This document shows positions 1 to 64,000 of a stretch of DNA of 64,000 nt, in pieces (position 1 is the stretch's first letter; every line of letters begins with the position of its first letter). The position numbers and the translations under genes were made by a program. The notes under the pieces were generated by a model. That model made no database searches, was not told the DNA's origin, and was given only the letters and a program-made list of their open reading frames with translations. The stretch covers positions 308-64,307 of the forward strand of contig JAJEEA010000337.1 of assembly GCA_022821235.1 (NCBI GenBank). The letters are read 5' to 3'. This DNA is from Vicinamibacteria bacterium (GTDB lineage: Bacteria; Acidobacteriota; Vicinamibacteria; Vicinamibacterales; UBA8438).

Positions 1-266
1 AACCCGATGTGGTTGATGCCCGTTCCCAGGCTGCCGCCGCTCGTCGGCTGGGGCACGAACACGAGCTCCACGCCCCCGCAGGTCGCGGCGTCGTCGCGGT
101 CGGCCACCGGCTCGCACCCCATGTACTCCGAGTACCAGTCCACGCCCATGGCCGGGCTGGGCGCCGTGATATGGACATGATGGTAGTCGGCGGCCAAGGC
201 GGCGGTGGGCGCCAGCGCCAGCGCGGCGGCGACGATGGTTGCGAGAGCGGTCTGCTTGCGTTCCAT
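1..266 (-). CDS. VOC/glyoxalase-fold protein, N-terminal part only (gene runs off the window start)
   Basis: Minus-strand ATG at 264-266 gives MERKQTALATIVAAALALAPTAALAADYHHVHITAPSPAMGVDWYSEYMGCEPV...GTGINHIG. It has a signal peptide and HHVH/NHIG(F) VOC-type motifs. It is absent from the ORF track because no stop lies inside the window. Confidence 0.5.
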   Translation of the reverse strand, partial: MERKQTALATIVAAALALAPTAALAADYHHVHITAPSPAMGVDWYSEYMGCEPVADRDDAATCGGVELVFVPQPTSGGSLGTGINHIG

Positions 267-371
267 GGCGCCCGTGCTCCTCTCCGCGTGTTGGGGGCTG
301 ATCCGGCGGCGGCGTTCGCCCCCCGGTATCGGTGGCAGGGTAGCACAGTACCGATCGTGTAGGATGCGGAG

Positions 372-2810
372 TTGTCGATCGCTACGTGGGCTGCTTTTCG
401 GCGCGCAACTCCCCGCGCGGCGCTGGTGCTGCTCCTGCTGCCACTTTCCCCGACCGGGGGCGTTCTTGCGCAGGCGCAGGATGATCGCTCGCAGGCCTCT
501 CCCGCGGCGGAAGGGCCCCGACCGGGCCAGGTTGCGCCGGGCGCCCTGACTGCCACCGCAATCGATCCCGCGCTCGCCGCGGCCATCGACGGGCCCCCGC
601 CGCCGGTCGGGCCGGCGGTGATGAACCGGGACGCGGACGGGCGGACGACGGTCCGCGCCATCCGGCTCGCGACTGGCATCCGGCTGGACGGGGTGCTCGA
701 CGAGGAGGTGTACGGCGCGGTCCCGCCGATCACGGACTTCCTGCAACAGGTGCCGGTGGAGGGCGCGCCCGCGACCGAGCGGACCGAAGCCTGGATCATG
801 TTCGACGGGGAGAACGTGTACGTGTCGGCGCGCGTGCACGACTCGGCGCCCGAGAGCGAATGGGTCGCCAACGAGATGCGGCGCGATACCAACCAGTTGC
901 GGCAGAACGACACGTTCACGGTCTTCTTCGACACGTTCTACGACCGCCGCAACGGCTTCAACTTCTACACGAACCCGCTCGGCGCGCGAGCGGACCAGCA
1001 GTTCACGAACGAAGGCAATCCCAACGGCGACTGGAACCCCGTGTGGGACGTGCGCACGGGACGTTTCGACGGCGGCTGGACGGCGGAGATGGAGATACCG
1101 TTCAAGACGCTCCGCTACCGCGGCGGGGGCGCCCAGCTCTGGGGCGTGCAGTTGCGCCGCGGCGTGCGCCGCAAGAACGAGTGGACGTACCTGACGCGGA
1201 TCCCGATCTCGGCCGGCGGCGGGCGCGGAGCGGCCGGCATCTTCCGCGTCTCGGCGGGTGCGACGCTGGTGGGCATCGAGCCTCCGGAAGCCAGCCGGCT
1301 GGTCGAGATCAAGCCGTACGCCATCGGCGGCGTGACGACCGACCGGCACTCCATTCCCATCCAGGAGAACGACGGCAGCGGCGCATTCGGCGCCGACGTG
1401 AAGATGGGCATCACGGAGAACCTGACGGCAGACTTCACCTACAACACGGACTTCGCCCAGGTCGAGGTGGACGAGCAGCAGGTCAACCTGACCCGCTTCA
1501 GCCTCTTCTTTCCGGAGAAGCGGGAGTTCTTCCTCGAGGGCCGGGGCATCTTCGGGTTCGCGCGCGGCGGGGTGGGCGCCGGCAGCCCCGGCGAGCCGAG
1601 CGACGCGCCGACGCTGTTCTACAGCCGGCGGATTGGCCTGGAGGGCGACCCCAACAACGTGCAGGTGGTGGTGCCGATCCACGGCGGCGCGCGGATGACG
1701 GGCAAGGCGGGCGCCTTCGACGTCGGCGCGCTCAGCATCCAGACGGAAGAATCGCCCGAGGCAGGTACGGCGTCGACGAACTTCACGGTGCTGCGTCTGC
1801 GGCGGGACATCCTGCGGCGCAGCAGCGTGGGGGGCATCTTCACCAACCGGTCCGTATCGCAGGTCGGGCCGGGCTCCAGCCAGGCGTACGGCGTGGACGG
1901 CACGTTCTCCTTCTTCGAGAACCTCGACTTCGTGACCTACTACGCGCGCACCCGGACGCCGCTGGCCGACGGCCGGGACGCCAGCTACCAGGGCCGCTTC
2001 GACTACGGCGGCGACCGCTACGGCCTGACCGTCAACCACATCGCGGTCGAGGAGAACTTCCTGCCGGAGATCGGCTTCATGACGCGCGACAACTACCGCC
2101 GCACCAACGTGTCCGGCCGTTTCAGCCCGCGACCGCAGGGCAGCGCGCTGGTGCGCCGCTATGCGCTCGAAGCCGGCGTCGACTACTTCACCACCGCCGA
2201 CCGGGGTTTCGTCGAGACGCGCGAGCGGACCGTGGACTTCTCGACGGAGTTCCACAACAGCGACCAGTTCGAGGTGAGCCTGACCAACTCGTACGAGCTG
2301 CTGCAGGAGCCGTTCCGGATCTCGAAGGACGTGGTGCTGCCGGTCGGCGGCTACGGCTTCACGGCGGGCACGGTCTCCTACACGCTGGGCGGGCAGCACC
2401 GCGCCAGCGGCGGGCTGGCGTTCACGGCCGGCACCTTCTGGAGCGGCGACATCCGCACGCTGGAGTACCGCCAGGGCCGCATCAACGTGTCGAACCAGTT
2501 TTCCGTGGAGCCGACCATCTCGTTCAACGACATCGACCTGCCGGAGGGCGACTTCAATACCACGCTGGTCAGCACCCGCTTCAACTTCGCGTTCAACCCG
2601 CGCATGTTCTTCAGCGGACTGGTGCAGTACAACTCGAGCAACGACCGCTGGAGCAACAATCTCCGGCTGCGGTGGGAATACAGCCCGGGCAGCGAGCTGT
2701 TCGTGGTATACACCGAGGAGCGCGACGTCGGCGGGCTGAGGCCGATCCGTGTCGACGGCCTGCGCAACCGCGGCTTCGTCGTCAAGCTGAACCGCCTGTT
2801 CCGCTTATAG
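372..2810 (+). CDS. secreted CBM9-like / DUF5916 family protein
   Basis: 812 aa with an N-terminal signal (LLLLPLSPTGGVLAQAQD). The stretch IRLDGVLDEEVYGAVPPITDF..EAWIMFDGENVYVSARVHD..NDTFTVFFDTFYDRRNGFNFYTNPLGARADQ..WNPVWDV..GGWTAEMEIPFKTLRY matches the CBM9+DUF5916 pattern as I remember it. The start is TTG at 372, so the exact start is uncertain. Confidence 0.75.
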   Translation: MSIATWAAFRRATPRAALVLLLLPLSPTGGVLAQAQDDRSQASPAAEGPRPGQVAPGALTATAIDPALAAAIDGPPPPVGPAVMNRDADGRTTVRAIRLATGIRLDGVLDEEVYGAVPPITDFLQQVPVEGAPATERTEAWIMFDGENVYVSARVHDSAPESEWVANEMRRDTNQLRQNDTFTVFFDTFYDRRNGFNFYTNPLGARADQQFTNEGNPNGDWNPVWDVRTGRFDGGWTAEMEIPFKTLRYRGGGAQLWGVQLRRGVRRKNEWTYLTRIPISAGGGRGAAGIFRVSAGATLVGIEPPEASRLVEIKPYAIGGVTTDRHSIPIQENDGSGAFGADVKMGITENLTADFTYNTDFAQVEVDEQQVNLTRFSLFFPEKREFFLEGRGIFGFARGGVGAGSPGEPSDAPTLFYSRRIGLEGDPNNVQVVVPIHGGARMTGKAGAFDVGALSIQTEESPEAGTASTNFTVLRLRRDILRRSSVGGIFTNRSVSQVGPGSSQAYGVDGTFSFFENLDFVTYYARTRTPLADGRDASYQGRFDYGGDRYGLTVNHIAVEENFLPEIGFMTRDNYRRTNVSGRFSPRPQGSALVRRYALEAGVDYFTTADRGFVETRERTVDFSTEFHNSDQFEVSLTNSYELLQEPFRISKDVVLPVGGYGFTAGTVSYTLGGQHRASGGLAFTAGTFWSGDIRTLEYRQGRINVSNQFSVEPTISFNDIDLPEGDFNTTLVSTRFNFAFNPRMFFSGLVQYNSSNDRWSNNLRLRWEYSPGSELFVVYTEERDVGGLRPIRVDGLRNRGFVVKLNRLFRL

Positions 2811-2822
2811 CGGGGGAAGAAG

Positions 2823-3704
2823 ATGCTGACAAGCACGACATGGTTTCGTCTCGGTTTACTGGTGGGTCTGCCGGCCGTGTTGCTCACCGTCGCAACGCGC
2901 GCGCAGCGGGGCGACGTCGACTGGGATGCGGTGGAGATCGCCGCGCACCACGTGCGCGGGACCGTGCACTACGTGTCGGGACGCGGCGGCCACGTCGGCC
3001 TCTCCGTGGGCGACGACGGCGTCATCATGGTCGACGACCAGTTCGCCCCGCTGACCGATCGCATCCTGGCGGCGATCCGCGGCATCTCGAACGGCGACAT
3101 CCGCTTCCTCATCAACATCCACGTCCACGGCGACCACGTGGGCGGCAACGAGAACCTCGGCCGCATGGGCATTCTCATCCTGGCCCAGGACCGCGTGCGC
3201 CTGCGGCTGGCGGAGACCATGCCGGAGGTGGCGCTGCCGGCCTTCACCTACAGCGAGGACGTGACGATCCACCTGAACGGCGAGGAGGTGCACATCTTCC
3301 CCGTGCCCGCCTCGCACACGGACGGCGACAGCGTCATCCACTTCCGGGGCTCCGACGTGATGGTGGTCGGCGACGTGTTCCGCACGGTCGCGTTCCCGGT
3401 GATCGACCGCAACAACGGCGGGAGCCTGCCCGGCACCATCGAGACGCTGGGCATCATCGCCGGCCGCGCCGGCCCAGATACGCTCATCCTGCCCGGCCAC
3501 GGCGAGGTCTCGACGCGCGAGGACGTCATGGAGTTTCGCGACATGGTTATCGACGTCTCCGGCCGCGTGGCGGAGCTGGTGGAGCAGGGGATGACCTACG
3601 AGCAGGTAGCGGCCGCCGGGACCACCGCGTCGTACGAGGGCAAGTGGGGCGACCCCACCCGCTTCCTGACCGCGGTGTACGCGGAGCTGAGCGGGGCGGA
3701 CTAA
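2823..3704 (+). CDS. MBL-fold metallo-hydrolase (secreted)
   Basis: Contains the H-x-H-x-D-H motif NIHVHGDHVGGN, a later HTDGD and GHG, a signal peptide, and an SD-like GGGGGAAG upstream. Confidence 0.85.
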   Translation: MLTSTTWFRLGLLVGLPAVLLTVATRAQRGDVDWDAVEIAAHHVRGTVHYVSGRGGHVGLSVGDDGVIMVDDQFAPLTDRILAAIRGISNGDIRFLINIHVHGDHVGGNENLGRMGILILAQDRVRLRLAETMPEVALPAFTYSEDVTIHLNGEEVHIFPVPASHTDGDSVIHFRGSDVMVVGDVFRTVAFPVIDRNNGGSLPGTIETLGIIAGRAGPDTLILPGHGEVSTREDVMEFRDMVIDVSGRVAELVEQGMTYEQVAAAGTTASYEGKWGDPTRFLTAVYAELSGAD

Positions 3705-3728
3705 GCATCGTCGGCGCGATTCGAGTCC

Positions 3729-4802
3729 ATGGGGCGCGCAAGCACAGCCGCGGCGGGCTGCGTCGCCGTGGCGCTCGTGGCAACGGCCCCTGCGGCGCGG
3801 CCGCGGGCGCAAGAGGCAGAGCCGGCGCCCACCTTCGAGCGCGACGTTTCCTGGCCGAAGCCGCTGCCCGACAACTGGCGCCTCGGCATCGTCTGGGCCG
3901 TTGCGGTCGACAGCCGCGACCACGTCTGGGTGCTGCACGCGGCCGACCGCTATCTCGAAGAAATTGCCGACGCCGGCAAGCTTCCGGCGCCGCCGGTGGT
4001 CGAATTCGACCCCGAAGGCAATCTGGTGCAGGCCTGGGGCGGCCGCGATCAGGGCCGGCCGTGGGTGTACAGCATGGAGCCCCACCCCTCCGTCGGCGAG
4101 CACGGCCTGCACGTCGACCACCGCGACAACGTCTGGGTAACCGGCGGCGGGCACCTGGCGCTCAAGTTCACGCGCGCCGGCGAGTTCCTGCTCCAGATCG
4201 GCCGCCTGAACCGCACCGCAGGGAGCAACCACACGCAATACCTGGGGAATCCGTCCGGCGTGGACGTCGATCCGGAGACCAACGAGGTCTACATTGCGGA
4301 CGGCTACCTCAACAAGCGCGTGATCGTGTTCGACGGCGATACCGGTGAGTACGTGCGGCACTGGGGCCGCTACGGCGCGCCGCCGGACGATGCATTCGAA
4401 GCCGGGGAGCGGTTTCCGCGCTTCGGTCATGCCGCGCAGCTATCCGCCGACGGCCTGGTCTACGTCTCCGACCGTGAGCACGGCAGCATCCACGTGCACC
4501 GGCGCGACGGCAGCTTCGTGACCGAGGTCGAGGTGCCGGTGAAGGTGAATTCCGTGGCGTTCTCCGCCGATCCCGGCCAACGCTATCTCTACGCGGGCGG
4601 CATGCGCACAGGCGCCAACGGCCGCTACGACCTGGAGGTGGACGGACGGATCGTGATCCTCCGCCGCAGCGACCTGCAGGTGCTGGGTTCCTTCGAAAGT
4701 GCCGGCCAGCACTTCTTCGACGTCGATTCCCGGGGCAACATCTACACCTGCGGCCGCTTCATGCCCGAGAAGTTCGTCCCGGTCGTGCCGCCGCCCCGCT
4801 AG
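3729..4802 (+). CDS. NHL-repeat / peptidyl-hydroxyglycine-lyase-like beta-propeller protein (secreted)
   Basis: Signal peptide plus repeated propeller-blade motifs (VAVDSRDHVWVL, LHVDHRDNVWVTG, GVDVDPETNEVYIADGYLNKRVIVFD, LSADGLVYVSDREHGSIHV, FDVDSRGNIYT). Confidence 0.65.
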   Translation: MGRASTAAAGCVAVALVATAPAARPRAQEAEPAPTFERDVSWPKPLPDNWRLGIVWAVAVDSRDHVWVLHAADRYLEEIADAGKLPAPPVVEFDPEGNLVQAWGGRDQGRPWVYSMEPHPSVGEHGLHVDHRDNVWVTGGGHLALKFTRAGEFLLQIGRLNRTAGSNHTQYLGNPSGVDVDPETNEVYIADGYLNKRVIVFDGDTGEYVRHWGRYGAPPDDAFEAGERFPRFGHAAQLSADGLVYVSDREHGSIHVHRRDGSFVTEVEVPVKVNSVAFSADPGQRYLYAGGMRTGANGRYDLEVDGRIVILRRSDLQVLGSFESAGQHFFDVDSRGNIYTCGRFMPEKFVPVVPPPR

Positions 4803-4873
4803 GCGGGGGCAACGCGCCAGAGTGTGTGCTACGATTGCGTACACCATCGTATCCACTACAGAAGGCGGTCCAG

Positions 4874-5161
4874 ATGCGATTCGTGAGCGTTCGCGAGCTG
4901 CGGGCTCGTTCGGCGGCCGTGTGGAAGACCCTGGCGCAGGAGAAGGAGCTTGTCGTCACGTCCAACGGCAAGCCGATCGCACTGCTGTCCGCGACGTCGG
5001 AAGAGCGGCTCGAAGAATCGCTGGACGCTGTGCGCCGCGCCCGCGCCCAGGCGGCCGTCGCGGCGATTCAGGACGCTTCCCTGCAGTCCGGGACTCACCG
5101 GATAACGCTGGACAGGATCAACGCTGAAATCGACGCCGTCCGCCGAGACCGCGCCAGATGA
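4874..5161 (+). CDS. type II antitoxin, Phd/YefM-like
   Basis: MRFVSVRELRARSAAVWKTLAQEKELVVTSNGKPIALLSA...; the stop overlaps the PIN start (ATGA at 5158-5161). I chose the internal ATG at 4874 of ORF 4826..5161. Confidence 0.7.
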   Translation: MRFVSVRELRARSAAVWKTLAQEKELVVTSNGKPIALLSATSEERLEESLDAVRRARAQAAVAAIQDASLQSGTHRITLDRINAEIDAVRRDRAR

Positions 5162-5583
5162 ACGTCGTGCTCGACACGAACGTCCTGGTGTCTGGTCTCA
5201 TCACTCCGTTCGGTCCGGCGGCGGATATCATGCGCTTGCTGGCGGCCGGCGCCATTCGGGCCTGCTACGACGCCCGCATACTGGGGGAGTACCGCGAGGT
5301 GCTCGCGCGCCTAGCGTTCGGATTCGCCGCTGAACGGATAGAGGCGCTGCTCGACCAAATCAGGGCCGACGGCCTGCTCGTCACGGCGCGGCCCCTGGCC
5401 ACGCACCTGCCCGACCCGGACGATGAGATGTTCCTGGCAGTCGCGCTCGCGGCAGGCGCAACCTGCCTCGTGACAGGCAATCTCCGCCATTTTCCCGAGG
5501 AGAGCCGGCAAGGCCTGTCCGTTGTATCCCCGCGGCGCTTTCTCGATGTGTACGGCGACGAGTTGGCGTCTTCCGGCGCGTGA
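5158..5583 (+). CDS. PIN-domain toxin
   Basis: MNVVLDTNVLVSGLITPFGP...DPDDEMFLAVALAAGATCLVTGNLRHF shows typical PIN acidic motifs and is translationally coupled to the upstream antitoxin. Confidence 0.8.
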   Translation: MNVVLDTNVLVSGLITPFGPAADIMRLLAAGAIRACYDARILGEYREVLARLAFGFAAERIEALLDQIRADGLLVTARPLATHLPDPDDEMFLAVALAAGATCLVTGNLRHFPEESRQGLSVVSPRRFLDVYGDELASSGA

Positions 5584-6304
5584 GCGTTGCCATACGACGC
5601 GGAAACGACCGGAACGAAGCGCGACCTCCGAACGTAGCTGCGACCTGCAGCACTTGTGGGAGTGCTGCTGTTAACGAGAGTGCTTGCGTCGGTTGCTCGT
5701 TGGTGTGTGATGCGGGGTGTGTAGTGACGATCGGCCGGCGCCGCCGAAATTCCGGGCTGCACGATGCGATTCGACGCGCCGTAGCTGAGTGGCATCAGCT
5801 CGGGTAAGGTTCCAGCGGTTCATCTTGCCCCAAAGAGCGTCAACGCGACACGACCACCTCGGCGCACTGTGCTTCAACCCGTTTGTTCCCGCACACGTCG
5901 GTGAAGAACGTTGAGCCGTTCCCCAATCCGTCTGTAGCGATCAACGGATTCTCGGTAGGACTCCATGTCCGCTCGGTAACGCCGATACGGATAATGCCCT
6001 TCGCTGCGGCTCTTGAGGCACATCTCAGATGACCCCGCCCGCTGGACGTGACGGTGCCGTCGTCGCGCAACCAGCCGAGCAAGGCCGAACTCAATGAGGA
6101 CGTGAACATGCGCGTAGCACTCGCCGCCGTGGTCGTCCTTATCCTCAGCGTTCCCACAGCTGCCCAGGACGAACGATGCGACGCCCGACCGCGGTGGCTG
6201 GTCGTGACGGTTGTGAGCGTAGCCTACTGTTGACACTCGGGACGATACCGATGACCTTGACCTGGGCTTTCGACGCGAACGCCACGAGTTCATCGACCGG
6301 TGTC

Positions 6305-6332
6305 TGATCGTCACCATATGATCGTCACCATA
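6305..6332. repeat. perfect 14-bp tandem duplication (TGATCGTCACCATA x2)
   Basis: Read directly: 6305-6318 is identical to 6319-6332. It lies in the decayed segment between the two TA modules. Confidence 0.9.
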
Positions 6333-6966
6333 GTCGAGAACGACGATCAGGAAGGTGCTCGATCCAGAATCACGTTGCCAGATGTGCTCGTGAACAACAT
6401 AAGAAATTACTACGTGAAGGAGTCCGTGCAGGAAATCTGCGCGGCCGTCAACGACTGCGCCGACGCTACCGACCAGGGCGGTCGGTAGCGTTTCTACCCG
6501 GAGACTTCAAACTGTACCACCACCCCCAACGGGAGTGGGAGAAATCGCTGGCTGTGCCGGCGTCGTCATCGGGCGGTGCACGAGTAGGGGTTCCGCGTCA
6601 CGCTGGACGTGGCGGGCGGCGTGGAGTTCGTGCGGCCGGCCGGCCGTTTCCGGCGGCTCCGCCGCAGCCGCCGTGGAGAGGTGCTCCGCCAGCACCCGTG
6701 ACGAATCGGATCGAACAGGAACGGGTCGAGATCGACGCGCAGACGGCCGCGCTGGCTTGGCGGGGTGAGCGGGTAGACATCGGCTGGACGGTCGGCCTGC
6801 TGTGGCGGCCGCGGTTGGATGCACCGCCAGATTGATGGCAAGGCGCGCGGATCCGACCCGGAACGCGAACACGCCGAAACCATCCGGAAGGAACCGACCT
6901 CAACTCGGATACCCCGACGACCCGCACGAATTCCCGAAGCGGCATATCATTGGAAGCGAGGCTGCG

Positions 6967-7182
6967 ATGCACAACGAATTCACAGCGGTACTTGAGCGGG
7001 ACGGCGATTGGTACATCGCGTACTCCCCCGAGATCCCTGGCGCCAACGGGCAAGGCAGGACGAAGGAGGAGGCCCGCCGAAGTCTCAGTGACGCCATCGC
7101 CATGATCCTCGCGGATCGCAGGGAAGACGGGCTGCGGGGCGTACCCGCCGGTGCGGAACGCGCGACGGTAACCGTGACGTGA
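6967..7182 (+). CDS. hicB: HicB-family antitoxin
   Basis: MHNEFTAVLERDGDWYIAYSPEIPGANGQGRTKEEARRSLSDAI is the HicB/UPF0150 N-terminal fold signature. I chose the internal ATG at 6967. It overlaps the hicA start. Confidence 0.8.
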   Translation: MHNEFTAVLERDGDWYIAYSPEIPGANGQGRTKEEARRSLSDAIAMILADRREDGLRGVPAGAERATVTVT

Positions 7183-7373
7183 AGCGCGGCGGCTTGCTGC
7201 GCCGTCTGCGCAGGTACGGCTGCACCCTGAAGCGTGAGGGTCGCGCTCATTCTCTCTGGACCAATCCCACCACCGGCGTCGTAGAGTCCATACCTCGTCA
7301 CGAGGAGATCCCCAATCTTCTTGTTCGCAAGATCTGTCGCAGGCTGTCTGTTCCGGAGCCCGGTCGAAGCTAA
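7179..7373 (+). CDS. hicA: HicA mRNA-interferase toxin
   Basis: 64 aa, LLRRLRRYGCTLKREGRAHSLWTNPTTGVVESIPRHEEIPNLLVRKICRRLSV. GTG start with a 4-nt overlap onto hicB. Confidence 0.85.
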   Translation: MKRGGLLRRLRRYGCTLKREGRAHSLWTNPTTGVVESIPRHEEIPNLLVRKICRRLSVPEPGRS

Positions 7374-7433
7374 CGGACGTCATTCCACGTGCATGGCGCG
7401 TACGGCGCGGTTTGATGCCGTAGCCCGTGTTTC

Positions 7434-9557
7434 TCACCGCCGCCGCACGGTTACCGGGATGCCGTTGAAGGAGGCGTTGCCGCTCAGCGTGTCCAGGAAG
7501 CGCTCGCTGGTGACGTCGTTGGCGCTCTCGCCGGCATGGTTGCTGGCGACGCGCAGTCGGACGCCGTCGCGGCCGTGGCCCCAGCCGTGGGGCAGGCTGA
7601 CAACGCCGGCCCGAACGCTGTCGGTTACCTCGACGGGCACGGTGACCGCGCCGGCCTTCGAGCGGAGCTCGGCCATGTCGCCGGTCGACAGTTGGCGCGC
7701 GGCGGCGTCTTCCGGGTGCAAGAGCAGCGTGCAGCGATGATCGCCGCGCAACAGCCGGGCGCTGTTGTGCAGCCAGGAGTTGTTGCTGCGCAACTGGCGT
7801 CTGCCAATCAGCGCCAGACGGCCGTTCGTTTCGCCGTCAGCCTCGGCCGGCAGGTGCTCGCGCGCTTCACGCACGAATTCCGCGGGGGCGGCGTCGATCT
7901 TGCCATCGCGTGTCGCAATGCGCTCGGCGATGCGGTCCGGCTGCAGCGGCCCCAGGTCGAGGCCGTGCGGGGCCTCCCGCAGCCGCGCGAGCGACAGCTT
8001 GTGCGGGCCCAGCCGCAGCAGCGGGTCGAGGATGCGTTCCGGCGTGAGCGCCTGGACGGCGCGGGAAACCGCGCGCCGCAGCGGGCGCGGCGCGAGGACG
8101 CGCCCCGCCAGCGCGCCCAGGATCTCCCAGTCGTGCCGCTGCTCCGGCGTCCGGGGCACGGCGGGCTCGACATACTTGGCCACGTTGCGGACCGCGAACA
8201 CGTTCAGCGCCAGGTCGTAGTGCCCGCGCGCCAGCGGCGGCGCGGGCGGCAGGACCACGTGCGCGTGGCGCGTCGTCTCGTTCAGGTACGGATCGATCGC
8301 GACCACGTGCTCGAGGTTGCCGAGCGCGCGATCGAGACGCGCCCCGTTCGGGGCCGACAGCACGGGATTCCCGGCGACGGTGATCATCGCGCGCGGGGAT
8401 CGCGGGCCGCCGGACTCGATCTCGTCCGCGAGCGCCGCGACCGGCAGCTCGCCGGTGAACTCCGGCAGCCGGCGGGCGCCGCCGCGCCAGCGGCCGAACG
8501 TGCCGCGCAGGCCGATCCGGGACAGGACGTCGATGGCGTCGACGGCAGGCGTCGTCAGCAGCAGTCCGCCTTCCGCGTCCATGCGGCCCGTCACCAGGTT
8601 GAGCGCCTGCAGCAGCCACACCGCCAGCGTGCCGTGGCGCTGCGTGCACAGTCCGACCCGGCCGTAGCCGGCCGCCCGTTCGGCGGCCGCGAAGTCCAGC
8701 GCCAGCCGGCGAATCGTCGGCGCCGCGACCCCGGTGCGCTGCGCGACCCGCTCGGGTGGCAGATCGCGGACCAGATCGGCAAGCGCGTCAAGGCCCTTGA
8801 CACGTCGTGCCAGCCGGCCGAGGCGCATCCGCTGCTCCTCGAAGATCACCTGCAGCCTCGCCGCGAGCAGCAGGGCGTCGGCGCCCGGCCGGATGGCGAG
8901 ATGCTCGCCGGCCGCGGCGGCGGTCTCCGTGCGCCGCGGGTCGACGACGACCACGCGTCCACCTCGCGTCCGGAGGTCGGCCAGCCGCCGCCGCATGTCC
9001 GGCGCGCTCATCAGGCTGCCGTTCGACGCCAGCGGATTCGCGCCGAAGACCAGGAAGAAGTCGGTCCGGTCGAGGTCGGGCACCGGAATCAGCGCGAAGT
9101 GCCCGAACATGCGCAGCGCGACCAGCATCTGCGGCAACTGGTCGGCGGAGCTGGCGGAGTAGATGTTTCGCGTCCGCAGTGCGCGCGTGAAGGGGAGCAG
9201 GTGCGTGATCAGCCCCAGGTTGTGGGCAACCGGATTGCCGTAGTAGACGCCGACGGCGTTGCGGCCGTGGCGCCGCCGCACGCGGACCAGTCCTTCCGCC
9301 GCGCGGTCGAGGGCCACCTCCCAGCCAACCCCGCGCCATGTGCGGCCATCGCGGATCAGCGGCGCGCGGATGCGGTCCGGGTCGTGATGCAGGTCGGCAA
9401 GCGCGGCCGCCTTCGGGCAGACGTAGCCGCGGCTGAACGGATCCTCCGGGTCTCCCCGGACCGCGTCGATGCGCTGTCCGTCGACCTCGACGAGGATGCC
9501 GCACATGGCCTCGCACAGCGGGCAGGTCGAGATGCGGGTCGTGCGTTGCGCGCTCAC
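7434..9557 (-). CDS. molybdopterin (MopB-family) oxidoreductase, formate-dehydrogenase-like
   Basis: N-terminal 4Fe-4S motif STCPLCEAMCGI...RGYVCPKAA, followed by MopB-like sequence through to ...FNGIPVTVRRR. I propose the GTG at 9557 (VSAQRTTRISTCPLC) rather than the ORF-track start at 9857. There is no in-frame TGA in this gene. Confidence 0.8.
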   Translation of the reverse strand: MSAQRTTRISTCPLCEAMCGILVEVDGQRIDAVRGDPEDPFSRGYVCPKAAALADLHHDPDRIRAPLIRDGRTWRGVGWEVALDRAAEGLVRVRRRHGRNAVGVYYGNPVAHNLGLITHLLPFTRALRTRNIYSASSADQLPQMLVALRMFGHFALIPVPDLDRTDFFLVFGANPLASNGSLMSAPDMRRRLADLRTRGGRVVVVDPRRTETAAAAGEHLAIRPGADALLLAARLQVIFEEQRMRLGRLARRVKGLDALADLVRDLPPERVAQRTGVAAPTIRRLALDFAAAERAAGYGRVGLCTQRHGTLAVWLLQALNLVTGRMDAEGGLLLTTPAVDAIDVLSRIGLRGTFGRWRGGARRLPEFTGELPVAALADEIESGGPRSPRAMITVAGNPVLSAPNGARLDRALGNLEHVVAIDPYLNETTRHAHVVLPPAPPLARGHYDLALNVFAVRNVAKYVEPAVPRTPEQRHDWEILGALAGRVLAPRPLRRAVSRAVQALTPERILDPLLRLGPHKLSLARLREAPHGLDLGPLQPDRIAERIATRDGKIDAAPAEFVREAREHLPAEADGETNGRLALIGRRQLRSNNSWLHNSARLLRGDHRCTLLLHPEDAAARQLSTGDMAELRSKAGAVTVPVEVTDSVRAGVVSLPHGWGHGRDGVRLRVASNHAGESANDVTSERFLDTLSGNASFNGIPVTVRRR

Positions 9558-9627
9558 TTGGAGATCCGCCGCCGGGAACGGTATCGTAGCCGTAGCCGGA
9601 TTCCAATCGCGGCACGGGGGGGAACGT

Positions 9628-10863
9628 ATGCGAAGCAGCGCGTGGACGGTGAGTTGGCGGGTCCTGGCGCCCGGGATCCTGCTGGCGGCGCTGGGAGTGG
9701 GCGGATGTGCGGGCGCGGACGCGCCAGCGCCGGCGCCCGCGACCGAGTCGGAAGCCGTGGCTGCGCCGGAAGGCAATGCCGTGCTCGGAGCCCACGAAAT
9801 CGTGCCCGATCCCGGGGCGACGTTCACCGACGAGCGCGGGTTGACCGTCGAGGGCATGGGGATCGACTTTGCGGCGCGCCGCTATCCGGCGTCCACGGAC
9901 TTCCCGACCGGACCGGCGCTGGGCGAGCGGCTGCCGGAGTTCACCCTGCCGAACCAGCACGGCGAGCCGGTCGACTTCCATGCCGACCGGGGCGGCCAGG
10001 GGGCCGTAGTCGTCTTCTACCGCTCGGCCGTATGGTGACCGTACTGCCAGACGCAGCTGGTCGAGCTGCAGGGGCAACTGGAAGACTTCGAGGCGGCGGG
10101 GTTCAGGATCTACGGCGTCAGCTACGACTCGGTTGAGGGGCTGGCGGCGTTCGCCGACCAGCACGGCATCGAGTACGACCTGCTGGCCGACGACGACTCG
10201 GCGGTGATCACGCAATTCGGCATCCTCAACACCCTGATCGAGCCGGACGGGCCGCTGGCCGAGCAGTTCTACGGGCTCCCGTTTCCCGGCACGTACGTCG
10301 TGGACGGAAACGGCGTGGTGACCGAGAAGTTCTTCAACAAGCACTACGCCACGCGGACGTCGGCGGGCACGATTCTCGACTCGGCCCTGGGGCGCGCGCT
10401 GCGCCACGAGGAGGCCCCCGCGGCGGCCCATGGCGCCCCGCAGGTCGGTTTCACCGCCTTCCTGTCGGATCCGCAGCTCACGCTCGAGGTGGCGAGCACG
10501 CTCAACGTGCGCATCGAGATGGAGGAGGGCTACCACGTCTACGCGGAGCCGTTGCCCGACGACTACTACCCGACCACGGTGCGGCTGGAGCCCGTCAGCG
10601 GCCTGGAGATCGGTGAGGCCGTCTATCCGCCGACGACGCCGATGCGCTTCGATGCTCTGGACGTGACGTTGAACGTCTACGAAGGGTCTGCCGACATCGC
10701 GATTCCGGTCACGGCGCTGGCCGAGCTCGTCCAGGCGGGCGGTGAGACGGTCGATCTGGACGTCGTCGTGGACTACCAGGTGTGCAGCGACACGGTGTGC
10801 TATCTGCCGGAGGAGGCCCGGCTCTCGCTCTCCGCGCCCATCTCGGGTTTGCTGGGCCGCTAG
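9628..10863 (+). CDS. predicted selenoprotein: lipoprotein-type Prx/Trx-like redoxin (W-U-P-Y-C) fused to a DsbD-N-terminal-like domain; UGA(Sec) at 10036-10038
   Basis: ORFs 9469..10038 and 10204..10863 are in the same frame. The 55 codons between them have no stop and read PYCQTQLVELQGQLEDFEAAGFRIYGVSYDSVEGLAAFADQHGIEYDLLADDDSAV, the canonical AhpC/TSA-redoxin continuation. The TGA replaces the first Cys of FYRxxWCPYC. The start ATG at 9628 follows a G7 SD and gives a lipobox-like signal, LAALGVGGC. The C-terminal part (GYHVYA...VVVDYQVCSDTVCYLP) resembles the DsbD-N/ScsB type. Confidence 0.75.
10053..10069 (+). promoter_or_regulatory. putative bacterial SECIS hairpin
   Basis: GCAGCU-GGUCG-AGCUGC: a 6-bp perfect stem and 5-nt G/U-containing loop, starting 15 nt after the in-frame UGA. 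Confidence 0.55.
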
Positions 10864-10884
10864 TCACGAGGAGTCGGCGCCTGT

Positions 10885-12384
10885 CTACGAGGCCGACTCC
10901 CGCGCGCCGCGGGCGCGCCGCAGGAGCCACGGCAGGACGAGCGCCGCGGCGGCGAGCAGCAGCAGCGCGCCCGACAGCGGCCGCGTGAACAGCACCGTCA
11001 CGTCGCCTTCCGCGATGGCCAGCGCCCGCCGCAATTGCTGCTCGGCGAGCGGGCCGAGAATCAGCCCAATCACGGCCGGCGCCACCGGCACGTCGAGCCG
11101 CCGCATGGCGAAGCCGACGAGGCCGATGCCGTACATCAGCCCGACGTCGAACAGCGACCCGTTGAGGCTGTAGGTGCCGACGGTGGCGAACAGCACGATG
11201 CCGGCCGCGAGCAGCGGCCGCGGGATGGCCAGCAGCCGCGCCCACAGCGGCGCCAGCGGCAGATTCAGGACGAGCAGCATCACGTTGCCGGCGTAGAGGC
11301 TCGCGATCAACCCCCACACGAGCTCGGGCTGCGAGGTGAAGAGCAGCGGCCCCGGCTGCAGGTTGTGCTGCTGGAACGCCGCGAGCATGATGGCGGCCGT
11401 CGCCGACGTCGGCAGGCCGAGCGTGAGCAGCGGCACGAGCACGCCGGCCGCCGCCGCGTTGTTGGCCGCCTCGGGTCCGGCCACGCCTTCGATCGCGCCG
11501 CGTCCGAACTCCTCCGGGTGGCGCGAGAGCTTCTTCTCCATCCAGTAGGAGAGGAAGGTCGGGATCTCCGCGCCGCCGATGGGCAGCGCCCCCAGAGGAA
11601 AACCCACGCCCGCGCCGCGCAGCCAGGGCTTCCAGGATCGCCGCAGGTCGGTGCGCGTCATCCACGTCCAGCCGCCGACGCGCGCCGCCGAGGCGCCGTC
11701 CGCCCGAGGTGCCGCCGCCAGCAGCAGCACCTCGCCGACGGCGAACAGCCCGATCACGACGACCACGACGTCGATGCCGTCGAGCAGATGGGGGATGCCG
11801 AACGTGTAGCGCGCCTGACCGGTCTGCAGGTCGATGCCGACCAGCCCCAGCGCGAGGCCGAGGAACAGGCTGAGCAGGCCGCGCAGCGGGGAGGCGCCCA
11901 GCACCGAGGAGATCGTCGCGAAGGCGACCAGGATCAGCGCGAAGTACTCGGCCGGGCCGAAGCGCAGGGCAACCTCGGCCAGCGCGGGCGCGGCGACGGT
12001 CAGCCCCACGACGCCGAGCGTGCCGGCCACGAACGAACCGATCGCGGCCGTCGCCAGCGCGGCGGATGCGCGTCCGGCGCGCGCCATCCGATGCCCGTCG
12101 ATGGCGGTGATCATGGCGCCGCTCTCGCCGGGCGTGTTCATGAGGATCGACGTGGTGGAGCCGCCGTACATGGCGCCGGCGTAGACACCCGCGAACATGA
12201 TGAATGCACCGACCGGTCCGAGCTGGAACGTCACCGGCAGCAACAGGGCGACGGTCAGTGCCGGACCGATGCCGGGCAGGATGCCGACAATGGTCCCCAG
12301 CACAACGCCGACGAACGCCCACAGCAGGTTGCCGTCCTGCAGGACGACCGCGAATCCCTGGAGCAAGGCCGAGGTCGGTTCCAT
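10885..12384 (-). CDS. tctA: tripartite tricarboxylate transporter large permease TctA
   Basis: 499 aa; [53 protein letters not shown] is a typical TctA N-terminus, and the protein is polytopic and hydrophobic throughout. Confidence 0.85.
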
Positions 12385-12436
12385 CAGCGGGAGGTGTCGC
12401 AGCCAACTGTAATGTAGTCTGGTGCAGGGGGGTGCG

Positions 12437-14338
12437 ATGCGGGCCTACATGCACATCCGGGCGCTGGCGGCCGCGGGATTGCCGGCGTTGCTGCTCGTCG
12501 CCGCGACGGGGCCTGCGCCGGGCGCACAGGATGGCGCCGCGCCGCGCGAGACCATCGTCTACAGCACCATCCAGCCGTCCAACTGGGACCTGTTCCTCTT
12601 TGACGGACCTGGGGCGAAGCCGCGGAGGCTGACGACCGATCCGGGGCTCGACTACAACGGCGCCTTCTCGCCGGACGGGCGCTGGGTGGTGTTCACGTCC
12701 GAGCGCAGCGGCAGCCCGGACCTTTACGTGCTCGACCTGCGCGGCAGCGCGCCACCGCGACCGTTGATCACCGGTCCGGCGATGGAGGACGCGGCGGACA
12801 TATCGCCGGACGGCGAGCAGTTGGTGTTCGTCAGCACGCGCGATGGCAACGCGGACGTCTTCGTGATGGCGTTCCGACCCGAGGACCCGGACGCGGCAGG
12901 CGAGGCGAAGAACCTGACGCGCCACGCCGCGGGCGACTACAACCCGGCATTCTCGCCGGACGGAACGCGGATTCTGTTCTCCAGCAGCCGCGACACGGCA
13001 GTATCGACGAGCACCGGACCGGGCCCCCCGCCGACCTACCTGGCCAGCGAGGTTTACGTGATGCAGGCGGACGGGAGCGATGTGCGGCGCCTGACGCGGC
13101 ACGAGAGCTGGGACGGGGCGCCGGCGTGGACGCCCGACGGACAGGCGGCCGTGTTCTATTCGCAGCGCGACGGCGAGCCGCGCATCTACCGCACCGGCAT
13201 CGACGGCTCGGCGGCCGAGCCGATCTCGGCCGGGGACGAGGCCGCGCTGTCCCCGACCTTCGGCCCCGACGGGCGGCTGGCGTTCACGGTGCGGCGCGAC
13301 GAACGCTGGACGCTCGTGACCGCACTACCGGATGGCGCTGATCTGCAGATCGCCGGTGACGCCGAGCGCGACTACTGGGCGCCGGAGTACGACCCCGCGT
13401 CCGGACGCCTGCTGGCGCACGGGCCGGGACCGCTGGAGCCGGCTTCCCGCTTCGAGAGCGACTCGCCGGGCGCGTTTCCCGTGCATTCGCCAGTGCCGGT
13501 CCACCTGCCGGACCGCCAGGTTTCCCTCATCGGCATCCGCGGCTACATCCCGGCCATCGACCGCACCTCGGGCGAGGTGGCCACCAGCGAGGCGTTCGCG
13601 CGGCTGGTGGCGTCCAGGGCGGACGGCAGCCGCAAGCGCGTGGTGGTCGACCGGGCCGGGGCGGATCGGTATCGCGGTCCCGATTCGGCGTGGGGGCCGT
13701 CGTGGTCGTACGACGGCGATTGGCTGGCGTTCGCCGTGGGCCCGCCGTTCGCGTCCGCCGCACGTGATGTGGACATCTGGAAGATCCGCAGCGACGGCAG
13801 CGGCGCGGTGAACCTGACGCCGGATTCCGACACCAACGAAGCGTTCCCGGACTTCGCGCCGGACGGCCGGCGCATCGTCTTCCGCAGCCTGCGCGACGGC
13901 AATTCCGACATCTACGTGATGAATGCCGACGGCACGGATGCGCGCCGCCTCACCCGCCACGAGGCGACCGACACCATGCCGGCGTTCTCGTCCGGCGGCG
14001 ACCGCGTCGCGTTCACGTCGTTTCGCGACGGGAACTTCGAGATCTACACCATCGCGTTCGACGAGAACGGAGACCCCGGCCCGCCCGAGCGCCTGACCCG
14101 GAACTCGGGCAACGACATGCACCCGAAGTTCTCGCCCGACGACGAGTGGGTGCTCTTCACGTCCCAGCGCAGCGAGTTCAGCGACGAGCTGCCGCTGCTG
14201 CGCGTCATCTTTCAGCCCCAGCCGTACGGCGAGCTCCACGCCATCCGCCTGGCGGACCGAACGGTGGTGCGCTTGACGCACAACAAGTGGGAGGACGGCC
14301 CGACGGCCTGGGTGCGGGACGTCCCGGGCCTGGACTGA
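12437..14338 (+). CDS. PD40/TolB-like beta-propeller repeat protein (secreted)
   Basis: Many PD40 repeats ([86 protein letters not shown], and others) and a signal peptide. Possible starts are 12422, 12437 and 12449. Confidence 0.8.
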
Positions 14339-15678
14339 TGTTGCAGCGAGCGCTCGCGCTGGCGACGGGCGCCGGGTCGCTGGCGCTTGCGGCGGCGCTG
14401 CTGGCGCAGCCCGGGCCGGCCCCTGCCGGCGCCGTCGTCCTGATCGGCGGCCGAGTCATCGACGGCGGGGGAGGCCCGCCGCTCGAGCGGGCCGTGCTGC
14501 TCGTTCTCGACGGGCGGATTCGCGCGGTCGGCCAGGTGGGCGACGTCCCGATCCCGGACGGGGTCGCCCGCGTCGACGTCAGCGGCAAGACCATCATCCC
14601 CGGTCTCATCACGGCGCACGCGCATCTCAACGACGGCGACCCGGCGCAGCCGCTGCGCGACCAGTTGCTGGCGCAACTGCGCACTTATGCCGCGTTCGGC
14701 GTCACGACCGTGCACACCCTCGGCGACGGCCGCTCGGCCGCCCACCGGGCGCACGCGCCGCGGCTGCCGTACCCCTGGCAGGTGGCTGAGGAGAGCGTAA
14801 GGGTGCGCGATGAGCAGGCGGACGGCGACCTGGTCGACCGCGCGCGGCTGTTCCCATCAGGTCCGAACGTGGTCGGCGCCACCGCGGCCGAGGCGCGCGA
14901 GGGCGTCGATCAGATCGCGGAGCTGGGGGTCGACGTCATCAAGACGCGGCTCGACGACCGGCCGGAAGACATGACGCCGGCGGTCTACCGCGCGCTGATC
15001 GACCAGGCGCACCGGCGCGGACTGCGGGTGGCGGCGCACGCCGTCACCCTGGAAGACGCCAGTGGGCTGGCCGAGGCCGGCGTGGACGCCGTCGTGCACA
15101 GCGTGCGTGACCGCGACGTCGACGCGGCGCTGATCGCCGCGCTGGCGAGCCGCGACGTCGGCTACGTGCCGACGCTGACGCGGACGCTGTCACTGTTCCT
15201 GTACGCGACGACCCCGGCGTTCTTCGGCGACCCCTTCTTTCTGCGCGGCGGCGACGCCTACCGGGCGGAGATGGAACGGATTCGGGATCCGGAGCTCCAG
15301 GCGCGGGTGCGCGGCGGCGACCAGGCCGCGGCTGCGCGGAAGGTGCTGGCGCAGGCCCAACGCAACCTGAAGCTGCTGGCCGGCGGTGGTGTGACCATCG
15401 GCATGGGCACCGACAGCGGCACGCAGTTGGGCCGTTGGCAGGGGTATTTCGAGCACGTTGAGCTGGAGCTGATGGTCGAGGCCGGCCTGACGCCGCTGCA
15501 GGCGCTCGTGGCGGCAACGGGCAACGCCGCGCGCGTCATGGGGCTCCGCGAGCTGGGCACGCTGGAGCCCGGCAACCACGCCGACTTCGTCGTGCTGGAC
15601 GCCAATCCGCTGGTCGACATCCGCAACACCCGGCGGATCGACTCCGTCTGGATCGCCGGCCGCAGGCTCGCGGAGTAG
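14338..15678 (+). CDS. amidohydrolase-family protein (secreted)
   Basis: [24 protein letters not shown], then VLIGGRVIDGGGGPPLERAVLLVLDGRIRAVG...IPGLITAHAHL...GTDSG...ADFVVLDANPL. The start overlaps the upstream stop (TGATG). Confidence 0.8.
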   Translation: MLQRALALATGAGSLALAAALLAQPGPAPAGAVVLIGGRVIDGGGGPPLERAVLLVLDGRIRAVGQVGDVPIPDGVARVDVSGKTIIPGLITAHAHLNDGDPAQPLRDQLLAQLRTYAAFGVTTVHTLGDGRSAAHRAHAPRLPYPWQVAEESVRVRDEQADGDLVDRARLFPSGPNVVGATAAEAREGVDQIAELGVDVIKTRLDDRPEDMTPAVYRALIDQAHRRGLRVAAHAVTLEDASGLAEAGVDAVVHSVRDRDVDAALIAALASRDVGYVPTLTRTLSLFLYATTPAFFGDPFFLRGGDAYRAEMERIRDPELQARVRGGDQAAAARKVLAQAQRNLKLLAGGGVTIGMGTDSGTQLGRWQGYFEHVELELMVEAGLTPLQALVAATGNAARVMGLRELGTLEPGNHADFVVLDANPLVDIRNTRRIDSVWIAGRRLAE

Positions 15679-15764
15679 GCCGCGCACGGCGCGGCCCGCC
15701 GGCCACCGAGTGGGGCGATGGGGTCCCCGCGAGTGGCTGGCGGGGGTTTGGGGCGCAGCCCCAT

Positions 15765-16688
15765 CTAAGAAAGCCTTCGCGCGAGCCACTCGTTCTGGTC
15801 GCGCATGTAGCGCTGCGCCACGTCGGTGTCCGCGAAGAGCATGACGCCGTGCGGCGCGCCGGGGTAGACGTGCAGCTCGCACTCCACGCCGGCGCCGTTC
15901 AGGCGCAGCGCGTAGTCGATGTCCTCGTCGCGGAAACCGTCGGCCCCGCCCACGCACACGTACGCCCGCGGCAGACCCGACAGGTCTTCCGCGCGCGCCG
16001 GAGCCGCGTGATACGGCACGTCGTCGGCGCCGTAGAGATCGCCCAGGTACGACTTCCAGCCGAAGGCGTTCGACGTTCGGCTCCAGACGATCAGGTCGTC
16101 CGCCTGGCTCGAAGGCGTGCGCAAGCGGTCGTCGAGCATCGGGCAATCGAGCAGTTGCCAATCCAGCGTGTACTCGCCTCGATCGCGGACGAGCAGCGCC
16201 AGCGCCGCCGAGAGGCCGCCGCCCGCGCTCACGCCGGTGACGCCGACACGCGCCGGATCGACGCCGAGCTGCGCGGCATTGCGGAAAACCCAGGCCAGAC
16301 CGGCGTAGCAATCCTCCAGCGGGCCGGGGTACGGCGTCTCCGGCGCGAGCCGGTACTCGACCGAAACCCCGACGCAGTCGAGCGCGGGGCAGAGCTGGTC
16401 GAACTTGAGGTCGTCCATCTCGTACGAGCCGATGACGTAGCCCCCGCCGTGGATCGAGTAGACGCACGGCCGCGGCCCGCTCGCCGCCGCCTTCGGCGTG
16501 TGCACGCGGACAACGACGCGCGGCGCCTCGCTGACCACGTGGTCCACGCGCTCGACGGCATCCGAGAGCTCTCCCGGCAGCATGAGCGGCGTGGCGCGTA
16601 TTTCCGCGAGCGTCGCGTTCGTGAGATCCCCGAACGGGACCTGGTCCGCGAGCGGAACGATGGACGGATCGAGTGCGGTCGAGGACAT
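15765..16688 (-). CDS. alpha/beta hydrolase, hormone-sensitive-lipase-like esterase
   Basis: Contains the HGGGY oxyanion motif and the GVSAGG nucleophile elbow. I chose the internal ATG at 16688, which is preceded by GGGAG. Confidence 0.85.
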   Translation of the reverse strand: MSSTALDPSIVPLADQVPFGDLTNATLAEIRATPLMLPGELSDAVERVDHVVSEAPRVVVRVHTPKAAASGPRPCVYSIHGGGYVIGSYEMDDLKFDQLCPALDCVGVSVEYRLAPETPYPGPLEDCYAGLAWVFRNAAQLGVDPARVGVTGVSAGGGLSAALALLVRDRGEYTLDWQLLDCPMLDDRLRTPSSQADDLIVWSRTSNAFGWKSYLGDLYGADDVPYHAAPARAEDLSGLPRAYVCVGGADGFRDEDIDYALRLNGAGVECELHVYPGAPHGVMLFADTDVAQRYMRDQNEWLARRLS

Positions 16689-16811
16689 TGCGTGCTCCCT
16701 GGATTGCGGGTGGAGGCCGGTAGAGCGAGACAGCTCGATTGGCGCGAGCGCCCCGCGGGACAATGCCCGCGGGACGCTCACATCGAATCGTGACGTGTCC
16801 GAGCGGCGGAG

Positions 16812-17678
16812 CTATGCCAGGGCGCGCTCGAACAGGACGAGCAGACGGCTCCACGCCCGCTCCGCCTGCGGCTCGTTATACACCTGCGTGTCGGGCGGGC
16901 ACCAGCCGTGCAGCGCGCCGTCGTAAACCTCGATCTCCGCCGGCAGGCCGGCCTTGTCGAACACCTCGCGCAGCACGTTCTTCGCTTCCGGTTCGTTCTC
17001 GTCGTCGTTCTCGGCGATCGCGAACAGGTAGTGCGCCTGCATCTGCGGCACCAGCAGGTGCGGGCTGTCCGGCTGGTCGGTCACGAGGCCGCCGCCGTGG
17101 AACGACGCGCCGGCCTTGACGCGGTCGGGCACCGCCGCCGCGGTGCGCATGGTGATGGGGCCGCCCATGCAGTAGCCCATCGTGCCCATCTTGCGGTTGC
17201 TGTCGACCGACGCCTGGCTGTCGAGGAAGCTCACGAACGCCCGCGCGTCCGACACGTGGGTCTCGGGGCTCAGCGTGGCCATCAGCGGCCTCACGATGGG
17301 GGCCACCTCGGCGAAGTTCGTGCTGTCCACGATGGGCACCCGCTGCGAGCGGTAGTACTGGTTGACCACGAGCACCGAGTAGCCCGACTCGGCGAGCCGC
17401 TTCGCCATCTGCCGCTTCGCGGGCCGCAGGCCGAACGCGTCGGGCCAGATGAGGACGCCGGGGTGGGCGCCGCTCGCGGGATGCACGAAGTAGCTGTCGC
17501 ACACGCCGTCGGGGGTCGTGACGTCGATCTCGGACTCGGTGACGGCCTGGGCGTTCGCGGCCCGGGGCAGCAGCATCGCCAGTCCCGCTCCCGCCGAAAC
17601 CGCGCCGAACTGCCGCCGGGTCATCTCCCGCGCGCGCAGGTACTTGGTGGTGTCGGCATCGGTTCTCTCATCACACAT
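16812..17678 (-). CDS. dienelactone hydrolase family protein (TAT signal)
   Basis: MTRRQFGAVSAGAGLAMLLPRAANA gives the signal, and PGVLIWPDAFGLRPAKRQMAKRLAESGYSVLVVNQYYR...GYCMGG are DLH motifs. The ATG at 17678 is preceded by AAGGAG. Confidence 0.8.
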   Translation of the reverse strand: MCDERTDADTTKYLRAREMTRRQFGAVSAGAGLAMLLPRAANAQAVTESEIDVTTPDGVCDSYFVHPASGAHPGVLIWPDAFGLRPAKRQMAKRLAESGYSVLVVNQYYRSQRVPIVDSTNFAEVAPIVRPLMATLSPETHVSDARAFVSFLDSQASVDSNRKMGTMGYCMGGPITMRTAAAVPDRVKAGASFHGGGLVTDQPDSPHLLVPQMQAHYLFAIAENDDENEPEAKNVLREVFDKAGLPAEIEVYDGALHGWCPPDTQVYNEPQAERAWSRLLVLFERALA

Positions 17679-18085
17679 GTCGATCTCCTTGGTGGATTGC
17701 TCGTCGGGGCGCCGGATCCCTTTCGCGCCGAGCCTGATTCTACGCGAAACCGTCCACCGGCGACACCGGGCCGCCTTTGAGCTTCGGGGCCGGAACCGGC
17801 GGCGGGAGACCCGTCGTGGCGGCCCGGGAGTGCGCCCGAAACCAGCGACCCCCGCCCGGGACCGGGGGGCGAGGGCGGTGATTCCGGCAAGCCTGAGAGC
17901 GTGCCGCAAGAGAGCCGTGTCGTTCGGGCGGGACGAGGCGATGGGTGGCGCGTCGCGCAGATTCTGCGCCGGGTCTTGCGGTTGCCACGACCACCGGCGA
18001 TCATGATGCGGATCGATCGAGTCGTTCCCACGACTTTCCGGCGGGCCGGCGCGTCGTCGGGCGTCGAGAACAAAAGGAGTGACCC

Positions 18086-19084
18086 GTGAGCGTAGCGAGA
18101 CAAGTGGTGAGATGGACGGCGACGTTCGGGATCGCGGCGTTCCTGGCGGGTGCCGGCGCGGCAGCGGCGCAGACCGCCGGGGACGCGCGGCTGCTGGTGC
18201 TGCTGCGGGACGCCAGCGCCCTGGCCGTGGTGGACCCGGCGGCGGGGACCGTGCTCGGACAGGTGCCCACGGTCGACGGCCCCCACGAGGTGACGGCGTC
18301 GCCCGACGGGAGGCTCGCGTTCGTGGCGAGCCCGAGCGACGGCATCTCGGTGATCGATCTCGAGACGCTGACCGAAGTGCGCCGGGTCGACGTCGGGCGC
18401 GGCAGCGTGCCGCACGACGTGCGCTTCGCCGGCGGCCGGCTGTACTTCACGGTGGAGGGCTACAAGGCCATCGGCCGCTACGATCCCGAGGCCGACGAGG
18501 TCGACTGGCTGCTCGGGCTCGGCCAGGACGGCGCCCACATGATGGTCCTGAGCGGGGACCGCGACACCATCGTCACCGCCAACCGCGAGTCGAATACGTT
18601 GAGCATCGTCGACGGCGCCTCCGCCGGCCCGCCCGACTGGCAGGTAACGACGGTTCCCGCCGGCGGCCAGTATCCGGAAGGGCTCGACCTCTCGCCCGAC
18701 GGGGCGGAGTTGTGGACGGCGACCCGGAACGACGGCGGAGTGTCCATCGTCGACATCGCCTCGAAGGCGGTCACCGAGCGCCTCGAGCTGGGCCTGGCGG
18801 ATCCCAACCGGCTCGCCTTCACGCCGGACGGGGCCCGGGTGCTCATCTCGGACTCGGCGACGAGCGTGGTGGTCATGGACGCCGCGTCGCGGACCGAGGT
18901 CGGGCGCCTCGATCTCGCCCCCAACGCCGTGCTGGTGCGGCCCGACGGCGCCGTGGCCTTCGCGGCGCTGCGGGGCGACGACCGCGTGGCCGTGATCGAC
19001 CTCGAGACCCTGGAGGTGGTGTCGGAGATAGCGACCGGCCCCGACTCGGGGCCCGGGTGCATGTTCTGGCTGGCGGGAGACTGA
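18086..19084 (+). CDS. YVTN/YncE-like beta-propeller protein (secreted)
   Basis: Signal peptide and repeated blades (PHEVTASPDGRLAFVAS, PHDVRFAGGRLYFT, PEGLDLSPDGAELWTA, NRLAFTPDGARVLISD, VRPDGAVAFAA). Confidence 0.7.
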   Translation: MSVARQVVRWTATFGIAAFLAGAGAAAAQTAGDARLLVLLRDASALAVVDPAAGTVLGQVPTVDGPHEVTASPDGRLAFVASPSDGISVIDLETLTEVRRVDVGRGSVPHDVRFAGGRLYFTVEGYKAIGRYDPEADEVDWLLGLGQDGAHMMVLSGDRDTIVTANRESNTLSIVDGASAGPPDWQVTTVPAGGQYPEGLDLSPDGAELWTATRNDGGVSIVDIASKAVTERLELGLADPNRLAFTPDGARVLISDSATSVVVMDAASRTEVGRLDLAPNAVLVRPDGAVAFAALRGDDRVAVIDLETLEVVSEIATGPDSGPGCMFWLAGD

Positions 19085-19380
19085 CGACCGGCCGGGGGGG
19101 CGAGACTCACGACCGGCCGGAGGAAACTGACCACCGGCCGGAGGGAGGCCGACGACCGGCCGGAGGGGCTGATCACCGGCTTGGGTAGAGGCGGATGACT
19201 CCGGCCGGGGGGCGACTGTCGATTCCGCGAGGGCGAGACTGCCGGTTCGGTGAGGGCAACTGTCGATATCCGGGCGTGATCCGCGATTCCTGGTCGTGGG
19301 AGATTCGCGGTTCCGGCTGGGAGGAGAGCGACGATTCCGGCCGGGGGAGAGTGGCGATTCCGGCCGGGAGGAGAGTGACG
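19082..19380. repeat. array of degenerate ~21-25 bp repeats built around the palindrome CCGGCCGG
   Basis: Seven perfect CCGGCCGG copies (19088, 19113, 19134, 19156, 19201, 19337, 19360) plus degenerate ones. The unit is roughly (T)GAYnnCCGGCCGGRGGnnnn. The array fills the whole gap from the stop of 18086..19084 to the ATG at 19381. Confidence 0.8.
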
Positions 19381-21201
19381 ATGGGTGGGGCGCCGGGGGC
19401 GAGACGCGGGGTGCGGTGGGCCGGGGCGGTGGCCATCGCGGCGGGGCTGACGCTCGGGCCGGGAGCCGGCGGCGAGGCCGGGTGCTGCGCCGAGACCGTA
19501 GCGGCGGCCGCGCGGACAAGAGCCGGCACTGCGACGTCGCAGCCGCCGGGGGACGGGATGGCGGCCATGCGGGCGGCGCTTGATGCCGTGGCGGCGCTTC
19601 CGGGCGAGCCGCGCATCTTGAGCGCGGCCGGCGTCACGCGCGACGAGACGCCGCTGCTCACCCTCGAGAACCCGTCGCCCTTCGACCCGGCGCGGGCCGA
19701 GCGCCGCCTGGTGCTGGTCGGCGGGCTCGAGGGCGACGCCGACGCGGCGGCGCGCATCGTGCTCGACGCGGTGCGGTGGTTCAAGACCGAGGCCCCCGAA
19801 GAGGAGCGCACGCGGTGGGCCGTGAGCGCGCTGCCGATGGCTCATCCGTCGCCGGACGGGCCGGGTCGACCCGGCAGGTTTCCCCCGGCCGGCGGGTTCT
19901 TCGACGACCCCGGCCGGCCCGAGAGCCGCTACGTCTGGCGCTGGGTCGCCTACCAAGCCCCCGACCTGGTGGTGGAGGTGCGCGCCGGCGACGGGTTCGG
20001 CGTCCGCGCGCGCGCCGCCGGCGAGAGCGGCGGGGAAGCCGGCGACGACGCTATGCCGGCCGGCTCTCTGGCCGCGGCGATGGCGGACACGGCGAGCACA
20101 CCTGGCCTCGGTCCCGTCGCCACCCTGCTCGTGACGGCCGGGGCCTCGGACGGGGCGGCGGTGGTGCGCGAGGCGCTGGCCCGCGCCCCGGACGGGCAGT
20201 CGCCCCTGCGCGACGCCCTCGCCGCCCGCGTGGGGCGCGACCCGCTGCCGCTGGCGAGCGTCCTCGCGCGTCGCTATCCCGGCACCCCGAGCATCAGCTA
20301 TATTCCCGCCCTCGCCTGGGTCCACTCGTTGCGGCTGGCCGAGCTCGACGGCGACTTGTCGCTGCGCGACAAGGTGATGGGAGAGGTCGGCCCGTGGCTC
20401 TCCGGCGAACGACCGTTGTTCGGCGACCGCATCAGCTTCGCGGCGGTGGCGGGGACGATGATCTTCAGCGAGCTGGCGCAGTCGTCGGGCGGCGACCGCG
20501 ATGCGGCGGCCCGGCTCGCCGACGAGGGGGTGGCCCTCGCGCGGGCGGAGACCGCCCCGGGCGTCCCCCGGCACGGCTCGGGGTGGAGCGACGACTTCTT
20601 CCTCGGCACCATCGCCGCCGTCCGCGCAGGCGACCGTGAGGGCCTCGCCGCCGCCGTCCGCCTCGTCACCACCTACGCGGCGCGCCTGCAGCAGCCGGAC
20701 GGGCTCTTCCACCATGACGCCGGCGCCCCGGCCGCCTGGGGCCGGGGCAACGGCTTCGGCGCCCTCGGTCTCTCCGAGCTCCTGACGGTCCTGCCCGCCG
20801 ACCATCCGGAGCGGGAGACGGTGCTCGACGTCCACCGCCGGCACCTGGCGGCCATGCGCGCCCGCCAGGCCCCGGACGGGATGTGGCGCCAGGTCGTCGA
20901 CGAGCCCGGCAGCTACCGCGAGACCAGCGTCACCGCGATGACCCTGACCGCGATGGCCCGCGGCATCCGGCTCGGGTGGCTCGACGCGTCGTACCGGCCG
21001 GTCGTCGACCGGGCGTGGCGCGCCCTGCTCGCCCACGTGCTGGAGGACGGCACGCTGGTCGACGTCTGCATCGGCACCGGGGCGGGTCCGACGCGGCGTT
21101 ACTATCTCGATCGCCCCGCCGTCAACGGGGCCGACGATCGCGGCGGGGCCATGGCCCTCGGCGCGGCGCTGGAGTATCACTACCTGCTGGAGGCGGATTG
21201 A
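19381..21201 (+). CDS. glycoside hydrolase family 88/105-like protein with an N-terminal extra domain
   Basis: The C-terminal ~350 aa (WSDDFFLGTIAAV...QQPDGLFHHDAGAPAAWGRGNGFGALGL...QAPDGMWRQVVDEPGSYRETSVTAM...DGTLVDVCIGTGAG) looks like the (alpha/alpha)6 unsaturated glucuronyl/rhamnogalacturonyl hydrolase family. The ATG at 19381 follows GGGAGGAGAG. Confidence 0.7.
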   Translation: MGGAPGARRGVRWAGAVAIAAGLTLGPGAGGEAGCCAETVAAAARTRAGTATSQPPGDGMAAMRAALDAVAALPGEPRILSAAGVTRDETPLLTLENPSPFDPARAERRLVLVGGLEGDADAAARIVLDAVRWFKTEAPEEERTRWAVSALPMAHPSPDGPGRPGRFPPAGGFFDDPGRPESRYVWRWVAYQAPDLVVEVRAGDGFGVRARAAGESGGEAGDDAMPAGSLAAAMADTASTPGLGPVATLLVTAGASDGAAVVREALARAPDGQSPLRDALAARVGRDPLPLASVLARRYPGTPSISYIPALAWVHSLRLAELDGDLSLRDKVMGEVGPWLSGERPLFGDRISFAAVAGTMIFSELAQSSGGDRDAAARLADEGVALARAETAPGVPRHGSGWSDDFFLGTIAAVRAGDREGLAAAVRLVTTYAARLQQPDGLFHHDAGAPAAWGRGNGFGALGLSELLTVLPADHPERETVLDVHRRHLAAMRARQAPDGMWRQVVDEPGSYRETSVTAMTLTAMARGIRLGWLDASYRPVVDRAWRALLAHVLEDGTLVDVCIGTGAGPTRRYYLDRPAVNGADDRGGAMALGAALEYHYLLEAD

Positions 21202-21256
21202 GTTCCGGATCCGCCGAAGCGCGCACGCTGCACGTTCAAGTGTCGGGGAGGAGAGC

Positions 21257-23350
21257 ATGGCCGGATCGCGATGCGCCGCAGGAATCGTTGCCGGTACGGC
21301 GTTGACGGCCGCCTGTGGCGGAGACCCGGGAATCGACGTGCCGCCGCCACCGCCTACCGAGGTCCGGGAGGTCGTCGACACGCTGCACGGCGTGGACGTG
21401 CCCGACCCCTACCGGTGGCTCGAGGACCAGGAGGCGCCCGAGACGCGCGCCTGGATCGACGCGCAGAACGCCCACACCGACGCGGTGCTGGGCGCCCTGC
21501 CCGGCCGCGACGAGCTGCGGGCACAGGCCGCGTCGGTGCTCGAGCGCGACGTGGTCGGCCTGCCGAACGAGCGCGGGGGGCGCTACTTCTACAGCAAGCG
21601 GCGCGCGGACCAGGACCTGTCGGTGGTGTACGTGCGCGAGGGGCTCGACGGCGAGGACCGGGTGCTGATCGACCCCCACCCGATGAGCCCCGACCACACC
21701 ACCAGCGTCGCCCTGCGCGACATCTCGGACGACGGCGCGCGGGTCGTCTACGGGGTCCGCGAAGGGGGCGTCGACGAGGTCGAGATTCGCGTGCGCGACG
21801 TCGACACCGGCGAGGACCTCGCCGACGTGCTGCCGCCGGCCCGCTACGGCGCGGTGACCCTGGCCCCGGACGGCGGCGGGCTCTACTACGAGCGGTACGG
21901 CAACGTGACGCCGCGGGTGATGTACCACGCGTTCGGGACGCCCCTGGCGGACGATCGGCAGCTCTTCGGCGAAGGGTACGAGCGCTACCAGATTCCCTCC
22001 ACCGTGGTGTCGGACGACGGGCGCTGGATGGTCGTCCACGTCATCGAGGGCTCGTCGGGGCCGACCTCCATACACGTCAAGGACCTCGAGCGCGACACGC
22101 CGTTCGTGACCGCCATCGCCGACGGCGTCTCCGAGTCGTGGGCCTCGTTCGCGGGCGGCGAGCTGGTCATCGTCACCAACCTCGACGCGCCGAACCGGCG
22201 GGTGGTGCTGGTCGACCCCGCGGACCCCGGGTTCGAGGGCTGGCGCGACGTCGTTCCCGAGCGCAACGACGTCGTCGTCGAGGGGGCCGCCGCCCTCGGC
22301 GGGAAGCTCGCGGTGTCGTACCTGCAGGACGTGCAGCCGCGGGTCGCCGTCCACGAGCTCGACGGGACCCACGTCCGCGACATCGCGTTCGACACCCTGG
22401 GTTCGGTCGGCGGCGGGTCGGGGCGGTGGACGAGCGACGAGGCCTTCTTCACGTTCCAGACGTTCCACGTGCCGAGCACCATCTACCGCTACGACCTCGC
22501 GACCGGCGAGCAGTCGGTGTGGGCCGAGCCCGTGCTGCCCGCCGACGCGGCCGCCTACGAGGTGACCCAGCGCCGGTTCGCGTCGAAGGACGGCACCGAG
22601 GTGCCGATGTTCGTCGTCCACCCGCCCGACGTCGCCCTCGACGGGACCAACCCGACCCTGCTCACCGGCTACGGCGGCTTCAACAACGCCATGACCCCGG
22701 CGTTCTCGGCCCTCGCCACGACGTGGCTCGAGTCGGGCGGGGTCTTCGCCCTCGCGAACCTGCGCGGGGGCAGCGAGTTCGGCGAGGCGTGGCACCGCGC
22801 GGGCATGCTCGAGAGCAAGCAGAACGTGTTCGACGACTTCATCGCCGCGGCCGAGCACCTCGTCGCCGAGGGCTACACCAGCCCCGAGCACCTCGCCATC
22901 CGCGGCGGCAGCAACGGCGGGCTCCTCGTCGGCGCGGTGTCGAACCAGCGGCCCGACCTCTTCGGGGCGGTGGTCTGCACCTATCCGCTGCTCGACATGG
23001 TCCGCTATCACCAGTTCCTCGTCGCCAGCTTCTGGGTGCCCGAGTACGGTTCGAGCGACGATCCCGAGCAGTTCGCCTACATCCACGCGTACTCGCCGTA
23101 CCACAACGTCGTGGACGGCGGCGACTACCCGGCGACGCTGTACCTGTCGGGCGACGGCGACACCCGCGTGGCGCCCCTGCACGCCCGCAAGATGACCGCC
23201 CTGATGCAGGCGAGGAACGGCTCGGACAACCCGATCCTGCTGCGCTACCACACGGCGGCGGGCCACTCCGGGGGCCAGCCGGTCAGCCAGCAGATCGACG
23301 AGATGGTCGACACCGTGAGCTTCCTGCTCTGGCAGGTGGGGCGGGAGTAG
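21257..23350 (+). CDS. prolyl oligopeptidase (S9A)
   Basis: Contains DPYRWLEDQEAPETRAWIDAQN, the propeller region, GGSNGGLL (the catalytic Ser motif) and a C-terminal D/H region. The N-terminus has a lipoprotein-like signal (LTAACGG). Confidence 0.9.
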   Translation: MAGSRCAAGIVAGTALTAACGGDPGIDVPPPPPTEVREVVDTLHGVDVPDPYRWLEDQEAPETRAWIDAQNAHTDAVLGALPGRDELRAQAASVLERDVVGLPNERGGRYFYSKRRADQDLSVVYVREGLDGEDRVLIDPHPMSPDHTTSVALRDISDDGARVVYGVREGGVDEVEIRVRDVDTGEDLADVLPPARYGAVTLAPDGGGLYYERYGNVTPRVMYHAFGTPLADDRQLFGEGYERYQIPSTVVSDDGRWMVVHVIEGSSGPTSIHVKDLERDTPFVTAIADGVSESWASFAGGELVIVTNLDAPNRRVVLVDPADPGFEGWRDVVPERNDVVVEGAAALGGKLAVSYLQDVQPRVAVHELDGTHVRDIAFDTLGSVGGGSGRWTSDEAFFTFQTFHVPSTIYRYDLATGEQSVWAEPVLPADAAAYEVTQRRFASKDGTEVPMFVVHPPDVALDGTNPTLLTGYGGFNNAMTPAFSALATTWLESGGVFALANLRGGSEFGEAWHRAGMLESKQNVFDDFIAAAEHLVAEGYTSPEHLAIRGGSNGGLLVGAVSNQRPDLFGAVVCTYPLLDMVRYHQFLVASFWVPEYGSSDDPEQFAYIHAYSPYHNVVDGGDYPATLYLSGDGDTRVAPLHARKMTALMQARNGSDNPILLRYHTAAGHSGGQPVSQQIDEMVDTVSFLLWQVGRE

Positions 23351-23630
23351 CGTGGCCGCCCCTCGGCCGGGGGTCGGTGACGGCCGGCTCGGGCGGGTGC
23401 GGTCCGCGAGGCTGGCGCGTCCGTCTGCCGGCCCGGTGACGTCCATCGCCTTGCTCCTCATCGGGCGTCGGGAGCTGCCGGACCAGGCCCGGGGATTCTA
23501 CCGGACCTCGACGCGTGCCGTACAGGCTCCACTTCACCCGCCGCGTCAATCGCTACGATCAGATCGCGCGTTGGTCCGCCTCATGGTCGCGACTCCACAT
23601 TTTGTGCAGCTTCGACGGCATCGAAGCGCG

Positions 23631-24245
23631 TCAGCGGAACAGTTGTCGAAGCCAGTCGCAGAGCTCTTCAGCGGCTGGAGCCGTCGCATCGAGGTCACCC
23701 GCGCCGATGGCGCCCCCCATTTTCCTTGGCTCGGCTCTGGCGGCCAGCCAAGCGTGTAGTCGAGCTTTCAGGATCTTTCCGGGCTTGAACTTGCGAGCCG
23801 TGTCGGGAATGCTCTCGATATAGGCGCTGGCGAGCGGCCACACGGGATCCTCGGCGGCAATCAAGCCGGCGACGAAGTTCTCGAGCTCGCCCGGGGAGTC
23901 GTTATCGGGCATCAGCCAGATTCCCGCTCGGGGTTTGCCCTCGACTATCGTACCGGTCTGCGTCATGGACGGCGGCGGTTCGAGACCTGCTCCTCGAAGA
24001 CGGCCTGCTATCGACTGCCACCGCGCCTGCGGATTGTCGTTCGCATCGGCCAGAATGCCGACCGCGAGCCGGCCGGGGGCCTTGATTTCGGGACCGATTG
24101 CCCGGACGAGTGCCGGAAGGCCGGTCTTGTCGGCGATCTCGAAGTCCGGGATGTCCGGTCTGGCGTTGCAGAGGTGTCGCACGACGTGCTTGTCGTCGGC
24201 TTCCTCCACCAGCAGGATCCGACCAGGGGGCGACCCTGGGGCCAT
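23631..24245 (-). CDS. small Toprim-like protein (DUF3226/DUF4276-like), partner of the upstream ATPase
   Basis: 204 aa from the ATG at 24245: MAPGSPPGRILLVEEADDKHVVRHL...LAVGILADANDNP...IWLMPDNDSPGELENF. There is an acidic Glu early and a D-x-x-D cluster later, as in Toprim-fold partners of OLD-type ATPases. It begins 4 nt after the ATPase stop. The family name comes from memory and is not verified. Confidence 0.6.
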   Translation of the reverse strand: MAPGSPPGRILLVEEADDKHVVRHLCNARPDIPDFEIADKTGLPALVRAIGPEIKAPGRLAVGILADANDNPQARWQSIAGRLRGAGLEPPPSMTQTGTIVEGKPRAGIWLMPDNDSPGELENFVAGLIAAEDPVWPLASAYIESIPDTARKFKPGKILKARLHAWLAARAEPRKMGGAIGAGDLDATAPAAEELCDWLRQLFR

Positions 24246-24249
24246 GCGG

Positions 24250-25374
24250 CTACCTGACCTCGATGCCCTGCTCGGCAATCGCCTCGAGGTCTTCCTCGGT
24301 GTACTCGACCGGTCGCACGTCCTGGCCGTCACGATCGAGCCGCACCAGAGCGCCCGCAACATCGCCGATTTCCGTTGCCGCCTGCGCGAAGCCACGCACG
24401 CAATCCCAGCTATGAGTCGTAGCCAACACCTGCACGTTGTTCTGCTGCGCGGCGCGGAGGACCGTGCGCCAGAAGTCGCGCTGGACAGAGTGGTGGAACC
24501 CGTTCTCCGCTTCGTCGACGACGAGGAAGCCGTCGCGACTGTTGGCGAGGGCCAATCCGGCCGCGAACATGCGCGGGACGCCGTCGCCGAGGCTCTTGAG
24601 CGGGACGGGACGAGCCTGGTTCTTCAGCTTCACGACCACGCGGCGGCGATGGCTTCGCTGGTCGTCGCTGACCACCGCGACGCGATCGATGTCGTCACCG
24701 ATGAGGCGCAGAGCGTCTATCGAGAGGTCCTCCGCTTCGGTCAGCGTGACGTTGTCCCACAAGCGCGCGATTCTGTTGTTGCTTGGCAGTCCCGGCCCCA
24801 GGGACTCGCATTCGATGATCGGCCACTCGGTGTCGTCGTTGCGCCATGCACGATGGAGATCCCAGACGTAACGGCTTCGCGCCCAACTCCTGTTTCGTTC
24901 ACTTGCCGGCAGAAACCACGGAAGCAGCCGTTCTTCTCGCCGATACTCGATCTTGATGGCCTGCATTCGGGCGGGTTGGTCAGCGAACAGACTCTGTTGG
25001 GCCGGAAGCGTGGACACCTCGATTCGGAGGTCGTCCTTGCCGCCCGCCGGACCAATGGTGATGGACTGCCCGTGCGTTCCGACGCGGCCGTGGAACAGGG
25101 CGGCGTAGTCGGGAAAAACGACGGGATCCCGATCCTCGTCGAGAGCGGCGGCGAATTCCTCCCGGCGCTCCAGCACGTCGTGCAACACGTTCGGGCGCGC
25201 CCGGGCGGCGTAAACGCGCACCGCCTCGAGCACGGTGGTCTTGCCCGCACCGTTGCGGCCGGTCAACAGGGTCACGCGGCCAAGCCGGGCGATGGAGAGA
25301 CGCGCGATACCGCGAAAGCCGGTTATCGACAAGTCGGGAATGTGCAGGTTCGCGTGTATGCGTTGGTCGGACAT
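24250..25374 (-). CDS. ABC-type (AAA_21/AAA_15-like, OLD-family-like) ATPase
   Basis: Walker A is GRNGAGKTT. It also has KSLGDG signature-like residues, Walker B/D-loop FLVVDEAENGFH and H-loop LATTHS. GC looks visibly lower than in the flanks. Confidence 0.8.
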   Translation of the reverse strand: MSDQRIHANLHIPDLSITGFRGIARLSIARLGRVTLLTGRNGAGKTTVLEAVRVYAARARPNVLHDVLERREEFAAALDEDRDPVVFPDYAALFHGRVGTHGQSITIGPAGGKDDLRIEVSTLPAQQSLFADQPARMQAIKIEYRREERLLPWFLPASERNRSWARSRYVWDLHRAWRNDDTEWPIIECESLGPGLPSNNRIARLWDNVTLTEAEDLSIDALRLIGDDIDRVAVVSDDQRSHRRRVVVKLKNQARPVPLKSLGDGVPRMFAAGLALANSRDGFLVVDEAENGFHHSVQRDFWRTVLRAAQQNNVQVLATTHSWDCVRGFAQAATEIGDVAGALVRLDRDGQDVRPVEYTEEDLEAIAEQGIEVR

Positions 25375-25413
25375 GCGAATCCGCGGCTACTGATGTGCGC
25401 TGGAAGGCGCCGT

Positions 25414-25449
25414 GATTCCATCCGCGCCGGTATCGGCCCGGATGGAATC
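25414..25449 (-). terminator. strong hairpin directly after the stop of gene 25453..26472
   Basis: GATTCCATCCGCGCCG-GTAT-CGGCCCGGATGGAATC forms 16 paired positions with one mismatch, 4 nt downstream of the TAG stop. There is no U-tract, which is common in high-GC genomes. Confidence 0.5.
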
Positions 25450-25452
25450 TCT

Positions 25453-26472
25453 CTAGGGGCCGACGTTGACGGTAACGTCCTGGTGGGTCGCGAGTCCGCC
25501 GTCGTGGGCGAGGGCGCGGACCACGTAGCGGCCCGGCCGGTAGAAGGTCGCCTCGACCACCCACGTCCCGTCCTCGGGCGGCTCGGGCGTCTTCCAGCCC
25601 GGAGCCCACGGTGAGTCGGCGCCGGCGCGGTAGTCCTCCCAGACCTTGAACTGCGGCGGGTCGAACGTGACCGCGCCCGGGCCGCGGTAGACGATCCAGG
25701 CGACGCGCAGGCCGCTCGCGCTGTTCGGGGTGCCCGCCCCGATGCGGGTGGTGCCGATGCGCGGGGCCGGCATGTTCCGCGTCCTCGGCACGCCGTCGTC
25801 GGTGGCGTGCGCCCGCAGGACCACGGGCTCGCCGACGGTCGTGCGCCGGACGGACAGGCCGTCGACCTCCAGCTCCGGCCGCTGGTTGCCGAAGATGTTG
25901 TAGGCGCCCCCGGCCGGCCCGCCGGCGCCGTTGTTGTTCATGATCGCGACGTCGTCGAGGAAGTAGTCGGGATGCAGCGTCGCGTAGGCGCGCTCCGTCT
26001 CGCCGCGGCTCGTGAGCGTCCAGACCAGCTCGCTATCGCCGAAGTCGGCGGGTACGCGGACGCGGAAGACGTGCCGGTTCCGCCGCGGCTGGAAGCGCGT
26101 GGGCTGGCCGCGGTCCGGGCTGCCCGGCTCGATCCGGTTGTCGAGGCCGATGGGGACCTCGAGCGGGTCCCAGCTTCGGTTCATGTAGCCGAAGACCAGG
26201 TTGAACGACCCGTCGTCGTTCCTCTCCCAGCCCTCGTAGGCCGGGGCGATGCTCAGCTCGCGCCCCGGCCGGTCGTCGGCTTCGTCCTGGGCCTGCACCG
26301 TACCCGGGGCGGCGACGAGGGCCGCGGCCAGGAGGGCCGCGGCGCCGGCCGCGGCTCCCGTCCCTCGCGGCCCCGACGTCTGCGTCGTGCCCGCCATCGC
26401 CGCACGGCGCGCTCCTTCGCCTCGGTCGCTACCCCGACCAGGCGGCTCCGGCGTCCGCGTCATCCTCGCCAT
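25453..26472 (-). CDS. secreted hypothetical protein (co-transcribed with the cytochrome-c/monooxygenase-like gene)
   Basis: The ATG at 26472 lies 2 nt after the upstream stop. It has a signal peptide (AAGAAALLAAALVAAPGTVQAQDE) and well-composed sequence to the stop. I do not recognise a family. Confidence 0.7.
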   Translation of the reverse strand: MARMTRTPEPPGRGSDRGEGARRAAMAGTTQTSGPRGTGAAAGAAALLAAALVAAPGTVQAQDEADDRPGRELSIAPAYEGWERNDDGSFNLVFGYMNRSWDPLEVPIGLDNRIEPGSPDRGQPTRFQPRRNRHVFRVRVPADFGDSELVWTLTSRGETERAYATLHPDYFLDDVAIMNNNGAGGPAGGAYNIFGNQRPELEVDGLSVRRTTVGEPVVLRAHATDDGVPRTRNMPAPRIGTTRIGAGTPNSASGLRVAWIVYRGPGAVTFDPPQFKVWEDYRAGADSPWAPGWKTPEPPEDGTWVVEATFYRPGRYVVRALAHDGGLATHQDVTVNVGP

Positions 26473-26474
26473 CG

Positions 26475-27905
26475 CTACTGGCCCCCGGTGTTGTCGGCAG
26501 CGGCCGGCACCAGCTCCGACGGGTCGGGGTAGCCGCACAGCGGGCAGCCGATGACCGTCTCGCCCGGCGCGAGGCCCAGACGCTCGCGGCGCGCCGCCAT
26601 CTCGTCGGCGAACTCCTGGTCGGTCAGCGACACCGCCTGCCCGATGTTGATCATCATGTTGTCGATCGAGCGGTGGCCCAGCCCCGACCAGTTCCGCGGG
26701 TCGGAGACGTTGGGGTTGCTCGGCGTGTTGTCGAAGTAGCCCCTGATGCGCAGGATGGTGCCGCGCGGCAGCAGCGGCGCCGCGTCGTCCTCGAACGTGT
26801 ACACCCGCACCCAGTTGTGGTTGTAGCCGGCGCAGCTCAGGGTCTCGACGTTGTTCTGCCAGATGGCGTCCAGGCACATCCGCACCCCCGCCGCGTGCAT
26901 GTGCGGCTAGTACACCATCATCTTGGTGTGCTCCATCAGGGTGCTGAACGCCTCGAACTCCTGGTCGGCCTCCATCGGGCGGATGTCGAGCTCGACGGTC
27001 GCCGGACCGATGATCTCCACCGTGCGCGACGGCTCGTAGCCCTCGGGGTGGAACTTGAACCCCATCTCGAGCTGGGCGCGGGTGTGGCGCCCGTTCGAGT
27101 GCAGGTGGGCGGACGGGAACAGGATCTTCGAGCCCGCCTTCAGCAGCTTGCCGGCGTCTGGATGGAAGACGTCGGGGTTGCGTCCCACCTCGTGGACCGG
27201 CCAGAAGCCGGCCTCCTCGACCGGCCGGCCGTCGGGACCGACGGGCAGCACGACGAGGTGGTGGATGACGTAGAGCCCGCCGATGGTGTCGCGCTCGGCC
27301 GGCCCCTCCCAGGTGCTCACCTCGCGCATCTCGACGGCCGCGACGTAGCGATCCTCGGTCAGCCCGGTCTCGGACTCGCCCATCGGCCCCCACCAGTCGG
27401 GCGCCGTCGCGGGGACCTCGATCTCAGGGGACTTGACGACGAGGTCGGGCTCGCCGATCTGCCAGCCCGACGCGTCGACGACGCGGGTCACGGCCGGCCG
27501 GTCGACCGGCTCGCCGCGCGGGGCGCCGTCGTCGACCCAGGCCCCGATGAGGGCGATCTCCTCGGCGCTCAGCGAGATGTCGCCCTTGTAGTCCTGGATG
27601 CCGACGTCCTTCTCGATGTACCACGGCGGCATCACGTCCGGCTTGCCGACCCGCCCGGTGCGGTACTTGATGGACCGCGCCCAGGGCCGCACGTCCTCGT
27701 AGGTCAGCAGCGGCATCGGCGCCACCGACTCGGGGCGGTGGCAGTTCTGGCAGCTCCGCTCGAGGATGGGCGCGATGTCGCGATGGTAGGTGACGGCGTC
27801 CGTCTCGTCGGCGGACTGAGCCGCGGCCGGCGCGGCGAGCACGGCGATGGCGGCGGCGGTCAGGCCGGCCGCGAAACAACGTCCCCGGAAGCTCGATGCA
27901 GGCAT
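26475..27905 (-). pseudogene. cytochrome-c (CxxCH) domain fused to a PHM/DBH-like copper-monooxygenase-like domain, interrupted by an in-frame TAG at 26907-26909
   Basis: ORFs 26907..28670 (real start ATG 27905, MPASSFRGRCFAAGL...CQNCHRPESVAPM) and 26475..26900 are in the same frame, separated only by TAG-CCG-CAC. The His clusters span the break: VIHHLVV, SAHLHSNG | TAG | PH-MHAAG...DNMM. Confidence 0.65.
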
Positions 27906-28154
27906 CAGGACGGCCTCCTCGCGTGGCGATGTGACGACGGTGCAGGTGCGTAGTCCTATCGTAGTGGACCGGTCCGGCGGAATCAACGTGCCGTCGCTCG
28001 CGATGCTGCGGTAGGCTACTCGGTGGGCGGTTGGGTGCCGGTGGGGGATCCTGACGGCGGCCTGGAGCACTTGCGGACCGAGGCGATCGTCGGCGCCCGA
28101 TTCGATGATTCCGTCTCGCCGGCCGCGGGCGGCCCCGGCGAACGGGACTCTGCG

Positions 28155-28598
28155 ATGACACTGGACCAGTGGCGCATGCTGCGCCGGCGGGCGAAGGCGG
28201 TCCACCGCGACGAGGAACCCGACGTTCTGGCCCCGCCGGAGGCCTTCAGCGATCGCCGCGCCGACGACAGATTCCGGAACGAGCACTTGCCGGGGCACGA
28301 TCCGGCGGCCATTCGGGGACTGAGCGCCGCGGTTCGCAGCCGTATCGCCAGCAGTTGCTGCGGTTGGGTGGTCCGGCCGACCAGCGCGGAGTTCTACGAG
28401 GCGATCCACGCCGACACGCTGACGAAGCGCCAGCGGGCCCTGATCCGCATGTGGACCCGAGAGGCGGAACCCGCTCAGATCGTCCTGGCATGGGCCGAAG
28501 AGGTGTACACGCTCCGCGAGCTGGTCGCCGCCGTCCACCGGGCGCATGCGGACCATCCTCAGGTTGCGAGAGAGCTGAACCGGCTGGCGCGACGATGA
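28155..28598 (+). CDS. hypothetical protein, putative cognate antitoxin/regulator of the downstream AbiEii-like toxin
   Basis: 147 codons with high third-position GC. The stop overlaps the toxin start (ATGA at 28595-28598). The sequence does not resemble canonical AbiEi as far as I can tell. Confidence 0.45.
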   Translation: MTLDQWRMLRRRAKAVHRDEEPDVLAPPEAFSDRRADDRFRNEHLPGHDPAAIRGLSAAVRSRIASSCCGWVVRPTSAEFYEAIHADTLTKRQRALIRMWTREAEPAQIVLAWAEEVYTLRELVAAVHRAHADHPQVARELNRLARR

Positions 28599-29545
28599 CC
28601 GACCGGCGGAAGGCGGAAGACCTGACCCTGCCGGAACCGGCCCGGACCATCCTCGCCCGGACACGCCCAATCCTGGACGCGTACGTCACCCCGCACACAC
28701 CGGACCGGACCGGATGGCAGATCGGGGGAGGGACCATCCTCGCCGCGCGCTGGCGGCACCGCGAGAGCCATGACATCGACCTGCTGGTTCCCCCGCGTAC
28801 CGAGACCCGGTTCCTGCATCCCGAGGCCGCACCGGAGCTGCACCGACGGCTCGAGGCCGCCGGCGCCAGGAAGATCACGTTCGGTCGATTCAGCCAGATC
28901 CTGTTCGAGGAATCGCGGATCGAGATGCTGGCGGCGGACCCGCAGCCGCGATTCGGTCATCGACGGGCGATCGTCGGCGGCAGTGAGGCTACCGCGCTGG
29001 CGTCGAGCCAGATCCTGACCGGCAAGTTCAGCAACCGTTCCCTGAACCCGCCGGTTCGGGATCTCTACGACCTCGCGGTGGCCGGAACCACCGCGCCGCG
29101 GGCGCTCGCCGTCGCCGTCAACGCCTTGGCGGGACACGACATCCGCTGGCGGCTCGTGAGCTGGGAGATGGAGCGCGAGAAGTTCGCGGAGGAAGGGGCC
29201 TTCGAGCTCCACGGCGTGCCGCTCCGGTACGAAGCGATACGGGCCGACCCGGCCGACCACGCCAGACGTGCGGTGATGAACGCGGTGTACCGACAGGTGC
29301 GGTTGCTTGTGCACGACGGCGCGGCAGTCGTCGAAACCGAGACCGGACTCGGTCGCGAAACACGGCTCCACGACAGGTCGGACGACCTCGCGGAGCGATT
29401 CGAGGCGGACGGGATCAACGCCGTGCTCGCGGCGGCGGGGACCGACCCGGAGAGAATCCGCCGTGAAATGGCGACGGCGATGCGGAACGACCGGAACGTC
29501 ACGGTCCTGGAACTCGAACAGGATCGGGCCGCGTGGGGATGGTAG
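28595..29545 (+). CDS. nucleotidyltransferase AbiEii/AbiGii-family toxin (DUF1814-like)
   Basis: GWQIGGGTILAARWRHRESHDIDLLV matches the GGTAL...HR.S.DIDL NTase motif of AbiEii, and RDLYDL occurs later. 316 aa. Confidence 0.75.
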   Translation: MTDRRKAEDLTLPEPARTILARTRPILDAYVTPHTPDRTGWQIGGGTILAARWRHRESHDIDLLVPPRTETRFLHPEAAPELHRRLEAAGARKITFGRFSQILFEESRIEMLAADPQPRFGHRRAIVGGSEATALASSQILTGKFSNRSLNPPVRDLYDLAVAGTTAPRALAVAVNALAGHDIRWRLVSWEMEREKFAEEGAFELHGVPLRYEAIRADPADHARRAVMNAVYRQVRLLVHDGAAVVETETGLGRETRLHDRSDDLAERFEADGINAVLAAAGTDPERIRREMATAMRNDRNVTVLELEQDRAAWGW

Positions 29546-29710
29546 CTCGAGGAGGCGCCGGAATCGACGTGCCGTTCCGGCGTGGCTGCGGTAGTCTACC
29601 GGGAGACGGGTCGCGCGGCGCCGGGGCCGCCGCCGGCGGTGCCCGTCGTCACCGTGAATCGCGACCGGCGGGCGACGCCGCGGACGAAGCGGCCACGCGG
29701 GAGACGGACG

Positions 29711-31684
29711 ATGTCACGACACGTGGATGTGCGCAGAGCGGTTGTTCGTACGGCGGCGGTAGCGATTCTCCTGTTCGGCGGAGCGACCGCCGGCTTCGCC
29801 CAGCACGGGGCGGCCGCCGGCGAGTGGCGGACCTACGGCGGCGACCTGGGCAGCACGCGCTACGCGCCGCTCGATCAGATCGACGCCGACAACTTCGACG
29901 ACCTCGAGGTCGAGTGGCGCTTCCGCACCACCAACCTCGGGCCGTTCCCCGACTTCAACTACCAGGCCACGCCGCTGATGGTCGACGGCGTGCTCTACGC
30001 CACCGCCGGCAGCCGCCGCAACGTCGTCGCGCTGGACGCGGCCACCGGCGAGCTGCTGTGGATCTATCGGCTCGACGAGGGCCAGCGGGGGATGAACGCC
30101 ATCCGCCGCATGTCGGGCCGCGGCGTCGCCTACTGGACCGACGGCGAGGGCGACGAGCGCATCTACCTGGTCACCATCGGCTACCAGCTCGTGGGGCTCG
30201 ACGCGCGGACGGGGCGGCCCGTGCAGGGGTTCGGCGACGACGGTATCGTCGACCTCAAGCGCGACAACGACCAGCCCATCGACCCCCTGACCGGCGAGAT
30301 CGGGTGGAACAGCGCCCCCGTCGTCGCGCGCGACGTGGTCATCGTCGGGGCCTCGCACCGCTCCGGCGGCTCGCCCCCGAGCCGCGAGAACGTCAAGGGC
30401 TACATCCGCGGCTACGACGCCCGCACCGGCGAGCGCCGGTGGATCTTCCACACCATCCCCCGGCCCGGCCAGTTCGGGCGCGACACCTGGCTGAACGACT
30501 CGGCCGTCTACACCGGGAACACCGGCGTGTGGACCAACCTGACCGTCGACGAGGAGCTCGGCATCGCCTACCTCCCCATCGAGATCCCCACCGGCGACTA
30601 CTACGGCGGCCACCGGCCCGGCGACAACCTGTTCTCGGAGAGCCTCGTGGCGGTCAACCTCGAGACGGGCGAGCGGCTCTGGCACTTCCAGTTCGTGCAC
30701 CATCCCATCTGGGACTACGACGTGCCGTGCCCGCCGATCCTCGTCGACATCACCGTCGGCGGGCGCGAGATCAAGGCGGTGGCCCAGCCCGTCAAGCAGG
30801 GATGGGTGTACGTGTTCGACCGCGTCACCGGCGAGCCGGTCTGGCCCATCGAGGAGCGGCCGGTGCCGGCGGGGAACGTCCCCGGCGAGTGGTACTCGCC
30901 CACCCAGCCGTTCCCCACCAAGCCGCCCCCGTTCGAGCGGCAGGGGTTCACCCTCGACGAGCTCATCGACTTCACCCCCGAGCTGCACGCCGAGGCCCTC
31001 GAGATCGCGTCGCGCTACCGGACCGGGCCCGTCTTCACGCCCCCCATCGTGCGCGGGCAGGACGGCCTGCTCGCGACCCTGTTCGTCCCCAACGGCGCCA
31101 ACTGGCCGGGCGGCTCGTTCGACCCCGACACCGGCATGCTCTACCTCTACTCCCCCACCCTCAACCGCGCCATCGGCCTCGTCAACGACCCCGAGCGCTC
31201 GGACATGGACTACGTCAGCGGCCGCCTGCGCCCGCCCACGGTGCGGGGGCTGCCGATGATGAAGCCGCCCTGGGGCCGCATCACCGCCATCGACCTGAAC
31301 GAAGGGGAGATCGTGTGGCAGGTCGCGCACGGCGAGACCCCCGACTTCGTGCGCAATCATCCCGCCCTGCGCGGCCTCGACATCCCGCGCACCGGCCGCA
31401 CCGGGGGCGCCGGCGGCAGCTCGGGCGGCATCGGCACCCTCACGACGAAGACCCTCGTCATCAGCGGCGAGGGCGGGACGGTCACCACGCCGTCCGGCGC
31501 GCGAGGCGCCATGCTGCGCGCCTACGACAAGGCGACGGGGGAGGAGCGCGGGGCGGTGTATCTGCCCGCCGCGCAGACCGGCTCGCCGATGACCTACATG
31601 CTGGACGGCAGGCAGTACCTCGTGCTGGCCGTCGGCGGCGGGACCTACCATGGGGAGCTCATGGCCTTCGCGCTGCCGGAGTGA
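29711..31684 (+). CDS. soluble PQQ-dependent dehydrogenase, glucose/quinate/shikimate-dehydrogenase-like
   Basis: Signal peptide, GEWRTYGGDLGSTRYAPLDQI, ATPLMVDGVLYATAG, and HFQFVHHPIWDYDVPCPPILVDI (compare mGDH HHDLWDMD). Confidence 0.85.
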   Translation: MSRHVDVRRAVVRTAAVAILLFGGATAGFAQHGAAAGEWRTYGGDLGSTRYAPLDQIDADNFDDLEVEWRFRTTNLGPFPDFNYQATPLMVDGVLYATAGSRRNVVALDAATGELLWIYRLDEGQRGMNAIRRMSGRGVAYWTDGEGDERIYLVTIGYQLVGLDARTGRPVQGFGDDGIVDLKRDNDQPIDPLTGEIGWNSAPVVARDVVIVGASHRSGGSPPSRENVKGYIRGYDARTGERRWIFHTIPRPGQFGRDTWLNDSAVYTGNTGVWTNLTVDEELGIAYLPIEIPTGDYYGGHRPGDNLFSESLVAVNLETGERLWHFQFVHHPIWDYDVPCPPILVDITVGGREIKAVAQPVKQGWVYVFDRVTGEPVWPIEERPVPAGNVPGEWYSPTQPFPTKPPPFERQGFTLDELIDFTPELHAEALEIASRYRTGPVFTPPIVRGQDGLLATLFVPNGANWPGGSFDPDTGMLYLYSPTLNRAIGLVNDPERSDMDYVSGRLRPPTVRGLPMMKPPWGRITAIDLNEGEIVWQVAHGETPDFVRNHPALRGLDIPRTGRTGGAGGSSGGIGTLTTKTLVISGEGGTVTTPSGARGAMLRAYDKATGEERGAVYLPAAQTGSPMTYMLDGRQYLVLAVGGGTYHGELMAFALPE

Positions 31685-31967
31685 CCACGGAACCCGTCGC
31701 CGAGAAGCACCGCGCTGGCCGCCGCTGGAAGCACCGCGACAGTTTCGACCTCGACCTCGCCCGTGGGCCGCGACGTGCTCCCGCGGGACCTCGGAGAACC
31801 CGGCAGCCAGCTCCGTCAGACGATGGCGGACCTGGGGGGCAAAGCAACGTACCACGCAAGGTAATGGGTGATCGAGTTCGACGCTGGCGAAGTCGACATT
31901 GTTCCACTGCACCCGAGCCCGCTGGGCGCCGAGCGAGAGGCACTGGTCGTCGGAGACACGCTCCAGG

Positions 31968-31973
31968 TATAAT
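31968..31973 (+). promoter_or_regulatory. putative -10 box (TATAAT) within the shared motif GTATAATCTGC
   Basis: I noticed only two perfect TATAAT hexamers in this GC-rich window, and this is one of them. It lies about 120 nt upstream of the SD+ATG at 32090. The same 11-mer recurs at 42936-42946. Confidence 0.3.
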
Positions 31974-32186
31974 CTGCTGACTCGCAGCGGCCTATGCCCC
32001 TCGAACCCCTGCTGGTTGGTGACGAGCAGCGGCTGAGGAGCCCAACGGGTACGATCGACGACGGTACTCGATTCAGGAGCCGAGCATTGATGGCCATGAA
32101 GTCTGTGCTGCTGGTGGTGCTCGGTATGCTCCTGTTCCCCCCGTCCGGCGTCCTGGCCCAGCCGGCCACGTCAGCAGAACGCGATC

Positions 32187-33443
32187 ATGGTCCACTTCCG
32201 GGATGAGCTGGCGGCGAGGCCGGCAAAGGTGCGTGGTCCGGGCCCGTCGCCCATGACGTTCACGCCCCGTCGCCCGACGGGGGACTCGACGCTGGTGATC
32301 GCCCGCGAATACGACGCGCCCGAGCCCGGTTTCGGATTGCCGTTCTTCAACGATGGCAGCACCGATTGGGCGCTCGGCCCCGGCGATTTCATGGACGAGT
32401 CCAAGCACCACGCGATGAACGCCACGCTGGATGCCGATGGAAACGTGTGGATGGCCGACATGTTCAACATCACCCGCACCGTCGTCAGATACGACTGGCG
32501 GACCGGGCACGCGACGAACTTCGTGCTGTCGGAGACACCGGACGCTCCCCCCGCGAATTCGCACGACATCATCCGGGACGCCGCCGGGGTCGTGTGGTTC
32601 GACATGAGCAACACTGGTGCGCTGGGGCGCATCGACCCGCGGACGGGCGGATCGGCCATCATTCGCCCGCCCGAGGGGGCACGCGTGGGACCCTGGATTG
32701 GCGGCGACGGGCGAGGCGGCATCTGGGCCGCGGGGGCGACGAACGACGCGAAGGCGATGCGCTACGACACGAGGACCCGCGACTGGACGCTCTTCGAGAA
32801 CCCGGTTCCGAACGCCTCGAACTACGGGATGACCGGCGATGGCGCCGGCAATGGCTGGTGGTCGACCGCCATTCCGCGGGACGGGTTGATGAAGGCGGAC
32901 CTCGAGACCGGCCAGGCCACGTTCGTGCCTCTACCCGAAGCGGTGAACGACAGGAGCGACCTGTTCACCGCGGAGGAGCTGGCGGTCTTCGCCGATCGCC
33001 TGACGTTCTACGGCTACGGGAGGCCGGGCGCCGTGGCGATTCGAAAGCCGGGCGCCGATCCGCGGAGCACCACGTTCTGGGGCTGCTCGTGGTACGGTGG
33101 CGGCCTGCTGAAGCTCGACAGCCGCTCTCACCTCGAAGAGATGTATCCCTTTCCGCCCGAGCATGAGGACGGGAACTGCTACGAGACGTCGGTGGACGAA
33201 GACGGCATGGTGTGGCTGCCGTTCACGCATGGCGATTCGATCGCGAAGTTCGATCCCGGCACGGAAGAGTGGACCAGCTATTGCCTGCCGACGATCGGGA
33301 CCAAGACCCACGAGCTGCAGGCGGTGACGGTGAATGGCCGCACCCGGATCGGCATGGGCTACCTTGGGGCCGGGAAGGTGGCGAAGCTGGAGTTCCGGCC
33401 GCGGGAGGAGCTGCAGCGACTGAAAACGGAGACGAGACCATGA
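32187..33443 (+). CDS. Vgb-like (streptogramin-lyase-like, COG4257-type) beta-propeller protein; 5' end uncertain
   Basis: Repeated blades: DADGNVWMADMFN, DAAGVVWFDMSNTGALGRIDPRTG, DGRGGIWAAGATNDAKAMRYDTRT, DGAGNGWWSTAIPRDGLMKADLETG, DEDGMVWLPFTHGDSIAKFDPGTE. A signal peptide sits upstream in another frame (see findings). Confidence 0.6.
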   Translation: MVHFRDELAARPAKVRGPGPSPMTFTPRRPTGDSTLVIAREYDAPEPGFGLPFFNDGSTDWALGPGDFMDESKHHAMNATLDADGNVWMADMFNITRTVVRYDWRTGHATNFVLSETPDAPPANSHDIIRDAAGVVWFDMSNTGALGRIDPRTGGSAIIRPPEGARVGPWIGGDGRGGIWAAGATNDAKAMRYDTRTRDWTLFENPVPNASNYGMTGDGAGNGWWSTAIPRDGLMKADLETGQATFVPLPEAVNDRSDLFTAEELAVFADRLTFYGYGRPGAVAIRKPGADPRSTTFWGCSWYGGGLLKLDSRSHLEEMYPFPPEHEDGNCYETSVDEDGMVWLPFTHGDSIAKFDPGTEEWTSYCLPTIGTKTHELQAVTVNGRTRIGMGYLGAGKVAKLEFRPREELQRLKTETRP

Positions 33444-34726
33444 GCATGGCTCAGTACGTCGTGCGATGCCTCGGGCTGGCCGGCGCCCTCGCGGCGCTTC
33501 CGTGCTCGGCGCCGGCGCAGCCGGCCGACGAGGCGGGCCCGCCCCGTACGCCCTGGGGTGTGCCGGATCTCCAGGGGACCTGGTCGCTTCCCACGATGAC
33601 GCCCCTCGAGCGACCGGCCGAATTCGAGGACAGACTTCGTCTCACGGAAGAAGAAGAGGCGGAGTTTCTTGCCACGCGGCGGAGCCGCATCCGCCAGGGG
33701 CTCGATCGGGCCCTGAGCGCCGACTTCGAGCTGGGCGATGGCGGGGTCGACCAGTCCATCTACGACCATCCGCTGCTGGACGGGCGCACGTCGCTCGTCG
33801 TCTCACCCGAGAACGGGCGGATTCCACGCACCGAGGAAGGCCGCTACCGGGTGGGCATGCCAGGTCGGCGTATGAGCGGCATCCCGGAGGGCCCCGAGGA
33901 CCGGGCACTGGACGAACGCTGCCTGGTGGGCGGGATGCTGCCGCTCCGAGGGAGCGCGTTCCCGGCCCGGATCTTCCAGACCCCGGATCATGTGGTCATC
34001 CACTACGAGTTCGTCAACGCCACGATCACGGTCCCGCTGGACGACCGGCCGCAGGTGTCCGGCGCCATCCAGCAGTGGACCGGGACCTCGCGCGGCTCCT
34101 GGGACGGCGACACCCTGGTGATCGAATCGACCAACTTCGACCCGCGCTGGACCTTTGCGGGGTCCGGGGCGGGTATGCGTCTGGTGCAGCGTCTGACGCG
34201 GATCGACCAGGCCACGATGCATCAGGAGTACACCGTCTACGACCCGGACTCGTTCACGGAGCCGTGGTCGGCGGAGTACCCTCTGACCAACACCGAGGAG
34301 CCGATCTACGAGTTTGCCTGTCACGAAGGCAATCGGAGCATGACCTTGCTGTTGAACGGCGCGCGGGCCACCGAGCAGATGGCCCGGTTCGTCGGCGCGT
34401 TCGGTCTCTCGTCGTTCGAGCGGGTCGGTGGGGCGGCCGCGGACGGTTCGGCGTTCACCGACGGGATGCTGTCGTATGACGCCGGCGGCCGGGTGTCGGT
34501 CCAGCTTTCAGGCCGTGAGAGCTATCTGGCCTACTACGGCCGATATGACGTGAACGTCACTCGGAAAGTGGTCGAGCATGAGGTCGAGGGCGGGTCTCGA
34601 CCGGATGTGCGGGGCAGGACGCTGAGCTACTCGTACGACCTCGCGGACGACGGCGACACGCTGGTGCTGTCGCTGATGGGTGACGACGGAGTCGAGAGCC
34701 GCGCCACCTGGCAGCGTCATCGCTAG
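33440..34726 (+). CDS. secreted conserved hypothetical (TPWGxPDLQG ... ACHEGN family) with a C-terminal lipocalin-like extension
   Basis: ATGA overlap with the upstream gene. It has a signal peptide, PRTPWGVPDLQGTWS...TPLERP...EFACHEGNRSM, and is a paralogue of 43079..44089. Confidence 0.7.
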   Translation: MSMAQYVVRCLGLAGALAALPCSAPAQPADEAGPPRTPWGVPDLQGTWSLPTMTPLERPAEFEDRLRLTEEEEAEFLATRRSRIRQGLDRALSADFELGDGGVDQSIYDHPLLDGRTSLVVSPENGRIPRTEEGRYRVGMPGRRMSGIPEGPEDRALDERCLVGGMLPLRGSAFPARIFQTPDHVVIHYEFVNATITVPLDDRPQVSGAIQQWTGTSRGSWDGDTLVIESTNFDPRWTFAGSGAGMRLVQRLTRIDQATMHQEYTVYDPDSFTEPWSAEYPLTNTEEPIYEFACHEGNRSMTLLLNGARATEQMARFVGAFGLSSFERVGGAAADGSAFTDGMLSYDAGGRVSVQLSGRESYLAYYGRYDVNVTRKVVEHEVEGGSRPDVRGRTLSYSYDLADDGDTLVLSLMGDDGVESRATWQRHR

Positions 34727-35114
34727 TGCGGTGATCCGCGAGGGGCTCGGGCGGGTTTCCATACCGCCGGTGCGCTCCACGGGCCGACCTGCCGTGGCGT
34801 CGGGCCTCCAGATCCCCGACATACGCCGACGGCAACCGCAGTCTGTCCGCGCCCCATTCCGGATCTTCTCTCTCGAAATCGAACCCGTAGATGACCTTCA
34901 CGCCGTGTCGGACGATCTTGGGTGACTCCCAATCGATGAACTCCTTGTTTGGCCTACGCCAACTACTTTCGGTTTCGCCGAGGGCGTCCGTCATCCCGCA
35001 GTCATCCCAGGCCGCATCCGGCAACCGCTCAGGTCGCTGCTCATGCCGCTCCACCCCGCTCGCCTTGCAGATGGTGTAGGCAGCGAACTCGTCGATGCCG
35101 ATCTCGATACTCAT
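34557..35114 (-). CDS. hypothetical ORF, possibly a gene remnant
   Basis: The first ~105 codons (MSIEIGIDEFAAYTICKASG...KIVRHGVKVIYGFDFEREDPEWG) have coding-like third-position GC. The remainder is R-rich and overlaps the 3' end of 33440..34726 by ~170 nt. The start abuts the IS fragment. Confidence 0.3.
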   Translation of the reverse strand: MSIEIGIDEFAAYTICKASGVERHEQRPERLPDAAWDDCGMTDALGETESSWRRPNKEFIDWESPKIVRHGVKVIYGFDFEREDPEWGADRLRLPSAYVGDLEARRHGRSARGAHRRYGNPPEPLADHRTSDDAARWRGSRLRRHPSATAPACRRRPRGRTSSSASCPAHPVETRPRPHARPLSE

Positions 35115-35119
35115 GCGGC

Positions 35120-35500
35120 ACGGTGGACTTCACGACCCTTGCCGAGCCGCCTTTTTCGGCCGCGGACGTGCTGGATTGGTATCGCCTGCGCTGGCAGGTC
35201 GAATTGGTGTTCAAGCGCTTCAAGTCGCTGGCGCAGTTGGGCCACATGCCGAAGTACGACGACGACGGCGCCAAGGCATGGCTCTACGGGAAACTGTTCG
35301 TGGCGCTCTTGGTGGAGAAGCTGATCCACCACGCCCGCACGATTTTCCCCTGGGGGTACGACGTGCGGGCGCCGCCTCCGCAGCGTGGCGTGACTTCAAG
35401 TTCGTGCTGAACCAAGTCAAGCGCGCCATCGAGCCGCCGCTCTCGCTGGCGGGCATGATCGACGACTGGTGCATGATCTCTCACGCGCTGGCGGAGCTCA
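35120..35500 (+). mobile_element. IS4-family transposase, 3' fragment with a frameshift (remnant)
   Basis: ...VLDWYRLRWQVELVFKRFKSLAQLGHMPKYDDDGAKAWLYGKLFVALLVEKL...FPWG is the DDE 'E' region (YR.RWQIE..FK.LK). It then continues in another frame as WRDFKFVLNQVKRAIEPPLSL. The N-terminal two thirds of the transposase are absent. Confidence 0.7.
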
Positions 35501-36661
35501 GGACGGCGGCCGGCGCGAGCAGCGGTCCAGCAGCGCGGAGCCCGAAGCGCAGGTGACGATCCACTCGCCGATGTCGGCGAAGTGGTCCGGGTCGTCCACC
35601 GCGGCGATCAGAACCGCCAGCCGTTCCGCCGTCTCGGCGCCGAAGCGGCGCGCCGCCCGGCGGCAGAGCAGGGTCCGTTGCTCGGCGAGGCCTTCCGCCC
35701 TTCCCGCGGCGAGGCCCTCCGCCCGTATTCGGTGGAGGAAGGGTGCGTCAACCGTTTCGGCGCCGTCCTGGTCGCGCAGCGCTCGGGCGACCCGCTCGAG
35801 GACGGCCATGGTCTCCATCGACAACGTCGGTTCGTTCATCGACCTGTGGATCTCCGACGCCCTCCAGCCGGGGAACGCGCGGCTCTCGGCCGATTCGCGG
35901 TAGGCGCCGTCGGCGTGCAGGACGTGGATCGTCAGGCCCGGCGCGCGGCTCGCCGCCCGGCCGGGCGAGTCTGCGTCCGGCACCTCCACCCACACTTCGG
36001 GCAGCCCCCAGGATTCGTAGAGCGACAGCTTGCGGCGGCGTACGTCGGTGGTGTGGTCGACCTCCACGATCACGTCCGGCAGGGTGTCCTCGCCGACCAC
36101 CATGGAGGCGCCCGCGGGGCGGTCCCGCTTCGGGTACAGGTACACCGTCTGGTCCGCCTGCATGATGCGGCGCCGCTCACCGTGTTCGTCCCGCAACAGC
36201 AGGTCGGCGTGGCCGAAGGTCTCGATGGGCGAGCCCCGCGTCAGCGCGATCAGCGTCGTCATCTGCGCCACGCGTTGCGACGGATGCTCCTGGTAGACGC
36301 TGACGCCTTCGCACACCATCGCGATCTCGGTGGCGGCGTCCCAGTACTCGATGCGTCCGTAGCCGTCGATCTGCTCGCGGGAGATGCGCACCGCGCGGCA
36401 TCCGGGGAACTCGCTGGCGTCGAGCGCCGTCGGTGCGGCTGCGTCGGCGTCCGGTACCGGCGCCACGACCGCGTCGGCTGGCGGCGGCGCCGACGCGGAA
36501 CGTGAGCTGGACGACGGAGAGCGGCGGACTACGGTTGCGGAGGTCGGCATGTGTCCCGCCTCCGGTACCGGCGCCACGACCGCGTCGGCTGGCGGCGGCG
36601 CCGACGCGGAACGTGAGCTGGACGACGGAGAGCGGGGGACTACGGTTGCGGAGGTCGGCAT
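35498..36661 (-). CDS. Uma2-family (PD-(D/E)xK) endonuclease-like protein with a DUF4351-like C-terminal helical tail; start ambiguous (36661 or 36550)
   Basis: LPDVIVEVDHTTD is the nuclease core. The C-terminal RAEGLAAGRAEGLAEQRTLLCRRAARRFGAETAERL...IGEWI is like the Rpn/DUF4351 tail. The N-terminus is duplicated (see the repeat feature). Confidence 0.7.
   Translation of the reverse strand: MPTSATVVPRSPSSSSRSASAPPPADAVVAPVPEAGHMPTSATVVRRSPSSSSRSASAPPPADAVVAPVPDADAAAPTALDASEFPGCRAVRISREQIDGYGRIEYWDAATEIAMVCEGVSVYQEHPSQRVAQMTTLIALTRGSPIETFGHADLLLRDEHGERRRIMQADQTVYLYPKRDRPAGASMVVGEDTLPDVIVEVDHTTDVRRRKLSLYESWGLPEVWVEVPDADSPGRAASRAPGLTIHVLHADGAYRESAESRAFPGWRASEIHRSMNEPTLSMETMAVLERVARALRDQDGAETVDAPFLHRIRAEGLAAGRAEGLAEQRTLLCRRAARRFGAETAERLAVLIAAVDDPDHFADIGEWIVTCASGSALLDRCSRRPPS
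36451..36661. repeat. near-perfect ~100-bp direct repeat, period 111 bp (36451-36550 and 36562-36661)
   Basis: Read directly: there is one mismatch in 100 nt. Each copy ends with the minus-strand ATG and encodes MPTSATVV(P/R)RSPSSSSRSASAPPPADAVVAPVP. Confidence 0.9.
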
Positions 36662-36827
36662 CATGCGTCCTGCCTCGGCGCGTCCTTGCGGCGTGGGCTG
36701 GCTGCCGGAATCACGCCCGTGACAAGCATAACCCACACGCGCGCGGAGCGGAGCCGACCGCATTTGTCTGCAGACGGGATTCGGCCCGGTGCCGGCGGCG
36801 GGACGTGCCGAAAGCGCGGCCGCGCGC

Positions 36828-38324
36828 CTACTCCCCGTCGATCAGCCGCATGAAGTCCACGTGCGACCCTACCAGCCCGTGGACGCCGACGTGCCGCGCG
36901 ATGTCGAGGTCGAGCTGCTCGATGTTCTGGGCCAGGCTCCTCATGCTGGCGGTGACCGCGGGCGGGTCGGCCCCCGGCGCGGGGGGCGAGTAGAGGTCCG
37001 CGTTGATCAGGATCCGCTCGGCCGGCAGGTGCACGATGAGCATGGTGCCGGCGTGCCCGAGGCGCAGCACGGGGTGAATGTTCACGACGCGCCGGCCGTC
37101 GGTCAGCGTGTACCCGTCGTCGCCCACCAGCTCGTAAGCGGGGATGCGGTTCGGCGCGAACCACGGCATGCGCCCCGACAGCAGGTCGGGCTCGAGGGCG
37201 CGCGTGCCGGGGTGGAAGAACACGGCGTCGTAGAACTCGTGATTGGCCTCGTGGGTGATGACGGTGGCGCTCTGCGCGACGTAGGTGCGCAGGCCGCCGG
37301 CGTGGTCGGCGTGGTGGTGGGTGTTGATGACGTAGCGAATCGGCTTGTCGGGGACCCGGCGGCGGATCTCGGCGATGACGGCGAGCGACCGCGCCTCGTT
37401 CTGCGGCGCCTCGACGACGGCGATGAAGTCGGCGAGCTCGATGGCGACGCTGTGGTGGCTGCCGCCGTAGATGCGCCAGACGCCGGAGGCCATCTGGGTC
37501 GAGCGGACGACGACGGGGGGGACGGTCGCGTCCTGCACGTTGTCGGGCACCGCGAGCGGCTCGGCGTCGACGTCGGCCGCCGCCTCCGTCACCGTGATCT
37601 CCATCGAGTTGTGGCCCGGGTTGAGCCGCGGGTCGCCCTGGTGCGAGTGGATGACGGTGGGGAACATCACGCCGCCGAAGTCCTGGTAGCCGGTGTAGCG
37701 GTGGTCGTAGATCATGTCGCCGAACAGGGGGTTGGCGACCCACGTGAGGACCCGCTCGACGAGGTCGTCCTCGTTGATGGTCCCGTTCAGGCGGCGGCCC
37801 ATCGCGGTGAACGACACGATGGTCAGCTCGCGCCCCTCCAGCACCACGTCGACGGCGTCGGCGTCGTCCGCGGAGGCCGCCGCCCTGAGGAACCCGTGGG
37901 GCGACGTCCAGATGTCGAGCTGCCGCACCTCGGCCGCCGCGGGCTGGGGCACGGCGTCGGCGCCGCGCCGCGTCCAGGCGTGGTCGCCGCTCGCGAGGAA
38001 CGTGCGCTGCTGCTCGCCGACGAGCGGCGTGCCGCCGCCGAGGGCGGGATAGTCGCCCTGCCGGCGGGTGTAGGTCTCGCGGGACGACCGGGCGTCGTAG
38101 TCGATGGTGCGCGAGTAGGCGGTCATCTCGAAGCGGGGCCAGTCGTCGGCGGGGGTGTGGCTCTGACCGACGTTGGCGACCCACCCGGTGCCCGAGTAGC
38201 GGATGGAGCCGGGATTGCCCATGGCCTCGCTTGCGGCCTGCAGGACGTTCTCGACGTCCTGGGCCGCCGCCGGGGCCGCCGGCAGGGTCGCGAGGGCGAC
38301 GAGAAGCGGAAGCGTTCTGCGCAT
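36828..38324 (-). CDS. MBL-fold metallo-hydrolase (secreted)
   Basis: Signal peptide MRRTLPLLVALATLPAAPAAAQ and the H-x-H-x-D-H motif INTHHHADHAGG. Confidence 0.85.
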   Translation of the reverse strand: MRRTLPLLVALATLPAAPAAAQDVENVLQAASEAMGNPGSIRYSGTGWVANVGQSHTPADDWPRFEMTAYSRTIDYDARSSRETYTRRQGDYPALGGGTPLVGEQQRTFLASGDHAWTRRGADAVPQPAAAEVRQLDIWTSPHGFLRAAASADDADAVDVVLEGRELTIVSFTAMGRRLNGTINEDDLVERVLTWVANPLFGDMIYDHRYTGYQDFGGVMFPTVIHSHQGDPRLNPGHNSMEITVTEAAADVDAEPLAVPDNVQDATVPPVVVRSTQMASGVWRIYGGSHHSVAIELADFIAVVEAPQNEARSLAVIAEIRRRVPDKPIRYVINTHHHADHAGGLRTYVAQSATVITHEANHEFYDAVFFHPGTRALEPDLLSGRMPWFAPNRIPAYELVGDDGYTLTDGRRVVNIHPVLRLGHAGTMLIVHLPAERILINADLYSPPAPGADPPAVTASMRSLAQNIEQLDLDIARHVGVHGLVGSHVDFMRLIDGE

Positions 38325-38472
38325 GGAATCCTCCTGGCGGCGTTCTGTGAGTCGTTGACCGGATGATAGTCGGAGACCGAGAGGACGGACAAGATCCGTG
38401 GCCCCCCGACGATGGTAGAATGCCGTGATCGCCGTCCAGACGGGCGGGGTTGGACCACCGGGAGGGCCTGAC

Positions 38473-40899
38473 GTGGCTGACTACAAACTGCTCGGAAAGA
38501 ACTACCGGTTGCCGGACCTTCACGCCAAGGTCACCGGCCGTTCCCGCTATGCCGAGGACCATCGGGCCGAGGGCATGGTCTTCTGCAAGCTGCTCGTGAG
38601 CCCGATGCCCCACGCGCGGGTGGTGTCCATCGACACCGGCGCGGCCGAGGCCCTGCCGGGCGTCGCGGGCATCCTGACCGCGGACGACCTGCCCGAGGTC
38701 GACGCGCCGAACGAGGCGGCCCTGACCAACGAGCCGCGCTACGAGGGCGAGCCGATCCTCGCGGTGGCCGCCGTCGACGAGGAGACCGCGGCCCGCGCCA
38801 TCGAGCTCATCGACATCGACCTCCAGCCGCTGCCGTTCGTCCTCGACCCCCTCGACAGCCTCCGGCCCGGCGGGCCGAACGCCCGGACCGACGGCAACAC
38901 GATGAGGGGGCGCGAGCTGGGCGAGGTCAAGTGGACCGAGGCGGACCTCGCGGGGCTCGCGCCGGGCGAGATCCCGATGGAGGCGGAGGCCACCGACGAG
39001 TGGTCGTACGGCGACCTCGCGGCGGGGTTCGCGGACGCCGACGTGGTCATCGAGGAGCACTCGTACCACCAGTCGCTCTCGCACCAGCCGCTCGAGAGCC
39101 GCACCACGATGGCCTACTGGGAAGGCCAGAAGGTCTACGTGTACCCGTCGGTGCAGAGCACGAACCGCAGCGTCGGGCCGATGGCGCGCTGGGCCGGCGT
39201 CGAGCCGTCGAACGTGGTCCTCATCAACGAGTTCACCGGGGGCGGCTTCGGCAGCAAGGCGGCCGGCTACGTGCAGGCGCAGATCCCCATGCTGCTGTCG
39301 AAGAAGATCGGCAAGCCGGTCATGATGCGGGTGACCCGGCGCGACGAGACCTCGTTCGGCAAGGCCCGCCCCGGCATCCAGGCGCGCATCCGGCTCGGCA
39401 TGCGGCGCGACGGGCGGATCACCGCCCTCGACGTCCACGCCATCGGCGACAACGGTCCCTACGCGCGGTCCGGCGACCACATGAACCTCGGGGTCATGGG
39501 CTCGCTCGCCTATCAGCCGGTGGCCATGCGCATGCGCGGCACCGGGGTCTACACCAACACGCCGCCGCGCGCCGCCCAGCGCGCCCCCGGGGGCGAGCAG
39601 TCGATGACGATGCTGTCGCCCATCATCCAGAAGGCGGCGAAACAGCTCGGGCTCGACCAGGTCGAGGTGCTGAAGATCAACGCGCCCGAGGGGCAGGCGA
39701 CGTTCGGCGCGCCGGGCGTGGACGGCGTGCAGGGGCACGTGTCTAGCGCCTTCGCGCGCGAGGCCATCGACAAGGGGGCCGAGCTCTTCGACTGGCGCGA
39801 GCGGGTGCAGCGCAGCGGCCGGCGCAACGGTCCGAAGGTAACCGGCGTCGGCGTGGCGCTGAGCACCTTCGCGGCCGGCGCTTCGGGCGTCGACGGGCTG
39901 TTCGTCATCCGGCCCGACGGGCGCATCGCCATCCAGTCGGGCGTCGGCAACCTCGGCACGGGGTCGACCTTCGACATGATGCGCCCCATCGCCGAGGGCA
40001 TGGACGTGCCCTGGGAGAAGTGCGACGTCGCGTGGGGCGACACCAGCCGGCACTTGCCGTGGAGCTCGCTGCAGGCGGGCAGCTCGACCGCTCACGCGCA
40101 CACCCGCGCGAGCTGGGCGGCGGTGCTCGACGCGCGCCAGAAGGTGCGCGAGATCGCGGCCCGCGACCTCGGGGGCGTGCCCGACGACTACACCATCGGC
40201 GGCGAGCGCGTGTTCCGCACCGGCAACCGCTCGGTGGGCATGACCTTCGCGCGGGTGGCGCAGCGGGCCGTCGACATCGGCGGCCGCTACGACGGCCACG
40301 AGTTGCCCGAGGACATCAACGGGATGACGACGGCCGCGGCCACCGCCCTCGCCGGGCAGGGCCTGATGGGGGTCGCCCGCGACAACTTCGAGGAGGGCGG
40401 CCGGCGGATGTCGTTCGTCGCTGGCTTCGCCGAGGTCGAGGTGGACGTGGAGACCGGCGGCATCCGGCTCGTCGACTACGCGGCCGGATGCGACGCCGGC
40501 ACCATCATCCATCCCCGGACGTTCGGGGCCCAGGTCTTCGGCGGGGCCATCCAGGGCTTCTCGGTCACCCTCAGCCAGAACTGGGTGTTCGACCGGCGCT
40601 GGGGGCTGCTGGTGGCCAAGCGCTTCTACAGCAACCGCCCGCCGGGCATTCTCGACGTCCCGCACGAGCAGCCCATGAAGTGGGGCGCCGCCGACCTGCC
40701 CGACCCGTTCAACCCGCTGGGCGCCAAGGGCATCGGCGAGGCGGCGCAGGGCGCCGGCTCGGGGGCGGTGATGAACGCCATCGCCGACGCGCTCGGCCAG
40801 AACGGCGACCTCTTCCGGACGCCGGTGACCCGGGACCTGATCCTGACCCGGCTCGAGCAGGCGCCGAGCGGCCACGACCGGCTGATGGCCCACGTCTGA
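38473..40899 (+). CDS. xanthine-dehydrogenase-family molybdopterin-binding large subunit (no adjacent FeS/FAD subunits)
   Basis: Contains KVTGRSRYAEDHRAEGMVFCKLLVSP, EFTGGGFGSK and PLGAKGIGEA. The GTG at 38473 follows GGGAGGG. Confidence 0.85.
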   Translation: MADYKLLGKNYRLPDLHAKVTGRSRYAEDHRAEGMVFCKLLVSPMPHARVVSIDTGAAEALPGVAGILTADDLPEVDAPNEAALTNEPRYEGEPILAVAAVDEETAARAIELIDIDLQPLPFVLDPLDSLRPGGPNARTDGNTMRGRELGEVKWTEADLAGLAPGEIPMEAEATDEWSYGDLAAGFADADVVIEEHSYHQSLSHQPLESRTTMAYWEGQKVYVYPSVQSTNRSVGPMARWAGVEPSNVVLINEFTGGGFGSKAAGYVQAQIPMLLSKKIGKPVMMRVTRRDETSFGKARPGIQARIRLGMRRDGRITALDVHAIGDNGPYARSGDHMNLGVMGSLAYQPVAMRMRGTGVYTNTPPRAAQRAPGGEQSMTMLSPIIQKAAKQLGLDQVEVLKINAPEGQATFGAPGVDGVQGHVSSAFAREAIDKGAELFDWRERVQRSGRRNGPKVTGVGVALSTFAAGASGVDGLFVIRPDGRIAIQSGVGNLGTGSTFDMMRPIAEGMDVPWEKCDVAWGDTSRHLPWSSLQAGSSTAHAHTRASWAAVLDARQKVREIAARDLGGVPDDYTIGGERVFRTGNRSVGMTFARVAQRAVDIGGRYDGHELPEDINGMTTAAATALAGQGLMGVARDNFEEGGRRMSFVAGFAEVEVDVETGGIRLVDYAAGCDAGTIIHPRTFGAQVFGGAIQGFSVTLSQNWVFDRRWGLLVAKRFYSNRPPGILDVPHEQPMKWGAADLPDPFNPLGAKGIGEAAQGAGSGAVMNAIADALGQNGDLFRTPVTRDLILTRLEQAPSGHDRLMAHV

Positions 40900-40991
40900 C
40901 GAGAGCCGGCGGCGCCGCGGGGGCCTCGACCAAGGGGCTCTCGCGGCGCCCGCGGCCTTCCGACCCGCCGCCCCCCCCCCGTCGCCGATCC

Positions 40992-42635
40992 ATGCTCGGT
41001 AGCCACGCGTTGCTGTCGCTGCTGATCGACGAGGGGGTGACCCACCTCTTCGGCAACCCCGGCACCACCGAGCTGCCGCTGATGGCGGCGCTGCCCGACT
41101 ATCCGCAGATCGAGTACGTGCTCGGGGCCCAGGAGGCCGCCGTGGTGGCCATGGCCGACGGCTACGCCCGCGCCAGCGGGCGCCTCGCCGCGTGCAACCT
41201 CCACGTGGCGCCGGGGCTGGGCAACGCCATCGGGTCGCTCTTCAACGCGAGCTGGATCGGCTCGCCGCTCCTGGTCACCGCCGGGCAGCATCCCATCGGG
41301 CACGGCCTCACCGAGCCCATGCTCTACGCGCCGCTCGAGCCGATGGCCCGGCCCCACGTCAAGTGGGCGGTGGAGGCGACACGGCTCGACGACCTGCCCC
41401 GCATCGTGCGGCGGGCGGCCAAGATCGCCCTCGCGCCGCCGACCGGGCCCGTCTTCGTGTCGCTGCCGGGCAACGTGCTGACCGACGACGTCGAGCTCGA
41501 CCTGGGCCGGTGCAACCGGGTCGAGGCCCGGGTTCGGCCCGCCGACGCGGTCCTCGACGCGCTGGCCGACCGCCTGCTCGCGGCCCGACGCCCCGTGATG
41601 GTGGTCGGGCACGAGGTGAGCACCCGCTCGGCCCTGCCGCAGGCGGCCGGGCTGGCCGAGCTGCTGGGGGCCGGGGTCTATCAGGACACCATTCCCACCG
41701 CGGCCCCGTTCGTTTCGTCGCACCCGTGCTTCCTCGGCATGCTCAGCCGCGACCAGCGAGACGTGGCGGAGCGTCTCGGCGCCTTCGATCTGCTGGTCTG
41801 TCTCGGCACCGACGTGCTGCGCATGTCGGTGCCGGGGCCGCCGCCGCTGCCGCCGGGGCTGGCCGTCGTGCAGGTGGGGGAGCGGTCGGCCGACCTCGCC
41901 AAGAACTACCCGACGGAGCTGGCGGTGCAGGCGGACGTCCGCGAGACCCTCGCCGCCCTGAACGAGCGGACGCGCGCGCGCCGCCCCGCCGGGTACGAGG
42001 CGGCGGCGCGGCAACGCATCGAGAAGCTGCGGCCCGGGAACTGGTCGGCGGCGCGGGAGGCCTTCGTGCGGTCGATGGGACCGTCCGCGGGGGCGCCGAT
42101 CCACCCCGACCACCTGATGCGGGTGCTGAGCGACACGCTGCCGGCCGACGCGGTGGTGGTGGACGAGGGGCTGACGTCGTCGCCGGCGCTGCCCCGGCTG
42201 TGGCCCTGTCGCGACGAGCGCAGCTACTACGGGCTGGCCAGCGGCGGCATCGGGTTCGCGGTGGCCGGCGCCGTCGGCATCCGCCTCGCGGTGCCGGGCC
42301 GGCCGGTGGTGGCGGTGATCGGGGACGGCTCGGCCCTGTACAACATCCAGGCCCTGTGGACGGCGGCCCACCTGCGGCTGCCGATGGTCTACGTCATCGC
42401 CAACAACCGCGGCTACCGCATCCTCAAGCAGCGGGTGAGGGCCGGCCACGGGGTCGATCGCTTCGTCGGCATGGACTTCGACGACCCGCCGGTCGACTTC
42501 GCGGGCTTGGCCGGGGCCCTGGGGCTGCGGTCACGGCGCGTCGTCGAGCCGGACGACATCGCTCCGGCCCTCGATGAAGCTCTTGCGCATCCGGGTCCGA
42601 CGTTGCTGGACGTGGTGGTGGATGGAAGGCTGTGA
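40992..42635 (+). CDS. thiamine-diphosphate-dependent enzyme (benzoylformate decarboxylase / acetolactate-synthase-like)
   Basis: Contains LIDEGVTHLFGNPGTTELPLMAAL and GIGFAVAGAVG...IGDGSALYNIQALWTAA...NNRGY (the TPP GDG-N motif). Confidence 0.85.
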   Translation: MLGSHALLSLLIDEGVTHLFGNPGTTELPLMAALPDYPQIEYVLGAQEAAVVAMADGYARASGRLAACNLHVAPGLGNAIGSLFNASWIGSPLLVTAGQHPIGHGLTEPMLYAPLEPMARPHVKWAVEATRLDDLPRIVRRAAKIALAPPTGPVFVSLPGNVLTDDVELDLGRCNRVEARVRPADAVLDALADRLLAARRPVMVVGHEVSTRSALPQAAGLAELLGAGVYQDTIPTAAPFVSSHPCFLGMLSRDQRDVAERLGAFDLLVCLGTDVLRMSVPGPPPLPPGLAVVQVGERSADLAKNYPTELAVQADVRETLAALNERTRARRPAGYEAAARQRIEKLRPGNWSAAREAFVRSMGPSAGAPIHPDHLMRVLSDTLPADAVVVDEGLTSSPALPRLWPCRDERSYYGLASGGIGFAVAGAVGIRLAVPGRPVVAVIGDGSALYNIQALWTAAHLRLPMVYVIANNRGYRILKQRVRAGHGVDRFVGMDFDDPPVDFAGLAGALGLRSRRVVEPDDIAPALDEALAHPGPTLLDVVVDGRL

Positions 42636-42936
42636 CGAGGCGGCGGCGCGTCGTCCCATCCCGACTTGCCGCAGCCGGTCATCCAGGGCTCTGATGTCCG
42701 CTCGCAGGGCATCGATGCGCCCGTCGACACTTGCGCCTCGCGCCGCCAGAAGTCCGGCCACACCGGGCATCGTTCCGATAGGTCCACCTGGCGTCGCTGC
42801 TCATCCCGGATGAGCCCGTCGGCTCCGGTGATGCCATGCCCTCCAGGCGGTCCGCCGTCACACCAGATGTCAACCTGCGCGCGGAAACCGAGAGACTGCT
42901 GCGGCCCCGCGGCATCCGACGTGGGGAGACCGGGCG

Positions 42937-42942
42937 TATAAT
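42937..42942 (+). promoter_or_regulatory. putative -10 box (TATAAT) within the shared motif GTATAATCTGC
   Basis: The second copy of the 11-mer (42936-42946). It is followed by AGGAGG (42950-42955) and a GTG at 42961, and lies ~135 nt upstream of the ATG at 43079. Confidence 0.3.
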
Positions 42943-43078
42943 CTGCATCAGGAGGATCCTGTGCGCCCGCGGGCTGCGGCGCGTCCAGGGGGAAGCAGCG
43001 CGTGGAAGGTAACGGCACGCCGGCGGGGGACGCGGCCCGCCCCGGGGGCCGATCAGGAACCAGACGGGAGGTAACCAG

Positions 43079-44089
43079 ATGACTCGAACGCGATTCGCTA
43101 CGGCGGCCCTGGCCGCGCTTCTGCTCGTGCCGGCGGCCGTGGCCGCCCAGGACGCGCCGCGGACGCCGTGGGGCGACCCGGACCTGCAGGGCACGTACAC
43201 CAACAAGACGATCACGCCGCTCGAGCGTCCCGAGGCGCTGGGCGACAAGGAGTTCCTCACCGACGAGGAGGTGGCGGCCCAGGAGCAGGCGCGCGTGAAC
43301 CGCAACCAGGAGCTGCTGGTGGCGCCGCCCCGGCGGACCGTGGCCGGGGGCAACGTGGGCGGCTACAACAACTTCTGGCTCGACGGGGGCACGCGGCCGA
43401 CGGGCCGGACGTCCCTGATCTCCGATCCGCCGAACGGCCGGCTGCCGGCGCGGACGGCGGATGCCGCCGACCGCAAGATGGCCCACGACGCCGCGTTCCC
43501 GGTCGAGGGGCCGTTCGACTCGTGGGAGGACCTCGAGCTGAACGACCGCTGCCTGGTGTGGTCGGCGGGCCCGCCGATGCTGCCGAGCGCCTACAACAAC
43601 AACTTCATGATCATGCAGACGCCGGGGTACGTCGCCATCTACGTCGAGATGATCCACGACTTCCGCATCATCCCCATCGACGGGCGCGCGCACGTGCCGG
43701 CGAGCATCCGCCAGTGGCACGGCGACGCGCGGGGACGCTGGGAGGGCGACACCCTCGTCGTCGAGACCACCAACCTGCGGCGCACCGAGGCGAACGCGGG
43801 CGCGGTGGGCGGCGACCCCGTCCTGCTGCGCATGGCCAACGGCCGGGACGACGACACCATCACCGTCACCGAGCGCTTCACGCGCTCCGGCCCCGGCACG
43901 GTGCACTACGAGTTCACCGTCGAAGACCCCACGCACTGGGAGCAGAGCTTCTCGGGCGAGTTCCCGTTCTCGACGTTCCCGGCCGACGAGCTGCCCTACC
44001 TCTTCGAGTACGCCTGCCACGAGGGCAACTACAGCATGACCAACATCCTCGGCGGCGAGCGCGCGCGGGAGCTGGCCAACGAGCAGTAG
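43079..44089 (+). CDS. secreted conserved hypothetical (TPWGxPDLQG ... ACHEGN family)
   Basis: Signal peptide, PRTPWGDPDLQGTYTNKTITPLERP...EYACHEGNYSM. It is a paralogue of 33440..34726. Confidence 0.75.
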   Translation: MTRTRFATAALAALLLVPAAVAAQDAPRTPWGDPDLQGTYTNKTITPLERPEALGDKEFLTDEEVAAQEQARVNRNQELLVAPPRRTVAGGNVGGYNNFWLDGGTRPTGRTSLISDPPNGRLPARTADAADRKMAHDAAFPVEGPFDSWEDLELNDRCLVWSAGPPMLPSAYNNNFMIMQTPGYVAIYVEMIHDFRIIPIDGRAHVPASIRQWHGDARGRWEGDTLVVETTNLRRTEANAGAVGGDPVLLRMANGRDDDTITVTERFTRSGPGTVHYEFTVEDPTHWEQSFSGEFPFSTFPADELPYLFEYACHEGNYSMTNILGGERARELANEQ

Positions 44090-44132
44090 GCCACACGGGT
44101 GAGGGCGCTGGATGGCGCCGACGGCGTTTCAC

Positions 44133-44162
44133 GAAGGGCCGGGCATCGTTGCCCGGCCCTTC
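44133..44162 (+). terminator. perfect 13-bp-stem hairpin downstream of 43079..44089
   Basis: GAAGGGCCGGGCA-TCGT-TGCCCGGCCCTTC, 44 nt after the stop. There is no U-tract. Confidence 0.5.
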
Positions 44163-44341
44163 GCGTATGGGCTCGTGAGACCAAGGCCCGTCAGCCGACC
44201 CGGTTGCCGGTCGTCCGTCCACCGATGGCCGGTGTTGGTTTCGGTCACCACGCATGGCGATCCCTTGCAGACGGAACGCCGCACCGATAGCATGTACGCC
44301 CAAGCAGATATATGTCGTAGTCGTCTTGAGCCGGAGGTCCG

Positions 44342-44581
44342 ATGAGCATCCGGTGGAGCCTCGTCGTCTCCGAAGAAACCGACCGGAGTCTGCGCAGCTA
44401 CCTCGCCAGAACAGGAGGCAGGAAGGGAGACCTGTCCCGGTTCGTGGACCGCGCGGTCCGGCAGGCGATCTTCTGGGAGACGCTCGACTCGGTCTGGGAG
44501 CGCAACCGGCACCTGTCGGCCGAGGCGGCTCAGGCTCTCGTCGATCGAGCGGTGGCGGACGCCCGTGCGGATCGTGCTTGA
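44342..44581 (+). CDS. ribbon-helix-helix (CopG-like) antitoxin
   Basis: 79 aa, MSIRWSLVVSEETDRSLRSYLARTGGRKGDLSRFVDRAVRQAI (beta-strand, helix, helix pattern). It overlaps the downstream PIN start. TTGCAG-N17-TAGCAT promoter-like boxes lie at 44265-44293. Confidence 0.7.
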   Translation: MSIRWSLVVSEETDRSLRSYLARTGGRKGDLSRFVDRAVRQAIFWETLDSVWERNRHLSAEAAQALVDRAVADARADRA

Positions 44582-44837
44582 CACCAACGTCCTGGTCAGC
44601 GCCCTGATCTCGCGGGACGGACCCCTGGGCCGCGTGCTGGCGGCGGTCAGGCGCGAGGGTCTGACCCTGGTCACCTCGGACGAGCGGTGGTTCAGCCCTC
44701 CGCGTCAGTGCTGCGCCGCCGGCACCCACGCGGTGGTGCGGCCGCCGATGGTCAGGTGCTCGATGCGCTCGCCGCGCGTCGTGAGCGCGTCCGCGCGCTT
44801 GCCCCAGCGGCGGTGGAACAGCCACGTGCGCGGGTAG
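44565..44837 (+). pseudogene. PIN-domain toxin, only the N-terminal ~45 codons retained
   Basis: V/MRIVLDTNVLVSALISRDGPLGRVLAAVRREGLTLVTSDE parallels the intact PIN at 5158. After about 44700 the frame becomes junk and overlaps the 3' end of the convergent Fpg/Nei gene. Confidence 0.55.
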
Positions 44838-45541
44838 CGCGCATCGTCGGCGTTGGCGTCGACGGCACGCTTGACGATGGCCGCGAGCCTCGCGCGCAGG
44901 CGCCGCGCTTCCGCGTCCGTCAGCGAGGCGGCGTGGCGCCGGGGATCGATGCGGGCCTGGTACAGCGCCTCGTCGGCGATCCAGTTGCCGACGCCGGCCG
45001 AGAACGACTGGTCGAGCAGCAGTGACTTCACGTTGGCGCCGCGGGCGCGGATCAGCTCGGAGAAACGCTTCGGAGGGGGCATCGCGAGGAAGGGGTCGAA
45101 GCCGAGCCTCGCGACCGGGGGCTCGCCCTGCGGGTCGTCGCGCAGCAGGATGCGCCCGAGGCGGCGCCCGTCGGTCATCGCGAGCTCGCCGCCGTCGTCG
45201 AAGCGCAGCCGGATCTTGAGGAAGCGCGGGGGCCAGACCGCGGCGTCCTCTCGGGGCCCGGACTTGAGCTGCAGCGGCGTCGACGCCGGGGTCTTGAACC
45301 CGCCGGCCATCCCGAAGTGGAAGAGGGGATGCGGCGGCCGGTCGAGGACGAACCAGAGCTGCTTGCCCCAGCGCCGCGCCGCCTCGACCCGCCGCCCCTC
45401 GAGGGCTTCCCGCCAGTCGCGCGGCGCGACCCCGTCGAACACCAGCGGGTCGCCGGTGCACCAGACCCGCTCGATGCGCCGCCCCGCCGCCACCGCCTCT
45501 GCGAGCCTGCGCCCCCTTTCGACCTCCGGCAACTCAGGCAC
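44705..45541 (-). CDS. Fpg/Nei-family DNA glycosylase (apparently zinc-less C-terminus)
   Basis: MPELPEVE is the catalytic N-terminal Pro-Glu, and an H2TH region (LLDQSFSAGVGNWIADEALY) is present. I see no CxxC...CxxC at the C-terminus. Confidence 0.85.
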   Translation of the reverse strand: MPELPEVERGRRLAEAVAAGRRIERVWCTGDPLVFDGVAPRDWREALEGRRVEAARRWGKQLWFVLDRPPHPLFHFGMAGGFKTPASTPLQLKSGPREDAAVWPPRFLKIRLRFDDGGELAMTDGRRLGRILLRDDPQGEPPVARLGFDPFLAMPPPKRFSELIRARGANVKSLLLDQSFSAGVGNWIADEALYQARIDPRRHAASLTDAEARRLRARLAAIVKRAVDANADDARYPRTWLFHRRWGKRADALTTRGERIEHLTIGGRTTAWVPAAQH

Positions 45542-45705
45542 TATTGGTATTCACCCGTACACGGCTGGCGGGTTCGGCGGATTCCGCGAGCCTGCGTCCC
45601 CTCATCGACTTCCGGCAAGCTCCGCACTCTCGATCCTCGCCGCCACGTCGCCGTCGGGTTCGGCCACGGCGTCCGACGCCAGCCGGTCGGCCGCGCGGGC
45701 TCCGG

Positions 45706-47340
45706 CTATTCCGGGAGCCCGAAGGTGAACACCACGTTGCCGGCGGCGATGGTCACGTACTGCTGCCCGTCGACGGCGTAGGTCATGGGGGCGGCGTGCA
45801 CCATGGCCCCGACCGCGACGTGCCACAGCTCGCGGCCGGTGGAGGCGTCGAGGGCGTAGATGTAGCCGTCGACGCTGCCGCTGAACACGAGGTCGCCGGC
45901 CGTCGCCAGCACCCCGGCCGTCGAGCGCGGCTGGAGGGCGTACTCCCACCGGACGTCGCCGGTCCGCGGGTCGATGGCGCGGATGGCGCTGTGGTAGTTG
46001 TCGACCGGCAGCGGACGCTGGAAGCCGCCGCCGGTGAACTGATCGCCCTCGACGTACTCCTCGTCGCGCTTGTAGTAGATGTCCTCGCCGTCGTAGGCCT
46101 GCACGTAGAAGAGCTCGGTGCGCGGGCTCCAGGCGGGCGAGAACCAGTTGGTGCCCCCGACCACCGGCGGCGAGACGAGCGTGCCTTCGGGCGTGGGCGA
46201 GGTGTCGGGCACCCGGATGGGCCGGCCGTTCGAGTCGAGGCCCACCGCCCAGGTCTGCTCGGCGTACGGCGTCCCGAGCAGGAACTCGCCGGTCTCGCGG
46301 TCGAGCGTATAGAAGAAGGCGTTGCGGTTCGCCCACATCATGACCTTGCGCTCCTCGCCCTCCCAGGTCAGGTCGGCGAGAATCGGCACCTGGATCGCGT
46401 CCCAGTCGTGCACGTCGTGCGGCGTGAACTGGAAGTACCACTCGAGGCCGCCGGTCTCGTGGTCGATGGCGAGCACGGAGTCCGAGTAGAGGTTGTCGCC
46501 GAGCCTCACGTCGCCGTTCCAGTCGGGGCCGGGGTTGCCGGTGCCCCAGTAGACGAGGTCGAGGTCGGGGTCGTAGGCGCCGGTGATCCAGCTCGCCGAG
46601 CCCCCGGTGCGCCACGACTCGCCGGCCCACGTCTGGTTGTCGGGGTGGTCGGGGCCGGGAATCGTCCACGCGCGCCACGTGAGGTCGCCGGTCGCGGCGT
46701 CGTAGGCGTCGACGAAGCCGCGGATGCCGTACTCGCCGCCGGCGATGCCCGTCACCACCTGGTCCTTGACGACGAGCGGCGCGGCCGTCTTGCTGTAGCC
46801 CGAGCGGTGGTCGGCGACTTCCCGGTCCCACACCAGGTTGCCGGTGCGTGCGTCGATGGCCACGAGGTGGGCGTCGAGGGTGCTCATGAAGAGCGTGTCG
46901 CCGAGAATGGCCACGCCGCGGTTGTTCCGCCCGCAGCAGATGCGCAGGTCGTCGGGCAGGGGGTGGTCGTAGCGCCAGTACTGCCGGCCGGTGGCGGCGT
47001 CGACCGCGACCACGTTGCTCGGCGCCTCGGTGATGAACATCACCCCGTCGACCACCAGCGGCGACGTCTCGGCCCGGTCGAGCTGCGGGATCTGGTAGGC
47101 CCACTTCAGCTCGAGCCCGCCGACGTTGCGGTTGTGGACCTGATCGAGCCGGCTGTAGCGCTGGGCGTCGAGGGTGCCCGAGTACATCAGCCAGTTCTCG
47201 GGCTCGTCGGCCGCGTTCAGCAGCCGCTCCCACGTGACGGGCGAGAAGGACGGCGACGCGCCCGCCGCGTCATCGGCCGGTTGGGCGGACGAGGCGGCGG
47301 CGAAGGCGAGCAGGGCGATGGCGGTGGCAAGCCGTTGCAT
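45706..47340 (-). CDS. PQQ-dependent alcohol dehydrogenase, methanol/ethanol family (type I quinoprotein), secreted
   Basis: The ATG at 47340 gives MQRLATAIALLAFAAASSAQ. It contains NWLMYSGTLDAQRYSRLDQV, the vicinal Cys-Cys ICCGRNNRG, and FTPHDVHDWDAIQ. Confidence 0.9.
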   Translation of the reverse strand: MQRLATAIALLAFAAASSAQPADDAAGASPSFSPVTWERLLNAADEPENWLMYSGTLDAQRYSRLDQVHNRNVGGLELKWAYQIPQLDRAETSPLVVDGVMFITEAPSNVVAVDAATGRQYWRYDHPLPDDLRICCGRNNRGVAILGDTLFMSTLDAHLVAIDARTGNLVWDREVADHRSGYSKTAAPLVVKDQVVTGIAGGEYGIRGFVDAYDAATGDLTWRAWTIPGPDHPDNQTWAGESWRTGGSASWITGAYDPDLDLVYWGTGNPGPDWNGDVRLGDNLYSDSVLAIDHETGGLEWYFQFTPHDVHDWDAIQVPILADLTWEGEERKVMMWANRNAFFYTLDRETGEFLLGTPYAEQTWAVGLDSNGRPIRVPDTSPTPEGTLVSPPVVGGTNWFSPAWSPRTELFYVQAYDGEDIYYKRDEEYVEGDQFTGGGFQRPLPVDNYHSAIRAIDPRTGDVRWEYALQPRSTAGVLATAGDLVFSGSVDGYIYALDASTGRELWHVAVGAMVHAAPMTYAVDGQQYVTIAAGNVVFTFGLPE

Positions 47341-47709
47341 GTCGGTCTCCCGGTGTCGGTTCGTCTGGTGAGCGGGCGCGGCCCGCGCTCCGCGGATGCA
47401 GTCCCAGCCGGTCAAGATACCACGCGTTCGTGGCACCCCAAAGGCCGATCGCCGGCCCCGCGCTCTTGGAGCGGCTGTGCCGGACTCCCGGTCGAACCGG
47501 GTTGGGCGGGCCACGGGGCCGGGCCTCGGCGGCGACCCGGCCCCCCTGACCTTCCGGGAGTCGGCAGCACATCCCCGCGGTCGGAGGCCGAGCCGGCCCG
47601 CAGGCGAAACCCGAGGGCGTGGGCTTGGGCCGGGAGGCGAAGCGGTCGTCATGCCTGGGGACGGGGCGGCGACAGGTTGTCCGTGCCGACCGGACTATGA
47701 TCGCCGTCG

Positions 47710-48447
47710 ATGCCAGCGAGCTTCGGATCCCGCCCGTTCTTCCGGTTTCTCCACAAGGGACTCGGCCTGAAGAACCTCGCCGACTACATCGAGCAGCGGC
47801 AGAAGCTGCTGGGCCTCACCAACCTCGACGTTCGCACCGTCATCGACGTCGGGGCCAACAAGGGCCGGGCCGCGCGCCGCTTCCGGCGGCTCTTTCCCGA
47901 GGCGCGGGTCTACTGCGTCGAGCCGATCCCCCGGCTGTGCCGCAGGCTGGAGCAGTGGGCGGAAACCGAGGGTGATGCCGTCCGGGTGTTCGAGCTCGCG
48001 CTGTCCCGCGCGCCGTCCGAACAGCCGCTGTACGTGCACCGGCAGAGCGACATCCTCTCGACGCTCGCGGCGCCCGCGCCGGGCGAGGCGGCCCGGTACG
48101 AGCCGATCCCGGTGCAGGTCGAGACCCTGGACCGGCTGGCGGCCGGGTTGCGTCTCGAGCCGGACGTGCTCGTCAAGCTCGACACCGAGGGCCTCGACCT
48201 CGAGGTCATCCGCGGCGGAGAGAAGACCCTGCGCGGCGCCGCCGCGGTCATCGTCGAGGCGCCGTTCTACCCCAACGCGGCCGGAGACGGCGCCCCAACG
48301 TTCGAGGACATCGCCGGCGCCCTCCGCGACCTCGGCTACGTCTACCGCGGCAACGTGCGCCTCGGCTGCCGGCACGGCACGCCGATGCTGGCCGACGTCC
48401 TGTTCGCCCGGCGCGAGGCGGCCGAGCGGTTGGCGGCCCGGGCGTAG
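47710..48447 (+). CDS. FkbM-family methyltransferase
   Basis: VIDVGANKGRAARRFRRLFPEARVYCVEPIP (SAM motif I and the FkbM pattern), with KLDTEGLDLEVIRGG later. Confidence 0.8.
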   Translation: MPASFGSRPFFRFLHKGLGLKNLADYIEQRQKLLGLTNLDVRTVIDVGANKGRAARRFRRLFPEARVYCVEPIPRLCRRLEQWAETEGDAVRVFELALSRAPSEQPLYVHRQSDILSTLAAPAPGEAARYEPIPVQVETLDRLAAGLRLEPDVLVKLDTEGLDLEVIRGGEKTLRGAAAVIVEAPFYPNAAGDGAPTFEDIAGALRDLGYVYRGNVRLGCRHGTPMLADVLFARREAAERLAARA

Positions 48448-48533
48448 GATCCCTGGTCGGACGCGTCGCGGTTTCGGACGGGAACGGGTAGAATCTCCGC
48501 GATCCCGCTACGGCAACCCTCGGAGGTGCAGCG

Positions 48534-49253
48534 ATGACCCTCTCCCGACGCAAAGCCCTTTCCCTGTCCGGCTCCACCCTGGCCGGGCTCTCCCTCGGCG
48601 TCCTGCGGCCCGAGCATGCCGCGGCCCTGGCGCAGGGTCAGGACGACTGGCCGGACTCGCTCGTCGAGCGCCCGTTGCGCGAGGGGTTTCCCGCGCCGCT
48701 GCCGCTCAACGCGGACGGGTCGGCTCCCGAGCATCCCGAGAGCGCGGCCGGGCCCATCACCGACCCGCTGATGTGGCGCACCCAGGGGCGGCAGACGCCG
48801 CAGATCGAGTTCGACTACCGGCGCATGGCGATCCGGGTCGACACCCGCGGCATGGCGCGGCTCTCCGGGACCCTGCGGTTCTCGGACCTCGAGCAGTTGC
48901 CGGTCGTCTCCGGCACGTACCTGCTGCAGTGCGGCGCCCCGAACCCGCGAGGCATCGTCAAGTGGACGGGCGTCCGGTTCAGCGACTTCGCGGACATGCT
49001 CGGGGTCATCCCCGGCGTACACTACTGCCGCTTCGTGGGGTCGGACCGCTTCTACGCGGACGAGCCGATGACGACCCTGCGTCACCCGCAGGTGATGCTG
49101 GCGTGGATGATGAACGACGAGCCGATCCCGCCCCGGCACGGCGCGCCGCTGCGGCTGGTGGTGCCGTTCCGATACGGGAACCGGAGCGTGAAGGCGATCA
49201 CCGAGATGACCTTCAGCACGCCGGGGCCGCGGATGCCGCCGCTGCCGGCCTGA
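48534..49253 (+). CDS. sulfite-oxidase-fold molybdopterin oxidoreductase (TAT-exported)
   Basis: Twin-arginine signal MTLSRRKALSLSG. Also LLQCGAPNPRG...KWTGVRFSDF...NDEPIPPRHGAPLRLVVPFRYGNRSVKAI. Confidence 0.75.
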   Translation: MTLSRRKALSLSGSTLAGLSLGVLRPEHAAALAQGQDDWPDSLVERPLREGFPAPLPLNADGSAPEHPESAAGPITDPLMWRTQGRQTPQIEFDYRRMAIRVDTRGMARLSGTLRFSDLEQLPVVSGTYLLQCGAPNPRGIVKWTGVRFSDFADMLGVIPGVHYCRFVGSDRFYADEPMTTLRHPQVMLAWMMNDEPIPPRHGAPLRLVVPFRYGNRSVKAITEMTFSTPGPRMPPLPA

Positions 49254-49530
49254 CGCGGCAATCCGGTCGGCGAACGTTCAGCCGCATCCGGCATCGGCCA
49301 CTCGTGGTCGGGGTGTGCGGGGCGGGGAGGTCCACGCCGATTGCGGGCCGGCGGTGGTCGAGGGTGGCGAGGCCCGTCCGACAACGGCTGTCGTCCGTGG
49401 CGGGCTCGCCGTTGCGCCGTCCGTCGTGGTCCGCAAGAACGCTGGGGGCGGGCGGGTGTCGCTCGCGTAGCTTTGCCTGCCGCGACGCTCGGCGACGAGG
49501 AGACCGCCACGTGCAGAGGCGCTCGGCGCG

Positions 49531-50381
<851 letters not shown>

Positions 50382-50385
<4 letters not shown>

Positions 50386-52748
50386 GCCTGGCCTCCGTGG
50401 ATGATCTGCCACAGCTTCTCGGGCCTCAGCATCATGTCGACGTGGGTGACGCCGAACCCGCTGAGCGCGTCGACCGCGGCCGACACGATGCAGGGGGTCG
50501 ACCCCAGGGTCCCGGCCTCGCCGACGCCCTTGGCGCCGAGCGGGTTGACGGGCGTGGGGGTGACGGTGGCGTCGAGCTCGAACCGCGGCAGGTCGGCCGC
50601 GCGGGGAATGGCATAGTCCATGAACGAGCCGGTCAGCGGCTGGCCGTCGCCGCCGTAGCGGACCTCCTCGATCATGGCCTGGCCGATGCCCTGGGCGAGG
50701 CCGCCGTGAATCTGGCCCTCGACGATCAGCGGGTTGATCAGGTTGCCGGCGTCGTCGACGGCGACGAGGCGCAGCAGCGCGAGCTCGCCGGTGTCGCGGT
50801 CGATCTCCACCATCGAGATGTGGCAGCCGAACGGGTAGGTGTTGTTGGCCGGCTCGAAGAACGCCTCCTCGCTCAGCCCGGGGGAGAGCCCGGCCGGCAG
50901 CGGCACGGGGACGTAGGCGTAGGCGGCGACCTCGGCGAACGACTTGCCGGTGTCGGGCGACCCCTGCACCGAGATGCGCCCGTCCTCGAACACGAGGTCC
51001 TCCTCGTGCGCCTCGAGCAGGGCGGCCGCGAACTTCGCCATCTTCTCCCGGACCTTGGCCCCGGCGAGGTGCAGCGCCGTCCCGCCGACCGCCTGCGACC
51101 GGCTGCCGAACGTGCCGATGCCCTGCTTCACGACGCCGGTGTCGCCGTGGTGGATGCGGACGTGCTCGAACGGCACCCCGAACTGGTCGGCGAGCATCTG
51201 CGCGAACGTGGTCTCGTTGCCCTGCCCGTGGGGCGAGGCGCCGGTGGTGGCGCTGATGCGGCCGTCGCGCTCGACGGTGACCTGCGAGTGCTCCCACCCG
51301 CCGGTGGGCAGCGACGCGGACGGCCCGAGGCCGCAGACCTCCACGTACATCGCGAGGCCCAGGCCCACGAGCCGCCCCTCGGCGCGGGCGGCGTCGCGCT
51401 CGCGCTGCAGCTCCTGCCAGCCCGCGTTCCCGAGGGCCCGGTCGAGGGCCTTGGCGTAGTCGCCCGAGTCGTAGACGGCGCCCATCTGGGTCTTGTAGGG
51501 GAACCGGTCGGCGGGGATGAAGTTCCGCCGCCGCAGTTCGGCCGGGTCCATGTCGAGCCGCCGGGCCAGCATGTCCATGCCCCGCTCGACGAAGTAGGTG
51601 GCCTCGGGCCGCCCGGCGCCGCGGTAGGCGTCGGTCGGGGTCTTGTTGGTGAACACCTCGGTGAGGGTGGTGCGGATGGCGGGGATGTCGTAGGTGGCGT
51701 TGGCCATCAGCATCGTCAGGGTGGGGATGGCCGCCGTCAGCAGCATGTTGTAGGCGCCGACGTCGGCGATGAGCCGCAGCTTCAATCCCAGCACCTTGCC
51801 GGCGCGTGTCGCCGCGATGTCGACGTAGCCGATGATGTCGCGCCCGTGGATGGTGGCGAGGAACGCCTCGGAGCGGTCCTCGGTCCACTTCAGGGGCAGG
51901 CCGAGCCGCTTGGACAGGGCCGACACCACGTACTCCTCGCCGTAGATGTTGATCTTGGCCCCGAACCCGCCCCCGACCTCGGGCGCGATGGCGCGCACCT
52001 CGTCCTCGCCCATCCCGTTCAGCTTGGCGACGAACGTCCGGAGGATGTGGGGGTTCTGGGTCGACGACCAGACGGTCATCGTGCCCTTGCCCCGCTCGTA
52101 GTGGGCGACGACGCCGCGCGGCTCCATCGCGGTGGGGGCGAGGCGCTGGTTCACCATGCGCTGCGACACCACGACGTCGGCGTCGGCGAACGCCTTGTCG
52201 ACGACGCTGTCGTCCACCGTCTTGCCGTCGGGCGAGACCCCGGTGCCGCTCGGCACCAGGGGCACCGCGAGGTTGTTGTCGAAGTCGGCGTGGATCACCG
52301 TCGGGTGGCCGGTCATCGCCACCTCGGGATTGACCACCGCGGGCCGGGTCTCGTAGTCGACGACGATGGCGTCGGCGGCGTCCCGGGCCGTGTAGCGGTC
52401 CGCGGCCACCACCACCGCCACCGGCTCGCCGACGTAGCGCACCACGTCGGTGGCGACGGCGCGGTGCTCGGGCGAGGGGAACGGGGTGCCGATGGGCATC
52501 GGGTCGAGGAACTCGGCGATCTGCGTCCCCGTGAACACCGCCTCGACGCCGTCCATGGCCTCGGCCGCGCCGGTGTCGATCGAGCGGATGCGGCCGTGGG
52601 CGACGTCGCTGCGCTTGAAGGCGGCGTGCCGCAGGCCGAAGATCTTGACGTCGTCGACGTAGGTGCCGTGCCCCTGGACGAGCCGCGGGTCCTCGCGCCG
52701 CTTGACGCGCTCGCCCACGAGCTTCGGCAGGACCGGGGCGGCGCTCAT
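50382..52748 (-). CDS. XDH/CODH-family molybdopterin large subunit, form-II CoxL-like (AYRGAGR)
   Basis: 788 aa containing GERVKRREDPRLVQG, GGGFGAK, the active-site loop ...TDAYRGAGRPEA... and PLGAKGVGEAG. Confidence 0.9.
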
Positions 52749-52876
52749 GACGACCTCCTCGCAGCCGCGCTGGGGGCGGCGTCGACGATGTGCCGGTAGC
52801 CGGTGCGGGCGCTCATGACGACCTCCTCGCGGCCGCGTTCTGGACGGCGTTGACGATGTGCTGGTAGCCCGTGCAG
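52741..52876. repeat. ~68-bp tandem duplication of the coxS-3'/coxL-5' junction
   Basis: 52741-52808 against 52809-52876: the first 22 nt are identical and overall identity is ~87%. The duplication creates a 23-codon mini-ORF (52745..52816, [23 protein letters not shown]) between coxS and coxL. Confidence 0.8.
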
Positions 52877-53280
52877 CGGCAGAAGTTGCCGTCGAGCCCC
52901 TCGCGGATCTGCGCCTCGGTGGGCGACGGATTGTCCTCGAGGAGGTTCACGGAGGACATGATCATCCCCGGCGTGCAGTAGCCGCACTGCAGCCCGTGCT
53001 CCTCCCAGAACCCGTCCTGCAGGGGATGGAGGTCGTCGCCCTTGGCCAGCCCCTCGATGGTGGTGACCTCGGACCCGTCCGCCTGCACCGCGAAGATGGT
53101 GCACGACTTGGCGCTGCGGCCGTCGACCAGCACCGTGCACGCCCCGCACTGGCTGGTGTCGCAGCCCACGTGGGTGCCGGTCAGGTCGAGGTGCTCGCGC
53201 AGGAAGTGCACCAGCAGCAGGCGCGGCTCGACCTCGGCGGTGCGCCTCCTGCCGTTGACGGTGATGGAAACCTGAGCCAT
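52813..53280 (-). CDS. XDH/CODH-family [2Fe-2S] small subunit (CoxS-like)
   Basis: [29 protein letters not shown]...[12 protein letters not shown]...CGYCTPGM...NFCRCTGY contains both 2Fe-2S Cys clusters. I chose the ATG at 53280. Confidence 0.9.
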
Positions 53281-53814
53281 ATGCGTCCTTTCGAAGCGTC
53301 CCGGACGGCGGCGGCCCGCATGCCGCTGTCGCGGCCGGCCGCCCGTCAGGGGTTGATGGACCGGCGCCGCACGCCGGGTCCGAGCCCCCGCCGGCCGATA
53401 TGGTGACTCGGGATGCCCGGCTCGCGCAAGCCGGAGCCTGACGGCCGGCGTTCCCCTGCTCGCCGGACACCGTCTCGGTTTGCCGGGGCTTCGGCGCGCC
53501 GCGTACAATCCCACCGGCATACGTCGTTACGGTGCGGGGCGAGGAGCTCGTGGTGCAGGCCGCGGTGGCGCCGGGACGGGCAGGGCGCGGGCTGCGAACC
53601 GCCACCGGGCCGTTCTGGCGCCGCGCGGCAGGGGTGGCCGGGTGCCGGGTCCGGCATTGGGCGTCCGCGGAACGAGCGGTCCGCGGAGCGACGCGGTCCA
53701 CGCGTGAGCCCGCGATGGTCGAACCGCAGCCGGGCTCTCGTCACGGGCGCTTGGGAAACTCGGTCCCGTTCGAACGGCGGTGAAGCGCCGTGGCGGGACT
53801 GGCTGGAGGTTGTC

Positions 53815-54681
53815 ATGAGACAGCGACAGACGAGGCGGGCGGTGACGGGGCGCGGTTGGATGCAGGCGATGGTGGTGGCCATCGCATTGGCCGCGGCCGG
53901 GCTCGCGGCGGCGCCGGCCGACGCGCAGGACGGCGGGCGGCTCAACAAGGTGATCGAGGCGCTGGAGGGCGGGGGCGCGGCGATCGCGAACCGCGAGTGG
54001 CGCTTCGTCGACATGGAGCACTCCCCGTTCTCCGGCGAGCGCGTGCAGCGCGTGCTGGCGGAGATGAACGAGGAGCGGGACGCCGACGGGCGGCTCAGCC
54101 TGACCCCCCTCATCCGCATCCCTCAGGACGGCGACGAGGACTTCAAGTGGGCGGTCAAGCAGGTCCTCGACCTCGGCGGGTTCGGCATCATCCTGCCCCA
54201 CGTCGACCGGGGCGAGGAGGCGGTGCGGCTGGTGCAGGCGATGCGCTACCCGCCGGCCCGCGGCTCGTCCGCGCCCGAGCCCCGCGGCGAGCGCGGGTGG
54301 GGGCCGGGCGGCGCGACGCGCCTATGGGGCCTGAACAGCGTCGAGTACCACGCCGTGGCCGACGTGTGGCCGCTCAACCCCGACGGCGAGCTCTTCGCGG
54401 TGGCGATGATCGAGTCGCAGGAGGCGGTCGACAACATCCAGGACATCCTGGCCGCCCCGGTCAGCGCCATCCTGGTCGTGCCCGGCGACATGGCCATCGA
54501 CCTCGGCCTCGGGCCCAACCCGCCCGACCGGAACCACCCCGAGGTAGAAGCCGCGTTCGACACCGTGCTCGAGGCCTGCCAGGCTCAGGACCGGGTGATC
54601 TGCGGCATCGGCGACGGCGCGAGCCGCCTGCAGCAGCGCCTCGACGAGGGCTGGCGCTTCGTGTTGCCGCTCGGCGGGTAG
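53815..54681 (+). CDS. HpcH/HpaI-family aldolase-fold protein with an N-terminal signal peptide
   Basis: Contains FVDMEHSPF, LIRIPQ, VLDLGGFGIILPHV, MRYPPARG...RG, MIESQEAVDN, VPGDMAIDLGL and HPEV. The N-terminus is MQAMVVAIALAAAGLAAAPADAQD. GGAGG lies upstream of the ATG at 53815. Confidence 0.8.
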   Translation: MRQRQTRRAVTGRGWMQAMVVAIALAAAGLAAAPADAQDGGRLNKVIEALEGGGAAIANREWRFVDMEHSPFSGERVQRVLAEMNEERDADGRLSLTPLIRIPQDGDEDFKWAVKQVLDLGGFGIILPHVDRGEEAVRLVQAMRYPPARGSSAPEPRGERGWGPGGATRLWGLNSVEYHAVADVWPLNPDGELFAVAMIESQEAVDNIQDILAAPVSAILVVPGDMAIDLGLGPNPPDRNHPEVEAAFDTVLEACQAQDRVICGIGDGASRLQQRLDEGWRFVLPLGG

Positions 54682-55096
54682 AGACCGGCACCATGGCGGC
54701 GCAGCCGCGTTCGGCCGGCGGCTGCCGGGAGCGGGCGCGAGAGCAGTGAGCGGTGGGCACTCATGGCCCCGGGACGCAGGCGTCCCGCTTCGCCGCCCGC
54801 CTGGGTTGGGTGGCTGCCAGTGGCTGCCGCCAATCATTGGACTAACCCGCTTCGGGGCGCACGGCAGCATCGCGGGCTCGACGCGTGCCTGCCCGGCGGA
54901 TCGATGGCAGGTGCGTCACGGTCGACGTGAACGGCGCCGGTTGCTCCGGGCGACTGGCACGCCGGCTCGTCGACGTGAAGACGACGAACGGTTGTGCGGT
55001 TCGCCCCCAGACTGCTCTTAATGCTGGCAATGGGTTCGGCGCGAGTCAGGTAGTGGCGGGGGCAGGGAGCGAACCTATTGAAGCGGGAGACTGCTC

Positions 55097-56140
55097 GTGA
55101 CTGACGGCGACGCCCTGCTGGCGCACTTGTCCGGGGACTTCTCCTCGGGTTCGGAGAACGCGGCCACGAAGGCTCTGGCGTACGTCCTGAACAGTTCCGC
55201 CAGCGCCATGGAAGCGCTGGATGACTTGGTGCGGTCGGGCGTGACCGATGTGAACCCTGTTCGCAAGGTACGCACGCAGAGAGTCTATCCGGACGGGGTG
55301 AGACCAGACCTGGTCGGTTTTGAGGACGAGGACGGCAAGAGGCAGCGAGTGTTCGTGGAGGTCAAGTTCTGGGCGGATCTCACGGACAAGCAACCTGTTG
55401 GATACCTCGACAAGTTGCCCGAAAAGGACGGGCCGGCGGTGCTGCTGTTCCTGGTACCCGACGATCGGGTCTGGAAACTGTGGCCCATCTTGCGCGAGCG
55501 ACTGTGCAACGCGCGCAAGCGAATGTCCGACATCGATGCGGAGCGCAAGTGCATGCGAGAAGAGGGCACCGATCGATACCTGATGATCATCGGTTGGACC
55601 AGCCTGCTCGACTGCATAGCGGCGCGTGTACGGGATGCCGGCGAACAAGGTATCGAGGCCGACGTTCGGCAACTGCGGGGACTCGTCCAATACGGCAGTG
55701 ATGGTATTCGAGGCCAGGACGAGGAAGACGATCGCTACCTGCGGCTCATCATCGACTCGGCCACCGACCAGGCCGCCCGTGGCGGTTGGCTGAGCACGAA
55801 GGGTCTGAGGCGCGTACGGAGGAAGGGCCGTTACGGAAGGTTTGTACGGTTTCTGGAGTCGGGAGTCACGCCTTGGTTCGGTATCAACGATGAACTCTAC
55901 AAGAACGTGGGCGAGACACGTCTGTGGCTACGGTTTTCCCCGCCCCCGCCCAAGCCGAAGCGGGGGCTCCTCAACCAAGCGCAGTTCGGCGCCTTGCGCG
56001 AACACTATCAACGAACGCGAGGTGCCGACTACAGCTGGGTTCCGCTCGATTTGAAGCCGGACGTGGAGTTCTCGGTGGTCCTGGACGACGTGTTGGACGA
56101 ACTCCAGCGAGTCTCCGAGGTGTTGAACAGGGTGAAGTAG
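55097..56140 (+). CDS. hypothetical protein with an N-terminal PD-(D/E)xK-nuclease-like motif
   Basis: 347 aa with ...YPDGVRPDLVGFEDEDGKRQRVFVEVKFWA... (a D ... E-x-K arrangement). GC is visibly lower than in the backbone. GTG start. Confidence 0.55.
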   Translation: MTDGDALLAHLSGDFSSGSENAATKALAYVLNSSASAMEALDDLVRSGVTDVNPVRKVRTQRVYPDGVRPDLVGFEDEDGKRQRVFVEVKFWADLTDKQPVGYLDKLPEKDGPAVLLFLVPDDRVWKLWPILRERLCNARKRMSDIDAERKCMREEGTDRYLMIIGWTSLLDCIAARVRDAGEQGIEADVRQLRGLVQYGSDGIRGQDEEDDRYLRLIIDSATDQAARGGWLSTKGLRRVRRKGRYGRFVRFLESGVTPWFGINDELYKNVGETRLWLRFSPPPPKPKRGLLNQAQFGALREHYQRTRGADYSWVPLDLKPDVEFSVVLDDVLDELQRVSEVLNRVK

Positions 56141-56350
56141 TTGCGGCCGCGGCGGACGACGTTCTCCCGAGCTCGGTTGCCCGTCGCACGCGCGCGGCGG
56201 CGGTGAGCGCGTGGCGACCGGGCGTACCGGCACGATTCGACCGAGGCGCGGCGACGTCGGGCGGGGTGCAACGCTTCGTCGAATGCCGCCCGGGACCTTC
56301 GCTACGGACCCTGGGGTTTCGGGAGACGAACGAGCAGCCGATATAACGCC

Positions 56351-57613
56351 ATGGATCCGGTCCGCAACCCGTACAGCCCGGGCGCCGGTGCGCCGCCGCC
56401 GGCGCTGGTGGGCGGCGATGCCGAGCTCGCGACCTGCGACGTGGCCATCCAGCGCTTCGGCTTGGGAAAGCCGGAACGCAGCGTGCTTCTGACGGGACTG
56501 CGGGGTGTCGGCAAGACGGTGCTGCTTCGGGAGTTCGGCCGTTTGGCCGAGGGCCACCGGTGGGTGCATCACGCGGTCGAGATCACGGAAGAGCTCGAGT
56601 TCGTGGAAGAGATGAGCGCCCTGGCGCATGGGGCGCTGCGAGCGCTGTCGCCCGGCAGAATCGTGGTGGACCGCGCGCGCCGGGCCCTTGGCGTGCTGAA
56701 GTCCTTTCAGCTCAAGTGGAAGCTGCCCGATGAAGGTGACGTGGTCATGGGCCTGGATCCGGTCTCGGGTCCGGCCGACTCGGGGTTGCTCGATCGCGAC
56801 CTGGCCGGACTGCTTCTCGAGATTGGCGCGGTGGCGCGGGCGCGCGGCGTCGGGATCCTGGTCACGATCGACGAGGTGCAGAACCTGGCCCGGGAACACC
56901 TCGGCGCCCTGATGGTGGCTCTGCATCGGGTGAGTCAGGAACAGTTGCCGATCATGGTGGCCGCGGCGGGCTTGCCGACGGTTCCCAGACTCGTCGGGGA
57001 AGCCAAGACCTACGCGGAGCGGCTCTTTCACTTCCGGATGATAAACAGCCTGGCGGACGCCGACGCGCGGGCAGCTCTGGCGACGCCGGCGGATGCGGAG
57101 GGAGTCCGTTGGCGCGGGGCGGCGCTCGATCGCGTCCTGGCGGAAACCAGGGGCTATCCCTACTTCATCCAGGAGTTCGGCAAGCACGCCTGGGACTCGG
57201 CGGACGGACCCGACCAGATTACGGCCGACGACGTGGACATCGCCGTGCCACGCGCCACCCGTGAACTCGACGCGGGGTTCTTTCGCGTACGGATCGACCG
57301 GACCAGCCGGGAGGAACAGGCGTTCCTCGCGGTCCTGGGAGGCGCGCCCCACCACGCTGAGGTCGTCCGCACCATCGAGACATGGAGCAATGACGATTCG
57401 TGGATCGGCAAGGCGGTGGCGGACATCAAGGGGTCCACGGGGGGCACAAGGCAGGGCGTGGCGGAGCGGCTCCGCGATTCCCTGATCGCGAAGGGACTCT
57501 GCTACTCGCCGCGGGAGGGGAGAATCGACTTCACCGTGCCGCTCTTCGGCGAGTTCCTGCACCGCCAGGAGGGCAGGGTCGGCGGGATGGAATCGGCGCT
57601 TCCGCCGCCGTGA
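56351..57613 (+). CDS. AAA+ ATPase (Arch_ATPase/ORC-Cdc6-like) with a probable C-terminal winged helix
   Basis: Walker A is LTGLRGVGKT and Walker B is GILVTIDEVQNL. 420 aa. Confidence 0.75.
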   Translation: MDPVRNPYSPGAGAPPPALVGGDAELATCDVAIQRFGLGKPERSVLLTGLRGVGKTVLLREFGRLAEGHRWVHHAVEITEELEFVEEMSALAHGALRALSPGRIVVDRARRALGVLKSFQLKWKLPDEGDVVMGLDPVSGPADSGLLDRDLAGLLLEIGAVARARGVGILVTIDEVQNLAREHLGALMVALHRVSQEQLPIMVAAAGLPTVPRLVGEAKTYAERLFHFRMINSLADADARAALATPADAEGVRWRGAALDRVLAETRGYPYFIQEFGKHAWDSADGPDQITADDVDIAVPRATRELDAGFFRVRIDRTSREEQAFLAVLGGAPHHAEVVRTIETWSNDDSWIGKAVADIKGSTGGTRQGVAERLRDSLIAKGLCYSPREGRIDFTVPLFGEFLHRQEGRVGGMESALPPP

Positions 57614-57646
57614 TCGACGTGGTCAAGGCGGTCACAACGCGCCGGA

Positions 57647-57698
57647 TGAACAGGTCACGTACGGGTACGCTGAAGTCGGAGAATATGCACTCGCCGTC
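57647..57698 (-). repeat. orphan copy of the last ~52 nt of the Uma2 gene at 60586..61155
   Basis: TGAACAGGTCACGTACGGGTACGCTGAAGTCGGAGAATATGCACTCGCCGTC aligns with 60591-60642 at ~88% identity in the same orientation. It translates (minus strand) to ...GECIFSDFSVPVRDLF, against ...GEPVFSDFSVPVRDLFT* in the intact gene. Confidence 0.75.
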
Positions 57699-57779
57699 GT
57701 CGGTTTGGTCTCCCGGGAGGGAGGCGGTCGAACAGGCGTCGCGAGACGGCGGGCCCCCGCGCCAAACGAGGCCGGGGCG

Positions 57780-59051
57780 TCAGGCGGTCAGCAGGCCGGC
57801 CGGAACGACGCCGATGCCGTCGGTGCGCCGGTACGCCTCGCGACCGGTGGTGATGACGGCGGCGTCGAGCAGGTCGGGGCCGAGGCGGTCGGCGAGCCAC
57901 TGGAGGTGCCGGGTGTCGGCGTCGTCGACCGTCGTCGAGAGCTTCACCTCGAGCGCGACGACGCGGCCGTCGCGGCGTTCGACGATGAGGTCGACCTCGT
58001 GCTCGCCGCCGCGGGTCCGGAGGTGTCCGACGCGGGCCTCGTTGGTCTGGGCGTAGGTTCGGACCGAGAGCGTGACCAGCGACTCGAACAGGGCGCCGAG
58101 GAGCGTGCCCTCGCGCGGGACGGGAGGTCCGGCGGGGGCGCCGTCGACCAGGGCTCCAGTGTCGACGCCGAGGAGCTGGGCCGCCAGGGCGGGATCGGCG
58201 AGCTGGTGCACGGGGGCGGCCGCGAGCCGCCGCAGCCGGTTCCGGGTGGGGGCCCAGGCGGGAAGCGGCTCGATGATCCACAGTTGCTCCAGGACGGCCC
58301 GGTAGGGGCGGGTAGTCGTTTTCGCCGGCTTGTCGGATTCGCCGGCCGACGCCGCGTCGCGGATCGTCTCGTAGGACGCCGTCGTCGACGATGCGGCGGC
58401 ATAGGCGGCGAGCCACCGGCGCAGCGCGCCGGGGTTCCGCACGGGTCGGCCGAGTTCGACGAACTCCCTGTCCACGATGCGGTCGACATAGCCGTCGAGC
58501 TGGGCGCGAAGCAGGCGGCCGGTGTAGCTCCGCAGCGCCGGGAACCCCGACCGCGTGATCTCTTCCGCGTAGTCGGTCAGCGAGAGGGGGGTGGCGCCGC
58601 CGAGCGCCGGTCTGTCGCCCTGGAGGAGAGCGGCGAGCCGCACCGTGGGCGTGGTGATGGCACGTTCGGCGAGCGCCATCGGACGCATGCGCACGGTGAC
58701 GATGCGGCCGGCGCCGGAGTGCGTCGGCGCGTCGGTCGGCGCGGCGGACCCGGTCAGCAGGAACCGCGACGGGCGGGGGTCGCGGTCGACGGCGCGGCGT
58801 ACGAGGTCCCAGGACGCCGGCAGACGCTGCCACTCGTCGACCAGGATGGGCGGGTCTCCGGTGGTGATGCGCTCCGGCGCGCCGCGGACGATCTCGAGCT
58901 GGCCGGAGTCGTCCAGCCGGTGGACGGTCCGAGCGCGGCGCAGCGCGGTCTCGGTCTTGCCGACGGCCTTGGGGCCTTCCAGGGACACGGCCGGCAGCCC
59001 TTCGAGAAGCGCGTCGAGTTCGGTGTCCACGATCCGCGGCCGGTACTCCAC
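57780..59051 (-). CDS. AAA ATPase with DUF4143-type C-terminal domain (COG1373-like)
   Basis: Walker A is GPKAVGKT and Walker B is PPILVDEWQ. The C-terminal HEVDLIVERRDGRVVALEVKLS is a nuclease-like D...E-x-K. Confidence 0.85.
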   Translation of the reverse strand: MEYRPRIVDTELDALLEGLPAVSLEGPKAVGKTETALRRARTVHRLDDSGQLEIVRGAPERITTGDPPILVDEWQRLPASWDLVRRAVDRDPRPSRFLLTGSAAPTDAPTHSGAGRIVTVRMRPMALAERAITTPTVRLAALLQGDRPALGGATPLSLTDYAEEITRSGFPALRSYTGRLLRAQLDGYVDRIVDREFVELGRPVRNPGALRRWLAAYAAASSTTASYETIRDAASAGESDKPAKTTTRPYRAVLEQLWIIEPLPAWAPTRNRLRRLAAAPVHQLADPALAAQLLGVDTGALVDGAPAGPPVPREGTLLGALFESLVTLSVRTYAQTNEARVGHLRTRGGEHEVDLIVERRDGRVVALEVKLSTTVDDADTRHLQWLADRLGPDLLDAAVITTGREAYRRTDGIGVVPAGLLTA

Positions 59052-59069
59052 GGCCTCTACGATACCAGA

Positions 59070-59124
59070 TGGACGGCGTTTACGCTCCCGATTGGACGGC
59101 GTTTACGCTCCCGATTGGACGGCG
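59070..59124. repeat. 23-bp direct repeat x2.4 (TGGACGGCGTTTACGCTCCCGAT), followed by a 7-bp-stem palindrome
   Basis: 59070-59092 is identical to 59093-59115, with a partial third copy at 59116-59124. The palindrome CTGCATG-CTGAT-CATGCAG follows at 59125-59143. The repeats lie 19-90 nt upstream of the ATPase start at 59051. Confidence 0.85.
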
Positions 59125-59235
59125 CTGCATGCTGATCATGCAGGTGGCGCGGCCGCCAGGGCATCGAGCTTGCCGAGCGCCGGCGACCGGCCTGATCGTC
59201 GCGCGATCCGTTCGGGTTCGGGCGGCGGCTGGCGG

Positions 59236-60567
59236 TCAGCCGGCACTCCCCTCGAGCGGCAGCGGGCCGGTGGCGTGGCCCAGCGACTCGACCGGTACGC
59301 CAAGCCGGTCGAGCAGCGAGAGGTGCAGGTTGGCGAGGGGCGTATCGGCGGGGTAGCGCACGTGGCGCCCGCCCGGGCCCGCCCCGCCGCCGGCGAGCAG
59401 CACCGGCAGATTGTCCGAGGCGTGGGCGTTGCTGTCGGCCATGCCCGCGCCGTAGACGATCATCGAGTGGTCGAGCAGCGAGCCGTCGCCGTCGGGGGTC
59501 TCGCGCAGCCGCTCGAGGAAGCCGGCGAAGAGCTGCATGTGGTACAGGTTGATCTTCGTCAGCTTGGCCAGCTTCTCGGGGTCGCGCTGGTGGTGCGAGA
59601 TGGGGTGGTGGGCGTCGGGCACCCCGATCTCGGCGTAGGTCCGGCCGGTCAGCTCGCGCCCCAGCATGAAGGTGCCGACCCGCGTGAGGTCGGTCTCGAA
59701 GGCCAGCGCCAGCAGGTCGAACATCAGCTTCGCGTGCTCGCCGAAGGTGTCGGGAACGCCCTCCGGCTGGGCCACCACCGGCAGGTCGCGGTCGGCCTGC
59801 GCCTCCGCCGTCTGGATTCTCCGCTCGACGTCGCGCACCGCGTTCAGGTACTGGTCGAGCTTGAGGTTGTCGCTCGATCCCAGCCCGCGGGCGAGGTCGC
59901 GGGCGCGCTCGCGCACCGAGTCGAGGAGGCTCGCGTCCTTGCGGCGCCGGGCCCGGCGGACGCCGGCGTCGGTGCTGCCGGCGTCGCCGAACAGGCGCTC
60001 GAACACGATGCGCGGGTTGTTCTCCATCGGCAGCGGGGTCGTCTCGTCGGCCCACGCGATGGTGTTGGTGTAGGCGCAACTGAAGCCGAGGCCGCACGAG
60101 CCCGCGAAGTCGCGGCCGTCGATGGCCAGCTCGAGGGTCGCGAGCTGGGTCTCGCGGCCGAGGACGCGGCCCGCGATCTGGTCCATCGACACGCTGGCGA
60201 GGACGTCGGCCCCGTCCTCCCGCTTCGCGGGCACCCCGGTCAGGAACCGCGTCGACGCCCGCGGATGCGGTCCCGGCCCGGGCGCGCCGTGCATGCCCGA
60301 CAGCACCTGCACGTGGCGGCGCAGGGGCTCCAGAGGTTGCAGGATGGCGGGGAAGTCGAAGGCGGCGCCCTCGGCCGCCGGCACCCAGTGCTCCATCATC
60401 ATGCCGTTCGGCACGTACACCACGCCGAGCCGGCGTACCGGGCGCGCCGCGGTGTTGCGGAGCGCCGCGAACGCCGGGACCATGCCGTCGAGCAACGGCA
60501 GGGCGAGCGACGCGCCGAGCCCGCGCAGCACCGTCCGCCGCGGCAACGCCTTTCGGGTCAGGAACAT
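59236..60567 (-). CDS. DUF1552-family protein (TAT signal)
   Basis: MFLTRKALPRRTVLRGLGASLALPLLDGMVPAF...GVVYVPNG... is the characteristic DUF1552 N-terminus as I remember it. 443 aa. Confidence 0.8.
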   Translation of the reverse strand: MFLTRKALPRRTVLRGLGASLALPLLDGMVPAFAALRNTAARPVRRLGVVYVPNGMMMEHWVPAAEGAAFDFPAILQPLEPLRRHVQVLSGMHGAPGPGPHPRASTRFLTGVPAKREDGADVLASVSMDQIAGRVLGRETQLATLELAIDGRDFAGSCGLGFSCAYTNTIAWADETTPLPMENNPRIVFERLFGDAGSTDAGVRRARRRKDASLLDSVRERARDLARGLGSSDNLKLDQYLNAVRDVERRIQTAEAQADRDLPVVAQPEGVPDTFGEHAKLMFDLLALAFETDLTRVGTFMLGRELTGRTYAEIGVPDAHHPISHHQRDPEKLAKLTKINLYHMQLFAGFLERLRETPDGDGSLLDHSMIVYGAGMADSNAHASDNLPVLLAGGGAGPGGRHVRYPADTPLANLHLSLLDRLGVPVESLGHATGPLPLEGSAG

Positions 60568-60585
60568 GGGTGCACCTCAGGTGAA

Positions 60586-61155
60586 TCAGGTGAACAGGTC
60601 GCGTACGGGCACGCTGAAGTCGGAGAACACGGGCTCGCCGTCCAGAACGTCCGGCTCCGGGAACACGGCGGCCGGGCGCGCCGGGCGATGGACGGTCACC
60701 GACCGCGTCTCGGGATCGACGACCCAGACGAGCCGGGTCCCGGCCGCCAGCCAATCGTCGACCTTGGCCTGAACCGCCAGGGCGGAATCGCTGGGAGAGA
60801 CCACTTCGACCGCGAGGTCGGGCGCCAGCTCCAGGAATCCGGCCGGGGCTCCGCCCGACCCCCGACGGTCCCCGGCCACGAACGCCACGTCGGGGGCTCG
60901 GACCGTGTCCGGGTCGCGCTGGAGCAGGAACCCCGTTTCGGCCGCGAACACCCGGCCCAGGTTCCGGACGAGGACGTGGTTGCCGATGACCAGTCCGATC
61001 CGGTGTGCGACCTGCCCGTGACGTCCTCCGGCCGGCGTCATCACGATCAGGTCTCCTCGCACGAGCTCGGTCCGCCTTCCTTCCAGGGAAAGACGCGAGG
61101 ACAGAGCGGGAAGCTCCGTCGCCGTCACCACGGTGGTCCCGGTGGTCAAGGCCAT
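60586..61155 (-). CDS. Uma2-family endonuclease
   Basis: 189 aa containing ELVRGDLIVMTPAGGRHG, VRAPDVAFV and APDLAVEVVSPSD (the PD...E-V-x-S core). Confidence 0.85.
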   Translation of the reverse strand: MALTTGTTVVTATELPALSSRLSLEGRRTELVRGDLIVMTPAGGRHGQVAHRIGLVIGNHVLVRNLGRVFAAETGFLLQRDPDTVRAPDVAFVAGDRRGSGGAPAGFLELAPDLAVEVVSPSDSALAVQAKVDDWLAAGTRLVWVVDPETRSVTVHRPARPAAVFPEPDVLDGEPVFSDFSVPVRDLFT

Positions 61156-61403
61156 CGTCCTTGCGTGGGGCTACGATTGCGGCCTCCCGTCGCATTCTAA
61201 CAGTCCGCGGCCCGGGTGACGGCGGTCACCGGCGGTCACTCCGTCTTCAGGGTCACGAACGGATCCGCCCGCGAGGCGCGGCGGGCGGGCAGGTGGAGAC
61301 CCGCGATCATGGGCGCTCGATCCGCGCACCGGTCGATCTATGATTGGCGGGACCAGTAACGCCGAACAGCGCCGGACCGTTCCGGACCGGGAGGACCCTG
61401 ACC

Positions 61404-63449
61404 ATGACCCGTCCTGTTTCCGCGCTCGCCACCGTGTTCCTGCTGCTCGCCGGCACCGCGTCGGCCGACGTGGTGCGCATCGAGGTCGACGCCCGCCACG
61501 ACGTCGCCGACGGCCGCGCCTACGGGCTGGCCGGCCCCTACGAGGCGCTGAGCGGCATGGTGCACTTCGAGGTCGACCCCGCGAACCCCGCCAACCGCGT
61601 CGTCACCGACATCGACCTCGCGCCCCGGAACGAGCGGGGCATGGTCGAGTTCCGCTCCAACTTCTACCTGCTGAAGCCGTCCGACCCCGCCCGCGGCAAC
61701 GGCACCGTCCTCTACGAGGTGTCGAACCGCGGCGGCAAGGGCATGCTCGGCTACTTCAACAACGCCGCCGGCAGCCGCTACCCGCAGAGCGCCGAGGAGA
61801 TGGGCGACGGGTTCCTGCTCGAGAACGGCTTCTCGCTGCTGTGGCTCGGCTGGCAGTTCGACGTGCCGGTGCGCGAGGGCCAGATGCGGCTGCACACGCC
61901 GGTGGCGACCGACGACGGCGCGACCATCACCGGGCTGGTGCGGAGCGAGGTGGTGGTGAACGAGCGCACCTTCGACCGCTCGCTGGCCGACCGCAGCCAC
62001 ATCGCCTACGAGGTCGCCGACCCCGACGACCCCGCCAACGTGATGACCGTGCGCGACGGCGCCGGCCAGCCGAGGCGGGTGGTGCCGCGCGACCAGTGGC
62101 GCTTCGCGCGGCGCGAGGCGAACGGCGAGATCGTCGACGACCCGACCCGCGTCTACCTGGAGGGGGGGTTCGAGCCGCACAAGCTCTACGACATCGTCTA
62201 CGTGGCGAAGGACCCCGCGCTGGTCGGCCTCGGGCCCGCCGCGGTGCGCGACATGGTCTCGCGGATGAAGTACGGCGAGAGCCCCGAGCTGGGGCTGTCG
62301 GCGGGCTCGATCGACCACGCCATCGCCTGGGGGGTGTCGCAGAGCGGGCGCTTCCTGCGCACGTTCCTCTACCACGGCTACAACCGCGACGAGCAGGACC
62401 GCCGGGCGTTCGACGGCATCATGTCGCACGTCGCCGGCGGCGGGCGCGGAAGCTTCAACCACCGGTTCGCGCAGCCGTCGCGCGACGGGCACCCGTTCCT
62501 GAACAAGCTCTACCCGAGCGACATCTTCCCGTTCACCGACGTCACGCAGCACGACCCCGAGACGGACATGCAGGACGGGCTGCTCTCCGCCATCCAGCCC
62601 GGCCACATGCCGAAGGTCTTCTACACGAACTCGTCCTACGAGTACTGGGGGCGGGCGGCGTCGCTCATCCACACGACCATCGACGGGTCGGCCGACGCCC
62701 CCCTGATGGACAACGTGCGCATCTACTCGTTCGCGGGCGGGCAGCACGGCCCCGGGCGCTTCCCGCCGCGCCGCACGAGCGGCCAGCAGCCGAGCAACCC
62801 CAACGACTACTCGTGGTTCCTGCGCCCGCTGCTGCTGGCGATGAACGGATGGGTCGCCGACGACGCGGCGCTGCCCCCGGCCAGCGTCTACCCGCGCATC
62901 GCCGACGGCGACCTCGTCGCGTGGGACGCGGTGGGCTTCCCCGAGCTCCCCGGGGTCGGCCAGCCGGCCGAGCCGCACCTCGCGTACCGCGCCGTCTACG
63001 GGCCCGAGTTCCGGACGCGGGGCATCGTGACGGAGCAGCCGCCCGAGGTGCTGTCCACGTTCCCGATCCTCGTGCCCGCGGTCGACGCCGACGGCAACGA
63101 GACGGGCGGGCTGATGATGCCCGAGGTGGCGGTGCCGCTGGCCACCTACACCGGCTGGAACCTGTTCCGCGAGGGCGCGGGCCCGACCGACGTGCTGTCG
63201 AGCATGCAGGGGTCCTACGTCCCGTTCCCGCTGACGGCCGAAGACCGGGAGCGCATGGGCGACTCGCGCCGCTCCATCGAGGAGCGCTACGGCAGCCGCG
63301 CCGCCTATCTCGGCCTGGTGACCGAGGCGGCGCTGGCCCTCGTCGACCAGGGGTACCTGCTGGCCGGCGACTTGGCGCCGATCCTGTCGCAGGCGGCGCG
63401 CCACTGGGACTATCTGATGGAGGAGGACACCGGCGACGAGCAGCAGTGA
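61404..63449 (+). CDS. secreted conserved protein ('alpha/beta-hydrolase domain-containing' family as usually annotated)
   Basis: Signal peptide MTRPVSALATVFLLLAGTASA, then VVRIEVDARHDVADGRAYGLAGPYEALSGMVHFEVDPANPANRVVTDIDLAPRNERGMVEFRSNFYLLKP..GNGTVLYEVSNRGGK. The family assignment is from memory and not verified. Confidence 0.55.
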   Translation: MTRPVSALATVFLLLAGTASADVVRIEVDARHDVADGRAYGLAGPYEALSGMVHFEVDPANPANRVVTDIDLAPRNERGMVEFRSNFYLLKPSDPARGNGTVLYEVSNRGGKGMLGYFNNAAGSRYPQSAEEMGDGFLLENGFSLLWLGWQFDVPVREGQMRLHTPVATDDGATITGLVRSEVVVNERTFDRSLADRSHIAYEVADPDDPANVMTVRDGAGQPRRVVPRDQWRFARREANGEIVDDPTRVYLEGGFEPHKLYDIVYVAKDPALVGLGPAAVRDMVSRMKYGESPELGLSAGSIDHAIAWGVSQSGRFLRTFLYHGYNRDEQDRRAFDGIMSHVAGGGRGSFNHRFAQPSRDGHPFLNKLYPSDIFPFTDVTQHDPETDMQDGLLSAIQPGHMPKVFYTNSSYEYWGRAASLIHTTIDGSADAPLMDNVRIYSFAGGQHGPGRFPPRRTSGQQPSNPNDYSWFLRPLLLAMNGWVADDAALPPASVYPRIADGDLVAWDAVGFPELPGVGQPAEPHLAYRAVYGPEFRTRGIVTEQPPEVLSTFPILVPAVDADGNETGGLMMPEVAVPLATYTGWNLFREGAGPTDVLSSMQGSYVPFPLTAEDRERMGDSRRSIEERYGSRAAYLGLVTEAALALVDQGYLLAGDLAPILSQAARHWDYLMEEDTGDEQQ

Positions 63450-63734
63450 GGCGGTGAACGGGGTGGCGCCGTGTCTCCGGCCGCGGCGACACGGCGCTGC
63501 CACTTGTCGGCTTCGCGCGTGGGCGTCGGCTTCGCCCCGCGAGCCTTGCTCTCGCGCCGTTGTCTTCGGCGTGCTTCCGCGCCGGCAGGGTCAGCGAGCC
63601 CCTGGACGACGGTGGCGGCCGGCTGTGCAGGCCGTCGTTCGGATCCGTCGCCGCGAGGCGAATCCGGTCGTGGCGGCTTGCGCCTCGATCAGGACGGTGG
63701 CGGGGACCGCACCGTGATCGCCGTGCGGCCGTCG

Positions 63735-64000
63735 TCAGCTTCGCACCGCGGCGACACGGGAGGGGCCGGCTCGGGCCGCGGCCGCTCGTCCCGCCCTCAG
63801 CCAGCGTTTCCGCGCGTCGTTCAGCCGCCGGCGCAGCTCGTCGCCGGTGTCGACCCGCGGGCAGGTGTCGGAGACGTAGACGAGCCAGTTCCCCACGTAG
63901 ATGTCGAGCCACCGGCGGTAGTCGTCGAGCTCGCCTTCGTTCGACACCACCGACAGCGCGCGCTCGGCCCAGGTGTCGAAGCGCCGGAGCGCGAGGTCGA
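63735..64000 (-). CDS. hypothetical protein, C-terminal part only (gene runs off the window end)
   Basis: The minus-strand frame is open from the window edge: DLALRRFDTWAERALSVVSNEGELDDYRRWLDIYVGNWLVYVSDTCPRVDTGDELRRRLNDARKRWL...*. I do not recognise a family. Confidence 0.4.
   Translation of the reverse strand, partial: DLALRRFDTWAERALSVVSNEGELDDYRRWLDIYVGNWLVYVSDTCPRVDTGDELRRRLNDARKRWLRAGRAAAARAGPSRVAAVRS

Follow-up and report, generated by a model that had tools for sequence, protein, structure and literature searches.

The window analysed here, a stretch of 64,000 nt (64 kb) from the genome of a Vicinamibacterales acidobacterium, contains two open reading frames (ORFs), 9469..10038 and 10204..10863, the first of which ends with a TGA. 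The locus raises the question whether this TGA is a genuine stop codon or whether it specifies selenocysteine (Sec) within a single gene, as claimed by an original prediction made from the sequence. A frame check placed both ORFs in the same frame, and the 55 codons between them (10039-10203) are free of stops. In the translation of 9628-10863 on the forward strand, the only internal stop is TGA 10036-10038 (context ...VVVFYRSAVW(stop)PYCQTQLVELQ...), and read-through yields the predicted length of 411 residues. We consider it highly probable that this region is one gene for a 411-residue selenoprotein with Sec at the UGA; the product would be an exported enzyme whose two redox domains most likely form a fused relay. 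The features of the locus are compiled in Table 1.

Table 1. Features of the proposed selenoprotein gene (positions in the window)
Feature	Position	Strand	Details
Complete CDS of the proposed selenoprotein	9628..10863	+	411 codons plus TAG stop, Sec as codon 137; based on one frame with one internal TGA
Predicted signal peptide with lipobox-like end (…LAALGVGG-C27)	9628..9708	+	Cys27 (9706-9708) is the probable lipidation site
AhpC/TSA (peroxiredoxin-fold, thioredoxin-like) domain	9922..10326	+	Residues 99-233; interrupted by the TGA
Redox motif U137-P-Y-C140	10036..10047	+	Sec codon TGA 10036-10038
SECIS-like hairpin	10053..10069	+	5' arm 10053-10058 GCAGCU, loop 10059-10063 GGUCG, 3' arm 10064-10069 AGCUGC
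DsbD_N (nDsbD/ScsBα-like immunoglobulin-fold) domain	10492..10824	+	Residues 289-399
Cys pair C386-x4-C391 (YQVCSDTVCY) in the DsbD_N domain	10783..10800	+	Columns at least 90% conserved

Pfam domains are present on both sides of the TGA, and the AhpC-TSA profile runs across it. The AhpC/TSA-type redoxin domain proposed earlier was recovered in the read-through protein as PF00578 (E 3.2e-30, spanning positions 2-123 of a profile of 124), and the DsbD-N/ScsB-like domain as PF11412 (E 6.3e-13, 49.2 bits with the cut-off at 25, spanning positions 19-115 of a profile of 119). According to translation and homologue alignment, the TGA indeed falls at the first position of the motif W-[U]-P-Y-C. The read-through frame is kept in 11 Vicinamibacterales genomes and in 79 metagenome loci, and even loci with no more than 33% identity retain the protein sequence of the N-terminal part (FPTGPxxGERLPDFxLPxQxG…RSAVW). 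Closed Vicinamibacterales chromosomes with the orthologue are OY762226.1, OZ244900.1, OZ253664.1 and OY760136.1. All 91 family sequences carry TGA at the Sec codon; TAA, TAG, TGC and TGT do not occur there. Furthermore, the conservation proposed for orthologous loci extends to distant ones, TGA and hairpin both being kept in 91/91.

Among 18 full-length relatives of the same architecture, Cys is aligned with the UGA in 15, for example in P0165 (RSADWCPYCKTQLVE); P0116 likewise has Cys in this column. The non-Cys residues are Trp in one relative (P0176, WWPFC) and Ser in two. Since such full-length Cys forms exist, both halves have to be regarded as one protein. They are rare among the 150 closest cluster representatives, about 120 of which are truncated at the UGA and only 15 of which carry Cys there. 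Judged by sequence comparison, the two ORFs separated by gene callers are confirmed as one gene for a 411-residue redox enzyme, and all sequence-level checks suggested with the original prediction had the expected outcome.

A scan of all 64 kb for TGA codons with coding-like in-frame flanks, defined as 40 stop-free codons on each side with GC3 > 0.85, returned TGA 10036 as the only one with such flanks on both sides. The same scan of the orthologous loci returned essentially nothing but the Sec site. The divergently oriented neighbour (7434..~9557, minus strand), described earlier as a molybdoenzyme with no in-frame TGA, is a molybdopterin oxidoreductase that carries an Fe4S4 domain and is free of internal stops.

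In bacteria, the SECIS element is expected within the coding sequence shortly after the UGA. The hairpin GCAGCU-GGUCG-AGCUGC, for which a position 15 nt downstream had been given, begins at the 15th nt after the TGA (14 nt in between) and is present in the MFE fold. Published criteria for bSECIS elements comprise an apical loop of 3-9 nt, a stem of 4-16 bp, a G in loop position 1 or 2, a distance of 16-37 nt between UGA and loop, and an MFE of ≤ -7.5 kcal/mol (PMC13188914). The window hairpin lies within these limits with a loop of 5 nt (GGUCG), a stem of 6 bp, a spacing of 20 nt and an energy of -8.9 kcal/mol for the 17-mer, and it resembles the bacterial consensus in its small loop, which starts with G followed by G/U. 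Only 3 of 200 shuffled sequences were as stable as the 17-mer. The stability of its 40- and 81-nt contexts is unremarkable (z = -0.26 and -1.0). Because the hairpin is short and these contexts are not unusually stable, its support is comparative rather than thermodynamic.

This comparative support derives from 85 distinct sequences, in which 98.6% of the helix cells are paired; none of 500 shuffles matched the observed values, and control helices slid along the alignment were only 10-40% paired. Compensatory changes occur at three of the six pairs, in detail GC to CG at pair 30-46 (7 sequences), GC to AU (8 sequences) and GC to GU (6 sequences) at pair 33-43, and CG to UA at pair 34-42 (1 sequence). 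The same helix is recovered across the family by RNAalifold. In the arm codons, synonymous choice is restricted (Thr ACG 62/66, Glu GAG 73/74, Gln CAG 68/76), in contrast to the four-fold codons flanking the hairpin with an entropy of 1.6-1.9 bits. In Cys and Ser forms with QLVELQ-type peptides, the hairpin has decayed: between 2 and 5 of its 6 pairs remain, and the 17-mer folds at 0 to -5 kcal/mol. A covariance model, a check suggested with the original prediction, scored 86 bits at the hairpin versus 12.7 bits at the next best site of the window; it gave 80 bits at a Sec locus not used for training and 31-40 bits for Cys/Ser forms. These patterns indicate that the hairpin is selected as an RNA and linked to the UGA. 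One clade has an additional C-G pair, which leaves a loop of 3 nt (GUG or GGN).

The E. coli fdhF SECIS element likewise has GGUC in its loop; it also has a bulged U, which is missing from the plain stem of 6-7 bp found here. Rfam gave no matches over the whole window at gathering thresholds, and a permissive scan of 9980-10160 returned a single meaningless sRNA match, with no model recognising the hairpin. Other candidate structures were rejected. A second hairpin enclosing the UGA (GUAUGG-UGA-CCGUAC) is part of the MFE fold and is 71.8% paired in the family versus 71.0% in shuffles, and thus has no comparative support. A lower stem that would lengthen the SECIS element (GCC…GGC in the window) is absent from the family-wide RNAalifold result. 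A covariance-model match of 21.8 bits at locus L094 lies inside a BCCT transporter gene, where an out-of-frame look-alike (GCCGTCTGGTGA) is attributed to chance.

With respect to the machinery for Sec insertion, the 64-kb window contains no tRNA of any kind, and hence no tRNA-Sec, and SelA, SelB and SelD are not among its 30 Pfam-scanned segments. A tblastn search of 670 kb of family loci for SelD found no match, which is a weak negative as the sequence of the E. coli query was unverified. In a different organism, a marine family member (L048), the family gene is located directly downstream of selA, selB and tRNA-Sec. Selenoproteins are on record for the phylum Acidobacteria, and the present gene would imply the selenocysteine trait for the Vicinamibacterales host. 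When all ORFs within ±7 kb of the 91 loci were clustered to look for CcdA, DsbD or sel genes, no neighbour of any kind was common to loci outside the closely related Vicinamibacterales.

The reading closest to the annotation is that the TGA is a real stop between two genes, one for a 136-residue N-terminal product and one for a downstream protein initiated at GTG 10204 or another internal start. It corresponds to the output of ORF callers here and to almost every database entry for the family, but the codons between the ORFs are conserved as protein, and the split would fall inside the AhpC-TSA domain and deprive the larger piece of its active site. Moreover, the database start sites differ and track the first ATG or GTG after the TGA (MTQLVELQ…, MELQ…, MEDF…), whereas the full-length Cys forms unite both halves. 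An independent two-gene arrangement was seen at no locus examined, and the downstream 'gene' would have to start in the middle of the AhpC-TSA domain; we regard two separate genes as highly improbable. Very improbable, too, is read-through without Sec, by near-cognate insertion of Trp or Cys or by reassignment of UGA. The Trp of P0176 and the Ser of two relatives at the UGA position would fit such a mechanism, as would the lack of Sec machinery in the window, but TGA is an ordinary stop elsewhere in the window, as stated earlier for 5581-5583, where ORF 5158..5583 does end: it terminates 19 of 35 other coding-like segments, some with complete Pfam profiles. Within the CxxC motif, moreover, the affected position belongs to the catalytic Cys, a hairpin fitting the bSECIS criteria occurs together with the UGA and decays without it, and one family member is linked to selA-selB-selC. 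A pseudogene or an assembly error reading TGA for TGC or TGT would require no more than a single-base change, but the same TGA is found in 91 independent assemblies with 33-90% protein identity and purifying selection on either side, which leaves this explanation a negligible probability.

The closest solved relatives of the Prx-like domain are BCP/PrxQ, ResA and CcmG. The AF2 model of a natural Cys-form homologue (P0128, pLDDT 94) matches BcpB/AhpE/PrxQ with a target-normalised TM of up to 0.84, so BCP/PrxQ and AhpE are nearest in both sequence and fold. In contrast to these proteins, the canonical peroxiredoxin signature P-x3-T/S-x2-C is absent from the window protein, which reads F-Y-R-S-A-V-W-U-P-Y-C. 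Aligned with BCP 2cx3, the window protein has C140 opposite the peroxidatic Cys and U137 at the conserved Thr/Ser position; with Sec at this position, the site has a thioredoxin-like CxxC geometry. No family-specific NCBIfam model attains its cut-off, and the peroxiredoxin models are all far below theirs (best NF006960, 61 bits versus 140). SelL-related redox proteins (NF040769) share the Prx fold and a U/C-x-x-U/C motif and give a weak match, but at 32.8 bits against a cut-off of 120 the window protein is not a member of that family.

For the C-terminal domain, the AF2 model covers residues 273-411 (pLDDT 95.3), and the two PDB structures that match its fold best are the N-terminal domains of DsbD from N. 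meningitidis (6dps, E 4.8e-6) and of ScsB (6c29, E 3.3e-4). A sequence search of the PDB (phmmer) with this domain alone gave nothing significant, the identity to solved structures being too low. As in the α domains of DsbD and ScsB, a DsbD_N match and an Ig-like fold are combined with a conserved Cys pair that closely precedes a conserved Pro; alignment A3, where the pair is part of the motif [YF]Q[AV]C…C[YF]xP, shows a conservation of at least 90% for each of the columns of C386 and C391. The spacing of this pair in E. coli nDsbD is C103-x5-C109, compared with C-x4-C here. Unlike in DsbD and ScsB, the domain forms the C-terminal part of a protein that is soluble or lipid-anchored and not a membrane protein: within the 411 residues, Pfam detects only AhpC-TSA and DsbD_N, and neither the transmembrane β nor the thioredoxin-like γ domain.

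At the N-terminus, a simple hydrophobicity and lipobox pattern script found that a lipobox regular expression fits the window protein, and also …LAALAAAGC and …LGAGGC at the same place in orthologues. The product is probably exported and lipid-anchored at Cys27. The signal peptide is missing from a large marine clade with U-P-P-C, which means that not all of the family can have an envelope role.

For the mode of action, we propose that UGA 10036 is decoded by what is presumed to be the standard bacterial route, in which SelB·GTP·Sec-tRNA(Sec) would bind the 17-nt hairpin. The Prx-fold domain would then use a thioredoxin-type U-P-Y-C active site. The Cys pair of the DsbD_N domain would receive electrons from a membrane or soluble reductant and would in turn reduce the Se-S bond of the U-x-x-C site, whose selenolate may serve as the nucleophile reducing an oxidised envelope substrate, that is, a disulfide, a sulfenic acid or a peroxide. 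DsbD/ScsB α domains exchange electrons with thioredoxin-fold partners, and the window protein is therefore most likely a fused donor-acceptor pair. In Caulobacter, PrxL, a Prx-like protein of the periplasm, depends on the ScsB α domain for its reduced state, as does, via TlpA, the peroxiredoxin PprX (Cho et al. 2012, PMC3322552). There, too, a DsbD_N-type domain is the electron source for exported Prx-fold proteins, and PrxL, in which the canonical Prx residues are missing, is inactive as a peroxidase (PMC3322552). The window protein likewise lacks these residues; it differs from the Caulobacter pathways, which consist of separate Cys polypeptides, in being fused and in containing Sec.

A selenoprotein with a different redox logic is also conceivable. 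The Prx-fold U-x-x-C domain might act like the γ domain of DsbD, with electrons passing from a CcdA-type protein to U-x-x-C, on to DsbD_N and finally to external thioredoxin-fold clients, or the protein might be a true peroxidase with a peroxidatic Sec. Both directions of electron flow have precedent, since in DsbD it is a CxxC domain of thioredoxin fold that supplies the α domain with electrons (PMC3322552), but a CcdA or DsbD gene is not a conserved neighbour. For a peroxidase speak the fold, nearest to the BCP/PrxQ peroxidases, and the existence of an envelope peroxiredoxin fed by ScsB (PMC3322552); against it stand the missing Prx motif with U137 at the Thr/Ser position, the low NCBIfam peroxiredoxin scores and PrxL, a characterised Prx-like client of ScsB devoid of peroxidase activity (PMC3322552). 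Altogether, these alternatives to a relay from DsbD_N to the Sec site appear unlikely, though they deserve consideration.

The Sec-containing redoxin is not without predecessors. A family of Prx-like thiol:disulfide oxidoreductases was predicted by Kryukov & Gladyshev 2004, according to the listing in PMC13188914, and named 'Prx-like 1' in the GOS study (Zhang & Gladyshev 2008, PMC2398784). The window protein shares with this family the PF00578 domain (E 3e-30), the U-x-x-C motif (U-P-Y-C) and the downstream hairpin. In the block '#Prx-like 1' of GOS Dataset S1, RSAVWUPPC occurs 13 times in addition to RSADWUPYC-type reads (PMC2398784); examples are JCVI_READ_1947008 (…FYRSAVWUPPCWTQLGELRD…), which continues into the DsbD_N part, and JCVI_READ_900765 (…HRSADWUPYCKAQLVELQ…). 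On the basis of these shared features, the window protein is a member of the already predicted Prx-like 1 selenoprotein family. The claim that a Sec-containing fusion of this kind was new has to be divided accordingly: the fusion to DsbD_N appears to be undescribed in the literature searched, but the selenoprotein family itself was predicted in 2004-2008. The descriptions of Prx-like 1, as far as these sources give them, mention neither a C-terminal DsbD_N domain nor a signal peptide.

Less described are thus the DsbD-N/ScsBα-like fusion, the strong dominance of Sec over Cys and the systematic truncation in public protein sets. For Prx-like 1 overall, 225 Sec and 2,740 Cys homologues were reported (PMC2398784), whereas the ratio is reversed in the DsbD_N-fused subfamily, where Sec outnumbers Cys. 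We tentatively raise the possibility, with more doubt than confidence, that the DsbD_N-fused branch forms a distinct undescribed class with a self-contained relay of two centres, U-x-x-C and C-x4-C, in which Sec is nearly always used. In that case, Sec and not Cys would be its default, as in only a few types of bacterial enzyme, and current annotation would miss the class, since gene callers place the start right behind the UGA. As nearly all public protein entries of the subfamily are N-terminally truncated fragments without the active site, its abundance, architecture and Sec dependence are hidden from protein-level surveys. For the Vicinamibacterales genome, two mis-called ORFs are corrected into one enzyme. 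The fusion of a Sec redoxin with a DsbD-N/ScsBα-type domain may also serve as a 'Rosetta-stone' hint on which partner reduces Prx-like selenoproteins, the function of which has been puzzling since their prediction; this hint is testable with recombinant Cys variants.

In Acidobacteriota from soil and their relatives, the fused branch takes the form of a predicted envelope lipoprotein or secreted protein, whereas the form in abundant marine bacteria lacks the signal.

The ORFs called at 9469..10038 and 10204..10863 lie in a common frame, and the 55 codons separating them contain no stop. Translation from ATG 9628 to TAG 10861-10863 gives 411 codons, in agreement with the predicted read-through product of about 411 aa, with TGA 10036-10038 (codon 137) as the sole internal stop in the context …VVVFYRSAVW-TGA-PYCQTQLVELQ…. 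In a six-frame scan of the 64 kb, this was the only TGA flanked in frame on both sides by 40 codons that are free of stops and coding-like in composition (GC3 > 0.85). Elsewhere in the window TGA is an ordinary stop, as had been stated, and terminates 19 of 35 other coding-like segments, including genes with end-to-end Pfam profile matches. Both domains of the original prediction, an AhpC/TSA-type redoxin and a DsbD-N/ScsB-like domain, were matched by Pfam (see table), and from its extent the former crosses the TGA. In a two-gene arrangement, the downstream gene would start at GTG 10204, in the middle of this domain and with the active site left out. Thus, 9628-10863 reads as one gene, not two. 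The proposed lipoprotein signal fits the N-terminus MRSSAWTVSWRVLAPGILLAALGVGG-C27 and the orthologous …LAALAAAGC at the same place, by pattern match and not as predictor output.

Features of the selenoprotein gene, of the related marine locus L048 and of neighbouring regions
Feature	Position	Strand	Details
SECIS-like hairpin	window 10053-10069	+	GCAGCU/GGUCG/AGCUGC, present in MFE structure
AhpC-TSA domain	residues 99-233	+	Pfam, E 3e-30
DsbD_N domain	residues 289-399	+	Pfam, E 6e-13
selA	L048:22-714	family-gene strand	E 6e-78; cut by locus end
selB	L048:474-2630	family-gene strand	GTP_EFTU + Beta-barrel_SelB + SelB-wing_3
tRNA-Sec	L048:2641-2734	family-gene strand	ARAGORN, anticodon TCA
Inverted repeat	window 10870-10900		GGAGTCGGC … GCCGACTCC, 9 bp, 13-nt loop
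TctA gene	window 10885-12384	-	
Molybdopterin oxidoreductase	window 7434-9557		divergent
UGSC gene	L094:14968-15507		PF24696 in both ORFs; TGA 15247-15249

The 120 relatives from a protein search were, with few exceptions, 230-286 residues long and matched no more than the C-terminal 53-65% of the query, and many of them begin with MTQLVELQ…, a few codons past the TGA position. TGA and a conserved upstream frame were found in 11/11 Vicinamibacterales genomes (77-90% identity), and 80 metagenome loci (33-58% identity) were retrieved, the codon being scored in those spanning the site. Including the window, the Sec codon is TGA in 91 of 91 loci and never TAA, TAG, TGC or TGT, within the motif RS[AV]xW-U-[PSG]-[YFP]-C (U, selenocysteine), and protein conservation upstream (FPTGPxxGERLPDFxLP…) is clear in metagenome and genome loci. 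An exhaustive search among cluster representatives yielded 2,691 relatives. Most of the best 150 begin (own residue 1-3) just past the Sec site; 18 reach upstream, all with signal-Prx-like-DsbD_N architecture, and carry Cys (15/18, e.g. RSADWCPYCKTQLVE), Ser (2/18) or Trp (1/18) in the Sec column, so that the alignment of Cys with the UGA proposed as a check is observed. Among these best 150 of 2,691, Sec forms outnumber Cys forms by far in the DsbD_N-fused branch. The Trp form is P0176 (WWPFC, TGG-type), the Ser forms are P0154 and P0251 (locus L099:1145), and P0134 is a tandem duplicate with copy 1 truncated at its own UGA and copy 2 reading W-S-S-Y-C.

The hairpin downstream of the TGA conforms in every constraint to the published model of bacterial SECIS elements (PMC13188914): a loop of 3-9 nt (here GGUCG) with G at position 1-2 and then G or U, a stem of 4-16 bp (6 bp), a UGA-to-loop distance of 16-37 nt (20 nt), and an MFE ≤ -7.5 kcal/mol (-8.9 kcal/mol for the 17-mer). 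In an alignment of 85 distinct 75-nt segments, 98.6% of cells for the six proposed pairs are base-paired, with compensatory double changes at 3/6: pair 30-46 changes from G-C to C-G in 7 sequences, a Gln→Glu replacement being matched by synonymous ACG→ACC; pair 33-43 from G-C to A-U in 8 sequences (G-U in 6); and pair 34-42 from C-G to U-A in 1 sequence. None of 500 shuffles attained these values, sliding the 3′ arm out of register lowered pairing to 10-40%, and RNAalifold recovered the helix independently. Arm codons are nearly frozen at synonymous sites (Thr ACG 62/66, Glu GAG 73/74, Gln CAG 68/76); adjoining four-fold codons (Ser, Ala, Val, Pro, Arg) show a codon entropy of 1.6-1.9 bits, and the first Gln beyond the stem favours CAA, unlike the stem Gln. 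The decisive control for a SECIS function, as judged from sequence, is provided by five distinct Cys/Ser forms encoding an identical or almost identical peptide (QLVELQ, QLVEIQ…), which retain 2-5 of 6 pairs and whose 17-mers reach 0 to -1.9 kcal/mol, except for one Ser form with -5.0 kcal/mol. The covariance model derived from the alignment scored the window site, which belongs to the training set, at 86 bits, the untrained Sec locus L094 at 80 bits, the Cys/Ser forms at 31-40 bits and the next best window site at 12.7 bits. By these measures the hairpin has the properties of a SECIS element and, together with the invariant TGA and the Cys-form alignment, it upholds the original prediction of a selenoprotein split by ORF callers. 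An Rfam search returned nothing matching the element. A small hairpin enclosing the UGA itself was dropped for want of comparative support, as was a lower stem prolonging the SECIS hairpin, which is not conserved across relatives. The Ser form L099 retains 5/6 pairs, which could reflect recent Sec loss.

Neither tRNA genes in the 64-kb window nor SelA, SelB or SelD among 30 Pfam-scanned window segments were found. ARAGORN, run over all related loci, detected tRNA-Sec, with selB and selA ahead of it, directly upstream of the family member (TGA ~2998) in L048, a 71.5-kb marine metagenome contig (Ga0056115_1000041), where L048:22-3816 looks like a gene string of Sec machinery plus client. Acidobacteria are recorded as selenoprotein users (PMC1794560).

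The Prx-like thiol:disulfide oxidoreductases (PF00578, UxxC) are a long-standing predicted selenoprotein family (PMC13188914), named Prx-like 1 in the GOS study. Dataset S1 of that study holds reads of exactly this subfamily, some extending into the DsbD_N part (PMC2398784), which means that the selenoprotein itself is no novelty; the evidence for it is now strong, the reading is correct, and a specialist would find little surprise in it. Cys forms prevail in Prx-like 1 as a whole (2,740 homologues versus 225 Sec sequences; PMC2398784), whereas Sec prevails in the fused branch. The fusion, proposed to be undescribed with Sec, is not mentioned in the domain-fusion section of the GOS paper, as far as covered here (PMC2398784), and a full-text literature search on selenocysteine, DsbD and peroxiredoxin-like returned nothing relevant. 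In the parts of the 2026 review covered here, the sole comparable entry is a rhodanese/DsbD fusion-like protein (PMC13188914), and NCBIfam has no model specific to the Prx-like/DsbD_N selenoprotein. The under-described part is the domain architecture with its unusual Sec:Cys ratio.

The sequence shows signals for co-translational recoding, and a single polypeptide, predicted to be exported, that combines two domains of redox type. The N-terminal catalytic domain has a peroxiredoxin fold; its nearest solved sequences are BCP/PrxQ, ResA and CcmG, and with AF2 the natural Cys form P0128 gave a model (pLDDT 94.4, pTM 0.90) that matches BcpB, AhpE and PrxQ. The C-terminal domain (AF2 pLDDT 95.3) has the N-terminal domains of N. 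meningitidis DsbD and ScsB as its two best PDB matches, was not picked up by phmmer against PDB, and carries a pair of Cys that hardly varies, YQ[AV]C-x4-C[YF]xP. Aligned with BCP 2cx3, the N-terminal domain has C140 at the peroxidatic Cys and Sec at the Thr/Ser position, which makes the site a thioredoxin-type U-x-x-C, Sec being the N-terminal residue that attacks.

SelB would bind the hairpin and bring Sec-tRNA to UGA 10036. We propose that the mature lipoprotein may work as a fused donor-acceptor pair, in which C386/C391 would take electrons from an external reductant and reduce the Se-S bond of U137-C140, whereupon the selenolate would attack an oxidised envelope substrate. The proposal builds on the α domains of DsbD and ScsB, which serve as dedicated partners for proteins with a thioredoxin fold. 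Caulobacter ScsB maintains the exported Prx-like PrxL, which lacks peroxidase activity, in the reduced state, and keeps the peroxiredoxin PprX reduced through TlpA (PMC3322552). Electrons may instead flow in reverse, with the Prx-like domain as a γ-like donor; no conserved neighbour hinting at the reductant was found among family loci. The protein may also be a true peroxidase: the likeness to BCP/PrxQ-type peroxidases lies in the fold and the difference in the absent PxxxT/SxxC signature, and curated peroxiredoxin and SelL-related models scored far under their cut-offs. For the relay, an envelope location would apply to the U-P-Y-C clade, window included, most members of which have a signal peptide. 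The marine U-P-P-C clade has none, so localisation varies within the family; its ~30 members (L043-L087, e.g. L052:2785-3801) show W-U-P-P-C-[WR] and short N-termini, MxxERDxxGFDAPAPLGHP…. A DsbD_N-type domain in these apparently cytoplasmic proteins is unexpected.

In L094, the 5.76 Mb genome contig of the P0016 organism, two adjacent ORFs, at a distance of 4 kb on the downstream side of the Prx-like/DsbD_N gene, are one UGSC-family selenoprotein gene split at a TGA (…EALAD-U-GSCTTCS…) and adjoining a gene for a 538-residue AhpC-TSA protein; the small redox cluster thus holds a second selenoprotein of the split kind. The window is itself rich in periplasmic/redox enzymes (29546-31684, 45706-47694, 38419-40899, 50382-52946, 48492-49253), comprising two PQQ-dependent dehydrogenases, two xanthine-dehydrogenase-type molybdenum enzymes and a sulfite-oxidase-type Mo domain, in addition to the molybdopterin oxidoreductase. 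Same-frame coding-like segments parted by single TAG/TAA stops (363-2810, 2811-3704 and 3705-4802, spanning 363-4802; 15765-16811/16812-18446 and 26475-26906/26907-28685, both -) are probably just tightly packed genes. Between the convergent selenoprotein and TctA genes, an inverted repeat overlaps the TctA stop codon and is terminator-like, without a T run.

Follow-up and report, generated by a model that had tools for sequence, protein, structure and literature searches.

Modules that join an ABC-type ATPase to a Toprim domain, such as OLD, Gabija, PARIS and retron-OLD, are a major theme of bacterial immunity. The Toprim nuclease of PARIS cleaves tRNA after its release by an ATPase scaffold (PMC11464382). 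Hma, BREX, DISARM and type I restriction-modification (RM) loci have supplied a set of phage defense candidates, designated PDC, from the genes nested within them (Payne et al., bioRxiv 10.1101/2024.01.29.577857). The 145 PDC systems were described as untested, and one of them, PDC-M38, the multi-gene candidate number 38, is a purely bioinformatic "guilt-by-embedding" candidate (Payne et al., bioRxiv 10.1101/2024.01.29.577857). It is listed only in the supplementary table of Payne et al.; in the searchable literature, neither a main-text mention of DUF3226, PF11536 or PDC-M38 nor an experiment or mechanism for any DUF3226 system was found.

A two-gene cassette of this kind was analyzed in a 64,000-nucleotide stretch of DNA from a Vicinamibacteria bacterium (contig JAJEEA010000337.1), hereafter called the window, in which an earlier note had proposed a candidate defense system. 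That proposal was borne out insofar as the pair matches the catalogued two-gene candidate PDC-M38 of PADLOC. The product of gene A matched PDC-M38A (PDLC04611; E value, 8.1e-78) over residues 14–374 and profile positions 4–383 of 383, and the product of gene B matched PDC-M38B (PDLC04624; E value, 9.7e-33) over residues 10–203 and profile positions 15–218 of 220. The two PDC-M38B models were the only PADLOC families that matched B at E ≤ 1. The find is sound but unsurprising because the family is already catalogued as PDC-M38.

The two-gene cassette and its products

Gene A (24250..25374) encodes a 374-aa ABC-type ATPase of the PDC-M38A family, and gene B (23631..24245) encodes a 204-aa DUF3226 protein of the PDC-M38B family. 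Both genes, and all motifs described within them, lie on the minus strand. Each gene starts with ATG, and the TAG stop codon of A is separated from the ATG of B by the 4-nt spacer CCGC (24246..24249, minus strand), which suggests translational coupling. The ORF lengths and the gap reported earlier were thus reproduced, and every motif quoted at that time was found (GRNGAGKTT, LVVDEAENGFH, ATTHS, ILLVEEADDKHVVRHL, GILADANDN and MPDNDSPGELE). Homologues of A reached 95% identity (E value, 1e-235) and those of B reached 93% (E value, 3e-122). The start codons of both genes were confirmed by the agreement of homologue lengths, and on sequence grounds both ORFs are genuine genes.

The base composition of the cassette differs from that of its surroundings, as the earlier note had pointed out. 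In 500-nt windows, the G + C content was 0.63–0.67 over positions 23500–25500 and 0.70–0.77 outside; the pair itself had a value of 0.653 compared with 0.710 in the remainder of the window. The GC3 values of A (0.80) and B (0.74) also deviated from those of the adjacent genes (0.96–0.97, about 0.96). The same tendency was observed among related loci, where the G + C content of the pair was below that of its own flanks in 67 of 74 cases (Wilcoxon, 1e-12). In L001, a relative with 91% identity, the cassette occupies the equivalent site, so the acquisition is older than the split between L001 and the window. In gene B, the two copies differ by 30 synonymous and 14 non-synonymous codon changes, a ratio that was counted as evidence of selection. 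The cassette is a real, horizontally acquired two-gene unit, and the earlier suggestion of horizontal acquisition agrees with its foreign base composition, with the event predating the split from L001.

By type, the product of gene A is an AAA_15/AAA_21 (OLD/AriA/PtuA) ABC ATPase. Pfam analysis matched it to AAA_21 (E value, 4e-18) and AAA_15 (E value, 1e-16), both above gathering thresholds, and its N-terminus showed weak matches to RecF (E value, 4.5e-8) and SMC_N. The motif set is complete, comprising Walker A, signature, Walker B (FLVVDE), D-loop (AENG) and H-loop, and the following residues are invariant among 55 homologues: G39, N41, G44, K45, T46 and T47 in the Walker A motif or P-loop GRNGAGKTT (residues 39–47; 25234..25260); L259, L262, G263, D264 and G265 in the ABC signature-like motif LKSLGDG (residues 259–265; 24580..24600); F283, D287, E288, E290, N291, G292 and H294 in the Walker B and D-loop segment FLVVDEAENGFH (residues 283–294; 24493..24528); and T319, T320, H321 and S322 in the H-loop TTHS (residues 319–322; 24409..24420). 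E288 is the putative catalytic Glu. In the AF2 model (pLDDT 77.8), the region from Walker A to the signature consists mostly of beta strands, forming a beta-rich insert; coiled-coil and helical-bundle inserts are absent. Foldseek analysis of this model against the PDB returned 474 matches at E ≤ 1e-3, the best being retron/Septu PtuA ATPases and SMC heads (E value about 1e-13, probability 1.00), and the best PDB sequence match was the OLD nuclease TsOLD (6p74; E value, 1e-5). Pfam, the invariant motifs and the Foldseek fold all agree with the earlier reading of A as an ATPase with ABC-type motifs.

The product of gene B matched DUF3226 over its full length (Pfam E value, 3.3e-47), which is one of the small-partner families that had been listed for it. 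Its AF2 model (pLDDT 94.1) has the order b1-a-b2-a-b3-a-b4, as in Toprim, the comparison with the Toprim fold being one of the order of strands and helices. The strands span residues 9–13, 36–39, 61–67 and 106–112, with an additional one at 99–101, and the helices span residues 16–27, 43–55 and 72–85. B is predicted from the model to contain a divergent OLD-like Toprim domain at about residues 9–122 and a C-terminal helical bundle at about residues 135–203. As a putative effector, B would be among the smallest Toprim-like proteins.

Three motifs could be placed on this model. Motif 1, LLVEEADDKH (residues 11–20; 24186..24215), aligns to LLVEGKTE of P2 Old. Its E14, which follows beta-1, is shared by 135 of 137 ungapped members of the family and aligns to the Glu of the P2 Old motif, and it is the putative catalytic Glu of B. 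Motif 2, DANDN (residues 67–71; 24033..24047), follows beta-3, is the putative equivalent of DxD and aligns to DCD of P2 Old. D67 is kept in 147 of 150 members; position 69 is Asn in 81 of 150 (54%), as in the window copy (D-A-N), and Asp in 66 of 150. Motif 3, WLMPDNDSPGELE (residues 110–122; 23880..23918), is a cluster of acidic residues and Asn after beta-4, in which P113, N115, G119 and E122 are each kept in at least 146 of 150 members. The window copy differs from its family at codon 15 (GAA, Glu; 24201..24203), within the "VEG" motif, where the family has Gly: Gly is present at this position in 130 of 136 members, Glu is unique to the window copy, and the syntenic codon in L001 is GGA. 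This G15E change, located beside the putative catalytic Glu, may attenuate the window copy.

The assignment of B to the Toprim group was further evaluated by profile and structure comparisons. Of 150 family members, 44 gave sub-threshold matches to PF20469 (OLD-like_TOPRIM) at E ≤ 1, the strongest at 2.7e-4; other weak matches among the 150 were to OLD-like_TOPRIM_1 (two members), DUF4276 (two members) and DUF4435 (one member; E value, 0.11). The weak HMM matches are reciprocal best hits. In hhalign, the B family aligned to P2 Old with P = 9.2e-5 and a probability of 59%, with LLVEG and DxD in register; this probability is limited by the shallow OLD-side profile (Neff 1.6). The search with the P2 Old C-terminal region yielded five fragments, viral contigs yielded close Old relatives only, and tblastn of that region against plasmids yielded no matches. 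For B of the window itself, no Pfam Toprim family was matched at E ≤ 1, a PDB sequence search with the single sequence and with a 50-sequence profile gave no meaningful match, and Foldseek returned nothing at E ≤ 1e-3 in the PDB or BFVD. The top PDB match was AriB (8v46_D; E value, 0.027; probability, 0.41), which is non-significant, and the match to the RNase M5 Toprim domain (6z2b_C) was local, with 78 columns, an rmsd of 3.7 and a probability of 0.77. No structural Toprim match is therefore claimed for B. The Toprim fold proposed by the earlier note is supported by the AF2 element order, E14 and the P2 Old alignment, and it lacks a significant structural match. Taken together, several weak but concordant signals make it probable that DUF3226 is a divergent Toprim family of the OLD-like kind.

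Surroundings in the window and in related genomes

Apart from the pair, the window contains no defense island, and the pair stands among housekeeping genes. Among 46 genes, PADLOC returned just two further candidate matches, and no tRNA genes that could serve as island landmarks were found in the window. One neighbor was correctly described as a prolyl oligopeptidase (Pfam E value, 1e-87), and the label "monooxygenase" for the other was not substantiated, as no Pfam or PDB sequence match was obtained. The hairpin reported between this upstream operon and the start of A (25414..25449) was recovered with perfect 11-bp arms and a folding z of -4.7. It begins 4 nt past the stop codon (25453–25455) of the upstream minus-strand operon; a T-run after it is absent, and a canonical terminator search was negative. 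The hairpin is probably the 3′ end of the upstream operon, in which case expression of A and B would depend on a promoter of their own or on read-through. A repeated element was ruled out because the hairpin occurs as a single copy in the window. On the other side, blastn of the window against L001 showed that L001 carries a 1.25-kb two-gene insertion in the intergenic stretch 3′ of B (23351..23630).

Among relatives, genes were called by codon log-odds, a procedure that recovers the publicly available gene calls of L001. Without exception (81 of 81 loci, drawn from many bacterial phyla), the DUF3226 gene has a homologue of A directly upstream on its own strand. The gap between the two genes was most often 4 nt (25 of 68 related loci) and mostly 1–7 nt, and no fused forms were present among the best 150 family representatives, all of which are ≤274 aa. 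Neither a conserved third gene nor a conserved helicase neighbor was found at the related loci, where 616 neighbors fall into 446 clusters; in some loci, two paralogous pairs stand side by side. The family comprises 3,845 clusters at 50% identity, with at least 464 relatives among 185,579 species representatives, and is widely distributed among uncultured Acidobacteriota, Chloroflexota, Latescibacterota and further MAG lineages. The pair was also identified on small mobilizable Acinetobacter plasmids of 9.7–40 kb, on one of which it adjoins BrnT/BrnA and a rep gene. No relatives of B were found in phage genomes and viral contigs.

Defense-gene neighborhoods were surveyed in the homologues and proved to be recurrent, the pair being repeatedly embedded in Hma or RM loci. 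In 11 of 80 loci, HmaB (E = 0) and HmaC (E = 0) flank the pair on either side, and four further loci have a methylase of type IIG/DrmMI-like or type III character directly upstream. A large RM-type methylase was present within 10 kb of the pair in 20 of 80 loci; a Hma/RM-type neighbor was absent within this distance in 60 of 80 loci, as well as in the window and L001.

Proposed function and its alternatives

With moderate confidence, we consider the pair to be a self-contained two-gene OLD-like conflict module that acts against phages in the manner of abortive infection. The gene structure and family membership, the complete ATPase motifs, the unbroken pairing of A with B, the deviant base composition and the recurrent position in Hma/RM loci are direct findings that speak for it, and we infer a nuclease activity, a physical A–B complex, a trigger, a substrate and a defense phenotype. 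A would dimerize or oligomerize on ATP and act as sensor and regulator, and B would be a small metal-dependent Toprim nuclease with a putative active site formed by E14, D67/N69 and D114/N115/E122, the C-terminal helical bundle serving partner or substrate binding. By analogy to PARIS, OLD and Gabija, A may keep B inactive until a phage cue alters the state of the ATPase; freed B would then cut nucleic acid (DNA or tRNA/RNA), and the infected cell would stop growing. The PARIS mechanism serves as the best working model for the A–B pair. The housekeeping context in the window, the lack of phage copies, the inactivity of HEC-01, the G15E change, the negative Foldseek and Pfam Toprim results for B and the non-defense roles of some OLD-family ATPases were counted against this reading.

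The pair could instead be a toxin-antitoxin-like addiction or stabilization module of mobile DNA, selfishly kept, in which B is a toxin nuclease and A its ATP-dependent neutralizer. The Acinetobacter plasmid copies, including the one beside BrnT/BrnA and rep, are consistent with this explanation, as are the G + C content below that of the host in most loci, the variable flanks around the cassette and the Pfam description of AAA_21 as "putative AbiEii toxin, Type IV TA system." However, the majority of copies are chromosomal, and the window copy has been vertically inherited at 91% identity, like its neighbors. The recurrent Hma/RM embedding, moreover, is a signature for predicting defense rather than addiction, and we regard an addiction module as unlikely. 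Addiction and defense roles can coexist. The embedding could also mean that the pair is an accessory of Hma or RM systems without independent function, as its HmaB–HmaC position and its place directly after a large methylase would allow. This is very improbable, given that three quarters of the loci (60 of 80), the window and L001 have no such neighbor and that independently working embedded systems, for example, Septu, occur mostly outside Hma (Payne et al., bioRxiv 10.1101/2024.01.29.577857).

A further explanation is that the pair is a housekeeping DNA transaction factor, with an SMC/RecF-like ATPase and a RecR-like Toprim protein working in repair, recombination or cell-cycle control. [quoted passage not shown] Some OLD-family ATPases also have non-defense roles; a precedent is archaeal Cran1, for which a role of this sort has been described (PMC12796447). 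In contrast, the distribution of the family is patchy, with at least 464 relatives among the 185,579 species representatives; the pair has a foreign G + C content in 67 of 74 loci, occurs on plasmids and forms side-by-side paralogous pairs in some loci, and its neighborhoods are diverse save for the recurrent RM and Hma genes. A housekeeping role thus appears quite improbable, and a conflict module directed against phages is the reading that we retain.

Comparison with known systems

OLD systems of class 1 (P2 Old, TsOLD) and class 2 (GajA) contain the same pair of domain types as A and B, and the earlier reading of a split-OLD architecture is upheld by the combination of an AAA_15/AAA_21 ATPase with a separate DUF3226 partner. 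In OLD and GajA, however, the domains are fused into proteins of approximately 530–590 aa (P2 Old, 586; TsOLD chain, 528; PADLOC GajA model, 570 positions) that have a dimerization insert, whereas A and B are separate proteins, with a minimal ATPase and a putative Toprim domain too divergent for Pfam thresholds. Class 2 systems also have an adjacent UvrD-like helicase, and none is conserved beside A and B. OLD and PARIS occur in phage genomes, where relatives of B were not found.

PARIS (OLD class 4) shares the split, as it consists of the ABC ATPase AriA (AAA_15/21) and the small separate Toprim protein AriB (DUF4435). B has no PADLOC AriB match and no Pfam DUF4435 match, and the AriA models scored A at 5e-22 and 3e-16 compared with 8e-78 for PDC-M38A. 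In addition, coiled-coil or helical inserts build the hexameric scaffold of AriA, whereas A, with 374 aa, has no such inserts in its model. AbiL is likewise a two-gene operon, and A matched AbiLi (PDLC02336) over its full length (E value, 9.4e-48); this score is approximately 100 bits below that for PDC-M38A, and B had no AbiLii match at E ≤ 1. The pair is therefore neither PARIS nor AbiL, because B matches neither AriB nor AbiLii. Membership in either class, which the earlier note had suggested, was rejected for this failure of the small subunit, and the doubt expressed there that B is AriB or RloB was justified, with PADLOC AriB and AbiLii both giving no match. HEC-01 is also a Hma-embedded two-gene cassette that pairs an ABC ATPase with a Toprim-like protein, and it gave no defense in the assays of its authors (Payne et al., bioRxiv 10.1101/2024.01.29.577857); A matched HEC-01A weakly (E value about 1e-13), and B had no HEC-01B match.

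It is conceivable, although we hold this only tentatively, that the ATPase–DUF3226 pair represents a distinct fifth branch of OLD-like immunity, characterized by a minimal 204-aa Toprim effector, a change from DxD to DxN in half of the family, an ATPase without the coiled-coil scaffold of PARIS, Gabija and Septu, and an occurrence centered on MAG lineages, not on phage or satellite hotspots. If so, the lack of a coiled-coil scaffold would imply that sensing and firing follow another assembly logic, such as that of an ATP-gated, RecF/RecR-like heterocomplex on nucleic acid. If its trigger and substrate were found, the DUF3226 pair would make a further class of the OLD-like family, and it would test the sequester-and-release logic of PARIS without a coiled-coil scaffold.

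The closest described system is PDC-M38, with which the window pair agrees in gene order (A then B), adjacency and strand and from which it shows no sequence-level difference. Relatives of the pair are embedded in Hma/RM loci, the criterion that defines PDC systems, whereas the window copy is isolated in a housekeeping setting and bears the G15E change. In terms of annotation, the gain for the window is a routine one: "AAA family ATPase + DUF3226" can be upgraded to [quoted passage not shown]

The two genes and their products

The candidate defence cassette consists of two minus-strand genes with ATG starts, gene A (24250–25374; 374 aa) and gene B (23631–24245; 204 aa), and its junction consists of the TAG stop of A, CCGC, and the ATG of B. 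The two closely linked ORFs with a 4-nt gap described in the earlier note, and all motifs that it quoted, were found in the sequence. The closest database relatives reach 95% identity for A (E 1e-235) and 93% for B (E 3e-122), and both start codons are confirmed by the near-constant lengths of the relatives, which are about 375–385 aa (A) and about 204 aa (B). Judged by these comparisons, A and B are genuine genes. The lower GC noted previously was also borne out: 0.653 in the pair vs 0.710 in the remaining window, 0.63–0.67 locally over 23500–25500 vs 0.70–0.77 outside, and at third positions 0.80 (A) and 0.74 (B) vs 0.96–0.97 in adjoining genes. The hairpin at 25414–25449 is genuine, with perfect 11-bp arms, a fold z of −4.7, and a single occurrence within the window; it begins 4 nt past the stop codon that ends the minus-strand operon upstream, and lacks a trailing T-run. 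The neighbouring prolyl oligopeptidase gene was confirmed. The label "monooxygenase" for the neighbour genes on the other side was unsupported, as these gave no Pfam match at E ≤ 1e-3 and only chance-level matches in a PDB sequence search (E ≥ 0.03).

Protein A matched Pfam AAA_21 (4e-18) and AAA_15 (1e-16), and its catalytic motifs (Walker A GRNGAGKTT, signature LKSLGDG, Walker B FLVVDE, D-loop, and H-loop TTHS) were unchanged across 55 homologues. Foldseek analysis of its AF2 model (pLDDT 77.8) returned the defence ATPases PtuA and a retron ATPase, and also SMC heads (E about 1e-13), and the top PDB sequence match was Thermus OLD nuclease. In the model, the segment inserted after Walker A and before the signature motif is predominantly beta strands, and no coiled coil is predicted. 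Sequence and model thus both indicate an ABC-type ATPase, as had been proposed.

Protein B belongs to Pfam DUF3226 over its full length (3.3e-47; 161 bits vs a cut-off of 27). Its AF2 model (pLDDT 94.1) shows the order b1(9–13)-a-b2(36–39)-a-b3(61–67)-a-b4(106–112), followed by a helical bundle. Family conservation is concentrated in E14 after b1 (135/137 members), D67 of the D67-x-N/D69 motif after b3 (147/150; at position 69, 81 members have N and 66 have D), and a near-invariant cluster, P113-D-N115...E122, after b4; in the model, these residues lie at the places of Toprim catalytic residues. Pfam PF20469 (OLD-like_TOPRIM) gave sub-threshold matches in 44 of 150 diverse family members (E ≤ 1, best 2.7e-4), far more often than any other family, with a few members also matching OLD-like_TOPRIM_1, DUF4276, and DUF4435. 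The family profile was aligned by hhalign with the Toprim and C-terminal region of phage P2 Old (P = 9.2e-5, probability 59%), placing LLVEGxDD on LLVEGKTE and D-A-N on D-C-D, and the weak HMM matches between the two families were reciprocal best hits when about 1,400 proteins served as background. The best Foldseek match of B in the PDB was AriB in the PARIS complex, with a local match to the Toprim domain of RNase M5, neither being significant (nothing at E ≤ 1e-3 in the PDB and nothing in BFVD). Since these four independent lines (fold order and residues, PF20469, hhalign, and Foldseek), each weak alone, agree with one another, B was treated as a probable, not proven, highly divergent OLD-like Toprim. 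The Toprim-like small partner of the earlier note stands on family, element order, and profile signals, and not on a significant structural match.

Distribution and genomic context of the relatives

The DUF3226 family comprises 3,845 clusters at 50% identity (E ≤ 1e-3); the best 150 representatives are stand-alone proteins, mostly 200–230 aa and at most 274 aa long. GTDB species representatives contain at least 464 relatives. Of the 81 loci surveyed, 80 belong to GTDB species representatives and one to a close relative of the window; they represent Acidobacteriota, Chloroflexota, Latescibacterota, Gemmatimonadota, Rhodothermales, Nitrospirales, Binatia, Proteobacteria, Acidimicrobiia, and Spirochaetia. 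In 81/81 loci, B had an A homologue immediately upstream on the same strand, with a modal gap of 4 nt, and the identities of A and B to the window pair were correlated (r = 0.56). The pairing is obligate. No third conserved gene was found beside the pair, since 616 neighbours scatter over 446 clusters. MAGs are the source of nearly all close relatives (L002–L081), and their lineages are uncultured (Latescibacterota, Dehalococcoidia, Bryobacterales, Vicinamibacterales, Rhodothermales, Binatia, and Nitrospirales); several bin names (SB0661, RHO2/RHO3) resemble those of sponge-microbiome projects. Two loci, L023 (5922–7642, minus) and L058 (18583–20369, plus), carry a second divergent ABC-ATPase and DUF3226-like pair less than 10 kb from the first, whose partner proteins match the family HMM at E 1e-17 to 1e-19 and have the motifs QLLVEGKDQ and GIVRD[TA]E; each of the two loci thus holds neighbouring paralogous systems.

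The pair was located between HmaB (DUF1156 methylase, PADLOC E = 0) and HmaC (HEPN-DUF499 ATPase, E = 0), on the same strand, in 11/80 loci, which is far beyond chance because only 1,485 Hma systems were reported among 234,099 genomes (Payne et al., bioRxiv 10.1101/2024.01.29.577857). The methylase immediately upstream was type IIG/DrmMI-like in L024 and L028 and type III in L066 and L068, and a large RM-type methylase lay within 10 kb in 20/80 loci in total. Defence genes are thus a recurrent feature near homologues of the pair. In four Latescibacterota Hma loci (L020, L036, L039, and L055; about 5–13 kb in each), the HmaB–HmaC gap holds other cargo besides the pair: a Schlafen AlbA_2 and HATPase_c_4 protein of about 409 aa with weak pAgo-associated matches, a DUF488 protein, and an MNT-like nucleotidyltransferase with a gene of about 134 aa after it.

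Signatures of mobility accompany the relatives. GC of the pair was below that of its flanks in 67/74 loci (median −5.4 points; Wilcoxon 1e-12), and six plasmids also carry copies. On the 13.8-kb mobilisable (MOBQ) Acinetobacter haemolyticus plasmid pAHTJR2 (L092), the pair adjoins BrnT/BrnA and a rep gene, and on a Plesiomonas megaplasmid it lies beside P2-like tail genes; searches of phage genomes and viral contigs yielded no copies. In pAHTJR2 (2014–3858), the ATPase preceding DUF3226 is annotated as two "AAA family ATPase" CDSs (2014–2703 and 2891–3175), probably a disrupted gene.

History of this copy and the rest of the window

A relative's MAG contig, L001 (GCA_965243615.1), is syntenic with the window over the oligopeptidase, B, A, the two genes upstream, and the PQQ dehydrogenase, at 90–91% nucleotide identity, so the cassette was present in their common ancestor. 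The horizontal acquisition proposed earlier holds, and the foreign composition records an older transfer that predates this split. Both edges of the conserved block are variable. L001 carries a 1.25-kb insert (11863–13109) directly downstream of B, before the prolyl oligopeptidase, with two genes (240 aa, plus; 133 aa, minus) that had no PADLOC match; the window has only 82 nt there, which marks this site as an insertion hotspot. Conversely, L001 lacks a 1.5-kb segment of the window (28018–29547) with an AbiEii-like nucleotidyltransferase (28595–29545; PF08843, 2.4e-6) and an upstream ORF without matches (28023–28598), possibly a small TA/Abi-type module inserted beside the block.

Codon 15 of B (24201–24203) is GAA (Glu) in the window and GGA (Gly) in the 93%-identical L001 protein. 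This residue, the Gly of a "VEG" turn directly after the putative catalytic Glu, is Gly in 130/136 family members and Glu in the window copy alone, and the change may attenuate the nuclease or be an assembly or sequencing error. The other codon differences in B between the window and L001 comprise 30 synonymous vs 14 non-synonymous changes. Within 26475–27905, which encodes a conserved 476-aa secreted protein with an N-terminal CxxCH motif and no Pfam match, the window has an in-frame TAG (26907–26909, minus) where L001 has GAG (Glu) and an unbroken ORF; either a nonsense mutation has made the gene a pseudogene or the assembly is wrong here.

Only two of the 46 other window genes had PADLOC matches (PDC-S01, 3e-76; PDC-S03, 1e-16). 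Apart from these, the cassette, and the 28018–29547 module, the window is housekeeping, and no tRNA genes were found in it. Single matches to Pfam Uma2 (putative restriction endonuclease), PIN_3, and DUF4143 occur among these 46 genes, and an overlapping 95-aa and 141-aa pair (4874–5583) is TA-module-like in appearance.

Proposed mode of action and relation to known systems

By analogy, the reading with the best support makes the pair a two-gene conflict module of OLD-like type. In it, A would act as an ATP-driven sensor and regulator, and B, as a two-metal Toprim nuclease, would stay silent until a phage cue alters the state of A; activated B would then cut nucleic acid, and the infected cell would be halted. 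What the sequence analysis establishes is membership of the family, undamaged motifs, obligate pairing, signs of mobility, and embedding in Hma/RM loci. For A–B complex formation, trigger, substrate, and phenotype, we infer from borrowed precedents: release of AriB, which cleaves tRNA, by the AriA scaffold in PARIS (PMC11464382), and two-metal DNA cleavage by OLD and Gabija (PMC10568477). The A–B assembly is unlikely to copy the AriA hexamer, because A has no predicted coiled coil. With its plasmid copies in mind, the pair could also be read as a plasmid or MGE addiction module and, given its embedding, as a subunit accessory to Hma or RM; a further candidate is a housekeeping role like that of RecF/RecR or of Cran1, the latter being the non-defence comparison (PMC12796447). 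Each of these is less well supported than the conflict module.

The earlier note had proposed a split OLD of PARIS or AbiL class. The split architecture is retained, with an unfused ABC ATPase, whose top PDB sequence match is an OLD nuclease, and a small Toprim-like partner; the class assignment fails. PARIS is excluded, since the effector is neither DUF4435 nor AriB, and the doubt already voiced about AriB was justified, as PDC-M38B was the only PADLOC family matched by B. AbiL is excluded because B has no AbiLii match, although A matches AbiLi (9e-48), with weaker matches to AriA, GajA, PtuA, and MAD3; OLD classes 1 and 2 are excluded by the unfused domains and the absence of a helicase partner. 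No paper in the literature searched mentions DUF3226. By every sequence criterion, the pair belongs to the PADLOC phage-defence candidate PDC-M38, whose models both proteins match full-length (A, 8e-78; B, 1e-32) and which appears in a supplementary table of Payne et al. (bioRxiv 10.1101/2024.01.29.577857). It is a further member of a kind already known as a catalogued bioinformatic candidate, useful for annotation and well suited to a clean test, rather than surprising to a specialist, and its mode of action would resemble those of OLD and PARIS, yet it lies outside every established system.

Follow-up and report, generated by a model that had tools for sequence, protein, structure and literature searches.

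Analysis of a 64,000-nucleotide stretch of Vicinamibacteria DNA (hereafter the window) indicated that three consecutive genes, termed genes 1, 2 and 3, are likely to be functionally independent occupants of a recombination hotspot, with gene 1 encoding a stand-alone, probably active nuclease of conflict type. Gene 2 is the resident ATPase of this locus in the genus, retained with or without gene 1, and gene 3 would be a self-contained ATPase-nuclease fusion.

Genetic organization and base composition of the locus

The features identified within the locus are listed in Table 1. Genes 1 and 2 lie on the same strand, separated by a 210-bp spacer, and a 415-bp gap extends from the stop codon of an HpcH-aldolase gene (54681) to the start of gene 1 (55097). 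The preliminary description of this DNA had placed three ORFs here, the first of them GC-poor and preceded by approx. 400 bp of non-coding DNA. Both the coordinates and the coding-frame GC bear this out, and the motifs quoted for all three proteins, including the nuclease-like string RPDLVGFEDEDGKRQRVFVEVKFWA of gene 1, are found in the translations.

Table 1. Position of the features of the three-gene locus within the window
Feature	Position	Strand	Remarks
Variable slot (cassette)	54682..56312	.	HpcH-aldolase stop to conserved start region of gene 2
Non-coding spacer	54682..55096	.	415 bp, upstream of gene 1
Gene 1	55097-56140	+	347 aa, GTG start
Gene 1 N-domain	55097-55696		~residues 1-200, restriction-endonuclease-like in model
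E20 codon	55154-55156	+	Gene 1
D71 codon	55307-55309	+	Gene 1
E88 codon	55358-55360	+	Gene 1
K90 codon	55364-55366	+	Gene 1
Gene 1 C-terminal alpha/beta domain	55715-56137		~residues 207-347
Gene 2	56351-57613	+	420 aa
Gene 3	57780-59051	-	423 aa
Uma2-family putative nuclease gene	60586..61155	-	189 aa; Pfam Uma2 5.1e-37

The GC3 values of genes 1, 2 and 3 (0.77, 0.85 and 0.92, respectively) exceed GC2 in each case, which indicates that the annotated frames are the coding ones. Between positions 55000 and 57750 the GC content falls to 0.60-0.69, compared to 0.70-0.76 in the surroundings. Gene 1 has a GC content of 62%, against 71.3% for the whole genome; since 21% of the long ORFs of a crude genome-wide set have a GC3 of ≤0.77, it is low in GC3 without being an extreme outlier. 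In GC3, gene 3 is at the backbone level, and genes 1 and 2 are below it.

Gene 1 encodes a predicted PD-(D/E)xK nuclease

No Pfam, PADLOC or NCBIfam model matched the gene 1 product at E≤1. Its family, for which there is no curated model, comprises 2,956 representatives (E≤1e-3), with a patchy distribution across phyla and a tree in which phyla are intermixed. A near-invariant E...D...ExK...Q signature runs through the family: among 147 sequences E20 is conserved in 144, D71 in 146, E88 in 146, K90 in 145 and Q99 in 146. These and other residues are also near-invariant in a set of 31 family members, and the gene 1 product of the window retains every catalytic residue.

The AlphaFold2 model (mean pLDDT 87.1) has, in order, a helix at residues 19-33, strands at 57-59, 72-75 and 83-89, a helix at 101-106 and a strand at 114-120, an arrangement consistent with a PD-(D/E)xK core fold. 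VIA-align placed at least 15 restriction-type nucleases on residues ~5-190 (among them R.BspD6I, AF1548, EcoT38I, NucS, FokI, LlaBIII, Can2, MspJI and BglII) with Z of 5.1-7.5; values under 8 may reflect a common arrangement, and the best nuclease Z (7.5) is middling. The nearest solved folds, the R.BspD6I small subunit (2p14), N.BspD6I (2ewf) and AF1548 (1y88), align over 109-136 residues with Z of 6.6-7.5. Foldseek returned nothing at E≤0.001, and no sequence relative was found in the PDB. The only recurrent Pfam matches within the family, all sub-threshold, were VRR_NUC (PF08774; 9 of 31 members) and PDDEXK_4 (PF14281; 4 of 31), the latter also carried by some ESM Atlas neighbours.

Gene 1 thus shares with the PD-(D/E)xK superfamily the core helix-strand order and the E...(P)D...ExK motif followed by a conserved Q; it differs in lacking a significant match to any curated model and in possessing a C-terminal alpha/beta domain of ~140 aa, which occurs twice in some family members. 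The best structural matches of this domain are mixed: 1yb3 (Z 7.7), Med17 CTD, MotA CTD, frataxin and secretion chaperones. The nuclease-like character proposed earlier is therefore upheld by the signature and by the modelled N-terminal fold, the latter with only middling scores. On these grounds gene 1 is a predicted PD-(D/E)xK nuclease, and we infer nuclease activity of its product.

Solitary nucleases directed against modified DNA (Type IV restriction), such as Mrr and McrBC, offer a functional analogy: gene 1 would likewise encode a nuclease lacking a cognate methyltransferase (none was seen next to it at the window locus), and its presence varies between strains. Both structure searches returned MspJI (4f0p), AspBHI and McrC appeared only among the weak rows of Foldseek, and no homology to the DNA-recognition domains of Mrr/McrBC-type enzymes was detected.

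Gene 1 occupies a variable slot and is highly divergent

Comparison with 11 syntenic relatives revealed sharp boundaries around gene 1. Nucleotide homology to all of them ends at 54681-54697 (at 54681 in eight) and resumes at 56313-56351 in the ten that possess the start of gene 2. The slot thus delimited comprises gene 1, the 415-bp spacer before it and most of the 210 bp that separate it from gene 2; in seven relatives it holds only 96-450 bp of unrelated DNA. Two metagenome contigs, X3 and X4, represent the form without gene 1 (in X4, record 25, position 54681 is joined to 56350 through ~361 other letters), and a third, X2, carries, next to a gene 2 with little divergence, a gene 1 that has diverged far more.

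Conservation of the 415-bp spacer was found in no relative. It contains neither a remnant of the partner gene c2 (see below) nor one of an N-terminal extension domain, gave no Rfam match at E≤0.1, and no sigma-70-like promoter was found in it. No terminal or direct repeats mark the flanks of the cassette, there is no tRNA gene in the window, and mobile-element hallmarks are absent around the cassette.

Gene 1 products of different genomes are 57-77% identical, compared to 93-98% for the flanking proteins. The corresponding dS values are 0.28-1.12 for gene 1 vs 0.08-0.30 for the flanks, and dN/dS is 0.24-0.44 vs 0.09-0.19; being below 1, the gene 1 ratio shows purifying rather than diversifying selection. 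All five gene 1 alleles have a low GC3 (0.71-0.79, backbone 0.97-0.99). Of 41 related genomes, 16 gave gene 1 matches; the number per genome ranges from 0 to 5, and in five genomes matches lie next to each other (tandem copies). Within the genus itself, 7 of 21 genomes gave no match. The syntenic copy of locus L047 is truncated, covering residues 7-199 only.

Gene 2 is retained independently of gene 1

Gene 2 encodes an AAA_16 ATPase (1.4e-11; 45.6 bits, cut-off 32.6), also matched by AAA_22. Its Walker A motif reads GLRGVGKT and its Walker B motif ILVTIDEVQ, and the gene has a dN/dS of 0.10-0.21. The protein scored 15.4 bits against the ORC/Cdc6 model TIGR02928 (cut-off 181.3) and E 0.12 only for nSTAND6; no sensor-repeat domain was detected by Pfam, NCBIfam or PADLOC.

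All 12 syntenic genomes of the genus possess gene 2 (11 near full length, one fragment), five have gene 1 (one truncated) and seven an intact gene 3. Four genomes have gene 2 at 91-95% identity, and none of them contains a gene 1 homolog anywhere. Conversely, in 40 rows of gene 1 matches from the 41 related genomes, a gene 2 match adjoins only the slot copies (five genomes). Of 80 loci of gene 1 relatives fetched from other genomes, only three showed a gene 2 match (one a fragment), all in syntenic kin, and AAA_16 was encoded by none of 145 immediate neighbours. Homologs of the two genes, co-occurrence of which the preliminary description had proposed as a check, therefore do not form a conserved pair, the outcome that it had named as refuting its suggestion. 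Moreover, gene 2 of the window is closest to that of L081, which lacks gene 1 (dS 0.11, vs 0.47-0.52 for gene 1 carriers), indicating separate histories of the two genes and a breakpoint between them.

The genome has eight places matching gene 2; the seven paralogs adjoin unrelated genes and have no nuclease partner. In searches of the same kind the gene 2 family comprised at least 5,887 clusters (E≤1e-20), vs 73 for gene 1.

Gene 3 is of the PDC-S01 type

Gene 3 encodes AAA_14 plus DUF4143 (1.5e-23), a PD-(D/E)xK-type domain, with EVDLIV...ALEVK near the C-terminus. The two ATPases thus belong to different families, which supports the earlier suggestion of two separate ATPase types. PADLOC profile PDLC04790 matches gene 3 with E 5.7e-76 (residues 3-421 on positions 11-417 of 422). 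By this full-length match and the like two-domain architecture, nothing sets gene 3 apart from PDC-S01, and its sequence assigns it to this common type of self-contained single-gene defence candidate. DUF4143/COG1373 has been placed among PD-(D/E)XK families, with unknown function (PMC3424549), and PDC-S01 has been described as a single-gene candidate from "guilt by embedding" that combines an ATPase with a PD-(D/E)xK domain (PMC12988326). In view of the gene 3 match, the statement that the segment holds no recognisable named system is right in part only. There are 19 places matching gene 3 in the genome, and no contig holds both one of the seven gene 2 paralogs and one of the 18 gene 3 paralogs.

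Genomic neighbourhood

The Uma2-family gene near the three genes differs in position and presence among the relatives; it is hotspot context, outside any system with genes 1-3. Other hotspot cargo in relatives includes a weak AbiEii-like protein, a 2OG-oxygenase-domain protein and a YhgA-like transposase. The segment is a variable spot of the genus, rich in conflict genes, with gene presence varying among the 12 syntenic genomes; in this respect the preliminary description is supported.

The annotated neighbours of gene 1 relatives are mostly metabolic or housekeeping genes. Approx. 16 of 145 neighbours are of defence type and 12 are mobile-element genes (integrases, resolvases, transposases or a group II intron RT). 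This raw count (28/145, without a control set) is suggestive of defence-island enrichment around the family. Uma2 genes among the neighbours match PADLOC PDC-S03. A single gene 1 locus was found in a viral contig scan, and none in plasmid and phage records.

The commonest partner of the gene 1 family is an upstream gene of ~125 aa (c2), for which there was no fold match. It lies within 800 bp upstream of gene 1 in 38 of 81 loci; in 37 of these both genes share a strand, and the distance is typically 12-40 bp. The single viral locus also has the pair. The mean column identity of c2 is 60%, vs 41% for gene 1. Thirteen state changes are required to explain its presence on the gene 1 tree; c2 is fragmented in five loci and split in four. 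In the window, no c2 is found in the gap before gene 1, and the genome contains a single lone c2 fragment, on a different contig.

Discussion

Defence systems in which a STAND or ORC/Cdc6-type NTPase is combined with a nuclease exist, e.g. those of Avs type, and the locus recalls them in that an AAA_16-type P-loop NTPase adjoins a nuclease gene. Genes 1 and 2 (and perhaps gene 3) might accordingly form one system, the ATPase sensing or regulating and the PD-(D/E)xK protein acting as effector. The two genes adjoin, are co-directional and both fall below the backbone GC3; furthermore, all five gene 1 alleles of the genus immediately precede gene 2 in the same orientation despite their divergence, so that a functional tie in this lineage could also account for the adjacency. 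However, gene 2 has only 420 aa and no detected sensor repeats, and the nuclease is separate and not co-inherited. Retention of gene 2 in genomes devoid of gene 1, the breakpoint and disagreeing allele histories, the absence of gene 2 beside off-slot copies and the partnerless paralogs largely refute the one-system reading as regards co-occurrence, and we regard it as very improbable. The idea of a two-gene toxin-antitoxin-like module in which gene 1 supplies the toxin and c2 the antidote, the window copy being an orphan, draws on the frequency and better conservation of c2 and on the pair in the viral contig. Against it, c2 has been repeatedly lost or broken beside an intact gene 1, and in the window it is missing next to a catalytically complete copy; such persistence argues against a lethal nuclease in need of an antidote, which makes this idea quite improbable.

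Gene 1 might instead be purely selfish: a free-standing homing-type endonuclease or the remnant of a small mobile element that enters a preferred site and then decays, without benefit to the host. Its presence or absence at one exact site, the sharp boundaries, the truncated copy of L047, the deep divergence of alleles, the multi-copy genomes, the lack of a partner gene here and the mobile-element neighbours elsewhere all fit this proposal. Nevertheless, it seems unlikely: the cassette has no repeats and the window no tRNA gene, virus, plasmid and phage sources yielded a single locus, and neighbouring genes vary so widely between loci that they point to no common target. Catalytic as well as many non-catalytic residues are, moreover, near-invariant in distant members, and dN/dS is 0.24-0.44. 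An ordinary housekeeping nuclease of repair or recombination, as the fold, the catalytic residues and the mostly metabolic neighbours would allow, is scarcely credible for a gene of such patchy occurrence and variable copy number, which some genomes have and others lack at a syntenic site and whose dS and dN/dS are several-fold above those of its flanks.

The favoured reading is that of three independent genes. The presence and absence of genes, the breakpoints, the pattern of divergence, the conserved motif and the resemblance in fold are observed; we infer the conflict role of gene 1 and the recombination mechanism. The gene 1 product would be a Mg-dependent DNA endonuclease acting alone, with an N-terminal PD-(D/E)xK catalytic domain and a C-terminal domain that probably serves target recognition or regulation. 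The gene forms a cassette of ~1.6 kb in a slot that two conserved genes enclose. Old, divergent alleles of it may be acquired, exchanged and lost among related genomes; the simplest route would be homologous recombination via the conserved flanks. Gene 1 is therefore probably a conflict-type nuclease, that is, a defence or selfish gene of genetic conflict, which would act solo in the genome of the window.

Gene content and composition of the segment

The three open reading frames (ORFs) reported in the preliminary description, referred to here as genes 1, 2 and 3, were recovered at exactly the same positions, and all the motifs quoted for them were found in the translations. The genome has a GC content of about 71%, which leaves many frames open, and codon-position GC singles out the frames of genes 1–3 as coding. 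The lower GC content of the segment (0.60–0.69 over 55000–57750) and the non-coding stretch preceding gene 1 (415 bp, counted from the stop of an HpcH-type aldolase gene at 54681) were also confirmed. The GC3 of all five gene-1 alleles is 0.71–0.79, compared to 0.97–0.99 for the XDH genes nearby; the genome-wide GC3 distribution, built from stop-to-stop ORFs, a crude set in which some are probably not genes, shows only that gene 1 is no extreme outlier.

The segment is flanked by ordinary genes, whose nearest relatives (88–96% nucleotide identity) are titled Vicinamibacterales (Acidobacteriota). Those upstream encode a xanthine-dehydrogenase-type molybdenum subunit (XDH), a 2Fe-2S subunit (Fer2) and the HpcH aldolase, and those downstream a DUF1552 protein, an Uma2 nuclease-like protein and an alpha/beta hydrolase. 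The longest HpcH aldolase ORF overlaps with the oppositely oriented 2Fe-2S gene; since its relatives align only from about residue 100–150 on, the true start probably lies well downstream of the first position of this ORF.

No tRNA genes were found within the window, and Rfam gave no match at E≤0.1 over 54000–59500. A promoter scan returned no promoter-like sites, and the terminator-like sites numbered two, both within genes, against 1.5 expected. The repeat search over 54400–56700 yielded short two-copy matches only, none of them flanking the gene-1 cassette. The cassette is unmarked by repeats, promoter consensus or RNA family.

Positions of genes and other features (window positions, or positions within fetched loci of relatives, L, and of the window's own genome, L089 and L093)
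Feature	Location	Strand	Description
Gene 1	55097–56140	+	347 aa; GC3 0.77
Gene 2	56351–57613	+	420 aa; GC3 0.85
Gene 3	57780–59051	−	423 aa; GC3 0.92
HpcH aldolase, longest ORF	53413–54681
About 4 kb gained, most of gene 2 lost	L002:7525–11511
YhgA-like transposase	L085:8471–9622
Uma2 gene	L001:8848–9405
N-terminal extension of gene 1	L047:5503–6000
N-terminal extension of gene 1	L088:5986–6483
c2 gene, example	L010:5614–5982
Second gene-1 paralogue	L027, L030, L032, about 4372–5506	−
c2 fragment, contig C396	L089:3181–3414	−
Cluster on contig C396	L089:2004–7762
ATPase and histidine kinase genes, contig C107	L093:1060–5798

Predicted nuclease encoded by gene 1

Among 31 aligned members of the gene-1 family, E20, P70-D71, E88, K90 and Q99, as well as other residues, are invariant. 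In a larger set of 147 sequences (the window's gene-1 protein and 146 representatives), E20 was found in 144, K90 in 145, each of D71, E88 and Q99 in 146, and W167 in all 147. Gene 1 carries the PD-(D/E)xK signature, with E20 as the acidic residue of the first helix, D71 at the start of the second core strand and E88-x-K90 on the third. In the AlphaFold2 model (pLDDT 87.1) the predicted catalytic residues are placed on helix 19–33 and strands 72–75 and 83–89, which is the classical PD-(D/E)xK layout.

Structural comparison of residues ~5–190 with VIA-align revealed at least 15 restriction-type PD-(D/E)xK nucleases at middling Z values (5.1–7.5), among them the R.BspD6I small subunit, N.BspD6I, AF1548, EcoT38I and NucS, and further FokI, LlaBIII, Can2, MspJI and BglII. 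The model has the restriction-endonuclease-like alpha-beta-beta-beta-alpha-beta core fold, at middling strength. A Foldseek search of the model against the PDB gave nothing at E≤0.001, and the family profile matched PDB sequences at chance level only (E 0.043). Given the motif and the recurrence of the nuclease theme among fold matches of middling Z, gene 1 very probably encodes a nuclease, its activity being predicted from sequence and model.

The protein has no match at E≤1 in Pfam, NCBIfam or PADLOC v2.0.0. The only sub-threshold Pfam matches recurring among the 31 family members, all of them weak, were VRR_NUC (PF08774; 9/31, best E 9.6e-4) and PDDEXK_4 (PF14281; 4/31, best E 0.006). Membership of either family was rejected, as the curated cut-off is not reached and the window's protein is unmatched. 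PDDEXK_4 is carried by part of the gene-1 neighbours in the ESM Atlas. The C-terminal domain (residues ~207–347) resembles several unrelated alpha/beta sandwiches (Z about 7); searched alone, it has no Pfam match.

Genes 2 and 3 and their paralogues

Gene 2 encodes a P-loop ATPase of the AAA_16 family (Pfam, 45.6 bits against a cut-off of 32.6), which also matches AAA_22 and contains Walker A (GLRGVGKT) and Walker B (ILVTIDEVQ) motifs. Its assignment to ORC/Cdc6 was rejected: TIGR02928 scored 15.4 bits against a cut-off of 181.3, within the P-loop region only (residues 17–66). Matches in PADLOC v2.0.0 were short and at P-loop level (best E 0.0063 over 22 residues), and nothing below E 0.76 was found among PDB sequences. 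The gene-2 family comprises at least 5,887 clusters, whose only names are “ATP-binding protein” and “AAA family ATPase”.

The segment had been described as containing no recognisable named system, but gene 3 does have a name. Its product, composed of AAA_14 (9.8e-9) and DUF4143 (1.5e-23) in Pfam, matches the PADLOC PDC-S01 model PDLC04790 at E 5.7e-76 (residues 3–421 on profile positions 11–417 of 422). The shared features are thus a full-length model match and the AAA_14/DUF4143 architecture, which make gene 3 a candidate defence gene. According to PMC12988326, “guilt by embedding” identified PDC-S01 as a single-gene candidate, in which an ATPase is joined to a PD-(D/E)xK domain, and it ranks among the most frequent of the predicted defences. 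The D…ExK motif previously noticed in the gene-3 protein was borne out, and DUF4143/COG1373 is listed in a table of PMC3424549 as a PD-(D/E)XK family of unknown function.

In the window's own genome the gene-3 type (AAA_14-DUF4143), gene-2 type (AAA_16) and Uma2 families are all expanded: 19 places match gene 3 (18 further ones), eight match gene 2 (seven beyond the window) and eight match the Uma2 protein. The seven gene-2 paralogues adjoin genes for PQQ enzymes, a TonB receptor, a histidine kinase, fatty-acid oxidation, Uma2 proteins and others, and none of the 18 further gene-3 places lies on a contig holding a gene-2 paralogue. On contig C107 of this genome, the gene for a gene-2-like ATPase of the AAA_16 type and the start of a large histidine kinase gene share 4 bp, and a gene for a LuxR-type response regulator follows the kinase gene. 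This arrangement is possibly an operon tying the gene-2-like ATPase family to signalling.

Co-occurrence of genes 1, 2 and 3

Of 344 genomic gene-1 relatives, the best 80 loci were fetched. A gene-2 match was present in three of these (L001, L002 and L047), all syntenic Vicinamibacterales, and in L002 it was a C-terminal fragment only. The orthologous locus was fetched from eight more genomes of the genus, giving 12 syntenic genomes with the map XDH – Fer2 – HpcH – [gene 1] – gene 2 – [gene 3] – DUF1552 – [Uma2] – hydrolase, in which the bracketed genes are variably present. Four of the related genomes (G001, G002, G003 and G017; 94–100% complete) carry gene 2 at 91–95% identity and have no gene-1 match genome-wide. 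When two tables of matches were compared for 41 genomes, none of the gene-1 copies outside this slot was located beside a gene-2 match, the nearest being 59 kb off.

Divergence of the genes and their presence in 12 syntenic genomes (protein identity among gene-1 carriers; dS and dN/dS are Nei-Gojobori estimates)
Gene	Protein identity	dS	dN/dS	Presence
XDH	94–98%	0.08–0.26	0.09–0.16
HpcH	93–97%	0.15–0.30	0.10–0.19
Gene 1	57–77%	0.28–1.12	0.24–0.44	5/12 (4 full length, 1 truncated)
Gene 2	83–93%	0.11–0.63	0.10–0.21	12/12 (11 near full length, 1 fragment)
Gene 3		0.23–0.37	0.09–0.22	7 intact, 1 split, 1 40-aa remnant, 3 absent

Gene 1 as a swappable cassette at a hotspot

Nucleotide homology to every relative stops at 54681–54697, at the HpcH stop, and resumes at 56313–56351 where the start of the relative's gene 2 is present. 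In genomes without gene 1, the slot between the HpcH gene and gene 2 is occupied by 96–450 bp of unrelated DNA. It follows from the dS and dN/dS values that the gene-1 alleles are older than the host genomes and less constrained; these ratios indicate that they are still under purifying selection. The gene 2 of the window is closest to that of L081, a locus without gene 1 (dS 0.11, compared to 0.47–0.52 against gene-1 carriers), and genes 1 and 2 therefore differ in history.

Public metagenome contigs agree with a swappable gene-1 cassette. In a contig from sequencing run X4, position 54681 is followed by about 361 other letters and then by 56350, and the same joint occurs in a contig from run X3. 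A contig from run X2 combines a gene-1 allele diverged by about 17% with an adjacent gene 2 diverged by about 5%. A further X3 joint, skipping 54677–57766 (a form without genes 1 and 2), is seen in a single contig with 33 letters on its shorter side and is too weak to be used.

The content of the hotspot varies among relatives. In L002 most of gene 2 has been lost and about 4 kb gained, including a weak AbiEii-like ORF and a 704-aa ORF with a 2OG-oxygenase domain; L085 contains a YhgA-like transposase gene between Fer2 and HpcH, and in L001 an Uma2 gene lies between gene 2 and a split gene 3.

The gene-1 family and its partner gene c2

A word-indexed search with gene 1 retrieved 73 clusters, none with a Pfam domain. 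The exhaustive profile search, run on representatives of clusters at 50% identity, retrieved 2,956 of them at E≤1e-3 and still 1,261 when the limit was E≤1e-30; the family is therefore large, yet no curated library has a model for it. The C-terminal domain is duplicated in some members of 505–519 aa (P0055, P0058, P0064 and P0074). Two others, P0196 and P0216, are about twice the usual length (682–726 aa) and contain three matched stretches. A conserved N-terminal extension of ~150–165 aa, without a Pfam match, is present on gene 1 of the syntenic relatives L047 and L088; it also heads members of 510–527 aa (P0019–P0026) and is missing from the window. A second gene-1 paralogue, divergent or tandem, adjoins the first in L027, L030, L032, L055, L063, L070, L075 and L078; in two of these loci, L027 and L032, the module is flanked by integrase and resolvase genes.

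ORFs from the 80 fetched loci and from the window (81 loci in total) were clustered, which revealed a conserved gene of about 125 aa, designated c2. It is located directly upstream of the gene-1 homologue in L003–L050 (L010, for example) and others. At 38 of the 81 loci it lies upstream of the gene-1 relative at a distance of no more than 800 bp, 37 of these copies having the same strand as that relative; one more locus has a copy 4 kb away. The c2 protein is highly conserved: across phyla its alignment columns average 60% identity, and it contains a APWREAVTYRDTWPHEYVL-type motif. Pfam gave no match for c2 and the ESM Atlas no usable one; for its model (pLDDT 78.8) the best VIA Z was 3.7, none reaching 5, and Foldseek found none at E≤0.001. 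The N-terminal extension of the 510–527-aa members is not a fused c2, as it has no HMM match.

The c2 gene is missing from the window and its syntenic kin, and no remnant of either c2 or the N-terminal extension was found in the 415-bp gap. A lone C-terminal c2 fragment was found elsewhere in the window's genome, on contig C396, directly upstream of a McrBC-like ORF that is clustered with genes for a DUF5655 protein, a PIN protein and a BrxC/D-like ATPase, an arrangement resembling a true defence cluster. Downstream of this fragment lies a 386-aa ORF, which was considered as a hidden gene-1 relative and rejected (hhalign probability 0.8%; the ORF is McrBC-like).

In a tree of 81 family proteins (quick search, SH-aLRT supports) the phyla are intermixed. 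The window falls within a c2-rich clade (c2 in 34 of 49 rows), in a four-row Vicinamibacterales subclade without c2. The state of c2 changes at least 13 times on this tree and c2 fragments persist in several loci; these repeated changes and leftover fragments argue against c2 as an indispensable antidote.

The family is nearly absent from mobile-element collections (one viral contig, no plasmids and no phages), although the plasmid and phage collections hold few genomes of these phyla and their zero matches say little. The viral contig carries the c2–gene 1 pair; neither its c2-like ORF nor four neighbouring ORFs have a Pfam match.

The neighbourhood of gene-1 relatives was analyzed at 74 loci, after three syntenic loci and three near-duplicates had been dropped. 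Among the 145 immediate non-family neighbours, 101 have a Pfam family and 44 none; AAA_16 occurs in none, and 12 are mobile-element genes (integrases, resolvases, transposases or group II intron RT). PADLOC matched 25 of the 145 at E≤1e-10. Nine of these matches were judged generic (three oxidoreductases, two aminotransferases, two methyltransferases, one ABC ATPase and one intron RT) and about 16 credible defence-type: IetS, MTase_II, NsnB (two), HEC-02A, RmrA, PDC-S03 (four), PDC-S11, SoFic (two), PD-T4-3, Type IIG RM and LeoA. These raw neighbour counts, made without a control set, are suggestive of the embedding of the family in defence islands.

Interpretation of the cluster

The preliminary description had proposed a defence-island-like segment built on a nuclease and an NTPase. 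With gene-2 matches at 3/80 loci, gene 1 in 5/12 syntenic genomes against gene 2 in 12/12, and discordant allele histories, genes 1 and 2 are not a co-occurring pair; they lack the co-occurrence and co-inheritance of a multi-gene defence system, and as a “system” the cluster does not exist. The strongest remaining point for the rival reading, that the genes form one system, is that all five alleles of gene 1 in the genus lie directly upstream of gene 2, a constancy which probably results from exchange through conserved flanks.

On the best explanation, the hotspot holds three genes that are independent of one another. Gene 1 would be a solitary predicted PD-(D/E)xK endonuclease cassette of conflict type, whose alleles are probably exchanged through the conserved flanks, gene 2 a resident ATPase of the locus and gene 3 a PDC-S01-type candidate. 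For gene 1 itself, the rivals to a conflict-type cassette are a homing-type selfish nuclease, an orphan toxin and a housekeeping nuclease. More tentatively, and with some doubt on our part, the gene-1 family may be the effector of an undescribed anti-phage/anti-plasmid immunity module, widespread in Chloroflexota and Acidobacteriota, the commoner form of which includes c2; solitary forms such as that of the window would then be working single-gene variants, with old alleles exchanged at recombination hotspots. The family and its c2 partner are a genuine lead that is missing from every curated library, within a well-known superfamily.

On these results, a “nuclease plus NTPase” cluster defined by neighbourhood should not be entered as a new defence system, adjacency here reflecting a shared hotspot and not common function. 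They also bring out a sizeable family (about 3,000 representatives at 50% identity), concentrated in little-studied phyla, with a clear nuclease signature, a C-terminal domain and a frequent small partner. If this family is immune or selfish, it would add a new nuclease module to the conflict-gene repertoire and would serve as a clear case from nature in which old alleles are exchanged at a single chromosomal slot.
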